From a virus: DNA of 64,000 bases. How positions within the stretch are numbered: position 1 is the stretch's first letter; every line of letters begins with the position of its first letter. Below, piece after piece: positions 1 through 64,000 of this stretch. A program made the translations under genes and the position numbers. Below the pieces are notes generated by a model. The model worked only from the letters and a program-made list of their open reading frames with translations. It was not told the origin of the DNA and searched no databases. The DNA is taken from IMG/VR virus record IMGVR_UViG_3300005337_000019, positions 1 to 64,000 of that record, one strand, 5' to 3'.

Positions 1-813
1 CCTACACTGCGTCCGTACTATGACGACGGGGCCGTGCAGATTTTCCACGGAGACTGCCGCGAGGTGATTCCTCAACTCGCTCCGCAGACGGTCGACCTGC
101 TGCTCACCGACCCGCCGTACGGTCAGCAGTTTCAGGGTCAGGCGCTCATCACCGCGAAGGCGAACATTCGCGCGGACGGTGCGCGCCAGGGCATGCGACT
201 CGTGCGGCAGATGCTCTTCGTGATCGTCGAAGAGGGCCGCGTCATGAAGCCCGACGCACACGCATATATGTTCTGTCATTGGGAGTCGTGGCCCGACTTC
301 TACGACGCCGCGAGCAGCTACATGAAGATTCAGAACGCGCTTGTGTGGTTCAAGAACCGCGGCGGCAGCGGAGACACCGAGTACGAGTACGCGCGCGATT
401 ACGAGGTGATCCTCTACGGCCTGACGGGGCGCGGCCGTCCGCTCGCAGGGCGACGCGACGGCGCGGTCATCGCCGGCATCCCGCCGGTGCTCGGTGATCG
501 GCTCCACCCGACCGAGAAGCCGGAGAAGCTGTTCCGGTATCTGATCGAGAAATCGTGTCCCGCCGGCGGCGTGGTGCTCGACCCGTTCGGTGGGGCAATG
601 CCCGCCGCGCGCGCGGCGAAGGCGAGCGGCCGTCGCGCGATCGTGATCGAGATCGAGGAGCGGTACTGCGAGATTGGCGCTGAGCTCATGCGCCAGACGC
701 CGCTCTTCACGCCGGCGCCGATCGCACCGCCGGCGGTGCAGATGGAGGGCGGCCTGTTCGGCGGCATGCCGGAGATCGCGCCCGATCCCGAGGAGGAGGC
801 GATCGTCGAATGA
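1..813 (+). CDS. Site-specific DNA methyltransferase (N6-A/N4-C, beta class), 5' end outside window
   Basis: LTDPPY catalytic motif, HPTEKP, VLDPFGG SAM-binding motif; frame 1 is open from base 1 (PTLRPYYDDGAVQIFHGDC). Confidence 0.9.
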   Translation, partial: PTLRPYYDDGAVQIFHGDCREVIPQLAPQTVDLLLTDPPYGQQFQGQALITAKANIRADGARQGMRLVRQMLFVIVEEGRVMKPDAHAYMFCHWESWPDFYDAASSYMKIQNALVWFKNRGGSGDTEYEYARDYEVILYGLTGRGRPLAGRRDGAVIAGIPPVLGDRLHPTEKPEKLFRYLIEKSCPAGGVVLDPFGGAMPAARAAKASGRRAIVIEIEERYCEIGAELMRQTPLFTPAPIAPPAVQMEGGLFGGMPEIAPDPEEEAIVE

Positions 814-1340
814 GCACCGCGTGGCACGAGTTCAAAGGCGGTGGGCTCTGGTGCGACGTGCGCGGGTGCGGGCAGCCACGCGGCGCCGCCGTTCATCAGA
901 AGTCGGTGCCGGCGCCACCGTCGACGGAGACCGCGCGGCCACACCGCTACGTCGCCAACCCGCCGTGCTGCACGTTCCCCTTCGACGCAACGGTGCATCT
1001 CGAGACGCGGTACGACCACGCGCCAGGTGCGCACACGATCGATGAGGCGTACGAAGAGTTTCACCGGAACAATCCGCGCGTGTTCGACGAGCTCGTAAAG
1101 CTGGCGCGCGAGGCGCGCGAAGCCGGCGCAACGCATTACGGAATCGCCGCGCTGTTCGAAGTGCTCCGGTGGCACCGCCTGAAGAGCGGCGAGGTGATCC
1201 CCGATGACGACGGCTTCAAACTGAACAACAATCTCCGGGCGGTCTACGCCCGAAAGATCATGGAGCAACATCTGGAGCTCGCCGGATTTTTCCGGACCCG
1301 AGCTCGAGCAGGAGAGGAGACGACAGAGAGCAATGGATAA
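810..1340 (+). CDS. Hypothetical phage protein
   Basis: ATGA overlap with upstream gene; FHRNNPRVF...FEVLRW...FKLNNN segment resembles common phage proteins. Confidence 0.7.
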   Translation: MSTAWHEFKGGGLWCDVRGCGQPRGAAVHQKSVPAPPSTETARPHRYVANPPCCTFPFDATVHLETRYDHAPGAHTIDEAYEEFHRNNPRVFDELVKLAREAREAGATHYGIAALFEVLRWHRLKSGEVIPDDDGFKLNNNLRAVYARKIMEQHLELAGFFRTRARAGEETTESNG

Positions 1341-1956
1341 CAGAAAGTTGATGGGCATCATCCGCGCCCTGGTCGGCGACGAAGAGTGTTACGAGACCGT
1401 CGCGCGCGGTCGCGACAGCATGGTGTCAGCACACTGCACGAACATCGTGACGCATGTCGGTACGAGCGGCGACGCGCGCTGCGCCGAGCACTTGGCGCAT
1501 TTCACGGAACAGGGCGAGGAGTATGTGTCGATCGTCGACGAGTGCGCGACACGGGATGGCGCCACACGTCAACTCGTCTACCTCGCATGTCCCTACTCCC
1601 ATCCGGACCGCGCTGTCCGCGCGGAGCGGTTCAACGCCGCAAACAAGGCCGCCGGCGTTCTCATGTCCCACGGCTTCTTCGCGTTCTCGCCCATCTCGCA
1701 CACCCATCCGATCGCCGAGGAATGCGAGCTTCCGAAAGGGTGGGACTTCTGGCAAGCCTTCGACCGCGCATATCTCGCGAACACGCGAATGCTGGTCGTG
1801 CTCTGCATCGACGGATGGCGTGAGAGCACAGGGGTCACGGCGGAGATCGCGATCGCGAAGGAGCTCGGCATTCCGATCACCTACATGCTGAGCACGGACG
1901 GCCTGATGACCGACGAGGAGCCGTCCGCGATTCTGACCGCAGCCGGTTCGTCATAG
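1333..1956 (+). CDS. DUF1937 family protein (nucleoside deoxyribosyltransferase-like fold)
   Basis: YLACPYSHPD, FSPISHTHPIA, GWRESTGVTAEIAIAKELGIP motifs. Confidence 0.8.
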   Translation: MDNRKLMGIIRALVGDEECYETVARGRDSMVSAHCTNIVTHVGTSGDARCAEHLAHFTEQGEEYVSIVDECATRDGATRQLVYLACPYSHPDRAVRAERFNAANKAAGVLMSHGFFAFSPISHTHPIAEECELPKGWDFWQAFDRAYLANTRMLVVLCIDGWRESTGVTAEIAIAKELGIPITYMLSTDGLMTDEEPSAILTAAGSS

Positions 1957-1964
1957 TGTAGAAT
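1946..1964 (+). promoter_or_regulatory. Class-2 promoter motif (TTCG box + TAGAAT -10)
   Basis: gttcgtcatagtgtagaat; related 19-mers at 7391, 15259, 16169, 27699. Confidence 0.6.
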
Positions 1965-1971
1965 GCGCGCC

Positions 1972-2442
1972 ATGGAAGAAACCGACACGAAGCCCACCCG
2001 ATTCAACCGCATGCGCGTAGCGGCCCTTTGCATCGTGGGCACGCTGCTGATCGGCGCACTTTGCTATGGCGCCTACCGGTTCATTGGCGTGCCGATCGTT
2101 CATGCCGTCGCCTACGCATGGCGCGCGATCACGACACTTTTCGGGACGGCGGACCCCAATCTGCGGCTGATCGTCGTCGTCGTTCTGATTCTCGGCATCG
2201 TGTTCGCCGCATCCCGCCGATCGGGTGGCGCATCGACCGACGAACCGCAGCAAAGTCCCGAGGCCTTCATGCTTCACGTCGTGGGAGAAAACTTCCGGCC
2301 GACGAGCATCATTCAAGTGAACATGTCGCCGGTCGCAACGACATTCGTCGCGCCGACGCATCTGACCGCGTACATCAGGCGCGAGATGATCATCAGCAAT
2401 CGCGATGGCGTACCGTCGATGATCATCAGCGTCAAGCGATAG
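1972..2442 (+). CDS. Membrane protein
   Basis: 2-3 hydrophobic segments; ATG 7 nt after TAGAAT, so probably leaderless. Confidence 0.6.
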   Translation: MEETDTKPTRFNRMRVAALCIVGTLLIGALCYGAYRFIGVPIVHAVAYAWRAITTLFGTADPNLRLIVVVVLILGIVFAASRRSGGASTDEPQQSPEAFMLHVVGENFRPTSIIQVNMSPVATTFVAPTHLTAYIRREMIISNRDGVPSMIISVKR

Positions 2443-2516
2443 CACCCATCGAACAAGTCGGCCCGACCGGCGATGACCGCCGGCGCGCCGCAAAAATGAA
2501 AGGAGACGAACCCCGA

Positions 2517-3110
2517 ATGAACGACCCTAAGCAGATACCCCCTCCGGATACTCCACCCGACACGCAGCCAGGTAATGGCGCCATCCGCACGCCCGATACC
2601 CCGCCACCCGGCGACGCCGATCAGCAGTCCACCGGCGGCGAGAAGGCCGAGGGCGCCGAGCCCGGACCTGAGCCGCAGACGGAAGCCGATGTCGAACTGC
2701 AGACGCAGGTGATCGACCCGGCCGACATCAAAGAGCGCGAGACGCCGGACGCGATCTCCCACACCGTTCCGCTCGACGTGGCAACGCTCGACGACTTCGC
2801 CGATCACGTCGGCGACGACTTCGCGCCCGTCGTCCGCCGCTTCCTGAATCAGCATCCCGGCGTACGGCCCATGATCACGGTGGCCGTCCACGCGCAGGAT
2901 GCGATCGGACACGCACACGACTTCGACGCCGAGAAGAAGCTGGCGCTGGAAGCGGTGAACGAGCTGACGCGTCTCACCACGCACGTTCGCAACCGTTTCC
3001 CGAATTCCGCCGGCGGCAACATCGTCGACACCGTGATTCACCTGCTCGCGCAGGGGCACCCGCAGTCGGCCGCCGATGCCGGCCTCGCAGCGGCCAACGC
3101 TGGCCGGTAG
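2517..3110 (+). CDS. Hypothetical protein with Pro/acidic disordered N-terminus
   Basis: AGGAG upstream of ATG (MNDPKQ); C-terminal part of the 2028-3110 ORF. Confidence 0.6.
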   Translation: MNDPKQIPPPDTPPDTQPGNGAIRTPDTPPPGDADQQSTGGEKAEGAEPGPEPQTEADVELQTQVIDPADIKERETPDAISHTVPLDVATLDDFADHVGDDFAPVVRRFLNQHPGVRPMITVAVHAQDAIGHAHDFDAEKKLALEAVNELTRLTTHVRNRFPNSAGGNIVDTVIHLLAQGHPQSAADAGLAAANAGR

Positions 3111-3134
3111 AATTCGCAACGCAAAGGAGGATCG

Positions 3135-3596
3135 ATGCGTCTCTCTCGCAATCTCGCATTTCTGCTCATGGTGCTCGTGGCTCTGCCGCTCTTCGCGTGG
3201 ACCACTGAGCCGGTCATCCCGAACGTCAGCTTCACCGCCGCCGGCGACGCCAACGTGACCGGCGTCGTCGTGACCGACTACTCGTACGCAACGGGCAGCG
3301 GCAACGTCATGCACATTTCCGTTTCGATGACGGGCAATCTCTCCGAAGCCGCGCCTGAGCTCTACGTGAACATTCCCGGCGCCATGCGGTCTAACAGATC
3401 GCACCGCAGCGGCGGCGTGAATCTCACGGTCGGCAACGCGCGACCCGATGCCGAATGGTCGACCGCCGGGACGCAGATCGTGATCAAGCGCCGCGATGGA
3501 CAGCAGATCACGGCCGGTCCGGTTTCGGTCGACTTCGTCATCGCCATCGACGCAAGCCCACGCTCATCCACACCGCCTACCGATACCGATCTGTAG
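3135..3596 (+). CDS. Secreted beta-rich protein resembling a fibre C-terminal domain
   Basis: AGGAGG RBS; signal peptide MRLSRNLAFLLMVLVALPLFA. Confidence 0.65.
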   Translation: MRLSRNLAFLLMVLVALPLFAWTTEPVIPNVSFTAAGDANVTGVVVTDYSYATGSGNVMHISVSMTGNLSEAAPELYVNIPGAMRSNRSHRSGGVNLTVGNARPDAEWSTAGTQIVIKRRDGQQITAGPVSVDFVIAIDASPRSSTPPTDTDL

Positions 3597-3628
3597 CCGC
3601 GCCACGCCACCCTTCCCCAACTGCCACG

Positions 3629-3664
3629 ACAGGGCGCCTCGCAAGGGGCGCCCTGTTCGTTTTT
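3629..3664 (+). terminator. Intrinsic terminator
   Basis: acagggcgcctc-gcaa-ggggcgccctgt hairpin followed by T-tract. Confidence 0.75.
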
Positions 3665-3684
3665 CCACTTGATTTTTTCCGGCA

Positions 3685-3717
3685 ACTTGCGAAGTCCCAT
3701 GCGGTTTGTGCGACTCT
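3685..3717 (+). promoter_or_regulatory. Class-3 (putative late) promoter motif
   Basis: acttgcgaagtc...ttgtgcgactct; same motif and spacing at 32938 and 44561. Confidence 0.65.
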
Positions 3718-3773
3718 CCTGAAAACGGCCCCGGTCAAATCGGTCCCGCGGCCAACAATCGAGGAGGTTCGCA

Positions 3774-4775
3774 ATGCGTCGTTTCCCGACTCTCGGATTC
3801 GTTCTCGCCGTGCTGTGCATGGCCCTTTCGGTGGAGACCGCCCGCGCGGGCGATGTCTCGCCGGGCAAGCTGTTCTACGCGAAGAAGACCGCCGCCTACG
3901 GCAACACCACGCCGGGATCTCACTGGCGCTCGGAGATTGCCTTCGCAGCTCCTCTCGACGCCTCGGTGTCGTTCAGCCTCACGGGATGTGTCCGCGTCGG
4001 ACCGAGCCCGTGCGAAGGGCTTCAGATCGCCAAGGGTGGAGCTCGAGTCTTCGGAGCCGATTTCGTCACGCAGAACTTCAACGGTCCCACCATCGGTGTG
4101 GTCGACGTTCCGGTTGGCCTGTGGTCCGCGAGCTCGTTCCTCGAGTTCAACGACGGCACGACCGACATCGCATTCACCGCGCCGCAGATGCGCTGGGTGC
4201 TCGACAACAAACTGGACGACTACCGCGCCGCGACTGCCGCGCGTACGGGCGAGAAATCGACGTGCGCGACGTTTTTCAACGACAGCACGCAGCCGACCGC
4301 CGTGCAGATCATCAGCTATGGCGCTGACGGCCAACGCGCAAAGACTGTGGACGGCAACACCCCGCCGATCGATGTCTACGTCATCCCGGCCAACTCCGCA
4401 GCGCAGGGGTGCCTCGCTGACTGGTACACGCCGGACGGGAAGGAGCTCATCGCGAAAGGAGCGACCTTCGATGCCGGCAGTGTGCGCCTTTCGTTCGGTT
4501 GCGCTGGCGTCGGCCCGTGCCCGGCGCCGCAGCGAACGTGGTTCCTCGTCACGAAGGGGCCGCTCTCGGGTAAAGGCGCGACCGTCGAAACGCTTCCCGT
4601 TCAGAACGTCGGACCGGTGGAAGCGACCACCGCGAGCGTCGTGGCCCAGGCCGCCGCCGGCGCCGACTACCGCGACGCGTTAGTTCGTGTGCACGGCGAT
4701 CCGTCGCCGCAGATGGCGGCCGCCATCGCGGAACACAACGCCATCGTGCGACGGATGCGCAGCGGGGCGGAGTAG
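3774..4775 (+). CDS. Secreted Cys-containing hypothetical protein
   Basis: GAGGAGG RBS, signal peptide, paired cysteines. Confidence 0.7.
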   Translation: MRRFPTLGFVLAVLCMALSVETARAGDVSPGKLFYAKKTAAYGNTTPGSHWRSEIAFAAPLDASVSFSLTGCVRVGPSPCEGLQIAKGGARVFGADFVTQNFNGPTIGVVDVPVGLWSASSFLEFNDGTTDIAFTAPQMRWVLDNKLDDYRAATAARTGEKSTCATFFNDSTQPTAVQIISYGADGQRAKTVDGNTPPIDVYVIPANSAAQGCLADWYTPDGKELIAKGATFDAGSVRLSFGCAGVGPCPAPQRTWFLVTKGPLSGKGATVETLPVQNVGPVEATTASVVAQAAAGADYRDALVRVHGDPSPQMAAAIAEHNAIVRRMRSGAE

Positions 4776-4920
4776 CCGGCTACGGGAGCGAATGTGGATG
4801 ACCGCATCCGCCGCATTTACCGGACTCTCCGTGGTGACCGCGGGCGACTGCAGCACAACGTGCTCGCCGCCATGGTCGCCCGCGGGGCCCGCGGTGCGGC
4901 GGATGTAGCCGAGGCAACGG

Positions 4921-5364
4921 ATGGCGACGAAGAAGAAGGAGCCGAAGAAGACAGCACCCCCGCGCCGCAAGGGCAGCGGTGAGGACCGCTACCCGCGCCA
5001 GGAGAAGGGACGCTTCGGCAAATCCACCCCCGACCATCCGAACCCCGGAAAACCGATCGGAGCGACGAACTGGTCGAACCGCAAGATCGCGGAAATCGCG
5101 CGTGATTACCTCGACCGCGGCGGCGATGACGCGATTCGGTTCCTGCTCACGCAGCGCAAGAACCCGGCTGTTCTTCTCGCGACCGTCGAGTTTTTGACCG
5201 AACGCGCGGACGGCAAGGCGCCGCAAGTCGTCAAGCACGGGCTCGATCCGGAATCGCCGGAGGGAATGATCCTGGCGATGTGCGGCCAGGCGCTTCCGGG
5301 ACAAGCCGGCAACAGCAACGAAAGCAATGGCAGTGGCAGCGACGAAAAAACAAAAAGGCCGTGA
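4921..5364 (+). CDS. Putative terminase small subunit
   Basis: KGRFGK..PNPGKPIGATN N-terminal motif, ERADGKAPQ; lies upstream of large terminase. Confidence 0.6.
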   Translation: MATKKKEPKKTAPPRRKGSGEDRYPRQEKGRFGKSTPDHPNPGKPIGATNWSNRKIAEIARDYLDRGGDDAIRFLLTQRKNPAVLLATVEFLTERADGKAPQVVKHGLDPESPEGMILAMCGQALPGQAGNSNESNGSGSDEKTKRP

Positions 5365-5375
5365 GGGAGGGAGAC

Positions 5376-5762
5376 ATGCAGCATCGCCGCGCAACTGACA
5401 CCGCCGAATTCCCCGGAATCGAGCACGAGCGAGACAGCGACACCGCACAGGTAGCACGACACATCCTCGGCATGCCGCTGAACGCGCTCATCGCGATCGG
5501 ATCGCTGATCGTGGCGCTGTTCGGCGTGTGGCTCGCGCAGGACCGCGCGATCGCCGCCGAGACGTTGAAGCAACAGCAAACTGAGGAGCGCGTTCGAAAG
5601 CTCGAGCAGAAAGACGAGAAACGTTCCGACGCGGACGGCGACCTGAAGGCCGCGCTGACGCGCATCGAGGGGTCCGTGAACGCCCTGAACGACACGGTGA
5701 AGGACGTGAAGGAACGCGTCGTCCGTATCGAGGATCACCAGCAGCAGGGCGGCGGAAAGTGA
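5376..5762 (+). CDS. Single-TM coiled-coil protein (possible holin/spanin-like)
   Basis: GGAGGGAG RBS; one TM helix followed by a coiled coil. Confidence 0.55.
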   Translation: MQHRRATDTAEFPGIEHERDSDTAQVARHILGMPLNALIAIGSLIVALFGVWLAQDRAIAAETLKQQQTEERVRKLEQKDEKRSDADGDLKAALTRIEGSVNALNDTVKDVKERVVRIEDHQQQGGGK

Positions 5763-5813
5763 TGAGGGGGTAGAGCGCGGCCCGACCCGCGCGACGGCAG
5801 GGCCGCCGGCGCA

Positions 5814-7391
5814 ATGGATTTATCCGTCCGCACGCTCATCGGGCAGAAGCTCGAGACCTGGTATCACGATCCCGTAGCGATGTGCTACGACGTGCTGCCG
5901 AGGGAAGAGCGTCCGCGCCCGCAGCAGCAGGAAATCCTGCATGCGATTTGGGCGAACGATGCCGTGCTCTGCGCCGCGCATCGCGGCTGGGGCAAGTCGC
6001 GCACCGAGGCATACGCCGGCATCTGCTTTCTGCCCACGCACGCCAACTCTCTTCTCTTCACGATCGCGCCGACGTGGGAACAAGTCCTCAAGGGCGTGTG
6101 GATCGACATCCGGCACCTGTGGGCCGTGTCGAAGCTGCCGAGCATCTTCCCGCAATGGCGCGTGATGACGCACGAGATCGTGACGCACCCGCTCACACCG
6201 AAATGGCGGGGCGTCGGTGTCGCTGCCTCGGAAGTGCAGAACGTCGAAGGTCAGCATCCGGCGGCGGGACGCCCTGCGATGGTACTCGCCGACGAGTGCA
6301 AAGCGATCGGCGACGAATTCCGCGAGTCCGTCAAGGGCATGCTCAAACACCCGGAGTCGCGTTTCGTGGGCATCGGTACGCCTGGCATTCCGTTCGGCTG
6401 GTTCTACGAAGGCTTCACGTCGAAGCGGCGCAACTACAAGACGTTTCAATTCCGCGGCGATCAGTCGCCGGATCCCGAGATCAGAGCGCACGTAGAGAAA
6501 ATCGGGAACGAGGTGGGATGGGACGATCCATTCTTCCGGCAGCAGTGGCTCGCGGAATTCACCGGCGCCGACGAGGGCGTCATCATCCCGCTCAAGATCG
6601 TGCAGCCGGCCATCGGCCGGAAGTTCGCGTACTCGTCCACCTGGCGCAAGATCATGAGCGTCGATCCCGCCGGCAAGGGCGCGGATCACACGGTGGTGAC
6701 GTATCGATACGGCCCCGTCACGATCAAACAGAAGGCGTGGCAGGGCTGGGACATCATCAAGAGCGAGCGCGAGGTGATCGCGCTGATTCTGGAGTGGCGT
6801 CCCGAGCGCGTTGTTATCGACGAGACGGGACTCGGCGAAGGCATCGTGTCGCACGTGCGCGACGCTCTACAGGGCAGCGGAATCGAAGTCGTGGCGTACC
6901 GCAGCGGCGATCGACCGCGCGATCGCGAACGCTATGAGAACCGCAAAGCCGAAGACGTATACGCGCTGCGCGAGAAGTACAGAGAGGGCGCGAAGGAGAT
7001 CGAGAAGGCGCATGCCGAGCTGCGCGCTCGACTCGCCCACCTGCGCCTGCAGGACGACGTGGTCACGAAAACATTCGACTACATTCATCGCCTGACGTAC
7101 GGAAACTATTCGGCCGAGCAGATCGCGGCGGTTCGTCCGGGATCACCCGCGGCGATGGCGCTCGCCGACGAGATCGCAAAGAAGCTGACGGTCGGCATCG
7201 GCATCAGCGTGCCGAACGAGCCGAACCTGGTCGGTCAGACATGCTCGTGGACGGCGACACGATCAAAGGCGAGCCGCACGATGGTGGTCGATCCGAAGGA
7301 CTCACCGGATTACGCCGACAGCGACATGATGGCGTACGCGGTCGACACGATCGGCTCCTCGCTCAAGGGCACTGACCTGAGCCTGCTCTGA
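5814..7391 (+). CDS. Terminase large subunit
   Basis: Walker A HRGWGKS, Walker B VLADE, GTP coupling motif, nuclease SVDPA..G.D, IDETGLGEG, SPDYAD. Confidence 0.92.
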   Translation: MDLSVRTLIGQKLETWYHDPVAMCYDVLPREERPRPQQQEILHAIWANDAVLCAAHRGWGKSRTEAYAGICFLPTHANSLLFTIAPTWEQVLKGVWIDIRHLWAVSKLPSIFPQWRVMTHEIVTHPLTPKWRGVGVAASEVQNVEGQHPAAGRPAMVLADECKAIGDEFRESVKGMLKHPESRFVGIGTPGIPFGWFYEGFTSKRRNYKTFQFRGDQSPDPEIRAHVEKIGNEVGWDDPFFRQQWLAEFTGADEGVIIPLKIVQPAIGRKFAYSSTWRKIMSVDPAGKGADHTVVTYRYGPVTIKQKAWQGWDIIKSEREVIALILEWRPERVVIDETGLGEGIVSHVRDALQGSGIEVVAYRSGDRPRDRERYENRKAEDVYALREKYREGAKEIEKAHAELRARLAHLRLQDDVVTKTFDYIHRLTYGNYSAEQIAAVRPGSPAAMALADEIAKKLTVGIGISVPNEPNLVGQTCSWTATRSKASRTMVVDPKDSPDYADSDMMAYAVDTIGSSLKGTDLSLL

Positions 7392-7409
7392 TTCGGCGTC
7401 GTGTAGAAT
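7391..7409 (+). promoter_or_regulatory. Class-2 promoter motif
   Basis: attcggcgtcgtgtagaat. Confidence 0.55.
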
Positions 7410-7417
7410 GCGACCGA

Positions 7418-7506
7418 GTCAGCGCGGTCCATGGTGTCGGAGGAGACCTCCGGACTGGCGCTCTTCGGGCACGTCGGAATGCCACATGAAACAGCGCCGC
7501 GCTGAC
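7418..7506 (+). ncRNA. Structured leader RNA or small ncRNA of unknown class
   Basis: 10-bp closing stem gtcagcgcgg/ccgcgctgac enclosing two hairpins, directly after a -10 box. Confidence 0.45.
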
Positions 7507-7528
7507 ATCATTCGATTGAGGTGAACTG

Positions 7529-7777
7529 ATGGAGCAGACCTTTCAGGAACGAATCGAGAAGAAGCCGGACGGCACGCCGCGCCACCCTTCGACCACCGCC
7601 GTGCTGCGGCACTTCAAGTTCGACCATCTGCCGGCACATCTTCAGGCCGTGAGCGAGCCGTGTTCGCGCCTGGCGTTCAAGATGGCGGACGAGCTTCCGG
7701 AGGGACCGGACCTGACGTGCGGTCTGCGCGACCTGCTTACGGCGAAAGACAACTTCGTCCGGTCGCTGGTCAAGTAG
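7529..7777 (+). CDS. Small helical-hairpin phage protein (possible signal-nucleotide sponge)
   Basis: GAGGTG RBS; FDHLPAHLQAVS...LPEGPDLTCGLRDLLTAKDNFVR pattern. Confidence 0.75.
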   Translation: MEQTFQERIEKKPDGTPRHPSTTAVLRHFKFDHLPAHLQAVSEPCSRLAFKMADELPEGPDLTCGLRDLLTAKDNFVRSLVK

Positions 7778-7784
7778 AACGGTC

Positions 7785-7904
7785 GCCCGTGCGTCATCCG
7801 CCGCGGATTGATCACCGCCGGCGAGGTGCGCATTGCGCGGTTCGAATCCGCGCCGTCCCGCTCAGCGGGTCGTAGACGAATGGGTAAAGTCACGGGCCTG
7901 AAAA
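7785..7904 (+). ncRNA. Circularly permuted tRNA-Phe(GAA)-like RNA (YrlA-like topology)
   Basis: Order is anticodon 3' strand, expanded variable region, T-arm (GGTTCGAATCC), acceptor stem closed by a tca loop, D-arm, anticodon 5' strand, CTGAAAA. Confidence 0.7.
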
Positions 7905-7909
7905 GTACG

Positions 7910-7947
7910 CGCGAGCGGCGTCTCGATCGGATCGCCGCTCGCGTTTT
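7910..7947 (+). terminator. Intrinsic terminator
   Basis: cgcgagcggcg/cgccgctcgcg stem followed by tttt. Confidence 0.65.
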
Positions 7948-8026
7948 CTCGCGCCGTTTTGCTACCTTTCCCCTGTAGCAGACACCGGCAGGGCCGAGTA
8001 TCTGCGCATCTCCAAAGGAGCCGCGC

Positions 8027-9826
8027 ATGACTCTCGGCACGACGCTGACCGCCGGAACCGATCAAGTAACGTTCGCCGACAACATCGCTCCGTCCGTCGT
8101 GATGAACAGCACGACCACGGACCTCGTTCGCTTCTTCCGCGACTACGCGAACAACGGCAAGAACCCCGAGTACACCGCTTTCGAGGCGCGCATCAACTAC
8201 GGCTCGACGCCGTTCCGCCGCACGCAGGGCGCGGGGGTATGGGAGTTCATCAACGACGCCGTCGACGGTGCCGGCGGGTTCGCGAACGGCGCCTATCTCT
8301 TCCCCTTCAAGCTCGAGCTCGACGCGCAGAACTATCCCACCCTCAAGTATCGGAAGCGGCAAGAACAGGCCGACTACGACAACTTCGCGAGCCACGTCTG
8401 CAACACGCCATGGGATGTGATCGTCGAAGCGGCCGACATGATCGAGCGGAAGGCCAAGGACGGCACGCCGGCGGCCGAGCTGCTGGATGAGTTCTGGCAC
8501 AACTGCGATCGCCATGGGACGGCGATCCTCGACTTCCTCGAGTTCGCCCACAAACAAGCGCGCCGGTTCGGGACGGGCATCATCATCATGGACCGCCCGC
8601 CGTTCGTCAATCGAAGCGAGGCGGACAACCGCAAGGCGGAAAACCGTCCGTGGGTGTATGCCGTTCCGACGCAGAACGTCGTGCACTGGGAGTTCGATGA
8701 GCATGGCGAGCTCGCCGGCATCATCGTGCTCGAGCCGCAGCTCGCCGCGGCGGAAGACGGCGGCGGTCGAAAGTCCGCCACGAACATCCGCGTGTGGACG
8801 CGCGACCAATGGGCCGTGTTCCGTCAGACCGACGAGAAGCGGCAGGACGGCACCATCGGCAAGATGCCCGGCACCGCGGAATCGTACGAGATGATTTCGA
8901 GCGGCACGCATCGCCTCGGCGAGGTACCGGTCGTGGCAATCTACAACGACCCTCCGAAGCCGGGCCATCTTCTCGCGCACAGCGAGATGCTGGATGTCTC
9001 CCGCCTGGCGCAAACCGTCTACAACATCGACAGCGAGTCGCGTGAGATCGAGCGGAAGTGCGCGCTGTTCCTAGCGATCCCGGTCAAGTCGACCGACGCG
9101 TTCAGCGAAAAGAAGGCGATCCTCTCAACCGAAAGCGCGCTGCTCGTCGACGGTGACGCCGGCCTGCCGGCGTGGATTTCGCCGGACCTCGCCATCCTCG
9201 AAAAGCTCGACGAACGGCGCACGGCGAAAAAGAACGACGCATATCAGATGGCCGGCCTCGGTGCGCTCGTCGGCACGACCGAGAACGTGAAGACCTCGAG
9301 CGGCTACCACGCCGAGGTTGAGGTGAAGAAAACCGAGCGGCGCATCTCGCGTCACGCAGCCATGCTCGAGGCGGCGGAGAAGCGTCTCGCGCGCCTGTAC
9401 CTCAAGTTCTACGGCATCGACGCGGACAAGCAAGACGATCTGTTCACGATCACCTACCCGCGCGAATATGGCGTTCGCGACATGGATGGTCTGGTGCTTC
9501 GCACGCAGAGCATCCTCGACATGAACTTGGGCGAGACGTGGGACGGCCGCACGCTCGAAACGCTGGCAAATGCGCAGTTCCCTCGCATGACCGACGCCGA
9601 GATCCACGACATGATCGAAGAGGCCGTGAAAGAGCGTAGCGCCGTTCGGAAGCAACAGCAGGAGCTCGACCGGGTAACGGCCATGGCGAAAATGATCGCG
9701 AAACCGGAGGCCGGTCTAGGAGCGGCGTCGAACCGACCGGGCGCACCGGCGCCTGGCGGCGGCGCGCCGAAGAACCCCGCGGCGAAGCCGCCGGCGCCGA
9801 AGCAAGCCGCAGCGCGCCCGAAATAG
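8027..9826 (+). CDS. Portal protein
   Basis: Follows terminase; AAGGAG RBS; NVVHWEFD, IRVWT, HRLGEVPVV, ITYPREY features typical of SPP1-like/DUF4055 portals. Confidence 0.85.
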   Translation: MTLGTTLTAGTDQVTFADNIAPSVVMNSTTTDLVRFFRDYANNGKNPEYTAFEARINYGSTPFRRTQGAGVWEFINDAVDGAGGFANGAYLFPFKLELDAQNYPTLKYRKRQEQADYDNFASHVCNTPWDVIVEAADMIERKAKDGTPAAELLDEFWHNCDRHGTAILDFLEFAHKQARRFGTGIIIMDRPPFVNRSEADNRKAENRPWVYAVPTQNVVHWEFDEHGELAGIIVLEPQLAAAEDGGGRKSATNIRVWTRDQWAVFRQTDEKRQDGTIGKMPGTAESYEMISSGTHRLGEVPVVAIYNDPPKPGHLLAHSEMLDVSRLAQTVYNIDSESREIERKCALFLAIPVKSTDAFSEKKAILSTESALLVDGDAGLPAWISPDLAILEKLDERRTAKKNDAYQMAGLGALVGTTENVKTSSGYHAEVEVKKTERRISRHAAMLEAAEKRLARLYLKFYGIDADKQDDLFTITYPREYGVRDMDGLVLRTQSILDMNLGETWDGRTLETLANAQFPRMTDAEIHDMIEEAVKERSAVRKQQQELDRVTAMAKMIAKPEAGLGAASNRPGAPAPGGGAPKNPAAKPPAPKQAAARPK

Positions 9827-9860
9827 GTCATGATTGCTCCGTAAAAGGAGGAGGCATCTC

Positions 9861-10958
9861 ATGTTCAAGGTTTTTGTCGGAAGAGACCGAGGCCGCGGAT
9901 TCAATTTCGTCGCGACATATCTCGATGACGGTGTGTCGTGGGCAGACTTTCTCATCTCCCTCGATCTCCAGGGAGCCGAAGCCGACGCGATCTACTGGAC
10001 CGCGCAGGACACGAGCCGTTCAGCGTTCATCGGCACGGGCGTGGAGCAACAAGGCAACGCCATCTACGAGCATGTTCCGCAAGGCGCGGTCGGTCCGACG
10101 CTGGAGGACGGGAACGTCATTCTGTTGAATCCGGTCGTGCTGCCGGAATCGCTACGCGTTCGCTCCGTCAACGGCCAGACCGGAAACGTGCACGACATCG
10201 CGGCGGCAAGCCTGAAGACGGCAACGGGGTCCGTGGACGTTGCGGCGGCCACTGCACCGAGCACCGGTCAAGTTCTCACCGCCGTCGATTCGACGCACGC
10301 AACGTGGCAGAGCCCCGCGGGCGGCGGAGCTGCGAGCGGCCTCGCCTCGCAGGACGGCGTGGTGAACGTCAGCAATTCGTCCGGACCCCTCGCAGGGCAG
10401 ATTCTCACCGCGGTCGACGGCACGCATGCCGAATGGCAGGACGCGCCTGCCGGTGGTGGTGGCGGAGCGGCGGTTGCGGCGAAGCGACTGAGCACCAACC
10501 TCGGCTCCTCCACGACGCCGTACGACTATCAGCAAGTGTCCGACCTGCAGATCCCGTTCGTCGGTGGCAAGACGTACGCGTTCGATGCGCTGCTGGTGTG
10601 CGTGTCGATTTCTGGAAGCGGTATCTCGGCCGGAATCAATGGAAGCTGGGTCGACGGAGCGCCTTCGGATGTCATTTCGGAGACGCTCCTTTACAAGAGG
10701 AGCCTCGGCGGCGGGTTCACCACCTTCGACAAAGGCTACATCGACACGTCGGACGAAGGTTCGAACTGGCCCGGACAGCAGACCCTCGACGTGGGGACGC
10801 CGACCGGGAATCAGCTCGTCTCTTACCGCATCCACGGATCGTTCACGGCGAATTCGGACGGCTATCTCGTTCCATGGTTCTCGATCACCACGGGCAGCGA
10901 TCAGGGCTTCATGCGCCGCGGTTCATTCGTGAGCCTGACCGAATTGATCACGGCATAA
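9861..10958 (+). CDS. Fibre-like virion protein
   Basis: AGGAGG RBS; VRSVNGQTG motif, two GQ(V/I)LTAVD.THA.WQ repeats with Gly linkers, beta-sandwich-like C-terminus. Confidence 0.65.
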   Translation: MFKVFVGRDRGRGFNFVATYLDDGVSWADFLISLDLQGAEADAIYWTAQDTSRSAFIGTGVEQQGNAIYEHVPQGAVGPTLEDGNVILLNPVVLPESLRVRSVNGQTGNVHDIAAASLKTATGSVDVAAATAPSTGQVLTAVDSTHATWQSPAGGGAASGLASQDGVVNVSNSSGPLAGQILTAVDGTHAEWQDAPAGGGGGAAVAAKRLSTNLGSSTTPYDYQQVSDLQIPFVGGKTYAFDALLVCVSISGSGISAGINGSWVDGAPSDVISETLLYKRSLGGGFTTFDKGYIDTSDEGSNWPGQQTLDVGTPTGNQLVSYRIHGSFTANSDGYLVPWFSITTGSDQGFMRRGSFVSLTELITA

Positions 10959-11021
10959 ATCTATCGAAATGGCGTTCGGCGCGGGCAACCGCGCCGACAT
11001 AACTGAAGGAGGAAACGCCCC

Positions 11022-11570
11022 ATGCGTAATGCCCGCTTACTGTTGGTCCTGATGATCGCACTCATCTTTTCAGCGGCCGCTCTCGCGCAGGAGACGCCGA
11101 TCGTCGCCCGCGTCACGTTCGTCACCGGAAAGAAGCCGGCCTCGAGCTATTGCCGCGCCGGCACCTTCACGCTGTGGTTCGACGGCACGGTCATCCGCAG
11201 CGGCACCAGCGCCGACTGCACGACATGGCCGGAGTTCGGGCCGAACGTCGTGAAGAACGCTCACTTCGTTGTGCCCGGTACTTCGACGCCGACGCTCGGC
11301 GGTTGCGGGACTGGCGCGACGATCGCCGGAAACGACAGCGTCGGGCGCGTGACGCTCGGCTCGACGCCTGGCACATGCGTGGTCACCTTCGCGACCGCGT
11401 GGACCAACGCGCCCGTATGCACCTCGTACAACGAGACGCAGCACAGCGCGACGTTCCACCGAAACTCCGCAGTTCCCGGACCGACGCTCGGTATCGTGGT
11501 CTCTTCGTCCTCGGACGCCAATACGCCGGCGCAGAACGACGTGATCTCGTACACCTGCGCAGGCTATTGA
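11022..11570 (+). CDS. Secreted protein with fibre-tip-like domain
   Basis: Signal peptide ending AALAQ; GNDSVGRVTLG..VTFATAWTNAPVC motif. Confidence 0.65.
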   Translation: MRNARLLLVLMIALIFSAAALAQETPIVARVTFVTGKKPASSYCRAGTFTLWFDGTVIRSGTSADCTTWPEFGPNVVKNAHFVVPGTSTPTLGGCGTGATIAGNDSVGRVTLGSTPGTCVVTFATAWTNAPVCTSYNETQHSATFHRNSAVPGPTLGIVVSSSSDANTPAQNDVISYTCAGY

Positions 11571-11644
11571 CGACGCTCCGCGTCCTTGCTACCGTAGCGA
11601 TCAAACAACGCGCGACGCTGACCGCACACAGCTTCAACCGTTCA

Positions 11645-11680
11645 GGGGGCCCCGGCCACGCGCCGGGGCCCTTTGTTTTT
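11645..11680. terminator. Terminator between convergent genes
   Basis: gggccccggc/gccggggccc hairpin followed by T-tract. Confidence 0.7.
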
Positions 11681-11698
11681 GGTGGTGGGATCCGGCGG

Positions 11699-11986
11699 TC
11701 ACTTCTTCGCCGGCGGCGTGGTGACGACATGCACCTCGTGCATGCTCACGCGTGTGGTCTCCGGGACGTTGGCGTAATTCGCCTTCTGCCAGCGATCAGC
11801 TTCGTCGAACGTGGCGAACGTGCCGTAGTGGAAGAGTTGCCCGCAGCGCGAACCGACACCGGTCTCCACGCGAACGATCCAGTAGTCGGCTGGCTGCTGC
11901 AGGGTCGTCTCACCGCACGCGTAAACGCGGACAGTGAGAGCGAGGGATACGAGGAAGAGGACAACGAGGAAGAGTCGGATTTTCAT
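11699..11986 (-). CDS. Small secreted protein
   Basis: AAAGGAG RBS, signal peptide MKIRLFLVVLFLVSLALTVRVYA. Confidence 0.6.
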   Translation of the reverse strand: MKIRLFLVVLFLVSLALTVRVYACGETTLQQPADYWIVRVETGVGSRCGQLFHYGTFATFDEADRWQKANYANVPETTRVSMHEVHVVTTPPAKK

Positions 11987-12041
11987 GGTGTTGCTCCTTT
12001 CACTACAGAAGACACCACGAGTCCGAAAATTGTGGCGCGAG

Positions 12042-12302
12042 TCAGGGCCGCCGGCGGCGCAGTAGATGCCACGCCGCCAGACCGAGCCCACCGACCGCCA
12101 ACGCGAGCACCGCGCCAGTCGCCTGACCGAAGACGACGTACACCGGCCGCGCGACCGCGGCGACGGCCACGACGCCGACGCACGCGGTGCAGGTCCCGAG
12201 AAGCAAGAGAAGCGGCAGCACGAAGAACGCGCCGATCGCGGCGCCGGCGCCAGCTCCGACAGCGTTCGTGATCCGGACAGGCGTAGGTTGCTGGTCGTTC
12301 AT
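12042..12302 (-). CDS. Small membrane protein
   Basis: Two to three hydrophobic helices, basic C-terminus. Confidence 0.55.
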   Translation of the reverse strand: MNDQQPTPVRITNAVGAGAGAAIGAFFVLPLLLLLGTCTACVGVVAVAAVARPVYVVFGQATGAVLALAVGGLGLAAWHLLRRRRP

Positions 12303-12313
12303 CAGCGTCGTCC

Positions 12314-12829
12314 TCAATGCGGCGTCGTGCAGGAAAGCGTCGCGCCGCCGATCCACACCCACAGGCAGGGCTTCGGTCCGCCGGCGCCGTAGCACTCGCC
12401 TTTGGGGATGATCTGCGCGGCGTCGACCATGGTCAGCGTCAGGCGAATGCCGTCCGTCCCTTCGTCGTCTTCTTCGATGACGACGGGGACTTCGAACGCA
12501 TGCGTCTCGCGGAGATGAGCGACGGCCATCTCTTGCAGCGCCTCCTGGGTCTCTGGTGCGGGCCCGATCGTGTCGCACTTGGCGCACGTCACGTCCTTCC
12601 ACCACACGCCGGTGATCTTGATGCTGAGCGCCGAGATGAGTTGCAAGCGGATCACATCCGTGCGCCGGCGGTCGATCTCGTCTGCGAGCTTCTGACCGAG
12701 ACGCGCGGCAACGCGCGCCATGTTGTTCAGATCATCGGCCGAGAGCTCATCGAATATGCCCATGAGCGTGTTGTCGTCGCCCTCGGCCGCCGCCTGCATT
12801 GCTTCTGCTGCCATATGCCGGACCATCAT
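12314..12829 (-). CDS. Hypothetical protein with CxxC/His Zn-finger-like motif
   Basis: Part of overlapping minus-strand operon; CAKC...HLRETH. Confidence 0.6.
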   Translation of the reverse strand: MMVRHMAAEAMQAAAEGDDNTLMGIFDELSADDLNNMARVAARLGQKLADEIDRRRTDVIRLQLISALSIKITGVWWKDVTCAKCDTIGPAPETQEALQEMAVAHLRETHAFEVPVVIEEDDEGTDGIRLTLTMVDAAQIIPKGECYGAGGPKPCLWVWIGGATLSCTTPH

Positions 12830-13068
12830 TCCACTCCTGGCGGCGCAACTGCGCGCCCGTTATCTACTCTTCCAACTTCAACGCCGACACGGCGATCGTC
12901 ACACGTCCGGCAGATCAGCGCGAATACTTCGCGCGGCCACAAGTCGTTCACTCTGCCCCATGCATGGCCGTCATGCTGCCGGATGATCGCGTTCACTTGC
13001 TCGCGCACGGCTTTCGCTGCGCGTTGTCCAGCCGCATAGGCCGCGGCGCTGCGTTCTTGCGGTGTCAT
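12826..13068 (-). CDS. Hypothetical protein
   Basis: ATGA overlaps with both neighbours. Confidence 0.55.
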   Translation of the reverse strand: MTPQERSAAAYAAGQRAAKAVREQVNAIIRQHDGHAWGRVNDLWPREVFALICRTCDDRRVGVEVGRVDNGRAVAPPGVE

Positions 13069-13475
13069 GCCGGCCCCGGCCTTTTTTCAACGCCTTGCAT
13101 CTGCATTTGCCGCGTGATGTTGTTGCGCACGAACCCGACGCGACGATGTTCCGCCGGCGGCATCTCACCGCGACCATGGCGAAGCGGCCAGTGGTGAGCC
13201 AGCGCCTCAAGGCCCCACATGATGCGCTCGACCTCGTACTGCTGAAGGAGAAGCGCGAACAGGCGCGGCGTCTGCGTGTTCGGCTGATTATTCGCTGTCG
13301 CGCCGCAGAAGTCGGCCAAGCGACGAGATGCGCGGAAGACATTCAGCCGCTCGCCGGGGCTCATGTGCTGCACGGCCTCGAGGAGCGCCGCGTCGTCGCC
13401 AGCGACGGCCGCCCGCATCGCATCCGTAGCTGCTCGAGCAAGAGCATCCGCGTAGCTTTCACGATGATCACCCAT
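13065..13475 (-). CDS. Hypothetical protein
   Basis: Operon packing; N-terminus resembles that of 12314-12829. Confidence 0.55.
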   Translation of the reverse strand: MGDHRESYADALARAATDAMRAAVAGDDAALLEAVQHMSPGERLNVFRASRRLADFCGATANNQPNTQTPRLFALLLQQYEVERIMWGLEALAHHWPLRHGRGEMPPAEHRRVGFVRNNITRQMQMQGVEKRPGPA

Positions 13476-13821
13476 GCGCCGCCACCTTCACCTTGCGATC
13501 GTTCAGAAAGCGGCGCACCAATCCGGGGCCGCGGCCGTGGGACGTGAGGTGTTGCGCGAGTTGCGTCACGTCCGGGTTGCCGATGAAGAGAGCCTGCGCG
13601 CTTGCTTCCGGCAGATGGATCGATGCAGACGACGGGGCCCGGTCGTTCCCTTTCGCGAAACGCGCGTAGAAAATCACGGGGTGCTGCTGATCAGGATGCC
13701 GCGCGCGCAGCACTTCGAACCCGTTGCCAGGCGGTGAATCGATGACGCGCCATCCATGCGCCGCGAGCCATGCTCGAAAGTCTGGCAGGTGATTCCAGTG
13801 CAGCGTACAGCGATCAGCCAC
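13468..13821 (-). CDS. Hypothetical protein
   Basis: GGAGGAG RBS before GTG; FRAWLAAHGW..FEVLRAR. Confidence 0.6.
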   Translation of the reverse strand: MADRCTLHWNHLPDFRAWLAAHGWRVIDSPPGNGFEVLRARHPDQQHPVIFYARFAKGNDRAPSSASIHLPEASAQALFIGNPDVTQLAQHLTSHGRGPGLVRRFLNDRKVKVAAHG

Positions 13822-13990
13822 GGCTCCTCCGCTTGCGCGGCGCCGGCGGCGCGGCGTTGGCACCGCGGGCCGCCCACCGCGCGACCGCGGCCGCTCTCGC
13901 GCGATCGCTGCGTTCCTCCTTCGTCATCGCTGCGGCGCTGGCGCGGCCGCCCTTGGAGCTGATCTCCTGATGCTTGTTCTTGTGGGGCAT
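13814..13990 (-). CDS. Small basic protein with KGG-like motif
   Basis: SKGGRASAAAMTKEERSDRARAAAVARW. Confidence 0.65.
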   Translation of the reverse strand: MPHKNKHQEISSKGGRASAAAMTKEERSDRARAAAVARWAARGANAAPPAPRKRRSRG

Positions 13991-14007
13991 TCGACAGGTC
14001 TCCTCTC

Positions 14008-14529
14008 TCAATGATTCGCGCTATGCGCGTCGGGGTGATCGGTGATGCAGTCTTCCGGCGTGAGCAGTTCGTCGCCGTGAGGGCAAACGAACGGGTGATC
14101 CTCGTCGCCGCGCGCCATCGCGTCATCCGCCTGGATGATGGCGAAGGCCGTGACGGTCGAAGTGTCGCCCCCGTAGTAGCCGTGGTTCGGATGCAGGAAC
14201 GGATGCGCGCAATGCCGGCAGAGCACCGCCGCGGCGAGCGTCGCGATGCGCTTCTCCTCCTCATCTTCGCAGCGCGCCCGTATCTGGTCGGCGAACGCGG
14301 CGACATGGAGCCACAGCAGTCCGACCCGATCGAGCGCCGATAGCGAGGCCAGGACGCCACGCGGTCGCGCGTCAGCGTTGACGACGCGGGTCACGTCCTC
14401 GATGGCCCACGACTCGAGCACGTGAAGCTCGTTCATCGTCGGCTGCGGATAGAGACGATTCGCACGAGCTTCAGCCGCTTCGCGGATGCCCTGCTCGACT
14501 TCCTTGATGTTGGCAATGCGGCCGATCAT
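14008..14529 (-). CDS. Hypothetical protein
   Basis: Overlapping start with upstream gene; CxxC motif. Confidence 0.6.
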   Translation of the reverse strand: MIGRIANIKEVEQGIREAAEARANRLYPQPTMNELHVLESWAIEDVTRVVNADARPRGVLASLSALDRVGLLWLHVAAFADQIRARCEDEEEKRIATLAAAVLCRHCAHPFLHPNHGYYGGDTSTVTAFAIIQADDAMARGDEDHPFVCPHGDELLTPEDCITDHPDAHSANH

Positions 14530-14828
14530 GCCATCCTCCAGCGGCGGACCGGCTGCCCGTCGTTCGTGATGATTCCGCGGCGGTGGAGTTTGGCGAGCGC
14601 GGACGCGATGCGGAAGCCGCTGACCGCTTCAGCAGAGACGCCGTGGGAGGCGGCAAGGCGATGGGCAGCAGCGACGATCTCGCGGCACGTCATGCCGCGC
14701 GTCTTGTAGATGCCCTCGGCGTCTTTGATGACCTGACGGACGAGACGTTCGAAAACGGGGAGGCTGAGGTGCTTCGGCTTCGGCCCAAAGCAAACCAACT
14801 CGCGGGGAACCATGTTCGTCGTTTTCAT
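14526..14828 (-). CDS. Winged-HTH-like protein, leaderless
   Basis: MTCREIV...IASALAKLHRRGII..RW; ATG 7 nt from the class-1 -10 box. Confidence 0.6.
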   Translation of the reverse strand: MKTTNMVPRELVCFGPKPKHLSLPVFERLVRQVIKDAEGIYKTRGMTCREIVAAAHRLAASHGVSAEAVSGFRIASALAKLHRRGIITNDGQPVRRWRMA

Positions 14829-14835
14829 GATGATC

Positions 14836-14864
14836 AATCTAATGCTTGCCGGTTAGCATGTCAA
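14836..14864 (-). promoter_or_regulatory. Class-1 promoter with palindromic operator
   Basis: TTGACA-tgctaaccggcaagcat-TAGATT on the minus strand. Confidence 0.85.
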
Positions 14865-14877
14865 GTGGTGCGGACGC

Positions 14878-15180
14878 TCAGAACGGAATTTTTTTGAATG
14901 TCTCGCGCGCCGCGTCGAGGGCCATCTGGCGGGCAACGGCCTCGCCGCCCTCGTTCTCCTCCACGTTCGCAGCGGCGTAGTAGGCGCGCTGTTCGATGTC
15001 GAGCAGGTCGTTGAGGATGCGCTCGGCGTCGGCAGCGTCGGACCATGTGATTTTCGCGGCGCCCGTCGCCTCGAAAAGTTGCGTCCGCACACGGTCGAGC
15101 ATGTTTTCGAGCACACCCATGGTGTCGGCGAGGTGGTTGGCGGTGATGGTCTGCGGGTCGTCTTTCTTCGTCGTTTTCAT
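14878..15180 (-). CDS. Hypothetical protein, leaderless
   Basis: ATG 6 nt from the class-1 -10 box. Confidence 0.65.
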   Translation of the reverse strand: MKTTKKDDPQTITANHLADTMGVLENMLDRVRTQLFEATGAAKITWSDAADAERILNDLLDIEQRAYYAAANVEENEGGEAVARQMALDAARETFKKIPF

Positions 15181-15186
15181 GGTCAC

Positions 15187-15215
15187 AATTTATGCTCACC
15201 GCTTAGCATTGTCAA
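15187..15215 (-). promoter_or_regulatory. Class-1 promoter with palindromic operator
   Basis: TTGACA-atgctaagcggtgagca-TAAATT on the minus strand. Confidence 0.85.
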
Positions 15216-15258
15216 GTGGTATATACGATTTATATAACTGCCCGATGCGCGGATGGCC

Positions 15259-15277
15259 GTTCGTCATGGTATAGAAT
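15259..15277 (+). promoter_or_regulatory. Class-2 promoter motif
   Basis: gttcgtcatggtatagaat. Confidence 0.6.
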
Positions 15278-15285
15278 GAGGCGCT

Positions 15286-15915
15286 ATGCGGCACAGGATC
15301 GGCGATGGCCCCGTGATTTGCAACGGCACGACGCACAGGCTCCGAAAGGCGGATTCGTTCGTTCTTCTCGGCATCTGTCCGGCGACGATGATCATCTCGG
15401 GATATGTCGGGCCGTGGAACGCTCGGTCCGCATTCGAGCAGTCGCGCCTGCGTCAAAGCGGCCGGACTTGGCGCGCAGCCGAGCGCGCACTCAAATGCAT
15501 ATTCCGCGGGTTTCACGTCTTGCTCGTGGCGGACACCATGAGCAATGCGGAAAGGTTGTTTCGTCGGCAGATGCTCGACATCGCTCGCGCGTCACACGGC
15601 CTGAAGGAGTCGGATATCCCGCGGCACATGATTGAAGTCTCCGGGATGTGGTTCCTTGCCGAACGCCTCGCCGGCAAGCACTCGCAGCGGTGGCGCATCA
15701 TCTTCGACCACACCGCGAACATTACTGACCAGGTGCGCCAGATGATCGCGGCGGATCCCGCTCTCGTGGACTGGGCGGATGCGCCGGCGAGTGACGCGCG
15801 TTTGTGGTGGCGCCCTTCCATCACGAAGCATTCCGAAGCCATCTCGCGAAAGTGTTGGCGATGCCGTGCGGAGCGCGTGTTCAGTTCGCCGTCTGCTGGA
15901 GACGTGCAACCTTGA
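15286..15915 (+). CDS. Hypothetical protein with degenerate P-loop-like motif
   Basis: RQSGRT...VLLVA...IIFDH; start 8 nt after TAGAAT. Confidence 0.5.
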   Translation: MRHRIGDGPVICNGTTHRLRKADSFVLLGICPATMIISGYVGPWNARSAFEQSRLRQSGRTWRAAERALKCIFRGFHVLLVADTMSNAERLFRRQMLDIARASHGLKESDIPRHMIEVSGMWFLAERLAGKHSQRWRIIFDHTANITDQVRQMIAADPALVDWADAPASDARLWWRPSITKHSEAISRKCWRCRAERVFSSPSAGDVQP

Positions 15916-16163
15916 GCGATCCGGTTCCGTGGCAGTGCCCGTGCTGTGGGATGATCTGGTCGCCCAACATGGCGTTTTGCTTTTGGTGCTCGCCCATGGG
16001 CCAACTGAACGACGAGGTGCGCCTCTATCACGAGTGCCCTCGTCACGCCGACGTAATCGCGAACGCATTCCGCGCGATGGAGCGCGAGGCCGACGAGAAA
16101 CACGCGAAACGCGAGCCGTTCCGCGTCCCTCGGCGTCCGGACATTTCGCGGCGGAGCGAATGA
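15912..16163 (+). CDS. Small Zn-ribbon protein
   Basis: WQCPCCGMIWSP..CFWC; TTG start overlapping upstream stop. Confidence 0.5.
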   Translation: MSDPVPWQCPCCGMIWSPNMAFCFWCSPMGQLNDEVRLYHECPRHADVIANAFRAMEREADEKHAKREPFRVPRRPDISRRSE

Positions 16164-16168
16164 CGCGC

Positions 16169-16187
16169 ATTCGTCGTCATGTATAAT
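16169..16187 (+). promoter_or_regulatory. Class-2 promoter motif
   Basis: attcgtcgtcatgtataat. Confidence 0.55.
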
Positions 16188-16195
16188 GCGCGACC

Positions 16196-16384
16196 ATGAA
16201 AGCCCGACGTGAGATAGTCGTCGATCCGCGTTTGATTCGCGCGGCGCGCGATGTGGTGCGGCTGATGGACCGCCCGCTGTTCGGTGATGCGAAAGAGGCG
16301 GCCGCGGCATGGCGTGCCGGGACACGGCTCGCGAACGCGCTGCGACAGCACAGGGAGAAGGAGCGGCGCAATGCCCGAGCCTGA
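16196..16384 (+). CDS. Hypothetical protein
   Basis: Starts just after TATAAT. Confidence 0.5.
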   Translation: MKARREIVVDPRLIRAARDVVRLMDRPLFGDAKEAAAAWRAGTRLANALRQHREKERRNARA

Positions 16385-16568
16385 GACGTGCCGCGGCTGC
16401 GACGGCAACTCCACGGACGCCACGCACACCTGCAGAGCGAAGGGCTGCCCGCCCGTGATGACGTACGGCTGCGGCATCCGACAGATCAACTCCGGGGACG
16501 AGGAGCATCGCGAAATGATGCGGCAACTAATGTGGGCGGCGTACGACCGCCTGAAGGAGCACGCGTGA
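16371..16568 (+). CDS. Small Cys-rich protein
   Basis: AGGAG RBS; overlaps both neighbours. Confidence 0.45.
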   Translation: MPEPETCRGCDGNSTDATHTCRAKGCPPVMTYGCGIRQINSGDEEHREMMRQLMWAAYDRLKEHA

Positions 16569-18346
16569 AGAGCAAAATGCACGTGTCCAGCGATCTATCC
16601 CTGCCGATCGAAGTCGCCACCCAGGCGGTCGGCATCTTCGGCATTCGCGGTGCTGGGAAAACGAACACCGCCGGCGTGATGGCCGAGGAGCTCCTGACCG
16701 CGAACGTGCCGGTCGCGATTATCGATCCGACCGACGCATGGTGGGGCTTGCGCTCGAGTCGCGACGGGCAGAGCGAGGGATTCCCGGTGTTCATCTTCGG
16801 CGGCGGTCACGGCGACTACCCGCTCGAGGAACACGACGGGAAAGTGATCGCCGAGTTCATCGTCACCGAGCAGGTGCCGGTGGTCCTCTCGCTTCGGCAT
16901 CTGCGCAAGGGCGCGCAGCGCCGCTTCGTGACGGAGCTCTGCGAGGAGCTGTACCACCTCAAAGGCAAGGTGGAGAACCGCTCGCCGCTCACCGTGTTCA
17001 TCGACGAAGCGCCGTCCTTCGTGCCGCAGAAGGTCATGGGCGACGTGGCGCGCACGGTCGGCGCCGTCGAAGACCTCGTTGCGCGCGGACGGAACGTCGG
17101 CTTCGGCGTGGTGCTGATCGCGCAGCGGCCGGCTACGCTCAACGCGGATGTGCGAAGCCTCTGCGACACGATCATCACGCACCGCGTGACGGGCAAGCTC
17201 GATCGCACGGCGTTCCGCGGGTGGATCGAGGAAAACGCGACGGTCGAAGAGATCGACGCGGTGCTCAAGAGCCTCGCGACCTTGCAGAACGGCGAGGCGT
17301 GGGTATGGTCGCCTGTGCTCGGGGTCATGCGCCGCGTGCAGATGCGCATGCGCGAGAGCTACGACAGCTCGCGCACGCCGAAGCTCGGCGAGCACGTTCG
17401 GCCGCCGAAGAAGCTCGCGGAGATCGACAAAGAGAAGTTGCGCGGGAAGCTGGCCGCCTCGGTCGAGCGCGCGAAGCAAAGCGACCCCGCCGAGATGCGC
17501 AAGCGCATTCAGGTTCTGGAGCGGCAGATCGCGAAAGGCCAGGGCACGCCGAGCGAATTGCAGAAGGGGATCATCGACGATGCCCGAGCTCGAGCAAAGG
17601 AAGCCGAGGCCGAAGTTCAACGCCTCACCGCGACGGTGCGGGAGTTGCGCGGGCGGCTGAAGCGCGCCTACGCGCACGCTGTCGCGATCGAACAGGAATC
17701 GGCGCTCGACAACGAACCGAAAGCGGCGCCGGCGCCGAGCCATGCGAAGACGTTCTTCCTCAACGAACAGCATGAGACGCACACGAGCAAGCGAGCACCG
17801 AAGGAAGCGCCACCGCGGCGCACGGCCGCGCCGGTGGCGCCGGTCGACGGAGACTTCACGCCGAACAGCGCGCAGCAGCGCGTGCTGAACGCGCTCGCGT
17901 TCTACCGCACGGTCGGCGTCGACGCGCCTGGCATCAAGCATGTCGGATTCATCGCCAAGATCAAGGCGAGCGGCGGTCACTTCCAAAACACGGTCGGGCC
18001 CCTGTCGTCACGCGGTCTCATCGAGCGTACGGACGGGCGAATCTCTCTCACCGCCGCCGGCGAGCCGTACGCCGTCGCGCCTGACACACCGCCGACGCTG
18101 CGCGATTACCACGCAGCCATCCGCGACATGCTGCGGACCGGCGCACAGCAGCGCGTGTTCGACGCGATCGCGGAGAGGGGCAGCGAGGCGGCCACTGTCG
18201 AGGAGATCGGAAAGGCCGCGAACATCGACCCGACCGGCGGCCACTTCCAGAATTCGATCGGCCCGCTGGTGACGCTCGGCGTCGTGACGCGCTCAAAGGG
18301 GATGGTGCAGCCGACCGACGTGATGTTCCCTCCGGAGCTTTCATGA
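16565..18346 (+). CDS. HerA/FtsK-like (DUF87) ATPase with coiled coil and two C-terminal wHTH-like repeats
   Basis: GIRGAGKT Walker A, IIDPT, VFIDEA Walker B, RGRNVG, AQRPA; duplicated AQQRV...GGHFQN..GPL. Confidence 0.85.
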   Translation: MKSKMHVSSDLSLPIEVATQAVGIFGIRGAGKTNTAGVMAEELLTANVPVAIIDPTDAWWGLRSSRDGQSEGFPVFIFGGGHGDYPLEEHDGKVIAEFIVTEQVPVVLSLRHLRKGAQRRFVTELCEELYHLKGKVENRSPLTVFIDEAPSFVPQKVMGDVARTVGAVEDLVARGRNVGFGVVLIAQRPATLNADVRSLCDTIITHRVTGKLDRTAFRGWIEENATVEEIDAVLKSLATLQNGEAWVWSPVLGVMRRVQMRMRESYDSSRTPKLGEHVRPPKKLAEIDKEKLRGKLAASVERAKQSDPAEMRKRIQVLERQIAKGQGTPSELQKGIIDDARARAKEAEAEVQRLTATVRELRGRLKRAYAHAVAIEQESALDNEPKAAPAPSHAKTFFLNEQHETHTSKRAPKEAPPRRTAAPVAPVDGDFTPNSAQQRVLNALAFYRTVGVDAPGIKHVGFIAKIKASGGHFQNTVGPLSSRGLIERTDGRISLTAAGEPYAVAPDTPPTLRDYHAAIRDMLRTGAQQRVFDAIAERGSEAATVEEIGKAANIDPTGGHFQNSIGPLVTLGVVTRSKGMVQPTDVMFPPELS

Positions 18347-18564
18347 GCGACACAGCATGCATCTATCGCTACCGCATGACCGATCGCGGGCGCCTCTGCG
18401 GGCGACTGGAGGCGGATCACTGCCCTGCGAAGGGCGACGCGGCCGGTCCGCAACACGCCGACGCGTGCAAGCTGAACACGGATTTCGATGTGCCGGGTGT
18501 GAAGCGCCGCCGCATGGTCCATCACGTTTTTCATCGCGGCAGAACTGCAGGAGGAAGTCAGTGA
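18343..18564 (+). CDS. Small Cys/His protein
   Basis: ATGA overlap. Confidence 0.45.
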   Translation: MSDTACIYRYRMTDRGRLCGRLEADHCPAKGDAAGPQHADACKLNTDFDVPGVKRRRMVHHVFHRGRTAGGSQ

Positions 18565-18797
18565 GCATCGAATGTGGTGAATGCGAGAACGTCGTCTATG
18601 CCGGCCACGCGCTCGGTTGCTCCCGCGCGCGGTGCACGCAGGACGTGATCACCGAGGCGCACGAACGTCGCGAGTGTGGTCGCAAGCGGGACGATCCGAT
18701 CCATGCGCCGGGCGCCTACAGGTACGACGGCGGGGTGATCGGGTCCCACATCCCGCACGAATTCACCTATGTCCTCAAGGACGACGAGGAACAGTGA
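18561..18797 (+). CDS. Small Cys/His protein
   Basis: AGGAGG RBS, GTGA overlap. Confidence 0.5.
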   Translation: MSIECGECENVVYAGHALGCSRARCTQDVITEAHERRECGRKRDDPIHAPGAYRYDGGVIGSHIPHEFTYVLKDDEEQ

Positions 18798-19195
18798 TGG
18801 GGATGAGGATGCGTTTGCGGCCACACGATCACCTTTCGGGGCGACCAGTCCCGCCTGAGCGGGTGAAGTATCTCGCCGACTTCTTCGGCCACTTGGAAAG
18901 GCAATGGGCTGCGGCCTCCTCGGCCGGCGATGTCGAGAGGCTGAATGTCGCATACCGCAGACTGGGCGGCCTGACTGACACGTCGCATGAGATCGTTCCC
19001 TGCCTGCGCGAGCTCGCCGACATTCTCGCCGGCGGCACCTTCGTCCACATGACCGAGATGACCATGCCGCCGGTCGTCGATCGCGAAGCTGGCGCGCTCG
19101 CCGTTATGACCTTCACCGAATGTCCCGTGGAAGGCTGCGCGCTCTGCGTCGCCAAGGTGCCCCGCTACATGATCGCTGCCGAGAATCAACCATGA
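18797..19195 (+). CDS. Hypothetical protein
   Basis: TGATG coupling. Confidence 0.5.
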   Translation: MGMRMRLRPHDHLSGRPVPPERVKYLADFFGHLERQWAAASSAGDVERLNVAYRRLGGLTDTSHEIVPCLRELADILAGGTFVHMTEMTMPPVVDREAGALAVMTFTECPVEGCALCVAKVPRYMIAAENQP

Positions 19196-19464
19196 GCCGA
19201 GAGCAGGATCTGACGTGGGCCGTCGACGCCGGCGTCCTGGTGGTGGCGAGCCTCCTCACCACGCAGGAGTACGGGCACACGGTGACGCGCGCGCAGAAGC
19301 GCACGTGTCTCTGCAGATGGTGCGAAGCGCATCGGTACGTCATCGACCACGAGTCGGACGTTCAACCCGAAAGTCGAAAGACATACCGGCAACTGGTCGC
19401 CGCGATCGCGCGCAACGAGGCAAAGATCAAAGCCCGCCCGAAGAGGGCATGGAAGGTGTCCTGA
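19192..19464 (+). CDS. Hypothetical protein
   Basis: ATGA overlap; CLCRWC. Confidence 0.5.
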   Translation: MSREQDLTWAVDAGVLVVASLLTTQEYGHTVTRAQKRTCLCRWCEAHRYVIDHESDVQPESRKTYRQLVAAIARNEAKIKARPKRAWKVS

Positions 19465-19983
19465 ATGGTGATGATGAAACGAATGCCGCGCGCGTCGGAC
19501 GCCGTGCGAGTCCCGCATTTGATGTTCCGCCACATCGGTATCGACTTCAACCGCGACGATCCGCGCCCGGAAATCACGGCGGATGTCGAAGCCTTCGTCG
19601 ACGACATGAACGAGCTGCGCGAGCTCTACGACGCCGGCGCGATCGACATCGGTCACGGCAGCGCGCTTGTGACCGAACCACCGCACTACGCACTGCGTCT
19701 GGACCGGTCGATCGACATCGAACCGCCATGGTCGTCGAGTAGACCAGTTCTGCGCGGCAGCGGCCGTGTTTACGCGCGCGACCGAGAAGGCGGTCCAATC
19801 ATCATTCTCGTACGAGTGCCGTTCCAGCGGCGACCGTGGCGCATCACGATCGAGCTTGACCACGGCCGGGACTGGATTCTGCCGCGGGAGCCTTTGACGA
19901 TGCGCCAGGCAGGCCTCGCCGAGATGATCATCCAAAGCGCGCGACCGCTCTTTCGAAACCGAGGTGGGAGTACTTCGAAATGA
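19465..19983 (+). CDS. Hypothetical protein
   Basis: Abuts both neighbours. Confidence 0.55.
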   Translation: MVMMKRMPRASDAVRVPHLMFRHIGIDFNRDDPRPEITADVEAFVDDMNELRELYDAGAIDIGHGSALVTEPPHYALRLDRSIDIEPPWSSSRPVLRGSGRVYARDREGGPIIILVRVPFQRRPWRITIELDHGRDWILPREPLTMRQAGLAEMIIQSARPLFRNRGGSTSK

Positions 19984-21239
19984 CCAGCACAATCCCGATC
20001 ACGCTTCCCGGCCTGACCGACGAGCAAGTATCGAAGATGTTTCCATTTGGCCTCGTCATGCTCGCCCACGTCGGCAGCAAGAGCCACGGCACCTACGTTC
20101 CCAAAGCCGACCCGGAGAGCATCGACGACATCGACCTCATGGGCGTCTTCATCCCGCCGCTGGCCGGCTACTTCGGCTTCGGCCGCCAACAGACCGTCGA
20201 GCGAAAGTTCGGCGAGTTCGGGCCGTACGACTGCGTGAGCTACGACCTGCAGCACTTCGTGACTCTGCTCATGAAGTCGAATCCGAATGTGCTCGGCATG
20301 CTGTGGATGCCGCCCGAGCACCTGCTCTACCGCACGCACGTCGCCAACACGCTCATCGAAAACCGCGACATGTTCGCCACGCGCCACGCCTACCAGAGCT
20401 TCGTCGGCTACGCGAGAGGGCAGTTGCACCGCATGACTCACTTCGACGCCGCGGCGCGCCTCCGGATGCAGCAAGTCGAGGACGAGCTCGAGCGCCGGAC
20501 GATCCCACTGAACCTGACGCCAGAGGAGTTGCTGGACACTCGCCCCGATCTTTACCGCGAGGCGGGATCGTGGAAGCCGGGCGAGACAGGCTCGCGGCCG
20601 TTCCTCGAGGAGAAGGGTTGCGATCTCCTCGAGACCTACCGGCAGATGTGCAACAAATACACGAGCGGGTACATGGGGAAGAAGCGCCGCGAGCTCGTCG
20701 AGCGGTTCGGCTACGACGTGAAGAACGCCGCACACCTTCTCCGCCTCCTGTCCATGGCGATCGAGTTTCTGTCGACGGGCGAGCTTCACGTCGACCGGAC
20801 CGAGCGCGACGCCGATCAACTCATGGAGGTGAAGCGCGGCGAATGGACCCTCGCCCGCGTGAAGGCGTGCGCTGACGCGTTGTTTTCTGAGGCCGAGATC
20901 GCGCACCAGCGGAGCCGTCTGCCGCTTCGGCCTGACCGGGAGGCGGTCGAGCGCATGCTCGTGCGGATGCTGGGCGACGCCTTCGCGGTGCCGTTGGAAG
21001 CGCGCGGGCATCTCGCAATCATGCTGCATTACGTGCATCTCGTCGCTAAGTCGCGCGGCAACACGACTGTTCTGGCTTCATGCCTCGCGGTCAACGGAGC
21101 ACCCTGCGAATGGTGCAACGCGGGATCGCCGATTTCGACGCTGACGCTTACCGGGAGCGGCTACGGCTATCCCCACGGCGTCGATACGGGTGAGTTCCGG
21201 CGCCTGGTCGGCGAGATGAGAGAGCGAGGGTACGTGTGA
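19980..21239 (+). CDS. DNA polymerase beta superfamily nucleotidyltransferase (Nuc-transf/RlaP-like)
   Basis: VGSKSHGT..DDIDLMGVF, KSNPNVLGML, GYDVKNAAHLLRLL, KRGEW, LPLRPD. Confidence 0.85.
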   Translation: MTSTIPITLPGLTDEQVSKMFPFGLVMLAHVGSKSHGTYVPKADPESIDDIDLMGVFIPPLAGYFGFGRQQTVERKFGEFGPYDCVSYDLQHFVTLLMKSNPNVLGMLWMPPEHLLYRTHVANTLIENRDMFATRHAYQSFVGYARGQLHRMTHFDAAARLRMQQVEDELERRTIPLNLTPEELLDTRPDLYREAGSWKPGETGSRPFLEEKGCDLLETYRQMCNKYTSGYMGKKRRELVERFGYDVKNAAHLLRLLSMAIEFLSTGELHVDRTERDADQLMEVKRGEWTLARVKACADALFSEAEIAHQRSRLPLRPDREAVERMLVRMLGDAFAVPLEARGHLAIMLHYVHLVAKSRGNTTVLASCLAVNGAPCEWCNAGSPISTLTLTGSGYGYPHGVDTGEFRRLVGEMRERGYV

Positions 21240-21793
21240 GCGACGGCGTAGTGATGGACGTCGACGTGTGGCCGGACGGCACGATCTCGAAAGCGTGGTT
21301 CGACGCCTCGCGCCGACTGCGCTACATGCTCGAGCGCGACTTCCGCCCGAACCTCGTCGACCGGGAGCTCGCCGGCGCCGTCACGTTCGTGATGCTCAAC
21401 CCGTCGACGGCTGACGCCCTCAAGAACGATCCGACCGTCGCACGGTGCTGCGATTTCGCGAAACGCTGGGGGTTCAAACGCCTCATCGTCGTCAACCTGT
21501 ACGCGCTCCGGAGCACCGATCCGCGCGCGTTGCTGGCCGACGACGACCGCGTGGGCGAGCACAACGACCGCTACATCGTCCGCGCGGCCGAACAGAGCGA
21601 TCGCGTCATCGCCGCATGGGGCGCGAACGTCACCGTGAAGCGCGACCGGCGCGACATCGATGTCTTGCAACTCCTGCACGGCGCAGGTTGCGATGTTCAC
21701 GCGCTCCGCGTCACAAAGCACCGCTACCCGTCGCACCCGCTCTACATCCCGGCAGCCACGGTGCCCGTGATGTACCGGCGGCACCAGTCGTAA
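21236..21793 (+). CDS. DUF1643 family protein
   Basis: FVMLNPSTADALKNDPT, VNLYALRSTDP, IAAWG, PSHPLY. Confidence 0.88.
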   Translation: MSDGVVMDVDVWPDGTISKAWFDASRRLRYMLERDFRPNLVDRELAGAVTFVMLNPSTADALKNDPTVARCCDFAKRWGFKRLIVVNLYALRSTDPRALLADDDRVGEHNDRYIVRAAEQSDRVIAAWGANVTVKRDRRDIDVLQLLHGAGCDVHALRVTKHRYPSHPLYIPAATVPVMYRRHQS

Positions 21794-21803
21794 GGGAGCT
21801 CCA

Positions 21804-22067
21804 ATGTCCGACCCGAGAGAACCAGATCCGCGCAGGGTGCAAGCATGGAAGACACGCAGGGCGAGGTACGGCACCGCGGGACATGCCCGCCCGTACCGCA
21901 CGTCGCCTACGCCGGCGGATGATCTCGGAAGCCGCGCCCTCGCGTTCGTGCTGCGGCTTCACGCGCAGGGTGATCTGTCAGAGGGGCAGTGCAGCAAGGC
22001 GCTCGGCATCGACCGCGTGACGTTCCGTGCGCTCGTGGACGACAGGGCACCGAGGAGCCACCCGTGA
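21804..22067 (+). CDS. Small HTH protein (UPF0175-like)
   Basis: GDLSEGQCSKALGIDRVTFRAL. Confidence 0.6.
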   Translation: MSDPREPDPRRVQAWKTRRARYGTAGHARPYRTSPTPADDLGSRALAFVLRLHAQGDLSEGQCSKALGIDRVTFRALVDDRAPRSHP

Positions 22068-22489
22068 CGCGCCAGGACCGCACGGCAAGGTGGCGCGAGA
22101 TCGCCGCGGCCATCGATCGCCACGTGGCTGCCGCGCTGCGCTTTCGGCCGGAGATGCGGCACGTCGTGACGACGGGTCTGGTCGTGGGGGAGCCCGACGA
22201 CTCGTTCGCGGTCGGACTGATCGATCCGCCGTCATGCACGAGCGTCGTCGCTGGTTTCGTGGTCACGTGGGAAGAGGCGGCATCTCTCGACGCGAACGCC
22301 CTGGCCGATGGAGTTCGGCGCATGGTCATGGAGACCATTGCCGCGCTCGACGCCTCCCGCGCCGGCGACCGTAAATTCGGTGAAAATACGGTGTTGGAGC
22401 TCTGCCCAGTGCTCGACGAGGCTTCCTCTATCCCCGAAGCGGCATGGGGCCGCCTTGGGCCGATTCTCGACGGTGGCGAGCCAACGTGA
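22064..22489 (+). CDS. Hypothetical protein
   Basis: GAGGAG RBS, GTGA overlap. Confidence 0.5.
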   Translation: MTRQDRTARWREIAAAIDRHVAAALRFRPEMRHVVTTGLVVGEPDDSFAVGLIDPPSCTSVVAGFVVTWEEAASLDANALADGVRRMVMETIAALDASRAGDRKFGENTVLELCPVLDEASSIPEAAWGRLGPILDGGEPT

Positions 22490-22809
22490 CGCCCCGGTTG
22501 AAGCCGCTGTGTGCGGTTTGTCGCACAAATCGACTCCCGCACCGGTGGGACGTGATCGACCGGGCCCGCCGCGACGGGAAGATCCTCACGTGCGGACCTG
22601 TCTGCGCGACGTTGCGGAAGCATCGGAAGCGGGACGGCCGCGGCACGAGGCAAGTGCCGGCGCCCAGTGCAGCTCTCCTCGAGACACGGCCGCGGCGCGT
22701 CTTTCAGGAGCCGGAGGACCTGCCGACGCACTCGGAAGCGATCGAGCGCGAGCTGCGCCAGGCCGAGCGCGAGGCCGAGGAGCGTCTGGCGCGTATCATT
22801 CATGGCTGA
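22486..22809 (+). CDS. Zn-finger-like hypothetical protein
   Basis: CAVC...CGPVC; GTGA overlap. Confidence 0.5.
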   Translation: MTPRLKPLCAVCRTNRLPHRWDVIDRARRDGKILTCGPVCATLRKHRKRDGRGTRQVPAPSAALLETRPRRVFQEPEDLPTHSEAIERELRQAEREAEERLARIIHG

Positions 22810-22812
22810 GCC

Positions 22813-23061
22813 ATGGGGAGCCTGTTCGAAGAGATCGCGTTGTCCGAGATGACGCCGCCGCCACGCCTGGGTCGCGCTGGCGAGCCAATCGGACACATCG
22901 CGTGGCACGAGGAATCGCCTGACCGTGTCTTTTGCGGCGTTGCCTGTCCGTGGCATCAAGCGTGGGCGCCGATGCGCGAAGAGGTGCGCAAGACCAAGCA
23001 ATTCCGCGAGGAGATCGAGCGCCGCGCCATGCGCCCGCCGATTTTCTGCCGGCCCACCTGA
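22813..23061 (+). CDS. Hypothetical protein
   Basis: Last gene of a packed operon. Confidence 0.45.
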   Translation: MGSLFEEIALSEMTPPPRLGRAGEPIGHIAWHEESPDRVFCGVACPWHQAWAPMREEVRKTKQFREEIERRAMRPPIFCRPT

Positions 23062-23241
23062 GAAAACCAGCCCGCGCGTCCGTCTCATGAGAAGCCGGAT
23101 GTGCGGAGAAACGCCGCGAGTCTCGCGGCACCCGCCGGACCAGAAGGCACCACGGCAACGCGCTGAACGACCGCTGCAGTGAGCGGCCGCAGAGGCAGCG
23201 GGGAGGCGGCGTCCTGTCGTCTCCCCACCCCGTAGCGACCC

Positions 23242-23277
23242 ATTTCTAGAAATTCGGGATTCGATTTCTAGAAATCG
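23242..23277. promoter_or_regulatory. Twin ATTTCTAGAAAT palindromes, 22 bp apart
   Basis: Perfect 12-bp palindromes at 23242 and 23264, just upstream of a -35 box. Confidence 0.6.
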
Positions 23278-23288
23278 CGCGCGCCCTC

Positions 23289-23317
23289 TTGACATGCTAA
23301 CCGCTAAGCATTACATT
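23289..23317 (+). promoter_or_regulatory. Class-1 promoter with palindromic operator
   Basis: TTGACA-tgctaaccgctaagcat-TACATT. Confidence 0.85.
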
Positions 23318-23323
23318 ATGAGC

Positions 23324-23527
23324 ATGAAAGAAATCGCATCGCTCCGACACGCCCGCCGCTACGCCGAGTACACCGCAAACGACCTGCGCGACCACTACGA
23401 CCAGTGCGCCACGTGCTCGCCCGGCCGCGATTGCTCCCTGGCGCTGACTCTGAAGCGCAAAGCGGAGACCGCGGCGGACGACCTGAAGATGGCCCGCAAG
23501 CTCCGCAGCGAGCAGCGCCGGAAGTAG
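23324..23527 (+). CDS. Small Zn-binding protein, leaderless; paralog of 31551-31751
   Basis: LRDHYDQCATCSPGRDCSLA. Confidence 0.65.
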   Translation: MKEIASLRHARRYAEYTANDLRDHYDQCATCSPGRDCSLALTLKRKAETAADDLKMARKLRSEQRRK

Positions 23528-23618
23528 CAACCCCCAACCAACAACACGAGCCCGCCGGGGATGGAGACTCCGGCGGGCCGCACATCGCTCGCCTGATCGA
23601 AGGAAAAGGAGGCTCACC

Positions 23619-23870
23619 ATGCAGACGAACAGCGTCCCGGTGGCCGGCACGTGCCCGGCATGCCGCGACAGCGCGGTCACGCAGCGTGACGTGTACGGAT
23701 ATGCGCGCGCCTACCTCTGCGTCACGCATCGATCGACGTGGGACGCTGCGGATCACCATGCGCACTCGAGCGGTTGCCCGTGGCCGCCGCGAGGCTGCCC
23801 GCGCTGCAAGACTGAATCTCAACCGCACCACTTGACAATGCTAAGCGGTGAGCATACATTACCAGTATGA
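23619..23870 (+). CDS. Small Cys-rich protein
   Basis: AGGAGG RBS; CPAC, CPRC. Confidence 0.55.
   Translation: MQTNSVPVAGTCPACRDSAVTQRDVYGYARAYLCVTHRSTWDAADHHAHSSGCPWPPRGCPRCKTESQPHHLTMLSGEHTLPV
23832..23860 (+). promoter_or_regulatory. Class-1 promoter with palindromic operator
   Basis: TTGACA-atgctaagcggtgagca-TACATT. Confidence 0.85.
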
Positions 23871-24223
23871 CAACGACGAACGTGCTGCCGCTCGCTCCCC
23901 TCACCACCGCCGACGACCGCTCCGCAACCATCCGCACCATCCGCAAGAACCTCCATGCCCGCGGCCTCACGTGGGTGTCGGTGGTCGGCGACCGCGGAAC
24001 TGCGTGGGCGTGGATCACCATCAAAGCCATGCCGAGCAAAGGTAAGAACAGCTACGGCAGCATGACGGACGCGCAGTGTGCCGAGCTTGCCGCTGCCCTC
24101 GGCCTGGACATCGTGCATCACCAAGGCGTCTCCGTTGCCGGTAGCGACGCATACCGCGTCGAATTTCTCGACCGCAGCGCAGGCCAGACGCCCCGCATGA
24201 TCGGCAAGCCGTACTGGGACTGA
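23867..24223 (+). CDS. Hypothetical early protein, leaderless
   Basis: ATG 6 nt after the -10 box; IRKNL..WVSV.GDRGTAWAWITI. Confidence 0.7.
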   Translation: MTTTNVLPLAPLTTADDRSATIRTIRKNLHARGLTWVSVVGDRGTAWAWITIKAMPSKGKNSYGSMTDAQCAELAAALGLDIVHHQGVSVAGSDAYRVEFLDRSAGQTPRMIGKPYWD

Positions 24224-24271
24224 GCAGCGACCACCCGCATCCACCACCGAGAGAGGGGGAACGAAAGAGCC

Positions 24272-25894
24272 ATGACCGCATCGCTCTTGCAAGACGTACG
24301 CGCCGCCGGCGAGGACTTTGAGTGGTATCCGACGACCGACCGCATGATCGACGCCGTCGTGCGGTGGATCGACAAGACGGCGAAGTCCGTGATGGACATC
24401 GGCGCCGGCGACGGCCGCGTGTTGCGGCGCCTGGCCGCTGTGTTCGAACACGAACCGCAGCTCTTCGCGATCGAGAAGTCGAACGTCCTCATTCAGGCGC
24501 AGCCGGAGAACGTCATCCCGGTCGGCACGGACCTGTTCGAACAGAACCTCGCGTGTCTGCCGGTCGATTACATCTTCTGCAACCCGCCGTACTCGGCTTT
24601 CGAGCTGTGGGCGACTGTCATCATCGAGTCAGGCCATGCGCGGAAGGCGTTTCTCGTCATCCCCCAGCGGTGGAAGGGTGACGCGTCGATCGCGGACGCG
24701 CTGAAGAAGCGCGGCGCCACCGCGCGCGTCATTCACAGCGATCACTTCCTCGACGCGGAGCGGCGCGCGCGCGCCGTCGTCGACATCGTCGAGGTGTCCT
24801 ACCCGATGAAGGAAGGCCGTGGGTGGCGCAGCGATCGCGAGGTGCAGGACCCGTTCGATATCTGGTTCGACGAGCACATCACGACGTTCGACGAGGAAGT
24901 CGAGGGCGACACGTCGAGCAAGTACGAGATCGAGCAGCAGGCCCTCGCGCGGATACGGCACCTGGAGACGATCACCGACATGGTCGAGTCGTACACCGAG
25001 GAGCACGCGCGCATGGAGGAGAACTACCGCGCCATCTTCCACCTCGACTACGCGCTGCTGCGCGAGCTCGGCGTGAACAAGGCCGCCGTGCGCGACGGCC
25101 TGAAGGCGAAGATGGCCGGCCTGAAGTCGAAGTATTGGACGCTGCTGTTCGAACGGCTCGACACCATCACCGAGCGCCTGAGCACCGCCACGAAGGCGAA
25201 GTTCCTCGAGCGGCTGACCGGCCGCACCGCACTCGCGTTCACCGCCAACAACGCCTACGCCGTCGTCCTGTGGTCGATCAAGAACGCGAACAAATACTTC
25301 GACGAGCAGGCGGTGAAGCTGTACCGGGATCTGTCCACGCACGAGGGGGTGCTGCGCTACAAGAGCAACGTCCGGACGTGGCAGAAAAACGACTGGCGGT
25401 ACAGCAAGCACTGGGACGAGGAGGACCGGCGGCCGACGCACTACGCGCTCGACTATCGCATCGTGATCGACGGCCACAGCGCGATCGGCACGGGCGAGTC
25501 CTGGCAGTACGACTACCCCGGCAACCTGCACAAGGGCAAGCATGAGCTCATCGCCGACATCATCGCGGTGCTCTACAACCTCGGGTGGCAGGCCCGCGGC
25601 ACGCGCTCGACGGACCGCACGTGGTTCTCCGGCGAGTGGCAGAACTGGTATCAGCCGAACAGCACGGCGGTGCTCTTCCAGGTGAAGGCATTCAAGAACG
25701 GGAACGTGCACATGCGCTTCGCGCCCGACGCCATCAAGGCGCTGAACGTCGAGGCGGGCCGGCTGCTCGGGTGGCTGCCGAGCGCGGAGGCGGTCGAATC
25801 GGAGCTCGGCTACACCGCCGAAGAGGCGCGCCGCTTCTTCGCGTCGACGAAGATGCTGACGCCGCGGTCGGTGCGTCTCCTCGAGGGCGCGTGA
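24272..25894 (+). CDS. Class I SAM-dependent (adenine) DNA methyltransferase with DUF4942 domain
   Basis: EWYPT, DIGAGDG, CNPPY; C-terminal VKAFKNGNVHMRF. Confidence 0.85.
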   Translation: MTASLLQDVRAAGEDFEWYPTTDRMIDAVVRWIDKTAKSVMDIGAGDGRVLRRLAAVFEHEPQLFAIEKSNVLIQAQPENVIPVGTDLFEQNLACLPVDYIFCNPPYSAFELWATVIIESGHARKAFLVIPQRWKGDASIADALKKRGATARVIHSDHFLDAERRARAVVDIVEVSYPMKEGRGWRSDREVQDPFDIWFDEHITTFDEEVEGDTSSKYEIEQQALARIRHLETITDMVESYTEEHARMEENYRAIFHLDYALLRELGVNKAAVRDGLKAKMAGLKSKYWTLLFERLDTITERLSTATKAKFLERLTGRTALAFTANNAYAVVLWSIKNANKYFDEQAVKLYRDLSTHEGVLRYKSNVRTWQKNDWRYSKHWDEEDRRPTHYALDYRIVIDGHSAIGTGESWQYDYPGNLHKGKHELIADIIAVLYNLGWQARGTRSTDRTWFSGEWQNWYQPNSTAVLFQVKAFKNGNVHMRFAPDAIKALNVEAGRLLGWLPSAEAVESELGYTAEEARRFFASTKMLTPRSVRLLEGA

Positions 25895-25912
25895 AATTTC
25901 TTCGCCGCCCTC

Positions 25913-25941
25913 TTGACAATGCTCACCGGTAAGCATAGATT
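25913..25941 (+). promoter_or_regulatory. Class-1 promoter with palindromic operator
   Basis: TTGACA-atgctcaccggtaagca-TAGATT. Confidence 0.85.
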
Positions 25942-25947
25942 GTGAGC

Positions 25948-26283
25948 ATGGAAACGACGAACGCAGTAGCCCAACCCACTCCCACCACCCCGCGCATCTC
26001 GAAAAAGTGCGCGTCCACGATCAAAGCCGGCGACACGATCAAACCGCCGGCACGCGAGTTGAGCCTCTGGCTGCGCCGCGATCTCGCCGAGAAGGGCATG
26101 ACCGAGGCCGATGCCATCATGACGGTGACCGAGGTTAAACAGGGTGCGCCGGACAAGCGTGGCCCGTGGCTGATCATCACCGCCTTCATGCCCGACGCGT
26201 GGTATGCGCAGTGCCCGCGCGGCCCGTACCCGTGGCATTTCAACGTCCGCCCGGACACGCTGTGGCCGGTGGTGCAGCAGTGA
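25948..26283 (+). CDS. Hypothetical early protein, leaderless
   Basis: ATG 6 nt after the -10 box; ASTIKAGD.I SH3-like motif. Confidence 0.65.
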   Translation: METTNAVAQPTPTTPRISKKCASTIKAGDTIKPPARELSLWLRRDLAEKGMTEADAIMTVTEVKQGAPDKRGPWLIITAFMPDAWYAQCPRGPYPWHFNVRPDTLWPVVQQ

Positions 26284-26495
26284 GCGCCCCGGAACACGTG
26301 CGCACGCATCGCTTCGATGCGTCGACGCTCTATCTGCGCGACGACGGCGTCGTGAAATGCGGCGCGCACGTCGGCACGGAAGCCACGTACACGCCCGAGC
26401 GGTGGGACGCGGTTGGCGCCGCGCCGCGCGTCGTGGTCGACGGCATCGAACTGGATTGCGAGGATTCGCGCTGCGCACGCAGAGGAGACCAATAA
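26280..26495 (+). CDS. Hypothetical protein
   Basis: GTGA overlap. Confidence 0.5.
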   Translation: MSAPEHVRTHRFDASTLYLRDDGVVKCGAHVGTEATYTPERWDAVGAAPRVVVDGIELDCEDSRCARRGDQ

Positions 26496-26795
26496 ATGAA
26501 GGAGTTCAGCGTCCCCGTCATCTTCACGGTCGATCAAGCCGACGACCAATACCACGCGAATCGCATCGTGCTCAACGCGCTCGAGCATGGCCGCCGCCGT
26601 GTCGCCTTCACAGATGACGCGGTCGAGTTTTTGGGCCTCGACTGGCGCATTGACGGCGACAACTCGGCGCTCATGAGCGTCATTCACGAGATCATCGACC
26701 ACACGTCGCACGCATCGCTCCGCACGCCGGATCAAACGCTCGCGCTGGTGCGTGAAATCGCCATCAAGGCGAGGGATGCGAAGGAGGACAGATGA
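26496..26795 (+). CDS. Hypothetical protein
   Basis: GAGGAG RBS; N-terminus similar to next gene. Confidence 0.6.
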   Translation: MKEFSVPVIFTVDQADDQYHANRIVLNALEHGRRRVAFTDDAVEFLGLDWRIDGDNSALMSVIHEIIDHTSHASLRTPDQTLALVREIAIKARDAKEDR

Positions 26796-27163
26796 AGACA
26801 TTCACCGTTCCAATGATGTTCACCGTGGCCGCGATCGACGGCATCGACGACCAGGGGCGCGCCACGATGCGCATCAAGACTCTGCTCGAAAGGCTGTGTG
26901 ACGGCTTCGGGGAAACCACGCGCGGCGTCGACTGGGAATTCGCGTGGAGCGAGCACGCCGAGAGCGGTGTGGCCGTTTCAGCGACGGGCCTGATGACGGC
27001 GAAGGTTACTACGCCGGCGGAGCTCATCGAGGCGCTGGACGGCCTGCACACGCTCGCAATCGAGAACCTGGGCGACGACATCGCCGCGCCGTACGTTGAA
27101 GCTCTCGGCCGCGCCATCGCCGCCATCGTCAACATCACCGCGATCAAGAGGCCGACATCGTGA
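26792..27163 (+). CDS. Hypothetical protein
   Basis: GGAGGA RBS, ATGA overlap. Confidence 0.6.
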   Translation: MKTFTVPMMFTVAAIDGIDDQGRATMRIKTLLERLCDGFGETTRGVDWEFAWSEHAESGVAVSATGLMTAKVTTPAELIEALDGLHTLAIENLGDDIAAPYVEALGRAIAAIVNITAIKRPTS

Positions 27164-27408
27164 GCGACCCGCGCAACCCGAAGCGTCCGGACGGCCCGGA
27201 TGGCGACTCCTGGGCCATTTGCCGCGGCTGCATGCGCGGCGCGCCACACGTGAACGCCATTCGTCACGCGAAGAAGTGCCGCGGCCGCAGCGTGTTCACC
27301 GTACACGGAGTGGACATGAAGGGCGGCGAGCCCGCGCGCATCACCAACCCGACGACGTTGCAGCGCATCGCCGAGGGTCTGCGCAGATACAGGGGGCACC
27401 GCTCATGA
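27160..27408 (+). CDS. Small Zn-finger-like protein
   Basis: CRGC...HAKKC. Confidence 0.55.
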   Translation: MSDPRNPKRPDGPDGDSWAICRGCMRGAPHVNAIRHAKKCRGRSVFTVHGVDMKGGEPARITNPTTLQRIAEGLRRYRGHRS

Positions 27409-27686
27409 AGCGTCGACGAACGCGCCTGACAGTCCTCCTCCTGCGTGGCGTTTTCGATCGCTACACCGCGCGCGCCACAATCGAACAGGCGAAGTGCCGC
27501 GAGGGATATCGTCCCTTTCTCGTGCTCGAGTTTCAAAACCGTGCATCGGCACTCTCGCCGGCGGCGCAGGAGCGGATCGCTAGGAAGGCGCTGCGCGCGT
27601 TGGCCGAGGAGTTCGGCGTCGAGGTGGGCCCTACCGAGTACGAGAGCGAAGGCGGCGCGCGGATACGCCTCGGCGTCGACGACTGA
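27405..27686 (+). CDS. Hypothetical protein
   Basis: ATGA overlap. Confidence 0.5.
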   Translation: MKRRRTRLTVLLLRGVFDRYTARATIEQAKCREGYRPFLVLEFQNRASALSPAAQERIARKALRALAEEFGVEVGPTEYESEGGARIRLGVDD

Positions 27687-27689
27687 GGT

Positions 27690-27717
27690 TTGACCGCCGT
27701 TCGTCATAGCGTATAAT
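27690..27717 (+). promoter_or_regulatory. Promoter (TTGACC...TATAAT, with class-2 box) for the RNA cluster
   Basis: ttgaccgccgttcgtcatagcgtataat. Confidence 0.7.
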
Positions 27718-27979
27718 CGCCCTCGGGCCAATGAACACCGGAGGACGTGCAGAAAGCCGCGCGGACAGGACTGGACGCCTCACGCATGGCGTTATCGCAT
27801 CACCGTGACGGCGGCCCGACTCTTTGACATCTGAGGTCACCGGCGACGCGCCGTAGCCTCCACATGACGAGCATCACGTTGCGCAGGAACGCCGCCGTGA
27901 TGCTCGTCGGGGGCGCCATCCGCGGCGTCGGTTAAATGGTTCCGGACGGATGGGCATGCGGCATCCGGGATCGACGTAT

Positions 27980-28055
27980 TCGGGGATCGCCAAGACGGTA
28001 AGGCACGAGATTTTGGCTCTCGCACGCGGAGGTTCGATTCCTCCTCCCCGAGCCA
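27980..28055 (+). tRNA. tRNA-Gln(TTG)
   Basis: 76-nt cloverleaf: tcgggga/tccccga acceptor, cgaga-ttTTGgc-tctcg anticodon arm, GGTTCGATTCC, encoded CCA. Confidence 0.93.
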
Positions 28056-28451
28056 ACCACAAAGCAAAGCTCCTGGGCGGTTTGCTGGTAGACGCGAGGG
28101 GATCAAAGCTCGGGACGGAGACCAGACGAGACTACGGCGGGTCCTTCGCAAGCGACCCGCGGGGCGGTGACGCAATCGCCGACATGCGCAGACCAGCGCA
28201 GCGTCGCGGGTTCCTCAGAGAACCCGAGAATGGTTCGGCCGGTGAAACGCCGGCGCTGCACCGACAGGTAACGGGGCATACCCCGAGAGAGGCCGCGAAT
28301 CACGTAACCGCCCGCGCGCGTCCGTGACCGTTCGGCCGTCGATTTGAACCCGCACGAGGGGCCGCCGGTGATTCGGCGGGACGTTCCGCTCGAGCGGGTT
28401 GTAGCGCCGCAGCGCGGAAGGCGGCGCAAGTTTTTCGACAGGAGGGACGAC

Positions 28452-29102
28452 ATGCAATTCCCCGAACGACCCACGTGCCACCAATCCGACGTCCAGTCCA
28501 TCGCCTTTCTCGGCAGAGAGCGTCCGAAAGAGTGGCCCGTCGACATGCCCGACTACAGGGATGCGAACGGTTTCCTCTGGCACACCGCCGGCGTGCGTCA
28601 GCACACCTACGAGCAGGTCGACGGCGAGTGGCGCGAGACGGGCGAGAAGTGGGAGGCCGAGCCGTTCCGCACGTGCGGCTACTGCGGATCGATCCACCCC
28701 GAGGACCTTCTCCGGTTCCTCGACGCCGGCGCGCAGCTCGGCGGCGCCGACTGGAAGTACGGATGGCCGCACAAGTTCTACGTCGAGAACATCCCGAACC
28801 CGCAGCCGGAGCGGCTGTACGTCATCAGCACGACGAGCCAGGGCAGCCGCGTGCTCGACGTGAAGTACGGCACGCGTCAGACCCTGCACGCGAAGTGGTA
28901 CAACAACCACATCACCGACGATGGCTTCGACGACGAGGCCCGCGCGAAGCTCCTCGCCGCGCTCGAGCGCCACGCCGACATCGTTTTCGAGATCGTCGAC
29001 GGGAAGCTCCACTACCGCGCGCCGTCCGCCGGCTACCAGCGCAGCAATCTGCCGTCGCTGCGCGACCTGCACAGCGAAGACGGCGACGTTCACCCGATCT
29101 GA
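28452..29102 (+). CDS. Hypothetical phage protein
   Basis: AGGAGG RBS; RTCGYCGSIHPED...ADWKYGWPHKFYV. Confidence 0.75.
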   Translation: MQFPERPTCHQSDVQSIAFLGRERPKEWPVDMPDYRDANGFLWHTAGVRQHTYEQVDGEWRETGEKWEAEPFRTCGYCGSIHPEDLLRFLDAGAQLGGADWKYGWPHKFYVENIPNPQPERLYVISTTSQGSRVLDVKYGTRQTLHAKWYNNHITDDGFDDEARAKLLAALERHADIVFEIVDGKLHYRAPSAGYQRSNLPSLRDLHSEDGDVHPI

Positions 29103-29112
29103 CGGAGGAGCT

Positions 29113-30003
29113 ATGGGCTGGAGCATTGGATTCGATGAACGGTGGCAACGCGATGTCGGCTACGGCGTGCCGGCGATCTGCGATCAACCGACGTGCTTTG
29201 CGCCGATCGATCGCGGGCTCGCGCACGTCTGCGGCGAGCAACCGTTCGGAGGCGAGCACGGATGTGGCCTGTACTTCTGCGCCGACCATCTCGAGTACTC
29301 CCACCTGAGCGAAACCGACACGACGCGCTTGAGCCGTTGCGAGCGGTGCATCGCAGGGCGTGAACCATTCCGTCCCAAGGCCGACGTGCCGCGGTGGATC
29401 GCGTTCAAGCTCGCGGATGCGAGCTGGCAGCAATGGCGAGACGAGAACGCTGTCGAGGTCGCGCAGCTCCGCGCATTCCTCGCGGCAAAGGGGAAAGGCA
29501 TGGATTTCGGCCGAGCACTCGCCGCGCTTCGGAGCGGCAACCGCGTCAAGCGTTCCGGATGGAACGGAGAACCGCTGGATCTCGTGCTCAAGACGAGCGC
29601 GGAAGTCGAACTGTCGTGCATCTACATGCGGATGGCGAGCGGTGATCAGTTCCCGTGGATTTCGCCGCAAGCCGACCTGCTCGCGTTCGACTGGTCGATC
29701 GTCGCGCCGGAGGGCGTCGAAGACACGCTGCTCGTGTGCTCGGCCGATTCGCGCAACGCCGTCACGATCACCATGGTGATCGCTGGACGCCGCTTCGACG
29801 TGATCGCGCAGACCACCGCGAACCTCCTGGCGTGCGCTCTGGAAGCCACCTCGCTCGAGCAGTACGACTGGCCCGTGATCGAGGTGCGCTTCGAAGACGG
29901 CACGTCCGCGACTCCGAGCACGCGCATCAGCGATGTGCTCGGCCGCGGCGTCATCTTCGTGAATGCGCCGCCGTCACGCGACGCCGTGCAGGTCAAGGCA
30001 TGA
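29113..30003 (+). CDS. Three-domain fusion: Cys-rich Zn domain, Tad2/DUF2829 domain, beta-grasp-like domain
   Basis: GYGVPAICD..C..IDRGL..C; MDFGRALAALRSGNRVKRSGWNG...PW...QADLLAFDW. Confidence 0.8.
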   Translation: MGWSIGFDERWQRDVGYGVPAICDQPTCFAPIDRGLAHVCGEQPFGGEHGCGLYFCADHLEYSHLSETDTTRLSRCERCIAGREPFRPKADVPRWIAFKLADASWQQWRDENAVEVAQLRAFLAAKGKGMDFGRALAALRSGNRVKRSGWNGEPLDLVLKTSAEVELSCIYMRMASGDQFPWISPQADLLAFDWSIVAPEGVEDTLLVCSADSRNAVTITMVIAGRRFDVIAQTTANLLACALEATSLEQYDWPVIEVRFEDGTSATPSTRISDVLGRGVIFVNAPPSRDAVQVKA

Positions 30004-30146
30004 GCGACGACGCCAAGCAAATCCGTTGTGACCACTGCCGCAAGCAAACGCCGGCGAACGACGCGATCGGTTGCGCACTGCTCTACTGCGAGACGTGGTT
30101 CTGCAGCAAGGAATGCCGCAACGCGCATCGCATGCAGGAGCACTGA
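30000..30146 (+). CDS. Small Zn-finger protein
   Basis: CDHC...C..C..WFCSKEC..H. Confidence 0.5.
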   Translation: MSDDAKQIRCDHCRKQTPANDAIGCALLYCETWFCSKECRNAHRMQEH

Positions 30147-30484
30147 TGAGATACCGCGACCACCGCGGGGGCTTGGGGGAATCTCTTGCGACGCAACGGG
30201 AAGTGAGTACGTGGGACGAGTTGGTCGCCACGGTTCGCGATGCGTTGCGTGGGTGGTTCGTTTTCGAGGATTCGGCGCTTCATGTCGAGGCGTACGGCGG
30301 CGATGACGATCGCATTGGATGGAAGGACGTGCAGATCGTAACCGTCGACGGATGGGGGCCTGTCGGATTCGTGGAATGGGGCGACGCGCTCAGCCGGCCA
30401 GGCGCAAGCGAGAAGGAGAAGCGCACAGCGGAACGCCGCCGCGCTGTCGCTTTGGCGCGTGAGCGCATTTACCGAACGGGATGA
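30146..30484 (+). CDS. Hypothetical phage protein
   Basis: TGATG coupling; YRDHRGGL.ES...DDRIGW...V.VDGWGPVGF. Confidence 0.65.
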   Translation: MRYRDHRGGLGESLATQREVSTWDELVATVRDALRGWFVFEDSALHVEAYGGDDDRIGWKDVQIVTVDGWGPVGFVEWGDALSRPGASEKEKRTAERRRAVALARERIYRTG

Positions 30485-30846
30485 CAGTGATGCCGCTCAT
30501 ATTCGAAGATCCGGAGCTCTTCGCACGACGCCGCGACCGCGCGATGCTTGCGCTGATCGAATTCATCCACTGGAACATGCTGACGGAGCTCGGATGGCCT
30601 GGCGCTGTCGTGCAACTTGAGGCGGCCCGTGACGAGATGCCGGATTTGTTCGTACTCGAGCTCCTACGCTACGAGGAGCGCCACCGCCGGATCCCGGTCG
30701 TCGACATCGACGAGGTGATCGCGTGCGCCGAGGAATGGCCGGAGATCGCGCACCAGCACGGCTACACGAACGGCATCGTCGTCGGCGTCGAAGTCATCCG
30801 CGCCGTGCGGGCGGACGGCACGCCGATTCGAAACGAGGACTGGTGA
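30481..30846 (+). CDS. Hypothetical protein
   Basis: ATGA overlap. Confidence 0.55.
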   Translation: MTVMPLIFEDPELFARRRDRAMLALIEFIHWNMLTELGWPGAVVQLEAARDEMPDLFVLELLRYEERHRRIPVVDIDEVIACAEEWPEIAHQHGYTNGIVVGVEVIRAVRADGTPIRNEDW

Positions 30847-30851
30847 CCCGG

Positions 30852-31262
30852 ATGAAGCGTTTCGCGATGAGCCCCGAGCAGCTAGAACGGTTGTACGCGG
30901 CCAGCAGACCGGTGATGTGCATCGTCGGAACGTGGCCCGGCCCTGTTCCACCAAGTCCCCAGGAGAACGCGAACCGCTTCTGGCAGCAGCTCGGCGACGA
31001 GATGGGTTTCGCATGGGAGACAGCGCGACCCATTGCCGGCGAGCCGGATTCGATTTTCGAGGCTGAAGAGACGCTTCTACATGCGGTCCGCAGCCGCGAC
31101 GGTGTGCCGCCCGATGAACCCGCGCGCGTCGTGACGCTGATGAAGTGCGGCGGGGATGGCTGTTGGGCTTGCGCAGCAGGGGAGCCGCAATCCGTGCTCG
31201 CCACGAAAGACGAGTGGGAGGCCGCCGTTCGAAAGCTCGGGTCGAACCCCGTCGACGTGTAG
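30852..31262 (+). CDS. Hypothetical phage protein
   Basis: SPQENANRFWQQLGDEMGFAWET motif. Confidence 0.6.
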   Translation: MKRFAMSPEQLERLYAASRPVMCIVGTWPGPVPPSPQENANRFWQQLGDEMGFAWETARPIAGEPDSIFEAEETLLHAVRSRDGVPPDEPARVVTLMKCGGDGCWACAAGEPQSVLATKDEWEAAVRKLGSNPVDV

Positions 31263-31266
31263 GCCC

Positions 31267-31521
31267 ATGCCGGTTGATGTTGAACTGCTCGGCCGCCCGC
31301 GCTCATGCCGCTTCCGCGGCCTTCCGCCGCCCGCTGGCGCCGTCTTGCGCGCGCGCCGCGCCTGGTACGTCGTGCTCGCCGTCCGCGCGACGCGCAGCAC
31401 CGATTACCCGTCGAATCTGACCATCGGCCGCATCACCGAGACCACAGCGCGATCGCTCGCTGCCGCCGGCGCGCCGCGGTGGTCATTTGCATGGGACCGC
31501 GGCCGCCGGCGAAAAGTCTGA
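31267..31521 (+). CDS. Hypothetical protein
   Basis: End of operon; weak support. Confidence 0.4.
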   Translation: MPVDVELLGRPRSCRFRGLPPPAGAVLRARRAWYVVLAVRATRSTDYPSNLTIGRITETTARSLAAAGAPRWSFAWDRGRRRKV

Positions 31522-31550
31522 CGGAAACTCTCGCGAGTTTCCCGGAAACA

Positions 31551-31751
31551 TCAGCGTTTGTATCGCTCGATCGCGTCGATGTGCGTCCGCGCGATGCTGC
31601 ACGGTTTGCGCGGACTGCACGTGGCGCAGGTCTGCTCGTGGTCGCGGAGCTCGCGGCGGGCGTGCTCGCAGCGGCGGCGGGCCTCGAGATCGCTGATGCT
31701 ACGCGGTGGGCGGGCGGGGGCGGTTGCCTTGCGGCGCGTCGTGTTTTTCAT
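31551..31751 (-). CDS. Small Zn-binding protein; paralog of 23324-23527
   Basis: LRDHEQTCATCSPRKPCSIA. Confidence 0.6.
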   Translation of the reverse strand: MKNTTRRKATAPARPPRSISDLEARRRCEHARRELRDHEQTCATCSPRKPCSIARTHIDAIERYKR

Positions 31752-32007
31752 GCTTCTACAGACACGGCCACGCCGGGAAGGTGGCGCGGCACGATCTAGA
31801 TTCTTCTATGACCCCATAGAAGCGAGAGCAGCTATCATCCCGGACGGCGAAGCGCGCTGCATGGCGGCGCGGGTGTCCAGCGGTCGACGCCGTAACATTC
31901 GTGGCGGGCTCACTCGACGGAGCCGACAGCTACGGGCGCGTGGACGACAAGCGAGACGATTCCCCGGTGCAGCGCGTGAGCCTCCAACTTTGCTACGCTG
32001 GCGGCCG

Positions 32008-32844
32008 ATGAAGGGCGTCATCCTCTCCCACGTCGAGCAGGTCGAATACATGAAGGAGCGTGCGCGTCAGCTCGCCGCCGAGATGGCGTCGAAGCTCGAT
32101 CCGCGCGAGGCCGTCAGCGATCCCGCCGCATTCGTTGAACGCCTGCTGATCGCACTCCTGGCAGTACTCGGCCCTGACGCCGTCGCGCTCGCGCGTGACG
32201 CCGCGGAGTACGCCGCGCAGCTCGGTCTCCCGACACTCTCGGCCGACCGCGTGAAGGAAGTGACAGCAGAAGCCGAGCGTCGCTTCTATGCCTCCGCCGC
32301 GCCGGCGCTGAAGGATGTCGTTTTGCAGATCGCTGCCCGCGTTGGCGACATCGCGGCCGCCGGCGTCGCGCTCCCGATTGCCGCTGCGGCCCTCGGCACC
32401 ATCGCCACTCAGGCGGCCCTGCTCGCGCCGCTGACCGGCGTGGCGAAGCGCCTGTCCGCGAGCTACATGCAGTTCGTCGAGCGCGACGTGAACGACGCCG
32501 CGGCCAACGATCTGCTCGAGCGGTCAGCAACTGACCGGAAGTTCGCGGAAACGCGGACGTTCACGTGGATCGCGGTCATGGACCGCAACACGTGCGACAG
32601 CGAGGCGAAGGACGCATTCAACCACGCATGCGCGCCACGGCACGGGCACATGGCCGACATCGGAACATGGCGCGCGTACGGGCTTCCCGGCTCGCCGGTG
32701 CTCATCTGCTCGATGCACGCGCCCCGTGGCGCAAGCCCGTGCCGATGCATCGTGGCCGACAGCGAAGTCGTGGGCGGACTCGGGCCGATCGACGCTTCGG
32801 AAGCCGTCAAACGCGGCCGCGATCGCGCGCGCCCGGCTCGCTGA
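32008..32844 (+). CDS. Head morphogenesis / minor capsid (MuF-like) protein
   Basis: FTWIAVMDRNTC...C.PRHG...PCRC; lies upstream of scaffold and capsid genes. Confidence 0.7.
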   Translation: MKGVILSHVEQVEYMKERARQLAAEMASKLDPREAVSDPAAFVERLLIALLAVLGPDAVALARDAAEYAAQLGLPTLSADRVKEVTAEAERRFYASAAPALKDVVLQIAARVGDIAAAGVALPIAAAALGTIATQAALLAPLTGVAKRLSASYMQFVERDVNDAAANDLLERSATDRKFAETRTFTWIAVMDRNTCDSEAKDAFNHACAPRHGHMADIGTWRAYGLPGSPVLICSMHAPRGASPCRCIVADSEVVGGLGPIDASEAVKRGRDRARPAR

Positions 32845-32937
32845 GCGGTTATACGTGATGTGAAATCGTCACGATAACCCGCATTCAACATCACGACGAA
32901 TATTCGTGCGGCCCCGCGCAAACGCTCCAAACGAAAG

Positions 32938-32970
32938 ACTTGCAAAGTCTCCCCCCACTTGTGGCACCGT
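32938..32970 (+). promoter_or_regulatory. Class-3 (putative late) promoter motif
   Basis: acttgcaaagtc...ttgtggcaccgt. Confidence 0.6.
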
Positions 32971-33044
32971 CGTCACATCCGGTTGAGGCTGGGCCTCCAC
33001 CAATCGTCCAAAAGCGGTTCAAAAAGTTCGGAGGATTTCACCGC

Positions 33045-33962
33045 ATGCGTGACCTGCATCTGCGCTCGGGCTGGGCCCATTTCCGCGCAACCATGGCTGA
33101 GCCTTTCACTCGTCGTCGGTCGTCGTTTCTCGGGGCTCCGCTCCAAGTAGAGGGCGAGCCGGGGAGTGGTGGCGGCGGTGGTGGCGGAAACGGAAACGGC
33201 GGCGGGGGCGGCGAGGGCAACAACGGCGGCGGCGACGGCGGGGCCGGCGGCGCGGGCGGTGAAGACGAAGCGGCCAAACGTGCCGCGCAGGACAAAAAGC
33301 TCACCGAGGAAGCGGCGGCGTGGCGTCTCAAGTATCGCGGTGCGGAATCCCGCATCAAAGAGCTCGAGGACGCGCACAACGCATCCAAGGCGGCGCTGGA
33401 AGCACAGATCGAGGAGCTGCGTTCGCGCGGCGGCAGCGGCAAGGACACCAACCCCCAGGGTGGAGCTGGCGCGCAGCCGATCGAATCGCACCCCGAGTTT
33501 CTGAAGATTCAGCGCACCGTCAAAGAGCTCAGCGACAACCTGCGCACCGAGCGCGAAACCCTCGCGAATGAGCGCAAGGCGCTCCGCACCGAGAAGATTC
33601 AGCGCGCGGTTTCCGAAGTCACCGGCGAGGGCAAGTTCCTCATGCAGGGTGTCTTCCGGAAGATGCTCACCGACCGGGTGGACATCGCGAAGGACGGCGC
33701 TGTCGTCCTGAAAGTCCCGAACGAAGTGGGCGGCACGGACGATGTCCCGTTCACGCTGCAGAACGTCCTGAAGTACCGCCCGATCGAGGAGTTCGACAGC
33801 TTCCTGCCGTCGAACGGCTCGGCCGGTTCGGGCTCCGGCGGCGGCAACGGCAACGGCGGCGGCAACGCTTCCGATGGTGTGGACTGGGCGAAGGTGAACG
33901 CCAACGATCTCGATTACATCCAGAAAAACATGACCAAGATTACCGCTGCATTGGGTCGGTAG
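33045..33962 (+). CDS. Capsid scaffolding protein
   Basis: Gly-rich N-terminus, EAAAWRLK coiled coil, GSGSGGG C-terminal linker; directly precedes capsid gene. Confidence 0.8.
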   Translation: MRDLHLRSGWAHFRATMAEPFTRRRSSFLGAPLQVEGEPGSGGGGGGGNGNGGGGGEGNNGGGDGGAGGAGGEDEAAKRAAQDKKLTEEAAAWRLKYRGAESRIKELEDAHNASKAALEAQIEELRSRGGSGKDTNPQGGAGAQPIESHPEFLKIQRTVKELSDNLRTERETLANERKALRTEKIQRAVSEVTGEGKFLMQGVFRKMLTDRVDIAKDGAVVLKVPNEVGGTDDVPFTLQNVLKYRPIEEFDSFLPSNGSAGSGSGGGNGNGGGNASDGVDWAKVNANDLDYIQKNMTKITAALGR

Positions 33963-34021
33963 GGCCTACCCCACGCTGCGCTGATCTCCAACAAATCGAA
34001 AGAGTTAGGAGATAACGCATC

Positions 34022-35242
34022 ATGGCTAACCAGTTCGCAAACATTGCCGAACAGATCAACTTCTTCGGCAACCTCGTTCTCATCCAGCTCCGCCAGGAGC
34101 TCGGCCTCGTCAACCGCGTCAACCGCAACTACCGCGGCGCCGCCGAGGCGTCCGGATCGACCGTCACGGTTCCGACCATCGACATGAGCGGGACCGCGCA
34201 GACGCGCGCCGTGGGTGGCGGCGTCACGCGCAACTCCGGTGCGTCGAAGCTCACCAGCGTGACGATGCAGCAGGTCACGTACTCGTGGGACCTCGACAAC
34301 CTGCAGCAGACTTTCAGCAACGTCAACCTGATGCTCGAGATGGCGCAGCGCGGCGCGATCAAGATGGCCGATGGCATCGAGGGCATGATCTCGGGCCTGT
34401 GGCCGATGATCCCGTACCGCGTCGGCACGCTCGACGGCAGCGCGGCGTTCAACTCCACCGACAAGGTCAAGGAATTCGCCCGCGCGAAGAAGGTCCTCAA
34501 GGACAACCTCGCCCCGGTCGACCGCCTCTTCTCGATCCTCGGCACCACCGAGGAGTTCAATCTCACCACGCTCGACATCTACACGCAGGCGCAGCAGTCG
34601 GGCGACCCGACGCAGCTCCGCACCGGCGCGCTGAAGCCGATCCTCGGCATTCAGCCGTACACGTCGCAGGCGGTGCCGACGAATATCGCCTTCACCTCCG
34701 TCGCCGACTGGGGTACGCCGACCATCTCGGGCACGCCCGCGATCGGCTCGACGACCATCAACATCGCCGGCGCCGGCGCGTCGAAGACGCTCACCAAGGG
34801 CAGCATCATCACCATCGTCGGCGGCGGCACCACGCCGCACGGTGACCCGCAGCCGTACTCGCTGACGGCCGACGCCACCTCCAGCGGCGGCGGCGCCGCG
34901 ACGCTCTCCATCTCGCCGGCGCTCAAGGGCGCTCCGTCGAATGGTGCGGCGATCACGCCGGTGGCGCACACCAACACCCATTCCATCAACCTCGTGGCCG
35001 ACCCGGCCGCGTACCTGCTCGTCATCCGCCCGCAGGCGGATTTCGTTCCGGGCGCCGGCGTGCTGTCGACCACGTTCACCGATCCGGATTCGGGGCTGAC
35101 GTTCCGCCTGCACATCGAGGCGAACGTCGCGCGCGACACCGACGCGGGCCGCGCGTACACGCAGGTTATGACGCTCGACATTCTCGCCGGCGTCAACATC
35201 ATCCGTCCCGAGCTGGCGGTGCGTTTCGAGGGCGAAGCGTAA
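34022..35242 (+). CDS. Major capsid protein (P22 coat-like, with inserted domain)
   Basis: MANQF..., VNRNY..GSTVTVP, C-terminal LDILAGVNIIRPELAVR. Confidence 0.88.
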   Translation: MANQFANIAEQINFFGNLVLIQLRQELGLVNRVNRNYRGAAEASGSTVTVPTIDMSGTAQTRAVGGGVTRNSGASKLTSVTMQQVTYSWDLDNLQQTFSNVNLMLEMAQRGAIKMADGIEGMISGLWPMIPYRVGTLDGSAAFNSTDKVKEFARAKKVLKDNLAPVDRLFSILGTTEEFNLTTLDIYTQAQQSGDPTQLRTGALKPILGIQPYTSQAVPTNIAFTSVADWGTPTISGTPAIGSTTINIAGAGASKTLTKGSIITIVGGGTTPHGDPQPYSLTADATSSGGGAATLSISPALKGAPSNGAAITPVAHTNTHSINLVADPAAYLLVIRPQADFVPGAGVLSTTFTDPDSGLTFRLHIEANVARDTDAGRAYTQVMTLDILAGVNIIRPELAVRFEGEA

Positions 35243-35277
35243 AGCCGGTGAACCGTTTTCTTTCGTTCGCAGTTCGC

Positions 35278-35313
35278 ACGGCGGGGGTCTCAGGCTCCCG
35301 CCGTTGCGTTTTT
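35278..35313 (+). terminator. Intrinsic terminator after capsid gene
   Basis: acggcgggg/ctcccgccgt hairpin followed by T-tract. Confidence 0.6.
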
Positions 35314-35327
35314 CCGGGAGGCTACTG

Positions 35328-36059
35328 ATGTCGTCGAACGAGCAATCGAAGCCCGCTGCTGCCCCGTCCCCCGCCAGAGTCGGCTCGAAGCCGAACCTCG
35401 AAATGTCGGAGAAGGCGCTGAACCTCGTCCTGCAGTTCGAAGGATTCGACGAGGGCGGATGGCCTGGCGGTGCATCCGGAATCACGATCGGATACGGCTA
35501 CGATCTCGGCTACCACACCCTCGGGCAGTTCGGGGCAGATTGGCGTCTGCGCCTCTCGGTCAACGATTTTCAGATTCTCCGGGCGCTCGTCGGTATCACG
35601 GGCACCCGCGCGCGCGACCGGGCTCGCTCGGCCCGCGGCGTCACCATCAAGCGCGACGACGCCCGTGCAGTATTCGCCACCTCGTCGATCCCGCGTGCGA
35701 TCGCGGCGACGCTGGAAGCGTTTCCGGGCGCCGAGAAGTTGCCGGCCGATGCCGCCGGCGCGCTCATCTCGCTCGTCTTCAACCGCGGCGGTCGGATGAA
35801 CGACCGCGATGAGCGCCTACAAGAGCGCCGTGAGATGCGTGCAATTCGCGATGTCGTCGGGGCTTTCAGCGCCGGCGCCAGAGCGGAAAGCGAGGCCCTC
35901 ATGGAGATCGCGATGCAACTCCGCTCCATGACGCGCCTCTGGGAGGGGGCGAACCTGGGTGGCCTCATTCGCCGGCGCGAGGCAGAGGCCGCCCTGGTTG
36001 AATCCTGCATCACGGGCGTCGGCGCGCCCGCCAAATCGAACGCTGCCCGGTCGTCGTAA
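35328..36059 (+). CDS. Endolysin, lysozyme-like (pesticin C-terminal-type muramidase)
   Basis: FEG..WPGGASGITIGYGYDLG, ALISLVFNRG, GLIRRREAEA. Confidence 0.85.
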   Translation: MSSNEQSKPAAAPSPARVGSKPNLEMSEKALNLVLQFEGFDEGGWPGGASGITIGYGYDLGYHTLGQFGADWRLRLSVNDFQILRALVGITGTRARDRARSARGVTIKRDDARAVFATSSIPRAIAATLEAFPGAEKLPADAAGALISLVFNRGGRMNDRDERLQERREMRAIRDVVGAFSAGARAESEALMEIAMQLRSMTRLWEGANLGGLIRRREAEAALVESCITGVGAPAKSNAARSS

Positions 36060-36086
36060 CCGGGCTCGAAACGCATCGGAGGTACC

Positions 36087-36545
36087 GTGAAGAACCCGCT
36101 CAAAGCATCGCTCCTCGTCATCTACTCGCTCGCATTCGTGCTCCTGACCAGTTGCAGGAGCGGCAGCGGCGCCGCGCCGCATGTCACGCCCGACCAGATC
36201 ATCACCGTCGCAAAGCTCGGCGCGCACTTCGCCGGCGAGACCTACATCAATCAGCATTGCAAGGACGGGCTTTTCGCCGGCGTGCCGTGCGATGAGGCGG
36301 CGGCGCAACTGGCGGCGACCATCGATACGCTCGCCGCGGATGCGCAGCCCGGCGGAGTCGTGGATCCGGCATCGCGAGAGGCGACGCGCCACGCGGCCGC
36401 GACGCAATTCGCTCGATCACTGCATCCCGAAGATTTCGCCGGCACGGACGACGCTGCGAAGGAGCGCCAGGCGAGGGACATCGCTGCGGTGCGGCCGATC
36501 GTGAACGTGATCGGCGACGCCTTCCTCCTCGCTCTCGGCAAGTAG
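36087..36545 (+). CDS. Lipoprotein (possible spanin-like)
   Basis: Lipobox LLTSC after hydrophobic signal; follows endolysin. Confidence 0.6.
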   Translation: MKNPLKASLLVIYSLAFVLLTSCRSGSGAAPHVTPDQIITVAKLGAHFAGETYINQHCKDGLFAGVPCDEAAAQLAATIDTLAADAQPGGVVDPASREATRHAAATQFARSLHPEDFAGTDDAAKERQARDIAAVRPIVNVIGDAFLLALGK

Positions 36546-36568
36546 TCGCCGTACCCGCGGGAGTCGAC

Positions 36569-37378
36569 ATGCAATACGACCGGCGCCTTTCACTGGACCT
36601 CGGCGAGCACGCGATCGCCATCTACGAGCTCTCCAACGGCTTCGACCGGTGGGCGAGGGAGCGCGGCTATGTCGGCGCCGACATCATCGACCGCGGCGCG
36701 ACGCAGATCGGGATCGCGTACTCACCTGAACGCATCACGATCGTGGCGCGTGGGTCGTCGCAGTTCGGCGACTGGGTGAACAACTTCACGCCGTTCCGCG
36801 CCCGGTGGATCACCCGCACGATCGCGAACGGGGTGCAGATGGCGCCGGGCCGCATCCATCTCGGGTTCCGGTTGCAGATCGAGCGCGCGGCGATCGAGCT
36901 TCTGGTCACGGTGCGCGAGCTCCGCAGCCGGTACCCGAACGCCGCAATCATGGTGACGGGTCATTCCCTCGGCGGCGCGCTCGCGACGCTCATTCGCGTG
37001 CTGCTCGAGCACGACGCGATCCCCGTCGCCGCCACCTACACCTTCGAATCCCCGCGCGTCGGGAACGGGGAATGGGCGCGCTGGTACGACAGGAAGTACG
37101 GCTCCGACACCTTCCGCGTGGTCAACATCAACACGGGCGAGCAGGACATCGTCACCCGTGTGCCGCTGTCGTGCTTCGGATGGCGCCATGTCGGCGGGCC
37201 GGTCATCCTCTGCGAAGGGCGGGCGTACGAGTCCGAAAAGCTGTGGGAGGACCACCGCCGGCGAAACCCGGTCGGGATTCTCACGCACCTCCGCGTCGTG
37301 CGGCGCGCGTGGCTGAGCGTGGCGGCGCACCTCGGGCAGTCGCTGTTGCGCGAGTTGCGCCTGCAGGCGGGCGTGTAA
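36569..37378 (+). CDS. Lipase class 3 (alpha/beta hydrolase)
   Basis: ARGS, IHLGF, VTGHSLGGALA, TFESPRVGN, DIVTRVP. Confidence 0.9.
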   Translation: MQYDRRLSLDLGEHAIAIYELSNGFDRWARERGYVGADIIDRGATQIGIAYSPERITIVARGSSQFGDWVNNFTPFRARWITRTIANGVQMAPGRIHLGFRLQIERAAIELLVTVRELRSRYPNAAIMVTGHSLGGALATLIRVLLEHDAIPVAATYTFESPRVGNGEWARWYDRKYGSDTFRVVNINTGEQDIVTRVPLSCFGWRHVGGPVILCEGRAYESEKLWEDHRRRNPVGILTHLRVVRRAWLSVAAHLGQSLLRELRLQAGV

Positions 37379-37438
37379 ACTGTTGAGCACCAACGCGCCG
37401 GGCCTGCCCCGTCGTGATTCGTCCATCGGAGGTTTTTC

Positions 37439-38134
37439 ATGAGCTCCATCAACGTGATCCTGCCAGGTCAGGACCGCAAGATCGTCATGGTGTACATCCC
37501 GCCGGACGGCGAGCCGAAACCATGCTACGAGGATTACCTGGCCGAGGCGTATCGCGACGGCTACCGGCGGTATGAGGAGCCGAGCGCGGCGCCGGCGGCG
37601 GTGCCCGCTGGCATCGCACCGGAGGAGACGGCGTCCGACAAGGCGGAGCGCATCGAGCGTGAGTGGGACGAGCGCGAGATGAAGCTCGAGGAGCGCAGGA
37701 TCGATCTCGGTCTTGCCGGCGTACCGAAGGCGGATTGTGCGACTTGCGGCGGCACCGGCCTCACGGCGGACCTCGCCGCGCCATGCGAGACGTGCTACCC
37801 GTGGACGAAGCCCGACGACGCGCATGCCGATGCGGACGGGAAGGCGCAGGTCGACACCCCGCCGATCGGCGGCGACAACGGCAGCGCCATCGTGGGCGCG
37901 CCGGAACCTTTCAGCGTGACGGTGACCGGAACCGGATACACCGAAGGTGCGGTCGTTCTGCCGACCACGGCGCCGGCAAGCTGCACCGAGAAGGACTGCA
38001 GCGGGCTTTGCGGAATCTGTCCGCCGCCGCGGAAGGTCACGGTGCGGCAAGGGCGCGAGCTCAATCGCAACCGCCGCGCACGCGGTCTTGATCCTCTCCG
38101 GATCGTCGACGGCATCGTGAAAGGTCGTGAGTGA
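37439..38134 (+). CDS. Hypothetical protein with DnaJ-type CxxCxGxG motif
   Basis: GGAGG RBS; CATCGGTG..PCETC. Confidence 0.6.
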   Translation: MSSINVILPGQDRKIVMVYIPPDGEPKPCYEDYLAEAYRDGYRRYEEPSAAPAAVPAGIAPEETASDKAERIEREWDEREMKLEERRIDLGLAGVPKADCATCGGTGLTADLAAPCETCYPWTKPDDAHADADGKAQVDTPPIGGDNGSAIVGAPEPFSVTVTGTGYTEGAVVLPTTAPASCTEKDCSGLCGICPPPRKVTVRQGRELNRNRRARGLDPLRIVDGIVKGRE

Positions 38135-38622
38135 TGCCGGCTTACGACGACCTCGCCGAGAAGGCAATTCAGCGCATCACGGAAACGGCCGAAACGCAAA
38201 AGATTGCGGAGCACATGGCGCAGCAGATCGCGGATCACGTCGACACGCAGATTGCCGGTGTGCCGATCTCGTCACTGTGGCCGCGCCCCGACTACGTCAC
38301 CGGCGTCGACCTGGCGCGCGGCGCTGATCGCGGCCACATCCACCTCGTGAAGCCGTCTGAGCTCGGCGGCAGCCAAATGACCGCCGATCAGCAGCCGAAT
38401 GACAGCCAAACGGCGGTCATGGACCGATGGAACCGCGATCCGGTAGCGTTCGCGCGCGACATCGGCCTCCACCTCGACCGGCGCGAGGAGAAGGCGTTGC
38501 GCGACGCCATGAAGGGCGAGACGCGTGGCGGCCGCCGTCACCGTCGCACGCTCGAGCGCGTGCGAGTGAAGATGGAAGCCGCGCTCCGCCGCATCGCCGT
38601 ACAGAACGGGAGCGGGAAGTGA
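38134..38622 (+). CDS. Hypothetical protein with terminase-N-terminus-like segment
   Basis: WNRDPVAFARDI resembles WYHDPVAMCYDV of the terminase. Confidence 0.55.
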   Translation: MPAYDDLAEKAIQRITETAETQKIAEHMAQQIADHVDTQIAGVPISSLWPRPDYVTGVDLARGADRGHIHLVKPSELGGSQMTADQQPNDSQTAVMDRWNRDPVAFARDIGLHLDRREEKALRDAMKGETRGGRRHRRTLERVRVKMEAALRRIAVQNGSGK

Positions 38623-39344
38623 CGGAACCGTTTCGGCCGATTCTCATCAAGCAATGCGACGTGACGATCGGTTACGCCGAGGGCTTGACGATCGCGCCGG
38701 CGGAGAAGCCGAAGCCGGCGCCGCCGCTTACGGCCGGACCGCTGCGCGTCAGCGAAACGATGGATCTACAGTTCGCCGACATCCGGTTCTACGAGGCGGC
38801 GCGGCGATCGTGCGCGTCGCGCATCACGGTTGATGTCGGCCCATACCTGGCGCTGCTGCGCAAGAACCTTCTGCGTCTCGCCGAGGAGATCGTCTACGGC
38901 CGCAAGCTCGTGCCGTGGGAGCGAATGAAAATCGCGGAGCTCGAGCGCAGCTCGGCCATGGATTTCCTGCCGGCCGACGACCTCGAGGCTCTGCAAATCC
39001 TCGTCAAGGCGATTCACGCGCGGATCGGCGCGTCGCGCGCGCAGAACCGCCGCCGGCGAAAGGCTTCGCACCTGGAGACGCTGCGGCACATGCGGCGGAA
39101 CCCGAAGCACTTCATCGACCTGCGCTACTGCCACAAGGTGATCCGCGCGCGCTGCGGTGCGTGTCGCGCGCTGTACGCGACGGAGACCTTCATCAGCTTC
39201 CGTCTCACGAACGGCCGTCGCACTTACCTCGTCGAGCGGGAGGGGCTGCTCGAGTGCGGCCACGGCTCGATCTTCCTTTACCCCGTGGAGTGGGAACGCG
39301 ATGGCCTCCCGATCGCAGCCGCAAGCCAAAGCCCGCGAGATTGA
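38619..39344 (+). CDS. Hypothetical protein
   Basis: GTGA overlap; CGAC...ECGH. Confidence 0.55.
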   Translation: MTEPFRPILIKQCDVTIGYAEGLTIAPAEKPKPAPPLTAGPLRVSETMDLQFADIRFYEAARRSCASRITVDVGPYLALLRKNLLRLAEEIVYGRKLVPWERMKIAELERSSAMDFLPADDLEALQILVKAIHARIGASRAQNRRRRKASHLETLRHMRRNPKHFIDLRYCHKVIRARCGACRALYATETFISFRLTNGRRTYLVEREGLLECGHGSIFLYPVEWERDGLPIAAASQSPRD

Positions 39345-39651
39345 TCCGCAACGGCTGCGCGAGCTCATCGAGCACGTGCGCAAGCGGGCCTTCGAACGCA
39401 TCGGTATCGATTTCGAGATCACCGACGCCCGCTACGGCGAACTACGTGCGCGATGCCGGGAGCGCCGCGGGACCTACATCGGTTACCGCGGGCACGGAGA
39501 GATATGGCACCTCACCGTCTGGCGTGGCGTCGTGCTCTACGTCATCTACAAGCGCCGCGAGGACGAGCTCGTGACGGTTGTCAGCGAGACCATGTTTCAG
39601 GAAAACTGGGTGGCAACGTATCCCGGCGGCAAGGTCCGCCGCCGGCGATGA
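39301..39651 (+). CDS. Putative RelE/BECR-like small ribonuclease fold
   Basis: HVRKRAFER motif followed by beta meander ending LVTV. Confidence 0.5.
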   Translation: MASRSQPQAKAREIDPQRLRELIEHVRKRAFERIGIDFEITDARYGELRARCRERRGTYIGYRGHGEIWHLTVWRGVVLYVIYKRREDELVTVVSETMFQENWVATYPGGKVRRRR

Positions 39652-39664
39652 AGGGAGATCGTCC

Positions 39665-40156
39665 ATGAGCCTCATTCCGCTTTCCGATCCGGACATCGCC
39701 GTCATTCGGCGTCAGTACATCAAGGATCTTTACGTCCCGCCGGTGCCGAACGTGTCGGTCGCCGAGGCGTTGTCGCACTACAACGCCGCGAACCGGAAAA
39801 ACTTCATCAGCGACGACGACCTCAAGGCGAAGGCGGTCAATGTCGGGCGGGCGTACCGCGAGGAAATCGGCGGCGTGTACGACGAGGAGATGGGCAAGCA
39901 ACTCGTCGGAGGCGCCGACGAAACCACCGCAGATACCGAAGCGATGGGGATGCAGAAAGACGCGTTCTTTCGTCTCATCCGCGCGAGCGTCCTCGAGGAC
40001 ATGATGATCGATCCCGGCTTCTGCGGATCGATCACCGACAACGACCAGCGCAGCGCGCTCTTCAAGACGTGGAAAGAGCAGATTCTCAAGGACCGGCAGT
40101 TCACGAAAAATCGCACGACGGCGCCGTTCCGGTCGATTGCGCTCGAGAGGTACTGA
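39665..40156 (+). CDS. Putative head-tail adaptor
   Basis: Position, size, AGGGAG RBS. Confidence 0.5.
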   Translation: MSLIPLSDPDIAVIRRQYIKDLYVPPVPNVSVAEALSHYNAANRKNFISDDDLKAKAVNVGRAYREEIGGVYDEEMGKQLVGGADETTADTEAMGMQKDAFFRLIRASVLEDMMIDPGFCGSITDNDQRSALFKTWKEQILKDRQFTKNRTTAPFRSIALERY

Positions 40157-40158
40157 GC

Positions 40159-40491
40159 ATGTTCGCACACGTCATGGGTGTCACCGAGGGACCCGAAGAA
40201 GAGATTCTTTCGGTCACGCTGGTGCATGAAGTGCCGCGCAAACCGACGCGAACGGAGCGAGTTGTCGATCGACTTCTGTTCTGGCGGCCGACGCCGCGGC
40301 GCTTCGACCGCATCGAGTTGCACTTTCCGCATGTGGCCATGGCAAAGCTCGCGTATGGCGTCGCGGTCGATGGCACGATCACCTCGACGATGACCTTTAC
40401 CGCCACAGCGGACGAGAAGGTCAAAGCGCGTCTCCTACATCCGCCTGAGTCGTACGCCACTGTCGATCTGAAATCGTTTCTACGGAGCTGA
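40159..40491 (+). CDS. Hypothetical protein
   Basis: Lies between adaptor and neck genes. Confidence 0.45.
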   Translation: MFAHVMGVTEGPEEEILSVTLVHEVPRKPTRTERVVDRLLFWRPTPRRFDRIELHFPHVAMAKLAYGVAVDGTITSTMTFTATADEKVKARLLHPPESYATVDLKSFLRS

Positions 40492-40499
40492 CACACGCC

Positions 40500-40967
40500 A
40501 TGGCGCTCGGATTCGGAGGCAGCACCACGGGAAACGCAAGCATGGCGCTCACCGCGCTCGTGCAGCGCCTTTCCAACACGCGGCCGCTGGTCGAAAAGAT
40601 GACCGAGCGGTCCGCGGCGTCGCAGCAAAAAAACATCGACGAATCGCACTCGCCTGCTGGCGATGCGTACCCGCCGCTCGCCGACTCGACCAAGGCCGGG
40701 CGCGGGTTCGGGCATCCATACGGCGACCTCCCGCTCAAAGACTCGGGCGACATGTACGGATCGATCCAAGCTCACGCGGAGCTGCAGAGCGAGACGAGCG
40801 GATGGGCCGGTCCCGATGAGATGGTCGCGCCGTACTTTGCATATCAGAACCAGGGCGCGCCGCGCGCCGGCATTCCAGTTCGTCAATTCATCGGCATCTC
40901 GGCGGACGACACGACCGGATGGCAGGATGATGTTCACCAGTTCGCCGCGCACGCGGTAGGAGGTTGA
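40500..40967 (+). CDS. Virion morphogenesis / neck protein (Mu gpG-like)
   Basis: SPAGDAYPPLA, LKDSGDMYGSI, YFAYQNQG..GIPVRQFIGIS. Confidence 0.8.
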   Translation: MALGFGGSTTGNASMALTALVQRLSNTRPLVEKMTERSAASQQKNIDESHSPAGDAYPPLADSTKAGRGFGHPYGDLPLKDSGDMYGSIQAHAELQSETSGWAGPDEMVAPYFAYQNQGAPRAGIPVRQFIGISADDTTGWQDDVHQFAAHAVGG

Positions 40968-41482
40968 TCGTGCCCACATACCCGACGCCGAATCCGGAAG
41001 TGACGATCGTCAAGAACGGACTGCTCGCGCTTCTTCGCAACATCGCGTACCTCGACCCGACGCACGGCGGCACGCTGGAGGCGGTCAACGATCCGAAGCT
41101 CGTGCTCGAGTGGAAGAGCTACACGCCGCCGACGATGGTGCTGGCGTTCGCCGGCGCCGTGCTTCGCGGGGACCCGACGACAAAGGCGCAGGATGCGGGC
41201 GTTTTCGAGGAGTGGTGGCACTGGTCGATATTCGTCATCGCCGGCAACTACGACATCACCGGTGCCGGCGTAGGCGATCTGTATCCTGGCGATCCCGGCG
41301 TCGAGGCCATGATCAGCGACGTGCGCGCGGCGACGTACGGGCGCACGGTGCTGCTGACGCCGCACATCGTCAAGGCGTTCCCCGCAAGCCCGTCGATCGC
41401 GCCCATGCCGCTCGATCGAGAGCGGGTGGTCTACCGCCTGGGCCTGCGCACGAATTGGCTCGTGAACACGCCGATTCCATGA
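40964..41482 (+). CDS. Putative tail terminator protein
   Basis: Position after neck gene; size and beta pattern. Confidence 0.55.
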   Translation: MIVPTYPTPNPEVTIVKNGLLALLRNIAYLDPTHGGTLEAVNDPKLVLEWKSYTPPTMVLAFAGAVLRGDPTTKAQDAGVFEEWWHWSIFVIAGNYDITGAGVGDLYPGDPGVEAMISDVRAATYGRTVLLTPHIVKAFPASPSIAPMPLDRERVVYRLGLRTNWLVNTPIP

Positions 41483-41742
41483 GCGGGCCGACGATCCGCG
41501 ATTATCTCGACCACTTCATCGGTCGCACGGTCGTCGACATCACCTCGCATGATCCCGGCGTCGACGATCCCGAGACGGCGCACATCACGCTCATGTTCGA
41601 CGATGGATCGCACATCAAGATTCCGCTCGGCGAGAGCGGGTTGCCGTGGGGCGTCACGAACGATTGCCTCGATCATGCCGGCTGCATCGCCGGCGAGGAC
41701 CGTCCGCCCGATCCCGCGCTCCTCATTCGGGGCACGCCGTGA
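41479..41742 (+). CDS. Hypothetical protein
   Basis: ATGA overlap; FIGRTVVDI...ITLMFDDGS. Confidence 0.55.
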   Translation: MSGPTIRDYLDHFIGRTVVDITSHDPGVDDPETAHITLMFDDGSHIKIPLGESGLPWGVTNDCLDHAGCIAGEDRPPDPALLIRGTP

Positions 41743-41969
41743 CGCACTCCCTCATCACGCACGAGCGGACGCCGTTCATCCTGGCCGATACGTGGTGCGG
41801 GCCGCGGTTCCTCGGCCGCCGGCGGTGCTTCGCGTGTGGAGCTCGAGCACGGCGACGGCGCCGCGTCACGCTAATGCTCGTGAATCTCGCGACGCTGGAC
41901 GTAGCACCCCCGTACATTCAGCCGCGGCGCTGGCCCGTCTGCTGGCGCTGCGCGCGCGAGCTGCGGTAG
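41739..41969 (+). CDS. Small Zn-finger protein
   Basis: CFAC...VCWRC. Confidence 0.45.
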   Translation: MTHSLITHERTPFILADTWCGPRFLGRRRCFACGARARRRRRVTLMLVNLATLDVAPPYIQPRRWPVCWRCARELR

Positions 41970-42173
41970 GATCACCCGGCCCGGTGTGATGCTTCTCCGC
42001 GTGGCCATCGCAAGGTGGACCGTTTCGCGGGAGCACACCGGCGCTCTCTGCGCGCTGTGAATAATCCGGCGCATAAAATGCGCGCGAAAAGACAAAGTGC
42101 CAAGCATCAGACGTGGTAACCCATTGAGATGCAGCGGTTTCAGCGTATACCGGCCACGTCGATCTGCAGTGAA

Positions 42174-42416
42174 TCAATCCTCGACGGGCGTCGCCGATGC
42201 CTCGAGAGGCAGCATTCCGGTCTGCGGCGGCGGTGCCGCGGTGACATCCTCGACGTAGAGCTCAGGATTCGCGCAGTTGCGGTGACGCACGCGGGCGCCA
42301 TCGAAAAACCACTTATCATGTCGGCGGATGGGCTGTTCGCATGCGTAGCAGATGCGCACGGCCTTTCCAACAGGCCAGGGCTGATGACAGGTCGGGCAGC
42401 GGCGCGGTTCGCTCAT
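42174..42416 (-). CDS. Small Zn-finger protein
   Basis: CPTC, CYAC, H..C. Confidence 0.55.
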   Translation of the reverse strand: MSEPRRCPTCHQPWPVGKAVRICYACEQPIRRHDKWFFDGARVRHRNCANPELYVEDVTAAPPPQTGMLPLEASATPVED

Positions 42417-42418
42417 GA

Positions 42419-42601
42419 TCAGAACCACGGCAGCGACGAAGACACCGAGTAGACCTTCCCGCAGAAACACTGCGCCGTCATTTTGCCCACGCGACCGACG
42501 CGCACGGTGATAACGCGCTTGCAGCGCGCGCAGCGAAATGACTTCTCGTCGTGGGGCTCGTCGACCGGAGGCTCATCGACGGTGCGGGTCGGCGCGCTCA
42601 T
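42419..42601 (-). CDS. Small Zn-ribbon protein
   Basis: CARC...CFCG. Confidence 0.5.
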   Translation of the reverse strand: MSAPTRTVDEPPVDEPHDEKSFRCARCKRVITVRVGRVGKMTAQCFCGKVYSVSSSLPWF

Positions 42602-42951
42602 TCGGCACCACGCACCACATCAATGATGGTTTCTGAGCGCCATTCCGACGTGCCGACCTTGCCGCTGTTACGGCGGAACGTGACCTCGTGGTGTCGCGCC
42701 GTCGTGCGCGCACCGCGAGACACGCTGACGATCGTGCGTTTCGTGGACGGCAGGTAGTCTCCAGGGCAAAGGTCGGCAACGCGAACGCTGATCGTGCGCG
42801 CGCGCATCGCATTGCGCGTCTGCGCTTCGGCGGCCACGCGCTCTGCGGTCTCACGAGTGTTGAATGGCCCGTAGGTTGCGCCGGCGAGCAGGATGGTGAT
42901 GCCGTAACGGGTTTCGGTGTATTGCGGCGTGTTGTCGTTCGTCGTTTCCAT
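42598..42951 (-). CDS. Hypothetical early protein, leaderless
   Basis: ATG 6 nt after the class-1 -10 box; GPFNTRETAE, VADLCPGD. Confidence 0.65.
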   Translation of the reverse strand: METTNDNTPQYTETRYGITILLAGATYGPFNTRETAERVAAEAQTRNAMRARTISVRVADLCPGDYLPSTKRTIVSVSRGARTTARHHEVTFRRNSGKVGTSEWRSETIIDVVRGAE

Positions 42952-42957
42952 GCTCAC

Positions 42958-42987
42958 AATGTAATGCTTACCGGTGAGCATTGTCAA
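42958..42987 (-). promoter_or_regulatory. Class-1 promoter with palindromic operator
   Basis: TTGACA-atgctcaccggtaagcat-TACATT on the minus strand. Confidence 0.85.
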
Positions 42988-43072
42988 GGGCGTGGTGTAG
43001 AATCTTTGCCAGTCGAGTCGAGACCACGCAGCACCTGCAGCACCACGTCACGTCAAGTACAGGAGGGAAGTC

Positions 43073-43675
43073 ATGGATAACACAGGACAGTCCGGCGATC
43101 AGACGCCGGCGACGACCGCCAACAACAGCAGCGGCGGTTCGGTCACATTCACCATTCCCGGCGCCGTCCAAACCGGCGCGCCCAACGCGATCGCCGCGGG
43201 AAACCCCGGCAGCAGCAGCACTACGAGCGGCGCGCCGTCACGCGTCGTGCCGGCTGATTTCAGCACATATCAAGCGCGCGTTTTTGCGATCCGCGAGTTG
43301 CGCGATTTCGTGCAGCACCTTGTCGGCGACATGCTGACGATCATCGATGCTTCGGTGATCAACCCGCAGCAAAATCGCGCGTTGAAATCACTGTTCAAGC
43401 GCGCTGCGTGGGACGATCACTACACAAAGGCGCTGGAGTGGGCGGAGCGACAGATCGAGGTCGAGTATCGCGCGCTGGCCGCGTGGGATGAGTATCGCAA
43501 CAGCCAGCGGGCGGCCACGAGCGCGAGCGAAGGCCCGTTCCCCGTCGCGCCGCAAACGTGGAAGGATGTCGACGAGTACCTGCGCCGCGCTCCGCTCGAT
43601 ACCTTCAACGTCTTCCCATTCAGCCGCACGCCAGGCCAGGAGCCCGTCGACGAGCGCGCAGCCGATCCTCGCTGA
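43073..43675 (+). CDS. Hypothetical protein
   Basis: AGGAGG RBS; LVGDMLTIIDAS..QNRALKSL. Confidence 0.65.
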   Translation: MDNTGQSGDQTPATTANNSSGGSVTFTIPGAVQTGAPNAIAAGNPGSSSTTSGAPSRVVPADFSTYQARVFAIRELRDFVQHLVGDMLTIIDASVINPQQNRALKSLFKRAAWDDHYTKALEWAERQIEVEYRALAAWDEYRNSQRAATSASEGPFPVAPQTWKDVDEYLRRAPLDTFNVFPFSRTPGQEPVDERAADPR

Positions 43676-43710
43676 GTCACATACCCGTCACATAAAAACG
43701 ACTCGACTAC

Positions 43711-43743
43711 AGGGCGCGGCGCGGAGCCGCGCCCTTCTCCTTT
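43711..43743 (+). terminator. Terminator between convergent genes
   Basis: agggcgcggc/gccgcgccct hairpin. Confidence 0.55.
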
Positions 43744-44108
43744 CAACGAGTTACGCCGTCGTCGACCGTCGTCAGGTCCTGCCACGGGATCGACCAGAGC
43801 TCCGAAAACTCATAGCGAACGTGTGCCGCTTCGGCTTCGGCGTCGAAGCACTCCGGGCACACGCTTCGATTGTCGCAGCCATCGCCGAGCACCGCACGCC
43901 AGACCTCGCGCGCCACACGAAATCCGATCGTGCATCGCCGGTCGCACAACGCGCAAGTTGTCGTGATCGGGGCGGGAAGCGATGAGCACGTGCGATCCGA
44001 TCCGAGCAGGATCATGTCGAGACGGCGCTCCATCTCGGCGTCGAATGGCTCGAGGAAGCCGGCGATCGCGTACAGCATGGAAGAGAGGCGGGTTCGGATG
44101 TTCTTCAT
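43743..44108 (-). CDS. Zn-finger hypothetical protein
   Basis: CALC..F.V..EVW..V...VCPECF. Confidence 0.55.
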   Translation of the reverse strand: MKNIRTRLSSMLYAIAGFLEPFDAEMERRLDMILLGSDRTCSSLPAPITTTCALCDRRCTIGFRVAREVWRAVLGDGCDNRSVCPECFDAEAEAAHVRYEFSELWSIPWQDLTTVDDGVTR

Positions 44109-44197
44109 GCCATCTGAAGACACGAACCCGCGAAGAAGGTGGCGAGGCGCGCGTCTCATACCAATTTCGTGAGCTCGCGAAAATGGTCCGAGGCGAA

Positions 44198-44213
44198 CGT
44201 TCCACGTGGAACA
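44198..44213. other. parS-type centromere site
   Basis: cGTTCCACGTGGAACa matches the bacterial chromosomal parS palindrome; intergenic. Confidence 0.7.
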
Positions 44214-44318
44214 CGCATCGGAAAGAACCCGATAACAATGGCATTCTTATCGGGTGGTCATCATGTTGACCACAAAGTCAACTTATTGACCATTTCGGCG
44301 CGGATGTAAAGCGTCTCT

Positions 44319-44534
44319 TTACGTCTTTACATTCCGCCTTGCCTGAACCGCATCGACATACGCCGCCGGCGCGCCGCTCAGCCAGCACCACGGCCTCGTC
44401 CACGTGTCTGTATGGTTCGTCGTCTTGTGCATCGGAAGGTGCGCCGATGGCAGCAGTCGCCGTCCGCACGCCGGGCAAGGCGTCCTGCGTGAGCGCGCTG
44501 CCGCGCGTCGTCTTCGCTGTTGCCGCCGGCCCAT
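44319..44534 (-). CDS. Small Zn-finger protein
   Basis: CPACGR...H...WCWLSG. Confidence 0.45.
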   Translation of the reverse strand: MGRRQQRRRRAAARSRRTPCPACGRRLLPSAHLPMHKTTNHTDTWTRPWCWLSGAPAAYVDAVQARRNVKT

Positions 44535-44560
44535 GGTGTTGATCGCATTGTAGCGACGGC

Positions 44561-44593
44561 ACTTGCGAAGTCACCCCGCCTTTGTGCCACTCT
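44561..44593 (+). promoter_or_regulatory. Class-3 (putative late) promoter motif
   Basis: acttgcgaagtc...ttgtgccactct upstream of the tail operon. Confidence 0.65.
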
Positions 44594-44753
44594 GATCGCG
44601 TCATTCGACGCTTCTGAACCTGACGGCAGGGCCGCTCCGGTTCACTGGGGGGCGTTGGAAAGTAACCGCCGAGAACCTTTCTGCATGGGGGTGCAGATCG
44701 GAACGAAGCGGCAAAACGGTCCAACAACTCATTTTCAGTGAAGGAGTCGCGCC

Positions 44754-46037
44754 ATGCTTCCTCCGGTCGCACAGGGAACCAGTGAGTCCCTGACCCTCGG
44801 CTTCGAAAACGGCTTCAAGACCATGCCCAACTCGCCGGTTCCCGGCGACAAGGTGCCGGTCACGAACCCGAATATTCGTCCCGAGCGAAACAAGTTCACC
44901 TCCAACGCGCTGACCGGCTCTCCCGAGCCGCGTCCTGTCATCTTCGGCAAGATCGGCGTGTCCGGTTCGTTCGGTCTCGAGTGCAACCCCGCTTCCCTCA
45001 TGCCCGTGTGCAAGGGGCTCTTCGGCGGGACGCGCACGAGCGGCGTCGCCGGCGTCTACGCCATCGAGTACTACCTCTCGACGATGCTGCCGATGTTCGT
45101 GCAGCAGAACCACACCGACATCAATCAGTTTCTCCTCTGGAACGGCATCTTCCTCGGCTCGACCACGTGGACGTTCGGCAGCGAAGGTCTGATGGAGGCC
45201 ACCGTCAACGTGATGGGCGCGAAGGAAACCGTTTTCTCCGCGAACCAGGTCGACGGCACGATCACCGACCGCACCGGTTACGAGCCGTTCTCGTACCTCG
45301 CCGTCGTCGTCAAGAAAGCCGGCACCATCCTCGGCTACTCGCAGAGCGTCGAAATCACCATCGACCGCAAGCTCGGCAAGGCGATGGCCCAGGACCAGAC
45401 GAACGAAGTCGCGCTCGTCTATTCGGAAGTCGCCGAGATCAGCGGCAAGATGACGGCGCTCTTCCCGGACGCCACGTTCCTCAACCTCGCGCTGGCCGGC
45501 AGCGAGACGAGCCTCGAGATTTTCCTCCCCTCGGTGAACGGCTACGGCATGTTCGTCGAGCTGCCGACCGTGAAGTTCCGCCCGCCCGCGGTCGTGACCA
45601 ACGGCACCGGCGTCGTCACCCAGGAGCTCGAGTTCGACGCGTACGGCAAGTCCGGCGTCAGCAAGCTCCCCGGCCGCGTGCGCTCGTCGTACTTCACCAC
45701 CGCGACGCTGCCGACTCTCGACACGCTGACCCTCGTCATCGCCGTCGACGGCGGCGCCGATCAGACCGTGACGTTTGCCGCGCCGGCGGACCTCGCCGCA
45801 GTCGTGACGCAGATCAACGCCGGAACGACCGGCCTGACCGCGAGCCTCGACAAGAACAACGACGACACCACCGGCGGCGTGATCCGCATCGAATCGGACA
45901 CGAAGGGAACCGGCTCTTCGATCCTGGTCAAGTCCGCGTCGACCGCCGACGTGCTGCTCGGCATCGACAACGCGACGCACTCCGGTCTCGACGGCAAATC
46001 GATCCTCGTCACTCTTCTCACGCCGCTCGCGGCGTAA
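44754..46037 (+). CDS. Major tail tube protein with C-terminal accessory domain
   Basis: AAGGAG RBS; tube pattern (G...VSGSF..E, ISGKMTALF, ELPTVKF); precedes chaperone and tape measure genes. Confidence 0.85.
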   Translation: MLPPVAQGTSESLTLGFENGFKTMPNSPVPGDKVPVTNPNIRPERNKFTSNALTGSPEPRPVIFGKIGVSGSFGLECNPASLMPVCKGLFGGTRTSGVAGVYAIEYYLSTMLPMFVQQNHTDINQFLLWNGIFLGSTTWTFGSEGLMEATVNVMGAKETVFSANQVDGTITDRTGYEPFSYLAVVVKKAGTILGYSQSVEITIDRKLGKAMAQDQTNEVALVYSEVAEISGKMTALFPDATFLNLALAGSETSLEIFLPSVNGYGMFVELPTVKFRPPAVVTNGTGVVTQELEFDAYGKSGVSKLPGRVRSSYFTTATLPTLDTLTLVIAVDGGADQTVTFAAPADLAAVVTQINAGTTGLTASLDKNNDDTTGGVIRIESDTKGTGSSILVKSASTADVLLGIDNATHSGLDGKSILVTLLTPLAA

Positions 46038-46106
46038 GGCGCCCCCGCGGGCGGCGCTCATGACGCCGCCCGCAAAAATTCAACAGAAGGAGCTGAACGA
46101 ACCACC

Positions 46107-46526
46107 ATGGAAGTCACCAAAGCAATCCGCAGCACGCCCGGCCGCACGCGCACCGTCTATCCGCTCTCCGATCCCGCGAAGATCGCCGAGAAGTATCTCG
46201 ATCCGAACTTCGCCGTGACCACGAAGGAGGAGAGCAACATCGCCTCCGCGCGCCGGTGGGACAAGTTCAAGTGGGACCCGTCGAACAAGAAGGACCCCCA
46301 CTATTCCGAGAAGGCCATGAAGGTCGGCGAAGCGGCCGTCGAGGAGTTGCTCGTCGAAGTCGTCGGGCTGACCAACAACGGCGAGCCGATCGACCTCGAG
46401 ACGATCAAGCGCGACAGACTCCTCACCAACATTTCGGTCTACACGACCGACGACGAAGTGAAGTCGCTCTGGACGCTGACGCAGGATGCGATCGACGAGC
46501 AGAAGAAGGAAGAAGCGGGAAACTAG
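46107..46526 (+). CDS. Tail assembly chaperone (G-like)
   Basis: Lies between tube and tape measure genes; ends G GGA AAC TAG. Confidence 0.75.
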   Translation: MEVTKAIRSTPGRTRTVYPLSDPAKIAEKYLDPNFAVTTKEESNIASARRWDKFKWDPSNKKDPHYSEKAMKVGEAAVEELLVEVVGLTNNGEPIDLETIKRDRLLTNISVYTTDDEVKSLWTLTQDAIDEQKKEEAGN

Positions 46527-46939
46527 AGGCGCTCGTTGCCTACTACTTTGGCGCCCCGCTCGACGATGCTGGCAAGCGGACAGCGCCCGGCAAGAGCGCA
46601 TGTGATCTTTGCAAAAGCCAGGGCCTCCAGGCGGGGCTTCCGATCAAGAGGGACCCCGCCGAACAGGTTTGTCTCGCGAACCGCGCGGCAGGGCCGGGCG
46701 GCTGCGTCAATCCGGAGCCGACGATCCATTACCGCCTCGCGGGGTTGTGGCGCGTCTTCGGACTCGTGCAGGGCGATTACCGGCCCGATGGTCTGACCGG
46801 ACGGTGGCAACGACCGTCCTGGGATGCCATCGAGACCATGGTCGTCGGCTGTGGCGAGCCGTGGGACGACATCACGATCTCGCGCATTTGGGCGTGGCTC
46901 GACGGCTTCGAATCTCGGTTGCCGAAGCCGAAGAAGTGA
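46517..46939 (+). CDS. -1 frameshift extension of tail chaperone (GT-like)
   Basis: Slippery heptamer GGGAAAC at 46517-46523; -1 frame open to 46939. Confidence 0.75.
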   Translation, partial: GKLEALVAYYFGAPLDDAGKRTAPGKSACDLCKSQGLQAGLPIKRDPAEQVCLANRAAGPGGCVNPEPTIHYRLAGLWRVFGLVQGDYRPDGLTGRWQRPSWDAIETMVVGCGEPWDDITISRIWAWLDGFESRLPKPKK

Positions 46940-46951
46940 AGGAGCCGCGCC

Positions 46952-47347
46952 ATGAAGAAGACGATCGCCACCTTCGCGATGTGCATCGCCGGTGCCCTTG
47001 CCGCGCTTTTGTGCGCGCAGGAGGCGCCGGCGCCCGCGCGTGTCGTCGTCCCGCTGTCGAGTGCCAAGCGCGCATGCACCTTCGCGCGCGGTGCGCGCTC
47101 CGTCTTTTACGAACGGCTGTATGTCGTGGCGAAGAAGGAAGTGCCCGCCGGCGAGCCGGATGAGTGGTGGGGCATCTTCCCCGACCGCAAACAATCTCGT
47201 GATGCGAACGGCCTCCTGCGCGCGGTGAATGTGCCCGCGGCGGAGGTGCTGTTTACCGACCCCCACGACGGTCCGCTTTTTAGTGGGTCGTGCAAATGCC
47301 CGCCGGGGATGTGGACCGGCATTCCAGCAACGAGCGCGGTGCAATAG
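46952..47347 (+). CDS. Secreted hypothetical protein
   Basis: AAGGAG RBS, signal peptide. Confidence 0.6.
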   Translation: MKKTIATFAMCIAGALAALLCAQEAPAPARVVVPLSSAKRACTFARGARSVFYERLYVVAKKEVPAGEPDEWWGIFPDRKQSRDANGLLRAVNVPAAEVLFTDPHDGPLFSGSCKCPPGMWTGIPATSAVQ

Positions 47348-47349
47348 CG

Positions 47350-50300
47350 ATGGACATCGTTCAGGGCGTTCGCATTGAGGTTCAGACGAAGGGTACCGAC
47401 AAGGTCGGCACTCTGAGCCGAAGTGTCGAAACGCTGATCGAAAAAGTCGGTGGCCTGAATAACCTGTCTCTCGCCGGGCTGACCTCCAACTTGAACAGCG
47501 CCGCGCAAGCCGCGGCGAATCTCGTCAAGTCCATCAGCGGAACCGCAGTGACGCAACAGACCGCGCAGATGGGCCGCTCCGTCACGGCGGCCGCCGAAAC
47601 GAGCTCGCGTGCCGTGGATCGCGCCGCGGCGCAGCAGGAACGTGCCGCCAAACGCGCCGCCGACACGCAGGCGCGGGAAGCGAAGCGCGCGGCCGACGCT
47701 GCTGAGCGCGAGCAGAAGCGGGCGACGGACGCCGCCGAGCGCGAGCAGAAGCGACTCACCGATGCGGCGGAACGGGAGCACCGCCGCATGACGGCGGCTG
47801 TTGAACGCGAGGCGCGCAAGCGCCAGGCGGCCATCGAGCGCGAGGCCCGCGCCGAAGAGCGCGAGATGATGAACCTCGCCACGCGCGCCGCGCGAGGAGT
47901 GCAGCGCAACTTTGCGCTCGGCAAGCTCACGGACGGGCAAACGTCGACGCTCGGCAGCCTCGGTCTCTCGGCCTCCAGTCTTGCCGGGATGGCGACGAAA
48001 GACGCGGCGAAGGCCATCAACGAAGCGTTGGGCAACATCCCGGACAAAGCGGAACGCACGCGCATGGCGTTTCAGCTCATGGGGCAGGCCGCGCAGTCGG
48101 CGACGCCGCAGATCAATTCCCTGAGCGGCGGCCTGATCGTCCTCCTACAGTCCTTCATGAAGGGCGGCACGAGCGGCATGTCGGCGGCGCTCGGCGCGCT
48201 GATCAACCCGTTGACGATCATCCTTGCCCTCGTCTTCGCCGTGACGGCCGCGTTCCGGATTCTCGTCAACGTCATCTCCATGGTCGCGAGCGCGATGTAC
48301 GAGGCCGGGAAGACGGGGCTCGAGTACAACGCGTTTCTCCTTGAAGCGAAGCTCGGCATCGGCTCGCTGCTGATGACCTACGGCCGATGGATCGACGGGC
48401 AGGGGCGCGTTATCGATTCGTCCCGCGCCTTTGTGCGCGCGCAGCAGTTGTCGGTGCAGGTGCTCGAGCAGGCCCGCATCGCCGCGCTGGAGACCACCGC
48501 CACATTCCCGGAAATGGTGAGAGGGCTTCAAGAGGGCATGGGTCCGGCCCTGCAGGCCGGCTTCAACCCGACGCAGGTGGTGAGGTTCACGCAGGCGATG
48601 ACGCAGGCCGCCGGCGCGATCGGCATGCCGTTCGAACAGCTCGGCCAAGAAATCCGCGGCGTGTTCGAATTCGACTTCTCCAAGAACAGCCGCATCAGCC
48701 GCATGCTGTTTCAGGGCATGGGCAAGAGCGCCGAGGAGCTGCGCACGCAGTTCGCGGCGATGAGCTCCGCCGCGCGGTTCGATTTCATCATGGACCGGCT
48801 GAAGGCGTTCAGCCTCGCCGGCGATCAGCTCGCGCGCACGCCCAAGGGCGCGCTGTCGAACCTCAAGGACGCGTATCAGCAGATTCTCGGCGCCGGCACG
48901 GTGAAGCTGACGGACGACTTCACGAAGGCGGTGCTGCGCCTGTCCAACTCGTTCCTGATCGTTGGGAAGAACGGCGAGAAGGCATTCAATCCGTTCCTCA
49001 TCGAGGCGATCAAAAAGACGTACGACAGCGTCGACCGTCTCGGCATGAGGGTGCTCGATCTCGCCGAGGCGTTCTCCGCGCTCGTTCCGTTCGTGTCGTT
49101 GGACTTCAAAGGCGACACCACTTTTGAGCGCCTGTCGGACGCGATCAGCGACGCCACGCACAAGCTGCGCGAATACGCCGAAATCCTGCGCGACATCAGC
49201 AACCACCCGTGGAGCTGGGCGAGCACCGGCGCCACCGCGGGATTGATGGGGATGATGCCGTTCGGCACGCCGCTCGCCGCGCTCATCCTGAAATTGCGCG
49301 GAGCGACGAGCGGCCAATCCGCGAGCGCACGGGTCAGCGAAGAGGACGACTGGCTCAAGGACATCGCCGATCCGAAGGTCGCGAAGTGGATTGCCGAGAA
49401 CAGCACGGAGAACGGAGACCGGCGGTGGATTCGCGAGAACATCTCGTGGCTCAAGCAACTGCGCATTCAGTCCGGCGGGCCGGCGGCAGAAGAAGGTGCC
49501 ATGCCGAACACCGGCAACGTCGACGCCTACTACCTGCAATACGACAAGCCCGACGACGCCGACACGGCCCACAAGATCGAGCAGATGAGGCAGGGTGTCG
49601 AAACGGCGCAGCAGCAGGCCAAGCTCGCGGGTACGGTGAACCAGTACGACCGCGAAAACCTCCAGCTCAAGATCGCGATCGGCAACGCCGACGAGAAGCT
49701 CCTGAAATCGCGCGCCGAAGCCGAGAAGATGGAGGGCTCGGCGAAGCAAAAGACCGAGCTCCTGGCGCTTGCGCAGAAGCAATCGGATGCCGACAAGCTC
49801 GCCGCGCAGAACGCCTACAGCGTGGCGATGGATCGCATCTCGCGCCAGGCGAACGAACAAGTTCGGTCCGCGCAGGCGCAGCTCGAGATCACCCGCATGC
49901 AGATCGGTGCGGCGGGCAAGCTCGATGAGCTCGTGCGCGCGCGCGTAAATCACAACGTGGCGCTTGCGAACATCGAGAACGAGCGTCTGTCGACGCGCGC
50001 CGGCATCGACCCCGGCAACCCGAACAAGGGGCGTCTGGAGAGCCTTGCCGATCAGACCGCGGCGGCGAAGCGCACGGCGGAAAACGTCGCGTACGAGGAA
50101 TCGATCGCGGAGACCACGCGGCAGCAGGAAGAGCAGACGCGCGCGATGAAGTTCTCGGCCGACCAGGCCGAACGGAACCTCAGCCTCGCCCACGCGACCT
50201 TCGATGTGGAGAAGGCGAAGACGGCGGAGATTCTGACGCAGGGCGACGCAGCCCGGCTCGCGATCACGCAGCGCATCGCGGCCGAGACCGAGTACGAGAA

Positions 50301-53142
50301 CAAGCGTCTGGAGATCGAGGAGAACACTCGCAAGGCGATCGCCGAGCAGCAGGCCCTCATCAAAAGCTCCGAGCGGCGCATCGAACTGCACGTTGCGCTA
50401 CCGGAAGACACGCAGGCGATCCAGCGCGCGACCGATCGCATCAAGGAAATCACGCGCAAGGGCACCGCGGAGATCGAGACCGAGCGCGTGAACCGCGACA
50501 CGAAAATCATGCAGGTCTACGCCGAGATGCAGAAGACGATGCGCACCTCTCGGCAGCAGACCGAAGAGGCGCGCGCCGCGCAGGTGGCCGGCGATGAGGC
50601 GGAACGTGGCCTCGAAATCGCGCGCGCCACGCTCGATGTCGAGAGGGCGCGGTCGGCCGAGATCATGACGCAGGCCAACGCCTCACGCATGGCGAGCGCC
50701 GAGCGTCTCGTCGCCGAGCAGGAGTTCGAATCGAAGCGCATCGCGATCGCCGAGGAAGCAAACAAACAGATCGCCGAACAGCGGTCGATCATCGATACGG
50801 CGACGCAGCGCATCAACGGGAATTTCGACGGGATCGCGGCGACGCCGGCGGACTATCAGGCGTTGGATCGCGCGATCGCGCGCATTCGCGAGATTCAGCG
50901 CAAGGCGAACGCCGACACGCTGAAGGAGCGGCTGCAGCTCAACGCGAATACCACGAACATCGACATCAATGAACAGCGCAACCGGCAGGAGGCCCTCAAC
51001 ACGCTCCGCGGCGATTCGTACGCCATCGAGCTCGCCGAGAAGATCATCCATGAGCGGGCGAAGGGCACGATCGAAGGCGCCGAGGCGGCGCGCTCTGCGG
51101 CGCACCTGCTGCGCATCTACCTCGACACGCTCGATCTGATCGAGGACCACTGGAAGAACGTCGCTCAATCCATGGCGGACTCGGTCACCTCGGCATTCGA
51201 AACGATGCTGCGCGGCGGCAAGCTGGCGGACGTGGCGAAGGCCATCGGAGAGGTTTGGCAAAAGAACGCGCTGGGCGACATCAGTGAATGGCTGAAGAAC
51301 TGGGCCGGCAAGGTGGCGAACGCGGCGAACGGCCGCGACGCCAACGGTAACGTGATCCCGGACGGCTCCCCTGGCGCGAAAGGCTCGCCCGAGCAGAAAC
51401 GCGCGATGGTCAAGCTCGGCGCAGCGCAATCGGTCGGTGCTGGCCTTGCCGGCTATGCCGCGGGGCAGGGCGGCGGAGCTGCGACCGCGTCGGCCGTCGC
51501 CGCGTTCGCATCGGGGCTGATGTCCGGAAACATCTACGTCGCGATCGCTGCCGCGATTGCGTCGCTGATCGGATCGGCGATCGCCGGCGAGCAGAAACGC
51601 GCCAACTACAAATACGGCGTTCCCACCTTCCTCGGAAATGGGCAGGTGGACGTGCAGGGCACGCGCAACATCGAGAAGCCCGAGCGCGACGCGATGATTT
51701 CGAAGTTCCAGAGTCAGTTTAATGACCAGTGGAACGCCTGGGTGAACATCGCGCTCAAGCTGCCGGGCACCAAAATCCCGAAGCTGGACACGGCGTTCAC
51801 GCCGTACTCTCGCGACTATTTCCAACCCGAGGCGTCGCAGAACTTCCTCAAGCACTGGGACGAATACCTCGCCAACACGTTGCCCGACGAGATCGCCGGC
51901 AAGTTCAAAGACGGCCTCCGTGCGTCGTTCATCGACGCGATGGCGACGATGGCCCGAGGTCCTGTAACGGCAGACGTGAAGAAGCTGCTCGGCGCGCAGT
52001 TCGATAAGTTTTGGGCCGAAGCCGACAAACTCGACGCAAACAAGCGGACGCAGTTCTGGAGCGATCTCGCGGACGGTCTCAACGCCTTCGCCAACGCGCA
52101 GCGCCGCCTGAAGAACGTCGGCCTCGCGATGGGCAACCTGTCGGCCGCACGCTTCGACGAGAACGGCAATTTCAAACAGAACGGCGATTCCGACTTCGTC
52201 TCGACGCTCAAGCAAGGCACGCAGGGCATCTTCGATCAGGCGCGCGCAATGGTGAACCTCACGGGTCCGGATCGCGTTGCCGCGTTCAAGCAACTGGGGC
52301 AATCGATCGAACAGGTGACCAAGTCGCTGAGCGACTACATCGCCCACATCGGCGAGGTGCTGCGCAACCTGCGCAACAGCTTCGACGACGCTTACTACCA
52401 GCACAAGCTCTTCATGGCCGGCGAGGTTCAGGACGCGAACGGCAACGTGATCCATCCGGCCGACAAGAACGCGCAAGCGCGGATCATGGAGGAGGAGTAC
52501 AACCGAACCGTCAACAAAATCCAGAACGCGGCATCGCTCGGCCTGAGCGCCGACGAAGTGGAGGCACTGACCAACAAGGCGATGGGCCTGCTCAACGACA
52601 TCTTCATGCTCGACCCGACCGCGAAGGCGGATGCGTGGTGGGCAGATCAGATGGCCGTTCTCGACCGGCTGAGCCAGCAGTCGATTCTCGAGCTCGGTGA
52701 GAGGGCAAAGAGCGCGGTCGACAAGCTCTTGCTGGAGGTGCAGCCGTTCGTCGATTGGTTCAACGGTCTGCCCGTCGATCTGAAGGCCGCGCAGGCCGAG
52801 CTCACCGGGCCGGGAGGAGCGTTCGACGGATTCGCTCAGGCGCTCGAGGACCTGACGAAGCGCATCAACGAAACCTTGCCGGGCGGCGGCACGACGCCGA
52901 GCGGTCCCGGCACTGGCGGCAACGGTCCTGGCGATGGCGGCACCGGCGGCGAAAAGAATCAGGACCTTCGCACTGGGTCCTCTTTCTCGGCATCCTCTGC
53001 GGCGGTGGTCACGTCCGCCGGCGACACGTACAACTTCTACTTTGGAAACGTCTACGGCGTGGATGACCTTCAGGGACAGATCCTCGCCGCGATCGAGTAT
53101 GCGGCCAACAGCAAGCCGCAAATCCTACAGAGGAAATGGTGA
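47350..53142 (+). CDS. Tape measure protein
   Basis: About 1930 aa, Ala-rich and helical; tape-measure domain (ALETTATFPEMV...LSNLKD); hydrophobic segments. Confidence 0.92.
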   Translation: MDIVQGVRIEVQTKGTDKVGTLSRSVETLIEKVGGLNNLSLAGLTSNLNSAAQAAANLVKSISGTAVTQQTAQMGRSVTAAAETSSRAVDRAAAQQERAAKRAADTQAREAKRAADAAEREQKRATDAAEREQKRLTDAAEREHRRMTAAVEREARKRQAAIEREARAEEREMMNLATRAARGVQRNFALGKLTDGQTSTLGSLGLSASSLAGMATKDAAKAINEALGNIPDKAERTRMAFQLMGQAAQSATPQINSLSGGLIVLLQSFMKGGTSGMSAALGALINPLTIILALVFAVTAAFRILVNVISMVASAMYEAGKTGLEYNAFLLEAKLGIGSLLMTYGRWIDGQGRVIDSSRAFVRAQQLSVQVLEQARIAALETTATFPEMVRGLQEGMGPALQAGFNPTQVVRFTQAMTQAAGAIGMPFEQLGQEIRGVFEFDFSKNSRISRMLFQGMGKSAEELRTQFAAMSSAARFDFIMDRLKAFSLAGDQLARTPKGALSNLKDAYQQILGAGTVKLTDDFTKAVLRLSNSFLIVGKNGEKAFNPFLIEAIKKTYDSVDRLGMRVLDLAEAFSALVPFVSLDFKGDTTFERLSDAISDATHKLREYAEILRDISNHPWSWASTGATAGLMGMMPFGTPLAALILKLRGATSGQSASARVSEEDDWLKDIADPKVAKWIAENSTENGDRRWIRENISWLKQLRIQSGGPAAEEGAMPNTGNVDAYYLQYDKPDDADTAHKIEQMRQGVETAQQQAKLAGTVNQYDRENLQLKIAIGNADEKLLKSRAEAEKMEGSAKQKTELLALAQKQSDADKLAAQNAYSVAMDRISRQANEQVRSAQAQLEITRMQIGAAGKLDELVRARVNHNVALANIENERLSTRAGIDPGNPNKGRLESLADQTAAAKRTAENVAYEESIAETTRQQEEQTRAMKFSADQAERNLSLAHATFDVEKAKTAEILTQGDAARLAITQRIAAETEYENKRLEIEENTRKAIAEQQALIKSSERRIELHVALPEDTQAIQRATDRIKEITRKGTAEIETERVNRDTKIMQVYAEMQKTMRTSRQQTEEARAAQVAGDEAERGLEIARATLDVERARSAEIMTQANASRMASAERLVAEQEFESKRIAIAEEANKQIAEQRSIIDTATQRINGNFDGIAATPADYQALDRAIARIREIQRKANADTLKERLQLNANTTNIDINEQRNRQEALNTLRGDSYAIELAEKIIHERAKGTIEGAEAARSAAHLLRIYLDTLDLIEDHWKNVAQSMADSVTSAFETMLRGGKLADVAKAIGEVWQKNALGDISEWLKNWAGKVANAANGRDANGNVIPDGSPGAKGSPEQKRAMVKLGAAQSVGAGLAGYAAGQGGGAATASAVAAFASGLMSGNIYVAIAAAIASLIGSAIAGEQKRANYKYGVPTFLGNGQVDVQGTRNIEKPERDAMISKFQSQFNDQWNAWVNIALKLPGTKIPKLDTAFTPYSRDYFQPEASQNFLKHWDEYLANTLPDEIAGKFKDGLRASFIDAMATMARGPVTADVKKLLGAQFDKFWAEADKLDANKRTQFWSDLADGLNAFANAQRRLKNVGLAMGNLSAARFDENGNFKQNGDSDFVSTLKQGTQGIFDQARAMVNLTGPDRVAAFKQLGQSIEQVTKSLSDYIAHIGEVLRNLRNSFDDAYYQHKLFMAGEVQDANGNVIHPADKNAQARIMEEEYNRTVNKIQNAASLGLSADEVEALTNKAMGLLNDIFMLDPTAKADAWWADQMAVLDRLSQQSILELGERAKSAVDKLLLEVQPFVDWFNGLPVDLKAAQAELTGPGGAFDGFAQALEDLTKRINETLPGGGTTPSGPGTGGNGPGDGGTGGEKNQDLRTGSSFSASSAAVVTSAGDTYNFYFGNVYGVDDLQGQILAAIEYAANSKPQILQRKW

Positions 53143-53147
53143 TTTCA

Positions 53148-53705
53148 ATGGTGCTACATCTCATCGCCTGGGTCGTCGTTGCGTACGTCACGATGTCGGC
53201 AACCGAGTACGTCTCTCACCGCTGGTTCATGCATCGGCCGATTGCGGCGCGCTGGCCTGCGCTGACGCAATTTCCGCGTCTGCAATGGCTGTGGGGGATC
53301 GTACGGCACGCGTACGCCAGGCACGCCGTGCTGCATCACGGTCGGCACTACGGGCGCTCCTTTGAGCGTTCGGACGACCCTGAAGCGCAGCACACCAGCG
53401 TGGATGTGACCCCCGCCGAGATGCTCGTCGGGCTGGCGCCATTGTGGTTGCCGGTGTTCTTTTTCGTGAGTTGGACGGGCGGCGTGATTCTGGCGATGAC
53501 GTTCGTCGCCCACGGCTTCGCGTGGGGCGTGTTGCATCGCGAAATGCACGAACCGCAAGGCCGTTGGTTTGCCACGACGCGTCTCTATCGGTTCTTTCGC
53601 GGCTACCACGCCGCGCATCACGCGCACGTGAATCGGAACTTCAACGCGATTTTCCCGTTGTTTGACCACCTTTTCGGCACCTACGGAGGGCGCACCGTTG
53701 CGTGA
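53148..53705 (+). CDS. Fatty acid hydroxylase / sterol desaturase family membrane protein
   Basis: His boxes EYVSHRWFMH, HAVLHH, HREMH, HAAHH and NFNAIFPLFDHLFGT. Confidence 0.85.
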   Translation: MVLHLIAWVVVAYVTMSATEYVSHRWFMHRPIAARWPALTQFPRLQWLWGIVRHAYARHAVLHHGRHYGRSFERSDDPEAQHTSVDVTPAEMLVGLAPLWLPVFFFVSWTGGVILAMTFVAHGFAWGVLHREMHEPQGRWFATTRLYRFFRGYHAAHHAHVNRNFNAIFPLFDHLFGTYGGRTVA

Positions 53706-54291
53706 TCTCTCCAACCTTGAGGGGAAGCACACCGCGTCGGAAAACAACGCGCCGGTGTCGCTCGTCGCGATGGAGTTTCCCGGCAACCCCTACTACATGA
53801 CGGACATCGACGCCGACTTCGGCGACGTGTATCTCAACCGCTCGAGCGGCGCGATGCAGCACGTGCCGGCTACGGGGTTCGATCTGTTCCTTCCGACGCC
53901 CGGCCTCAAGGTGCCGACCATCACCCTCTCCGACCAAACTATTCAGGACGACATGACGATCACCATCGCGAATCCGAATCGCGCATGGTTTCAGATCGTG
54001 GGCGCGAACGCATACCGCGATTCCCTCGTCACGGTGTGGCAGGGGCAGCTCGACGTGAGCTCGAGCTCACCTGAGCTCTTCAACTTCACCGAAGGCGGCG
54101 TGCGCCTCTACGTCGGCCGCGTCTCGGGCAATCTGCATGTCACGCGCGAGACGGCGACGATTCTCGTAAAGCCGCACGTCGTGCCGTTCACGGTCACCAT
54201 CCCTTACCGGATTCACGATGCCTCGCAATTCAAACGCCTCCCGCCGGCGAACAAAAAGCTGACGTGGGGATTCACGGTGCGGACGGAGTAG
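53698..54291 (+). CDS. Minor tail / baseplate hub protein (DUF2163-like)
   Basis: GGAGG RBS before TTG; MTITIAN..., VTVWQ..., LYVGRV; position. Confidence 0.6.
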   Translation: MRDLSNLEGKHTASENNAPVSLVAMEFPGNPYYMTDIDADFGDVYLNRSSGAMQHVPATGFDLFLPTPGLKVPTITLSDQTIQDDMTITIANPNRAWFQIVGANAYRDSLVTVWQGQLDVSSSSPELFNFTEGGVRLYVGRVSGNLHVTRETATILVKPHVVPFTVTIPYRIHDASQFKRLPPANKKLTWGFTVRTE

Positions 54292-54297
54292 AGACCG

Positions 54298-55017
54298 ATG
54301 CCGCGCTCCTACATGCCCGCTTTCCCCGACATCCGCGGTCAGAAGTATGAACGGACGCCGATCAGCGAGACGCAGTCATCGCCGCTCGACACCGCCGGTG
54401 ATGTGCACGGCATCACTGGCACCGTCATCTCGTCCGGGACCGATGGCGAGATTCGCCTGCCCGTCATCCGACGCTACCGCTACCGCCTGGGATGGGACCT
54501 TGTGTCCACCGAGCAGGCCGTCGACATCGAATATGCGGCGCTCTACCTCTGCGCGGACGGCACGGGCGTCTGCCCGTTCATTGAATGGGAGGTAACGGAC
54601 GAGAGCGATTATCCGATCGTCGAGTCGGTCGGAAATCCGACGTTCGCGTTTCCGCTGATCCAGCCCGACCTCGATGCCGGAAGCATCATTTTCGTCCACT
54701 GGTGGGAAGTTCGGAGCTTCACGCTCGTCGACTTCGGTGGCGGAGCGATCGATCAAGGGTGGCCCGAACCGGACGGATCGAGTTACGTCGTCACCCAGGA
54801 CGATACGTGGCTCGGAAACATCCCGTCGATGCATGTTCCTGACTGGGCGCCCGACACGATCGGCGGTGCCTACGTGCAAGGTCGGCGGATTCGCATCGTG
54901 ACGACCGAAGCGGGATCGTATGTGCGCGAAAAGACGAAACAGCCCGACCGCTGGTCGGTCAGCGTGACGCTGATCGAAAAGGAGACCGGCATCGCGCCGG
55001 GATACGCGCGCGCATGA
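54298..55017 (+). CDS. Distal tail-like protein
   Basis: RYRYRLGWDLVS..., WSVSVTLIE; position. Confidence 0.55.
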   Translation: MPRSYMPAFPDIRGQKYERTPISETQSSPLDTAGDVHGITGTVISSGTDGEIRLPVIRRYRYRLGWDLVSTEQAVDIEYAALYLCADGTGVCPFIEWEVTDESDYPIVESVGNPTFAFPLIQPDLDAGSIIFVHWWEVRSFTLVDFGGGAIDQGWPEPDGSSYVVTQDDTWLGNIPSMHVPDWAPDTIGGAYVQGRRIRIVTTEAGSYVREKTKQPDRWSVSVTLIEKETGIAPGYARA

Positions 55018-55637
55018 CGGCTTTCATCGATCTCTCGCCCGACACGCTCGGCGTCGGCAACAAGTACCGCATGGTGCCGTTGTGGGGGCCGAAGTCCGTG
55101 CACTCGCGTGGCGCGCCGCAGTTCACCGGCTTCCGAAAGTTCCGGCGCCCGCGGTTCACGTTCGACCTGGCGTGGACGCAACTCGAAAAGCCGATCGCGC
55201 AGGAGATCGATCGACACGTGCGCGCGCAACTCGCCACGGTGTTCCCGTTTGATTGGTTCGACTGGTATTCGTGGTGGTGGCAGTCGGTCCTCGTTGGCGT
55301 TGGCAACGGCGTCACGGTGCAATGGGTTTTGCCGGCGAAGGACGTAACCGACGTGACCATCTACACCGGCGGCGCAACGCTCGCCGGCGGTGCGAACGAT
55401 CGGCAACTGATCGGCGGCAACATCGAATATCGCATCGGCCCGAACCTCGAGGACGGCGTCACGCTCTTTTCGCCGCCGCCGGCGGGGCGACCGATTTGGG
55501 CGTACTTCCGCGGCCGCCGCCGCTGGAACGTCACGATCGAATCCGACCTGCAGCAGGCGCTCAGCCGCGACCTCGATACCGGTCTCTACTCGGTTCCGAT
55601 GCGCATCATTCAGACGAAACCAACGGTGACCGCATGA
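55014..55637 (+). CDS. Distal tail protein (DUF2460-like)
   Basis: PRFTFDLAW, FPFDWFDW, GVGNGVTVQWVL, VTLFSPPPAG. Confidence 0.65.
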   Translation: MTAFIDLSPDTLGVGNKYRMVPLWGPKSVHSRGAPQFTGFRKFRRPRFTFDLAWTQLEKPIAQEIDRHVRAQLATVFPFDWFDWYSWWWQSVLVGVGNGVTVQWVLPAKDVTDVTIYTGGATLAGGANDRQLIGGNIEYRIGPNLEDGVTLFSPPPAGRPIWAYFRGRRRWNVTIESDLQQALSRDLDTGLYSVPMRIIQTKPTVTA

Positions 55638-58600
55638 GCGATCTACGCGAAATCAAAGGGGACGAGACCGAAAGCGACCGCGCCAAACGCGAGCGTGAGA
55701 TCGAGCGCGGCGCGACTGTTCTGAACGAACAGATCGAGCGTCGGCGGGCGACTGGATCAACGCCGGAAGTCATCTCGCGCGGCCCGTTCACCGTTCCGAA
55801 CCGGCCATACATCCCCGGCGCAGGTCCGCCGGCAGCGGCGCCGACCGAGCGGACGTTCCTCGATCCGCGCGAGTACACGACGACGATGAGCGCGGCCGGG
55901 CTGCCCATCGACATCGCGCTCGGGCGATGCCTTCAGCCGCAGACGAAGCTGATTTACGAGGAGTCGTGGGCGAATTCCACGGTTCTCACGTGGATCGTGT
56001 CGCTGTGCGAGGGCCCCATTCAGTCGGTGCAGCCGATCGCCGACAACAAGCCGCTGCGGATGGCCTCCGGCAGCTTCACGAACCCCAACGGCACGCTGTT
56101 CGTCGACGACACGGGCTTCATTCGCGTCTACGTCTACGACGGCTCGCAGACCTCGATCGCATCGTCGGGGCTCGGCACGTACGACGCGCTCGCCGCGGCC
56201 GAAGAAGTTCACACCGGGATCGCGCTGGCCGTCGTGTTCATCACCTTCGACAACGACAAGATGAACACGGCACCGACGATGACGTGGGTGCTCGAGGGTT
56301 ACCGTTTGTGCAAGGACCCCGTCGACGGCGTGCGGCGCTATTCGCCGTATCCGCCCGTTCACGCGCGCGAGCTGCTGACGAACACGACGTGGGGCATTCA
56401 ACTGCCCGACGACGCGCAACATCTCGACGACCACCTCACGAACCTCGGCGGCTGGGGCCGCGCGCGTAATGACTGCGCGGTCGCGATTTTCCCGCCGACG
56501 CCGTCCAACGCTCCAACGGCCGCGATCACGGGATCCGGCAGCATCCCGGCGGGCGGCTACTGGTACACGTTCACCAGCGTAACGGGCGATGGCGTGGAAA
56601 CGCTCGAGTCGCCGCTCTCGGCGCAGGTCACGGTGGCGGCCGGTCCATCAAAGCAGATCACGGTGACCGTGCCCGCCGGCGGCGCCGGTACAGCGAAGCG
56701 GAACGTCTATCGCAACGCGACGATCGGCGTACAGACGCCCCGATATCTCGTCGGCACCATCAGCAGCAACACCGCCGGCGCGACCCTCGTCGACAACACG
56801 GACAACACGACATTGCTCGGCCAGGGCGTCACGGCGCCCACCGTCGCGCCGCGCCCGGAGCGGTACATCGCCGGAATCCTCATCTCCCGGCAGGCTAACG
56901 GACAGGACTGGCTCGACACGATCCTTGCGCACTTCGCCGGCAAGATGACAATGGACAACGGCCGCTATCAGTGCCGCGTGGATCAAAAGCTCGACGCCGG
57001 CTACACGAAGATGGTCCTCCGGGATGAGATTTACGACACCGGGACGGATCTTCTGGTGGGATCGCCTGAGCTCGCGCCGGCGAACGTCGATCCGATGAGC
57101 GTCGAGGTGTGGCGGAAGGACGAGACCGAGCTTTTCAACGTCATCACCATCAACTACCTCGATTCCAACAACAACTTTCAGTCCGCGAGCGTCACGCTGA
57201 AGCGCGACAAGGTGAAGGCCCTGCTCGAGCGGCCTCGTATCGCGACGTTTGAGCTTCCGGGATGTCCCGACAAGAACCAAGCGATGCGCCTCGCCACGCT
57301 TTACCTCAACCGGGCGTGGGACGATCTGTTGTGGCGCGTGCGCGGCGATCGCGCACTGCTGGCGCTGCAGCCGGGTCTGGACGTCGCGCATCTGCTCATC
57401 GGTGGGCTCGTTTTCGATGGGCGCGTGCTGAAGCTCACGACGGATGGTGACGCTTTCATCGCTGAAGGTGAGGAGTACCAGGAACCGAGCTATGCCGAGC
57501 GCGTGCAGAACGAGGACTCGCCGATCGGTTCGACGATTCCTGACCCGAGCGCGACGCCGCCGAACCCGACGAACTGCGCCGTGCGCGAGGTGATGAGCGA
57601 AGGCACCGGCGGCGCCTCTGGCTACTTGCTGGTGAGCTTCACGCCTGGCAACACGCCGTATTACCGCGCGACCCGCGTGGTGGTGAACGACGGCCTCAAT
57701 ACCTACGTCGCCGGCGAGATGGCCGTGGGCCCGATCCCGGTCCGTAATCCGCGTCGCGGGTATCCGCACATCATCACGCTCTACACGATCACCGATCGCG
57801 GAACCCGCATCTCGACCGGCTTCGTGTTGGCGCCGATCACGCCGCAGCTCCTCGGCCCGGTCGTCCCGGACGTGCAGAACCTCTCGGCTCCGTTCGACAC
57901 GTTCACGAACCGCGGCACGATCACCTGCACGCTGCCTCCGTATGTCGGCATCGACCACATCGAGATTTTCGACAACTACGGCAACCCCGCGGTTCCGCCC
58001 CGTCGCCACAGCGTTCCCGCGTCGACCGTGGCCGCAGGTCAGCCGATCGATCTCAAAGACATGATCCACGGCGACGGGTATACCGACGATCTCTCCTTCA
58101 GCATCATCGTCAAGGTGGTCAACTCGTTCGGCGACAAATCGCCGGGGTTGCCGATCACGTGGAAGGTAGCGCGCAACGGCCAGGCGAGTTACGCGGTCGG
58201 ATACGACCCGCGCGATGTCACCTTCGACGGCGCGAAGATTTGGGTGAGCAACTACAACGGCGCGAACGTGTCGCGCCTCGATCGAAGCACGACCCCCGCC
58301 ACGGTCGACCTGACCGTGTCCGTTGGATCGAAGCCGTTCGGCATCCTCTACGCGAACGGCTACGTGTGGGTGGCGAACTTCGGCAGCGACTCGATCACGA
58401 GGATGAACCCTGACGGCACTGGCGTGACGACGCTGAGCCTCACAGCCGGTGACGGGCCGATCGGCCTCGTGAAAACGGTCTCGTCTACGGGCGCGCAATC
58501 CATCGCCATCAGTTGCCACACCTCGGGCAAGGTGAAGGCGATCGATTTGTCGACGCTTTCGGTGTTGCCGTGGTCCGCGACGGTCGGCCGCAAGCCGTGC

Positions 58601-59137
58601 TTCATGTACCCAGTCACGGTGAGCGGGAAGCTCTTTCTCTACGTCTGTAACTACCTCGACAACACGCTGAGCGTGATCAATGAGGCCGGCAGCGTCATCG
58701 CCACGATTCCCGTGGGGCAGGGTCCGTTCGGCCTCACGTACGACGGCACGAACCTGTGGATCTGCAACTACGCGGATTCGACGATGTCGATCGTGAACCC
58801 CGCGACGAACACGGTGGTCGGAACGGTGGTGCTCGGAACGCACACCGGCCCCACCGACGCGGCGTACGTGAACGGTTACGTGTGGGTGACGGAGGCTCAG
58901 GCGCGCCAGCTCACGCGCATCAACGTGAACACGCGCACGGCAACGGCCCACACACCGCAGCCATCGTCGCCGCGGTCGATTCTGTACGACGGCACCGATC
59001 TATGGATGCCGCTCAATCTCAACGACGCCTCGAGCACGGTGCCGGTCACCGTGACGAATCCGGGACCTGGCGGCGGAACGTCGGCACCGGTGAACTTCAA
59101 GATTCTCGGTCTCGATCCGTCACCGTTACCGTCCTAA
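55634..59137 (+). CDS. Tail tip / central fibre (J-like hub, FN3-like domains, YVTN beta-propeller) ending in a foreign half IPT domain
   Basis: SLCEGPIQSV, FNVITINYLD, ELPGC..QAMRLA; six full and one truncated YVTN blades; final TVPVTVTNPGPGGGTSAPVNFKI. Confidence 0.88.
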   Translation: MSDLREIKGDETESDRAKREREIERGATVLNEQIERRRATGSTPEVISRGPFTVPNRPYIPGAGPPAAAPTERTFLDPREYTTTMSAAGLPIDIALGRCLQPQTKLIYEESWANSTVLTWIVSLCEGPIQSVQPIADNKPLRMASGSFTNPNGTLFVDDTGFIRVYVYDGSQTSIASSGLGTYDALAAAEEVHTGIALAVVFITFDNDKMNTAPTMTWVLEGYRLCKDPVDGVRRYSPYPPVHARELLTNTTWGIQLPDDAQHLDDHLTNLGGWGRARNDCAVAIFPPTPSNAPTAAITGSGSIPAGGYWYTFTSVTGDGVETLESPLSAQVTVAAGPSKQITVTVPAGGAGTAKRNVYRNATIGVQTPRYLVGTISSNTAGATLVDNTDNTTLLGQGVTAPTVAPRPERYIAGILISRQANGQDWLDTILAHFAGKMTMDNGRYQCRVDQKLDAGYTKMVLRDEIYDTGTDLLVGSPELAPANVDPMSVEVWRKDETELFNVITINYLDSNNNFQSASVTLKRDKVKALLERPRIATFELPGCPDKNQAMRLATLYLNRAWDDLLWRVRGDRALLALQPGLDVAHLLIGGLVFDGRVLKLTTDGDAFIAEGEEYQEPSYAERVQNEDSPIGSTIPDPSATPPNPTNCAVREVMSEGTGGASGYLLVSFTPGNTPYYRATRVVVNDGLNTYVAGEMAVGPIPVRNPRRGYPHIITLYTITDRGTRISTGFVLAPITPQLLGPVVPDVQNLSAPFDTFTNRGTITCTLPPYVGIDHIEIFDNYGNPAVPPRRHSVPASTVAAGQPIDLKDMIHGDGYTDDLSFSIIVKVVNSFGDKSPGLPITWKVARNGQASYAVGYDPRDVTFDGAKIWVSNYNGANVSRLDRSTTPATVDLTVSVGSKPFGILYANGYVWVANFGSDSITRMNPDGTGVTTLSLTAGDGPIGLVKTVSSTGAQSIAISCHTSGKVKAIDLSTLSVLPWSATVGRKPCFMYPVTVSGKLFLYVCNYLDNTLSVINEAGSVIATIPVGQGPFGLTYDGTNLWICNYADSTMSIVNPATNTVVGTVVLGTHTGPTDAAYVNGYVWVTEAQARQLTRINVNTRTATAHTPQPSSPRSILYDGTDLWMPLNLNDASSTVPVTVTNPGPGGGTSAPVNFKILGLDPSPLPS

Positions 59138-62100
59138 CAAGGACCTATGTAGGTACTACTTAGAACCAGAAGGGGACCAGCGGAAACTAGTTAAAACCAG
59201 TAAAAACTAGTTTTTACCGTCTGAAATACGATGGCGACACTCAGCAGCCTCACTCCGAACAGCAAGCCGGTCGGCTCGCCGTCATTTGTTCTGACGGCCA
59301 CCGGGTCGGGATTCATCCACCGCACCGGCGGCACGATCGATGACCCGACATACGCCTATCCGGATGTGATCGAGTTCAACGGCAACGAGTATCAGATCGA
59401 TCCGACCACCGCGAGCGGCAACAGCGTCAGCGCCACGATCCCCGCTTCGGAGTTGACCGTCGCCGGCACGTACAGCGTCCGGGTGATCCTCGACGACTTG
59501 ACGGCGAGCAACAGTGTGTCCTTCAGCGTCACGGCGACGGTGCCGACGCTGACCAGCGTCTCGCCGACCAGCATCGCCGCCGGCGGCAGCGCGCAGATCA
59601 CGTGCAACGGCACGAGCTTCACGGCCTCGAGCGTCGTACGCGTCGACGGCGTCGATCAGACGACGACGTTTGTGAGCTCGACGCAGATCAAGACGACGGG
59701 CAGCTACGCGTTCTCCGCCATCGGGAAGATTCAGACGGTCACGGTCAACACGCCGGGCGTCGGCGAGTCGGGCGGACAGTCGATCACAGTCAACAACCCA
59801 GTGCCGACGATGAGCAACATCTCGCCGGCGAGCGTGAACGTCGGCGATCCGACGTTCACCATGACCATCACCGGCACGGGCTTCAATGGAAGCACTCGCG
59901 CGGCGATCAGCGGTTCGTTCCGCGACACCGTGGTCGTGAGCTCGACGACCCTCCACGTCACGATTCTGAACACGGACCTCGGCAGCGCCGGATCCCCGGT
60001 CATCGGCGTGGTCAACCCCTCGCCTGGCGGCGCGACAATCCGCAACGATCAGGCGCCGAACATCACCGCCTTTACGATCAACAACCCCGTTCCCGTCATC
60101 GACAGCATCTCGCCGTCCTCGGTCATGTCGGGCAGCGGCGCGACGACGATCACGGTCACCGGCAGCCTATTCGTCAGCGGCACCGGTGCGAGCGTTGTGA
60201 AATGGAACGGCGTTGCGCAGACGACCACGTTCGTCAGCGGGAACCAGCTCACCTTCGCTGCCACGCAAACGATGCTGGCGCAAGCCGGCACGGCGACGGT
60301 GACGGTGTTCAACGGCGGGCCGGGCGGCGGCACGTCGAATTCGAAGACGTTCAACATCACCGGCGGCACGCCGAACCTCAACAGCATTACGCCGTCGACG
60401 GTGCCCGCGAACAGCACGACGGGGATCATCCTTGCCGGCAGCAACTTCTCGACCTCGTTCACCGTTCGCATCAACGGTGCGTCCGTCGCCGCGAACTGGA
60501 TCAACTCGACGCGGATCGATGTGACCGTCACGCCGTCGATGGTTCCGACCGCCGGCGATTACACCGTGACCGTGACCAACAACGGCGCAGGCGGCGGCAC
60601 CTCGCAGACGCGCCACCTGACGGCGACGAATCCGGCGCCGACGCTCACGTCGCTCTCGACCACCACGAAGACAGTCGGGGACGCGGCCTTCACGCTGACT
60701 CTGACCGGCACGGGCTTCATCAGCGGCGCGAGCTCGGGTACGGTCAGCGGAGCTGCGCGGACGACGACGTTCGTCAGCTCGACATCACTTCAGATCGCGA
60801 TCACGGCTTCCGACCTGGCTACGGGTGGAACGCTCGCGATCGGGGTGACGAACGCCAGTCCGGGCGGTGGCTCGAGCTCGACCATCAACCTCACGGTGAA
60901 TTACCCCGTTCCCACGGTCAGCAGCTTCGACAGCAATACGATCGTGATCGGATCGCCGGACACCACCGTCGTGATCAATGGCACGGGATTCGGCACCGGT
61001 TCGCAGGTGAAGATCGGCGCCACGAACCTCACCACGACTTACGTGAGCTCGATCAAGCTGCAGGCGGTGGTGCCGGCATCGTCCCTCACCACGATCACGA
61101 CGCTGAGCCTCACGGTCACGAACCCGACGCCAGGCGGCGGCACCGTGTCATGCCCGACGCTGTCGGTGGTGAATCCAGTGCCGGCCATCTCGTCGCTCTC
61201 GCCGGCGAACGTCAACGCGGGGAGCGCCGCGTTCGATCTCACGATTACCGGCACCGGCTTCCGGTCTGGTGTCTCCTCGGCCTACATCAACGGATCGGCC
61301 CGCACGACGACCTTCAACAGTTCTACGCAGCTCACGATGGCCGTCAACGCGAACGACGTGACGGCGGCCGGCACGTTGAACGTCACGGTCGTGAACACTG
61401 GTCCGGGCGGTGGCTCGTCGGCGCCGGCGCCGTTCTATGTCGGCTCCGTCAATCCCGTGCCGACGCTCACGAGCATCAGCCCATCCACGCGGAATGCCGG
61501 TGACCCAGGCCCCGTGGTCACCGTCACCGGCACCAACTTTCTGACCTCGAGCGTGGTGCGCTGGGAAGGTGCCGATCGGCCGACGACGTATGTCGACGCG
61601 ACGCACCTGACCGTGCAACTTCAGAACGGCGACCTCGCGCTTCCCGGCACGTACAACATCACGGTATTCAATCCGGCGCCCGGCGGCGGCCTCTCTGGCG
61701 CGAACGGGTTCGTCGTCGTCGCGGTGAACCCCGCTCCGCAAGTCACGAGCGTCTCGCCGGCGTCGGCAACCACCGGCGGCGGTTCCTTCACGCTGACGAT
61801 CAACGGTGCCCAGTTCATCGCGACCTCGACCGTCCGGATTACCGATGCGGTCGGTGGCGTAACGAATCCGACGCCGACGTTCGTCAACTCGACCACCCTG
61901 ACCGTAACGGTTGCCTCGTCGGCGATCGTCAACGCTGGCTCGGTCACCGTGCAGGTCACCAATCCGACGCCGGGCGGCGGTTCCGCGTCGACGACGTTCA
62001 CTGTTGGATCGGGCAACCCTGTTCCGACCATCGCCAGCATCTCGCCGACGACGGTCAACGTGGGCGCCGCGGCGACGACGCTGACCATCAACGGGACCGG

Positions 62101-62486
62101 CTACATCGCCACCTCGCAGGTGAAGGCGAACGGCACGAACCTCACGACCACATTCGTGAGCTCGACGCAAGTCACGGCGACGCTCACCACCACGTTCACC
62201 GGCACCGCGGGCATCGTGCAGATCACCGTGACCAACCCGGCGAGCGGCGGCGGAACGTCGAACGTGTACGCATTCAATGTGCTCAACACGACGAATCCGG
62301 TGCCGTCCATCGACAGCCTCTCGCCCGAGCAACTTCTGCGCGGCCTGGCGACGTTCGTTCTCGCAGTCTTCGGGAAGAACTTCATTCCGTCGAGCACGGC
62401 CGCGTTCAACGGCGTGAACAAAACAACCACCTACGTCTCACCGACGCGAGTCGATGCGTCGATCCCGGCGGCCGACATCGCGCTCG
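59031..62486 (+). mobile_element. Putative excisable or permuted-gene segment (3456 bp) with complementary ends
   Basis: In-frame reciprocal junctions at CGA (59031-59033 and 62487-62489); 24-nt ends give 18 Watson-Crick and 2 G-U pairs. Confidence 0.55.
59165..59220. repeat. AT-rich, 10-bp-phased ACYAG repeat array with palindrome
   Basis: ACYAG at 59165, 59176, 59186, 59196, 59206; palindrome gtaaaaactagtttttac at 59200-59217. Confidence 0.7.
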
Positions 62487-63172
62487 CGACGGGCGGCGTC
62501 GCGCGGGTCAACCCGAACGGTCATCCGGAGAGCCTGTCCGCGAACGCGCAGAACGTGCGCGCCTTTGCCGCCGGCAGCGCCGAAGCGCCGGCGATGACCA
62601 TCGGTCCGAATGCCACGAAGACGGGCTGGCACGCCCCGGAAGAGCACACCTGGGAATGGGTTGCGAATACGATCTCGCAGATGCGTCTCGGCCCTGACGG
62701 GGTCGAAACGTCCGATCTCGCGGTGTACGGCGATCACGACGTGCACAACTCGACGGGCGCGCTGATGATCATCAACATCACGAGCACCGGGAGCAGCTAC
62801 TCGAGCATCCCCACGGTCACGATCGGCGCGCCGCCGCCGGCGGGGCATCAGGCAACCGCGGTGGCGGTGCTCGACGGCGACGGCGGGGTCGATCACATCG
62901 TCATGGTCGATTCGGGCGAAGGGTATGACCCCGCGAACCCGCCGAGCGTGACGATCACCGGCGGCGGCGGCACCGGCGCCGCGGCGACGGCTGTGGTGAC
63001 GAGCGGCCTCATGGCGTCGGTGGCGAATGGGTTCATCTACATCCCGACGCTGAACGGGCAACCGAACGGCGTGCCGCCGACGAAGACGGGTCTCGCGCCG
63101 ATGGTGCTCGACACCTTGCACAACAAGCTATGGGTGTACCGCGGTTCGTGGAAGGGCGTGGGGCTGACCTAG
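59231..63172 (+). CDS. IPT/TIG (Ig-like) repeat protein fused to a tail-fibre C-terminus
   Basis: About 12 NP.PT(L/I).S(L/I)SP...VTNP.PGGG repeats, the last truncated; then GGVARVNP and fibre-like domains ending LDTLHNKLWVY.GSW. Confidence 0.88.
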   Translation: MATLSSLTPNSKPVGSPSFVLTATGSGFIHRTGGTIDDPTYAYPDVIEFNGNEYQIDPTTASGNSVSATIPASELTVAGTYSVRVILDDLTASNSVSFSVTATVPTLTSVSPTSIAAGGSAQITCNGTSFTASSVVRVDGVDQTTTFVSSTQIKTTGSYAFSAIGKIQTVTVNTPGVGESGGQSITVNNPVPTMSNISPASVNVGDPTFTMTITGTGFNGSTRAAISGSFRDTVVVSSTTLHVTILNTDLGSAGSPVIGVVNPSPGGATIRNDQAPNITAFTINNPVPVIDSISPSSVMSGSGATTITVTGSLFVSGTGASVVKWNGVAQTTTFVSGNQLTFAATQTMLAQAGTATVTVFNGGPGGGTSNSKTFNITGGTPNLNSITPSTVPANSTTGIILAGSNFSTSFTVRINGASVAANWINSTRIDVTVTPSMVPTAGDYTVTVTNNGAGGGTSQTRHLTATNPAPTLTSLSTTTKTVGDAAFTLTLTGTGFISGASSGTVSGAARTTTFVSSTSLQIAITASDLATGGTLAIGVTNASPGGGSSSTINLTVNYPVPTVSSFDSNTIVIGSPDTTVVINGTGFGTGSQVKIGATNLTTTYVSSIKLQAVVPASSLTTITTLSLTVTNPTPGGGTVSCPTLSVVNPVPAISSLSPANVNAGSAAFDLTITGTGFRSGVSSAYINGSARTTTFNSSTQLTMAVNANDVTAAGTLNVTVVNTGPGGGSSAPAPFYVGSVNPVPTLTSISPSTRNAGDPGPVVTVTGTNFLTSSVVRWEGADRPTTYVDATHLTVQLQNGDLALPGTYNITVFNPAPGGGLSGANGFVVVAVNPAPQVTSVSPASATTGGGSFTLTINGAQFIATSTVRITDAVGGVTNPTPTFVNSTTLTVTVASSAIVNAGSVTVQVTNPTPGGGSASTTFTVGSGNPVPTIASISPTTVNVGAAATTLTINGTGYIATSQVKANGTNLTTTFVSSTQVTATLTTTFTGTAGIVQITVTNPASGGGTSNVYAFNVLNTTNPVPSIDSLSPEQLLRGLATFVLAVFGKNFIPSSTAAFNGVNKTTTYVSPTRVDASIPAADIALATGGVARVNPNGHPESLSANAQNVRAFAAGSAEAPAMTIGPNATKTGWHAPEEHTWEWVANTISQMRLGPDGVETSDLAVYGDHDVHNSTGALMIINITSTGSSYSSIPTVTIGAPPPAGHQATAVAVLDGDGGVDHIVMVDSGEGYDPANPPSVTITGGGGTGAAATAVVTSGLMASVANGFIYIPTLNGQPNGVPPTKTGLAPMVLDTLHNKLWVYRGSWKGVGLT

Positions 63173-63489
63173 CGGGCGGCGGTTGCTCTACGCCGGATTG
63201 CATCCATCGCATGCAGGAGCATGCCCGGATGCTCGATCGTGCCGCCGAGCTCCCAACGGGAGATCGTCGCGACGCGGATCGGCTTTCCGGGAGAGCCGAG
63301 CTCGACGCCGAGCTCCTCCTGCGTCATGTGCGGATGCTTGCCGCACGTGCACGGCAGCGCCATGCGGCGGCGGCGCAACTCCTCGCCGTAGTTGATGACG
63401 CGCGCTCGCTTCGCTGAGCGCGGACGACGGCGCGATGATGCGGGGACTTGTCGCGTTTGTTTGGCAGCGAGGGGCGTCTTGGAAGGCAT
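63169..63489 (-). CDS. XRE/Cro-type HTH regulator (candidate repressor)
   Basis: MTQEELGVELG...VATISRWELG; GAGGAG RBS; divergent from a class-1 promoter. Confidence 0.8.
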   Translation of the reverse strand: MPSKTPLAAKQTRQVPASSRRRPRSAKRARVINYGEELRRRRMALPCTCGKHPHMTQEELGVELGSPGKPIRVATISRWELGGTIEHPGMLLHAMDAIRRRATAAR

Positions 63490-63610
63490 GCGCGTGGCTC
63501 CTCGTTTGGGCGTCTTCATTCGCTGGGGATTATACATCACGCCGAATCTACGCTATGTAGCTTGTGGCGGCATTACTCGTGACGTAGAATGACGCCGCGC
63601 GAAGAACCTC

Positions 63611-63639
63611 TTGACATGCTGACCGGTAAGCATTACATT
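63611..63639 (+). promoter_or_regulatory. Class-1 promoter with palindromic operator
   Basis: TTGACA-tgctgaccggtaagcat-TACATT. Confidence 0.85.
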
Positions 63640-63645
63640 GGATTC

Positions 63646-64000
63646 ATGCAAACCGACACTTTCACGCTTCCCGCTGTCACCGACGTTGCCGACTTGCTCC
63701 CCGTCAAGGTCCAGCGCCGCTATCGGTGGATCATCGCCGACGCCGCTTCTGCCGAGCGTGCCGCGCAACACGCCGCCGACTTCAACCGCCGTCCGGTTTT
63801 CGTGATCGCCGAGAAGGTGTGGACGCCGTACGGCGAGCCGACCATGTTCGTCATGGCCGACCAACTGGACGCCGAGGAGTACGCCGCGCTGGTGAGTGGC
63901 GTTGGCCGCGTGACGATGTACACGCCGGCGGCCGGACTCAACGAGCGGTGGTGCGCGCGGTGTTTCCAGATCGTCGTCAGTTCCACCATGGGCGGACAAC
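63646..64000 (+). CDS. Hypothetical early protein, leaderless, runs off window end
   Basis: ATG 6 nt after the -10 box; frame open to the end (MQTDTFTLPAVTDV...). Confidence 0.65.
   Translation, partial: MQTDTFTLPAVTDVADLLPVKVQRRYRWIIADAASAERAAQHAADFNRRPVFVIAEKVWTPYGEPTMFVMADQLDAEEYAALVSGVGRVTMYTPAAGLNERWCARCFQIVVSSTMGGQ

Follow-up and report, generated by a model that had tools for sequence, protein, structure and literature searches.

Two adjacent genes, here called A and B, were examined in a window of 64,000 nt, positions 1 to 64,000 of the IMG/VR viral record IMGVR_UViG_3300005337_000019. A few small ORFs separate gene A from a 1950-aa ORF upstream; A is joined by an ATGA overlap to the ORF before it and has a fibre gene, B, just downstream. 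The features of the locus are as follows.

55634..59137, plus strand: gene A, 1167 aa, a predicted J-like tail-tip protein with a C-terminal YVTN propeller
58184..59032, plus strand: seven-bladed YVTN beta-propeller up to strand B of blade 7, A residues ~851-1133 (AF2 and VIA)
59033..59104, plus strand: orphan IPT-type F-G hairpin, A residues 1134-1157, motif PVTVTNPxPGGGxS
59105..59137, plus strand: linker-like end LG.D.SPLP and stop codon, resembling the NPVPT linker between IPT units
59138..59230, no strand assigned: A/B spacer, 93 bp, AT-rich, with five in-frame stops and two AAACTAGTT palindromic motifs; not conserved
59231..63172, plus strand: gene B, comprising an IPT/TIG array, a connector and a distal module
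59231..62287, plus strand: IPT/TIG units 1-11, all full-length by the array's own HMM, reaching position 89-90 of 91
62297..62485, plus strand: IPT unit 12, strands A-E only by profile (HMM and hhalign)
62486..62695, plus strand: conserved post-E segment and connector (GGVARVNP ... APAMTIGP ... TGWH ...)
62696..63172, plus strand: exchangeable distal module, with a repeat domain common in phage fibres and a fibre-tip motif

The two genes are in one reading frame (offset 3597 = 3 x 1199), and the points 59031 and 62487, between which a sequence-only reading of this DNA had placed a putative crossover, are 3456 bp apart (3 x 1152); on recomputation the gene coordinates, the common frame and the 3456-bp arithmetic of that reading all proved correct. 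A search of the whole window found the AAACTAGTT motif only in the A/B spacer, in which no promoter or terminator consensus was found. The corresponding spacer of a relative, L001, measures 15 nt as against 93 bp and contains an AGAGGA Shine-Dalgarno-like run.

By profile matches, the product of gene A is a lambda J-like tail-tip protein: residues 418-581 match Phage-tail_3 (PF13550) at 44.4 bits (cut-off 23), and the tail protein family phrog_4271 is matched at E=1e-8. The AF2 model of its propeller has a pLDDT of 86 overall and ~95 in the blades. In VIA comparisons the model aligns with 1l0q_A (Z=34.1, rmsd 2.1, 264 residues aligned, 26% identity) and with Vgb lyase (Z=33.5); seven-bladed propeller structures align to model residues 2 to 285-288, and superposition on solved YVTN propellers yields seven four-stranded blades. 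Following 27 other strands, residues 1134-1138 are modelled as the 28th strand of the propeller, with a pLDDT of only 61-67 there. An Ig-like domain upstream of the propeller was considered as the source of the missing A-E part of the hairpin; it has F-G-like strands of its own (judged by eye only), and the idea was rejected.

The last residues of A were compared with a 91-position HMM built from gene B's own IPT units. Residues 1134-1157 align to positions 64-88 of this HMM with 17-24 bits, and profile-profile comparison (hhalign) of the tail with the IPT profile gives E=6.4e-9; both agree with the sequence-only reading that A has six full blades and a seventh running into an IPT-type hairpin. 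Identity between the A tail and the hairpins of the units averages 40%, equal to that of the units among themselves. The hairpin is invariant in six A homologues, as are G1159, D1161, S1163, P1164, L1165 and P1166 beyond it. By these alignments, the A tail is a genuine IPT F-G hairpin with a PxP linker-like end, and the strict retention of PxPGGGxS in A points to surroundings of the hairpin that are still of IPT type. After the propeller, then, A ends not in a complete Ig-like domain but in a partial IPT and a linker, and B starts at an IPT A strand; taken together, the end of A (D-P-S-P-L-P) and the start of B (A-T-L-S-S-L-T-P) look like an inter-IPT linker leading into an A strand.

Gene B matches PF01833 at 195.8 bits. 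Unit 12 of its array is the exception to the full-length pattern: in each of the four B homologues its alignment goes no further than IPT HMM position 62-74 of 91, and in none of them do sequence profiles recognise F-G strands of its own. With hhalign, the unit covers columns 2-64 and ends exactly at ...ADIAL, where the last repeat had previously been said to break off. Appending the A tail to unit 12 raises its IPT HMM score from 63, 63 and 49 to 93, 94 and 73 bits in three phages. Unit 8 is the closest unit to both unit 12 A-E and the A tail, but it is consensus-like, and the two parts of true units agree in this way in only 1 of 11 cases, so that the agreement does not discriminate. An AF2 model of B residues 930-1313, from an alignment of only three sequences, has a pLDDT of 41, with ~30 for unit 12 against ~70 for unit 11. 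With hhalign, the segment after strand E gives P=0.45 against the IPT profile and P=0.042 against the blade profile (in the C-strand register), and adding it changes the blade HMM score by +2.5, +0.4 and -2.0 bits in three phages, the last being the pair P0007/P0274. The identification of TGGVARVNP as the missing blade strand thus finds a match that is marginal at best (P=0.042, gain of 2.5 bits or less). The connector occurs only in P0002, P0004, P0237, P0274 and the fragment P0198, the last of which comes from an 848-bp contig and is uninformative; an ESM Atlas look-up of the connector gave 0.82, under the useful range. The distal repeat domain has 4320 library matches and belongs to PHROG tail-fibre families; an unrelated domain takes the place of the distal module in L001, and the module is absent in P0274. 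A PDB sequence search with the C-terminus of B returned chance matches only.

The A-B arrangement is fixed and conserved in related phages. Gene A has five homologues at 46-74% identity, and all six A proteins, down to 47% identity, keep the tail and finish in the hairpin and SPLP. L001, an independent contig whose A is 74% identical, has the A tail, stop, short spacer, same-frame B, truncated unit 12 and connector. P0007 (A-type) and P0274 (B-type) lie on one 110,730-bp contig, which probably represents a third lineage with this arrangement. Among the relatives dS is 0.7-1.4, with synonymous sites near saturation. The most constrained part of gene A is residues 1134-1167, the hairpin and linker-like end (dN/dS 0.078, versus 0.42 for the blades and 0.30 for the whole gene); in gene B, the connector has a dN/dS of 0.15 versus 0.38 for IPT units 1-11, of which unit 1 is the least conserved (34-55% identity). 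Megablast and tblastn searches matched no relatives among GenBank phages, scans of viral, metagenome and genome contigs gave a single related contig, listed under three names, and a contig scan with P0008 matched nothing. Searches with the connector, made for an unsplit form, gave only B-type proteins or were swamped by the fibre repeat domain, and none of the homologues found has the unsplit gene whose presence in related phages the sequence-only reading had raised. The contigs of the relatives are labelled Gemmatimonadaceae.

That reading had offered three models for the locus. It is very improbable that 59031-62486 integrates and excises as a DNA element, toggling split and restored genes: the in-frame excision arithmetic and a CGA common to both crossover points hold good and are all that favours it, but that identity spans only 3 nt and no att-like repeat accompanies it. 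The longest word common to both junctions is 6 nt, against a null mean of 7 and maximum of 10; L001 has a 12-nt common word, which does not fall at the domain junctions. Relatives as diverged as dS 0.7-1.4 show the arrangement unchanged, and none of them has an empty site, with the tail in 6/6 A and the truncated unit 12 in 4/4 B homologues. Nor is the spacer, in which all the non-coding DNA of a circle would lie, conserved (93 versus 15 nt). The earlier remark that no recombinase is visible holds, in that the 82,990-bp record, by estimate 72% complete, contains neither PF00589 nor PF00239 (tyrosine and serine recombinases), though at that completeness absence is not proof. The same in-frame arithmetic would suit RNA splicing, by which the segment would be removed to give a restored mRNA with the junction GACGCCTCG joined to ACGGGCGGC and a coding circular RNA. 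This too is barely credible: no Rfam family is found at E<=0.1 in 58500-63300, where the best match, a togavirus frameshift element (E=0.38), is at chance level; the duplex between the segment ends (-71.5 kcal/mol) is equalled or beaten by 13% of random gene-B windows; and strong purifying selection acts on the two chimeric termini at the protein level. We reject the minicircle and the splicing model because the arrangement is conserved and because no att-like repeat, recombinase, intron-like RNA or unusual end complementarity accompanies it. Nor is the hairpin-like tail at all likely to come from chance resemblance or a chimeric contig. Resemblance at the DNA level is inflated by GC-rich codons, and each of the two motifs is a short beta-hairpin with NP at its end; against this stand the tail's profile match (E=6.4e-9), its invariance across six homologues, and the identical layout in independent assemblies, by which an assembly artefact is ruled out.

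The third model of the sequence-only reading, also a fixed arrangement, is unlikely but a good deal more credible than these. It has the A hairpin supply the F-G strands of unit 12 and, optionally, the GGVARVNP of B serve as strand C of blade 7; the tail tip would then be the anchor for the connector and the receptor-binding module, with units 1-11 as a free whisker, and a single in-frame crossover would have made both chimeras, viable at once. At the level of sequence, unit 12 is a truncated acceptor and the A tail a matching donor hairpin. Several observations favour this model: unit 12 lacks F-G strands in 4/4 B homologues while an orphan pair sits on A, the restored unit scores normally (93/94/73 bits), the two junction segments are the most constrained in their genes, the IPT-specific turn is invariant in A, the N-terminal unit of B is the least conserved, AF2 is unable to fold unit 12 alone, the post-E segment meets the blade profile in the C-strand register (P=0.042), and both features would follow from one event. 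The blade-strand match, however, is marginal and is gone in the P0007/P0274 pair (-2.0 bits), AF2 closes blade 7 with A's own strand, the model of B, from three sequences, is uninformative, and a nicked IPT string would account no less well for the linker-like end of A and for the frame that the two genes share in both phages. The data accord with the model and lend it circumstantial support, its blade-strand half being marginal. A little more doubtful again is the full version, in which one ancient crossover gave two chimeras rejoined by two-way strand exchange, with an IPT hairpin of A in unit 12 of B and a blade strand of B in the propeller of A, the heterodimer being the conserved joint that keeps the receptor-binding module on the tail tip and displays an 11-IPT whisker. 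We know of no phage tail tip at which two different proteins exchange strands in both directions, and literature searches brought up no description of a strand-complementation joint of this form.

We tentatively prefer, with slightly less than even confidence, a reading in which A and B, each translated on its own, are virion proteins in an old, fixed arrangement, and the hairpin is a recombination scar kept as the joint between tail tip and fibre. The two sequence features, how far they are conserved and the selection on them are observed; from these we infer that the last blade and an IPT repeat, whose strands have a V.V.NP-type motif in common, recombined in frame long ago and left the hairpin as a scar, and that it was retained because it is part of the tail-tip/fibre joint. 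B would be the fibre, with 12 IPT units, a conserved connector and an exchangeable distal receptor-binding module. In the geometry that we prefer, the first tail strand would close blade 7, and the PGGG turn, the G strand and the linker would offer an IPT-like face continuing into the IPT string of B; the last IPT of B may be closed by its own diverged segment or by a swap within a B trimer. The common reading frame of A and B, present in both phages, favours such a joint. Four observations point the other way: with the tail's pLDDT so far below that of the propeller (61-67 versus ~95), closure of the blade is weak; the least conserved unit, unit 1, is unexpected for a docking end; unit 12 is without recognisable F-G strands and has an AF2 pLDDT of ~30; and the strictly kept PxPGGGxS turn of A speaks for IPT-type surroundings of the hairpin.

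The locus thus presents no new mobile element or RNA circle. The unusual remainder is a conserved half-domain on a tail-tip protein together with a conserved truncated domain on the adjoining fibre, in an uncultivated phage lineage without GenBank phage relatives. Should the two pieces complete one another, nature would here offer a clear case of one recombination that at a stroke splits two domains and makes a new protein-protein joint, and a means of mounting exchangeable receptor-binding modules on the tip of a siphophage; otherwise the locus would be a T5-like central fibre with a recombination scar.

Among known systems, chaperone-usher pili have an Ig-like fold without its C-terminal strand(s), the matching strand lying on another polypeptide, and one strand is donated between like subunits; here, by contrast, a putative hairpin of two strands would be donated by the tail-tip protein to the fibre, which might give a strand in return. 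The best structural match to the C-terminal domain of A is PDB 1L0Q, an archaeal S-layer YVTN propeller with PKD, in which, as in A, the propeller is directly followed by an Ig-like module, a known cellular architecture; unlike 1L0Q, where the PKD after the propeller is complete, A retains only the F-G hairpin. A resembles lambda gpJ-type proteins in matching PF13550 above cut-off and in lying just upstream of a fibre gene, but has a YVTN propeller and hairpin in place of the C-terminal receptor-binding domain of gpJ. In T5, an Ig-like string spans the C-terminus of pb3 and the N-terminus of pb4 (FNIII domains) and is followed by a spike and the RBP pb5 (PMC10038345). There is no similarity to pb3 or pb4 at the sequence level, and A differs in that its YVTN propeller is followed by no more than two strands of an Ig-like domain, and B in having a last Ig-like unit without recognisable F-G strands. 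The fixed two-protein module nevertheless appears closest to this pb3/pb4 central fibre: as in T5, the Ig-like string would start on the tail-tip protein and go on in the product of the next gene, with the receptor-binding part distal, beyond a conserved joining region.

We examined two neighbouring tail genes in a window from a virus record that is linear, 82,990 bases long and about 65% GC. The sequence-only reading had proposed that each carries the C-terminus of the other, the exchangeable segment measuring 3456 nt; its coordinates, reading frames and this distance all proved correct on recheck. The genes and their upstream neighbours are as follows.

Genes of the tail region (window positions)
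47290-53142: ORF of 1950 aa ahead of the tail-tip genes, without a Pfam hit at E<=0.01; to judge by size and position, it presumably encodes the tape measure protein
53136-53705: ORF lying after the 1950-aa ORF and before the tail-tip genes, matching Pfam FA_hydroxylase (PF04116, 32.8 bits, cut-off 31), with no PHROG match; odd content for a tail module
55634-59137: gene A, 1167 aa; its start codon and the stop codon of the preceding ORF overlap in ATGA
59231-63172: gene B, 1313 aa, IPT/TIG array (PF01833, 195.8 bits)

Four small ORFs lie between the 1950-aa ORF and gene A. Gene A encodes a J-like tail-tip protein (Phage-tail_3, PF13550, 44.4 bits, cut-off 23) whose C-terminal part, with YVTN/Vgb-lyase-type repeats, forms a seven-bladed propeller. 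Gene B encodes an IPT array in which unit 12, the last, falls short of full length by profile. A search of GenBank phages gave no detectable relatives of the module.

An HMM (91 positions) was built from the eleven complete IPT units of B, and residues 1134-1157 of A align to its positions 64-88 with 17-24 bits. A profile of blade 7 plus this tail, from six homologues, matched a 44-unit IPT profile with a probability of 96% (E=6.4e-9), so that the closing piece of an IPT domain at the C-terminus of A is real. Mean identity of the A tail to the F-G hairpins of the B units is 40%, equal to that of the units among themselves; in nucleotide sequence, 59019-59083 shares 60-75% identity with the stretches of those units that code for the hairpin, a level that suggests an old paralogue and not a recent copy. 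The hairpin is followed by a C-terminal L-G-x-D-x-S-P-L-P, resembling the N-P-V-P-T linker between IPT units. A second, weak hairpin-like stretch, QITVTVPAGGAGT, occurs in the N-terminal half of A (residues 333-356, window 56630-56701); its score with the IPT HMM is 3 bits and its DNA identity to the unit 11 hairpin 76% over 45 nt, and it probably belongs to an FN3/Ig-like insertion, as the F-G region.

On the B side, units 1-11 of four B homologues (P0002, P0004, P0237 and P0274) reach HMM position 89-90, whereas the alignment of unit 12 ends at position 62-74 in all four. The profile-profile alignment of unit 12 likewise stops at ...ADIAL, bearing out the breakpoint that had been read by eye. 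The 47 residues after ADIAL showed no similarity to the IPT profile (P=0.45).

The layout recurs in one independent contig, which goes by three names (L001, L003, L004) and of which one copy carries the label of a Gemmatimonadaceae MAG. There the A homologue (74% identical) has the same tail and then a stop, and after a 15-nt spacer containing an AGAGGA run comes a B homologue, in frame with A, whose unit 12 is truncated alike and which has the same connector, the conserved stretch after unit 12. A 110,730-bp Logan contig holds both an A-type protein (P0007, 61% identity) and the B-type P0274, in which unit 12 is truncated alike and the protein terminates directly after the connector; we infer that the two genes are adjacent. 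The hairpin and SPLP form the C-terminal end in 6/6 A homologues, down to 46-47% identity, with P1137, V1138, T1141, N1142, P1143, P1145, G1146-G1148 and S1150 invariant. For the window against L001, dS values of 0.7-1.4 were obtained, and selection differs by region.

dN/dS, window versus L001
A tail (1134-1167): 0.078
A whole gene: 0.30
A blades 1-6: 0.42
B post-E segment and connector: 0.15
B IPT units 1-11: 0.38

The shared layout, the conserved tail and the dS and dN/dS values together exclude a recent insertion as well as an artefact of assembly; by these comparisons the A-B arrangement is fixed and old.

Such fixity in relatives speaks against the proposal of a DNA minicircle that integrates and excises, as does the lack of any att-like repeat: in the window, the neighbourhoods of the two junctions have no exact word in common longer than 6 nt, against a null mean of 7 and a null maximum of 10. 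In L001 a 12-nt word, CGCGCCTGGCGG (Ala-Pro-Gly-Gly codons), is common to both neighbourhoods, at 13294-13305 (A tail, N-P-A-P-G-G) and 16657-16668 (E-F loop of B unit 12, L-A-P-G-G), and exceeds the 10-nt maximum of 200 random pairs. It is out of register with the domain junctions, such that recombination there would restore neither domain, and it is probably a codon-level coincidence in Pro/Gly-rich, GC-rich sequence. Tyrosine and serine recombinase profiles found no match in the virus record (72% complete by CheckV), in agreement with the earlier impression from the window. None of the integrative-element features tested was found in the module, and this candidate was rejected. The alternative of RNA splicing with a circular RNA fared no better: no Rfam family matched 58500-63300, and the best RNA duplex between the segment ends (-71.5 kcal/mol) is within the random range; 13% of random windows from gene B and 7% of windows from elsewhere do equally well or better.

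An AF2 model of A 845-1167 (six sequences; pLDDT 86, pTM 0.83) best matched 1L0Q, a YVTN propeller with a PKD domain (Z=34.1), and seven-bladed propellers superpose on its residues 2 to 285-288. In the model, 27 strands precede the tail, one of them an N-terminal velcro strand; model residues 290-294 (A 1134-1138) form a 28th strand and VNFKI a 29th, with tail pLDDT only 61-67. Blade 7 would here be closed by A's own chain, though not confidently. The model of B 930-1313 (three sequences only) had pLDDT 41 (unit 11 about 70, unit 12 about 30), and is uninformative, not contradicting an incomplete unit 12.

The 93-bp spacer between the genes (59138-59230) is AT-rich and has five in-frame stops, which exclude read-through from A to B. 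It bears two AAACTAGTT palindromic motifs, found nowhere else in the window, one of them within a perfect palindrome, AAAAACTAGTTTTT. Since L001 lacks this spacer, having 15 nt instead, it does not belong to the conserved module. Before the ATG of B no Shine-Dalgarno sequence can be seen in the window, whereas L001 has AGAGGA; a TGA lies in frame two codons ahead of this ATG.

Along B, identity to three homologues is lowest in unit 1 (55/47/34%) and peaks in units 6-8, with 70/67-75/44-48% for unit 12 and the connector. Beyond the connector, no relationship is left between the window and L001, and P0274 ends; conservation of the connector and divergence or absence of what follows point to it as a base for mounting different distal modules. 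The mosaic boundary directly after it (window 62696-63172, L001 about 16870-17704) looks, from these sequences, like receptor-binding module exchange: the window has a fibre repeat, which thousands of fibre and virion proteins of phages also have, and a tip motif, while L001 has an unrelated domain with another IPT at its end.

The module can be described, from its sequences, as a probable tail tip and Ig-string fibre with an unusual, conserved pair of complementary half-domains, and the question is how A and B may join. One possibility is the reciprocal strand complementation proposed earlier, in which the A hairpin completes unit 12. With the A tail added, unit 12 scores 93/94/73 instead of 63/63/49 bits with the IPT HMM in three phage pairs; the complementary defect is kept in every homologue, the IPT-specific PxPGGGxS turn is strictly retained in A, unit 1 of B is weakly conserved, and parsimony favours a single crossover accounting for both chimeras, viable at once. 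The return half of the swap is weak: hhalign sets GGVARVNP against strand C of the blade profile (P=0.042), but the 'restored' blade 7 changes its blade-HMM score by only +2.5, +0.4 and -2.0 bits in three phage pairs. We consider completion of unit 12 by A the less likely of two readings that fit.

We lean, tentatively and at somewhat less than an even chance, towards a continuous string in which the hairpin and linker of A would abut unit 1 of B. This is favoured by the linker-like end of A, by B beginning exactly at an A strand, and by the frame shared between A and B in both phages; a shared frame is what splitting of a single ORF would leave, while after insertion of a circle with an unconstrained spacer it is expected only about one time in three to one in nine. 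The string would resemble that of T5, where FNIII domains pass from the C-terminus of pb3 into the N-terminus of pb4 (PMC10038345).
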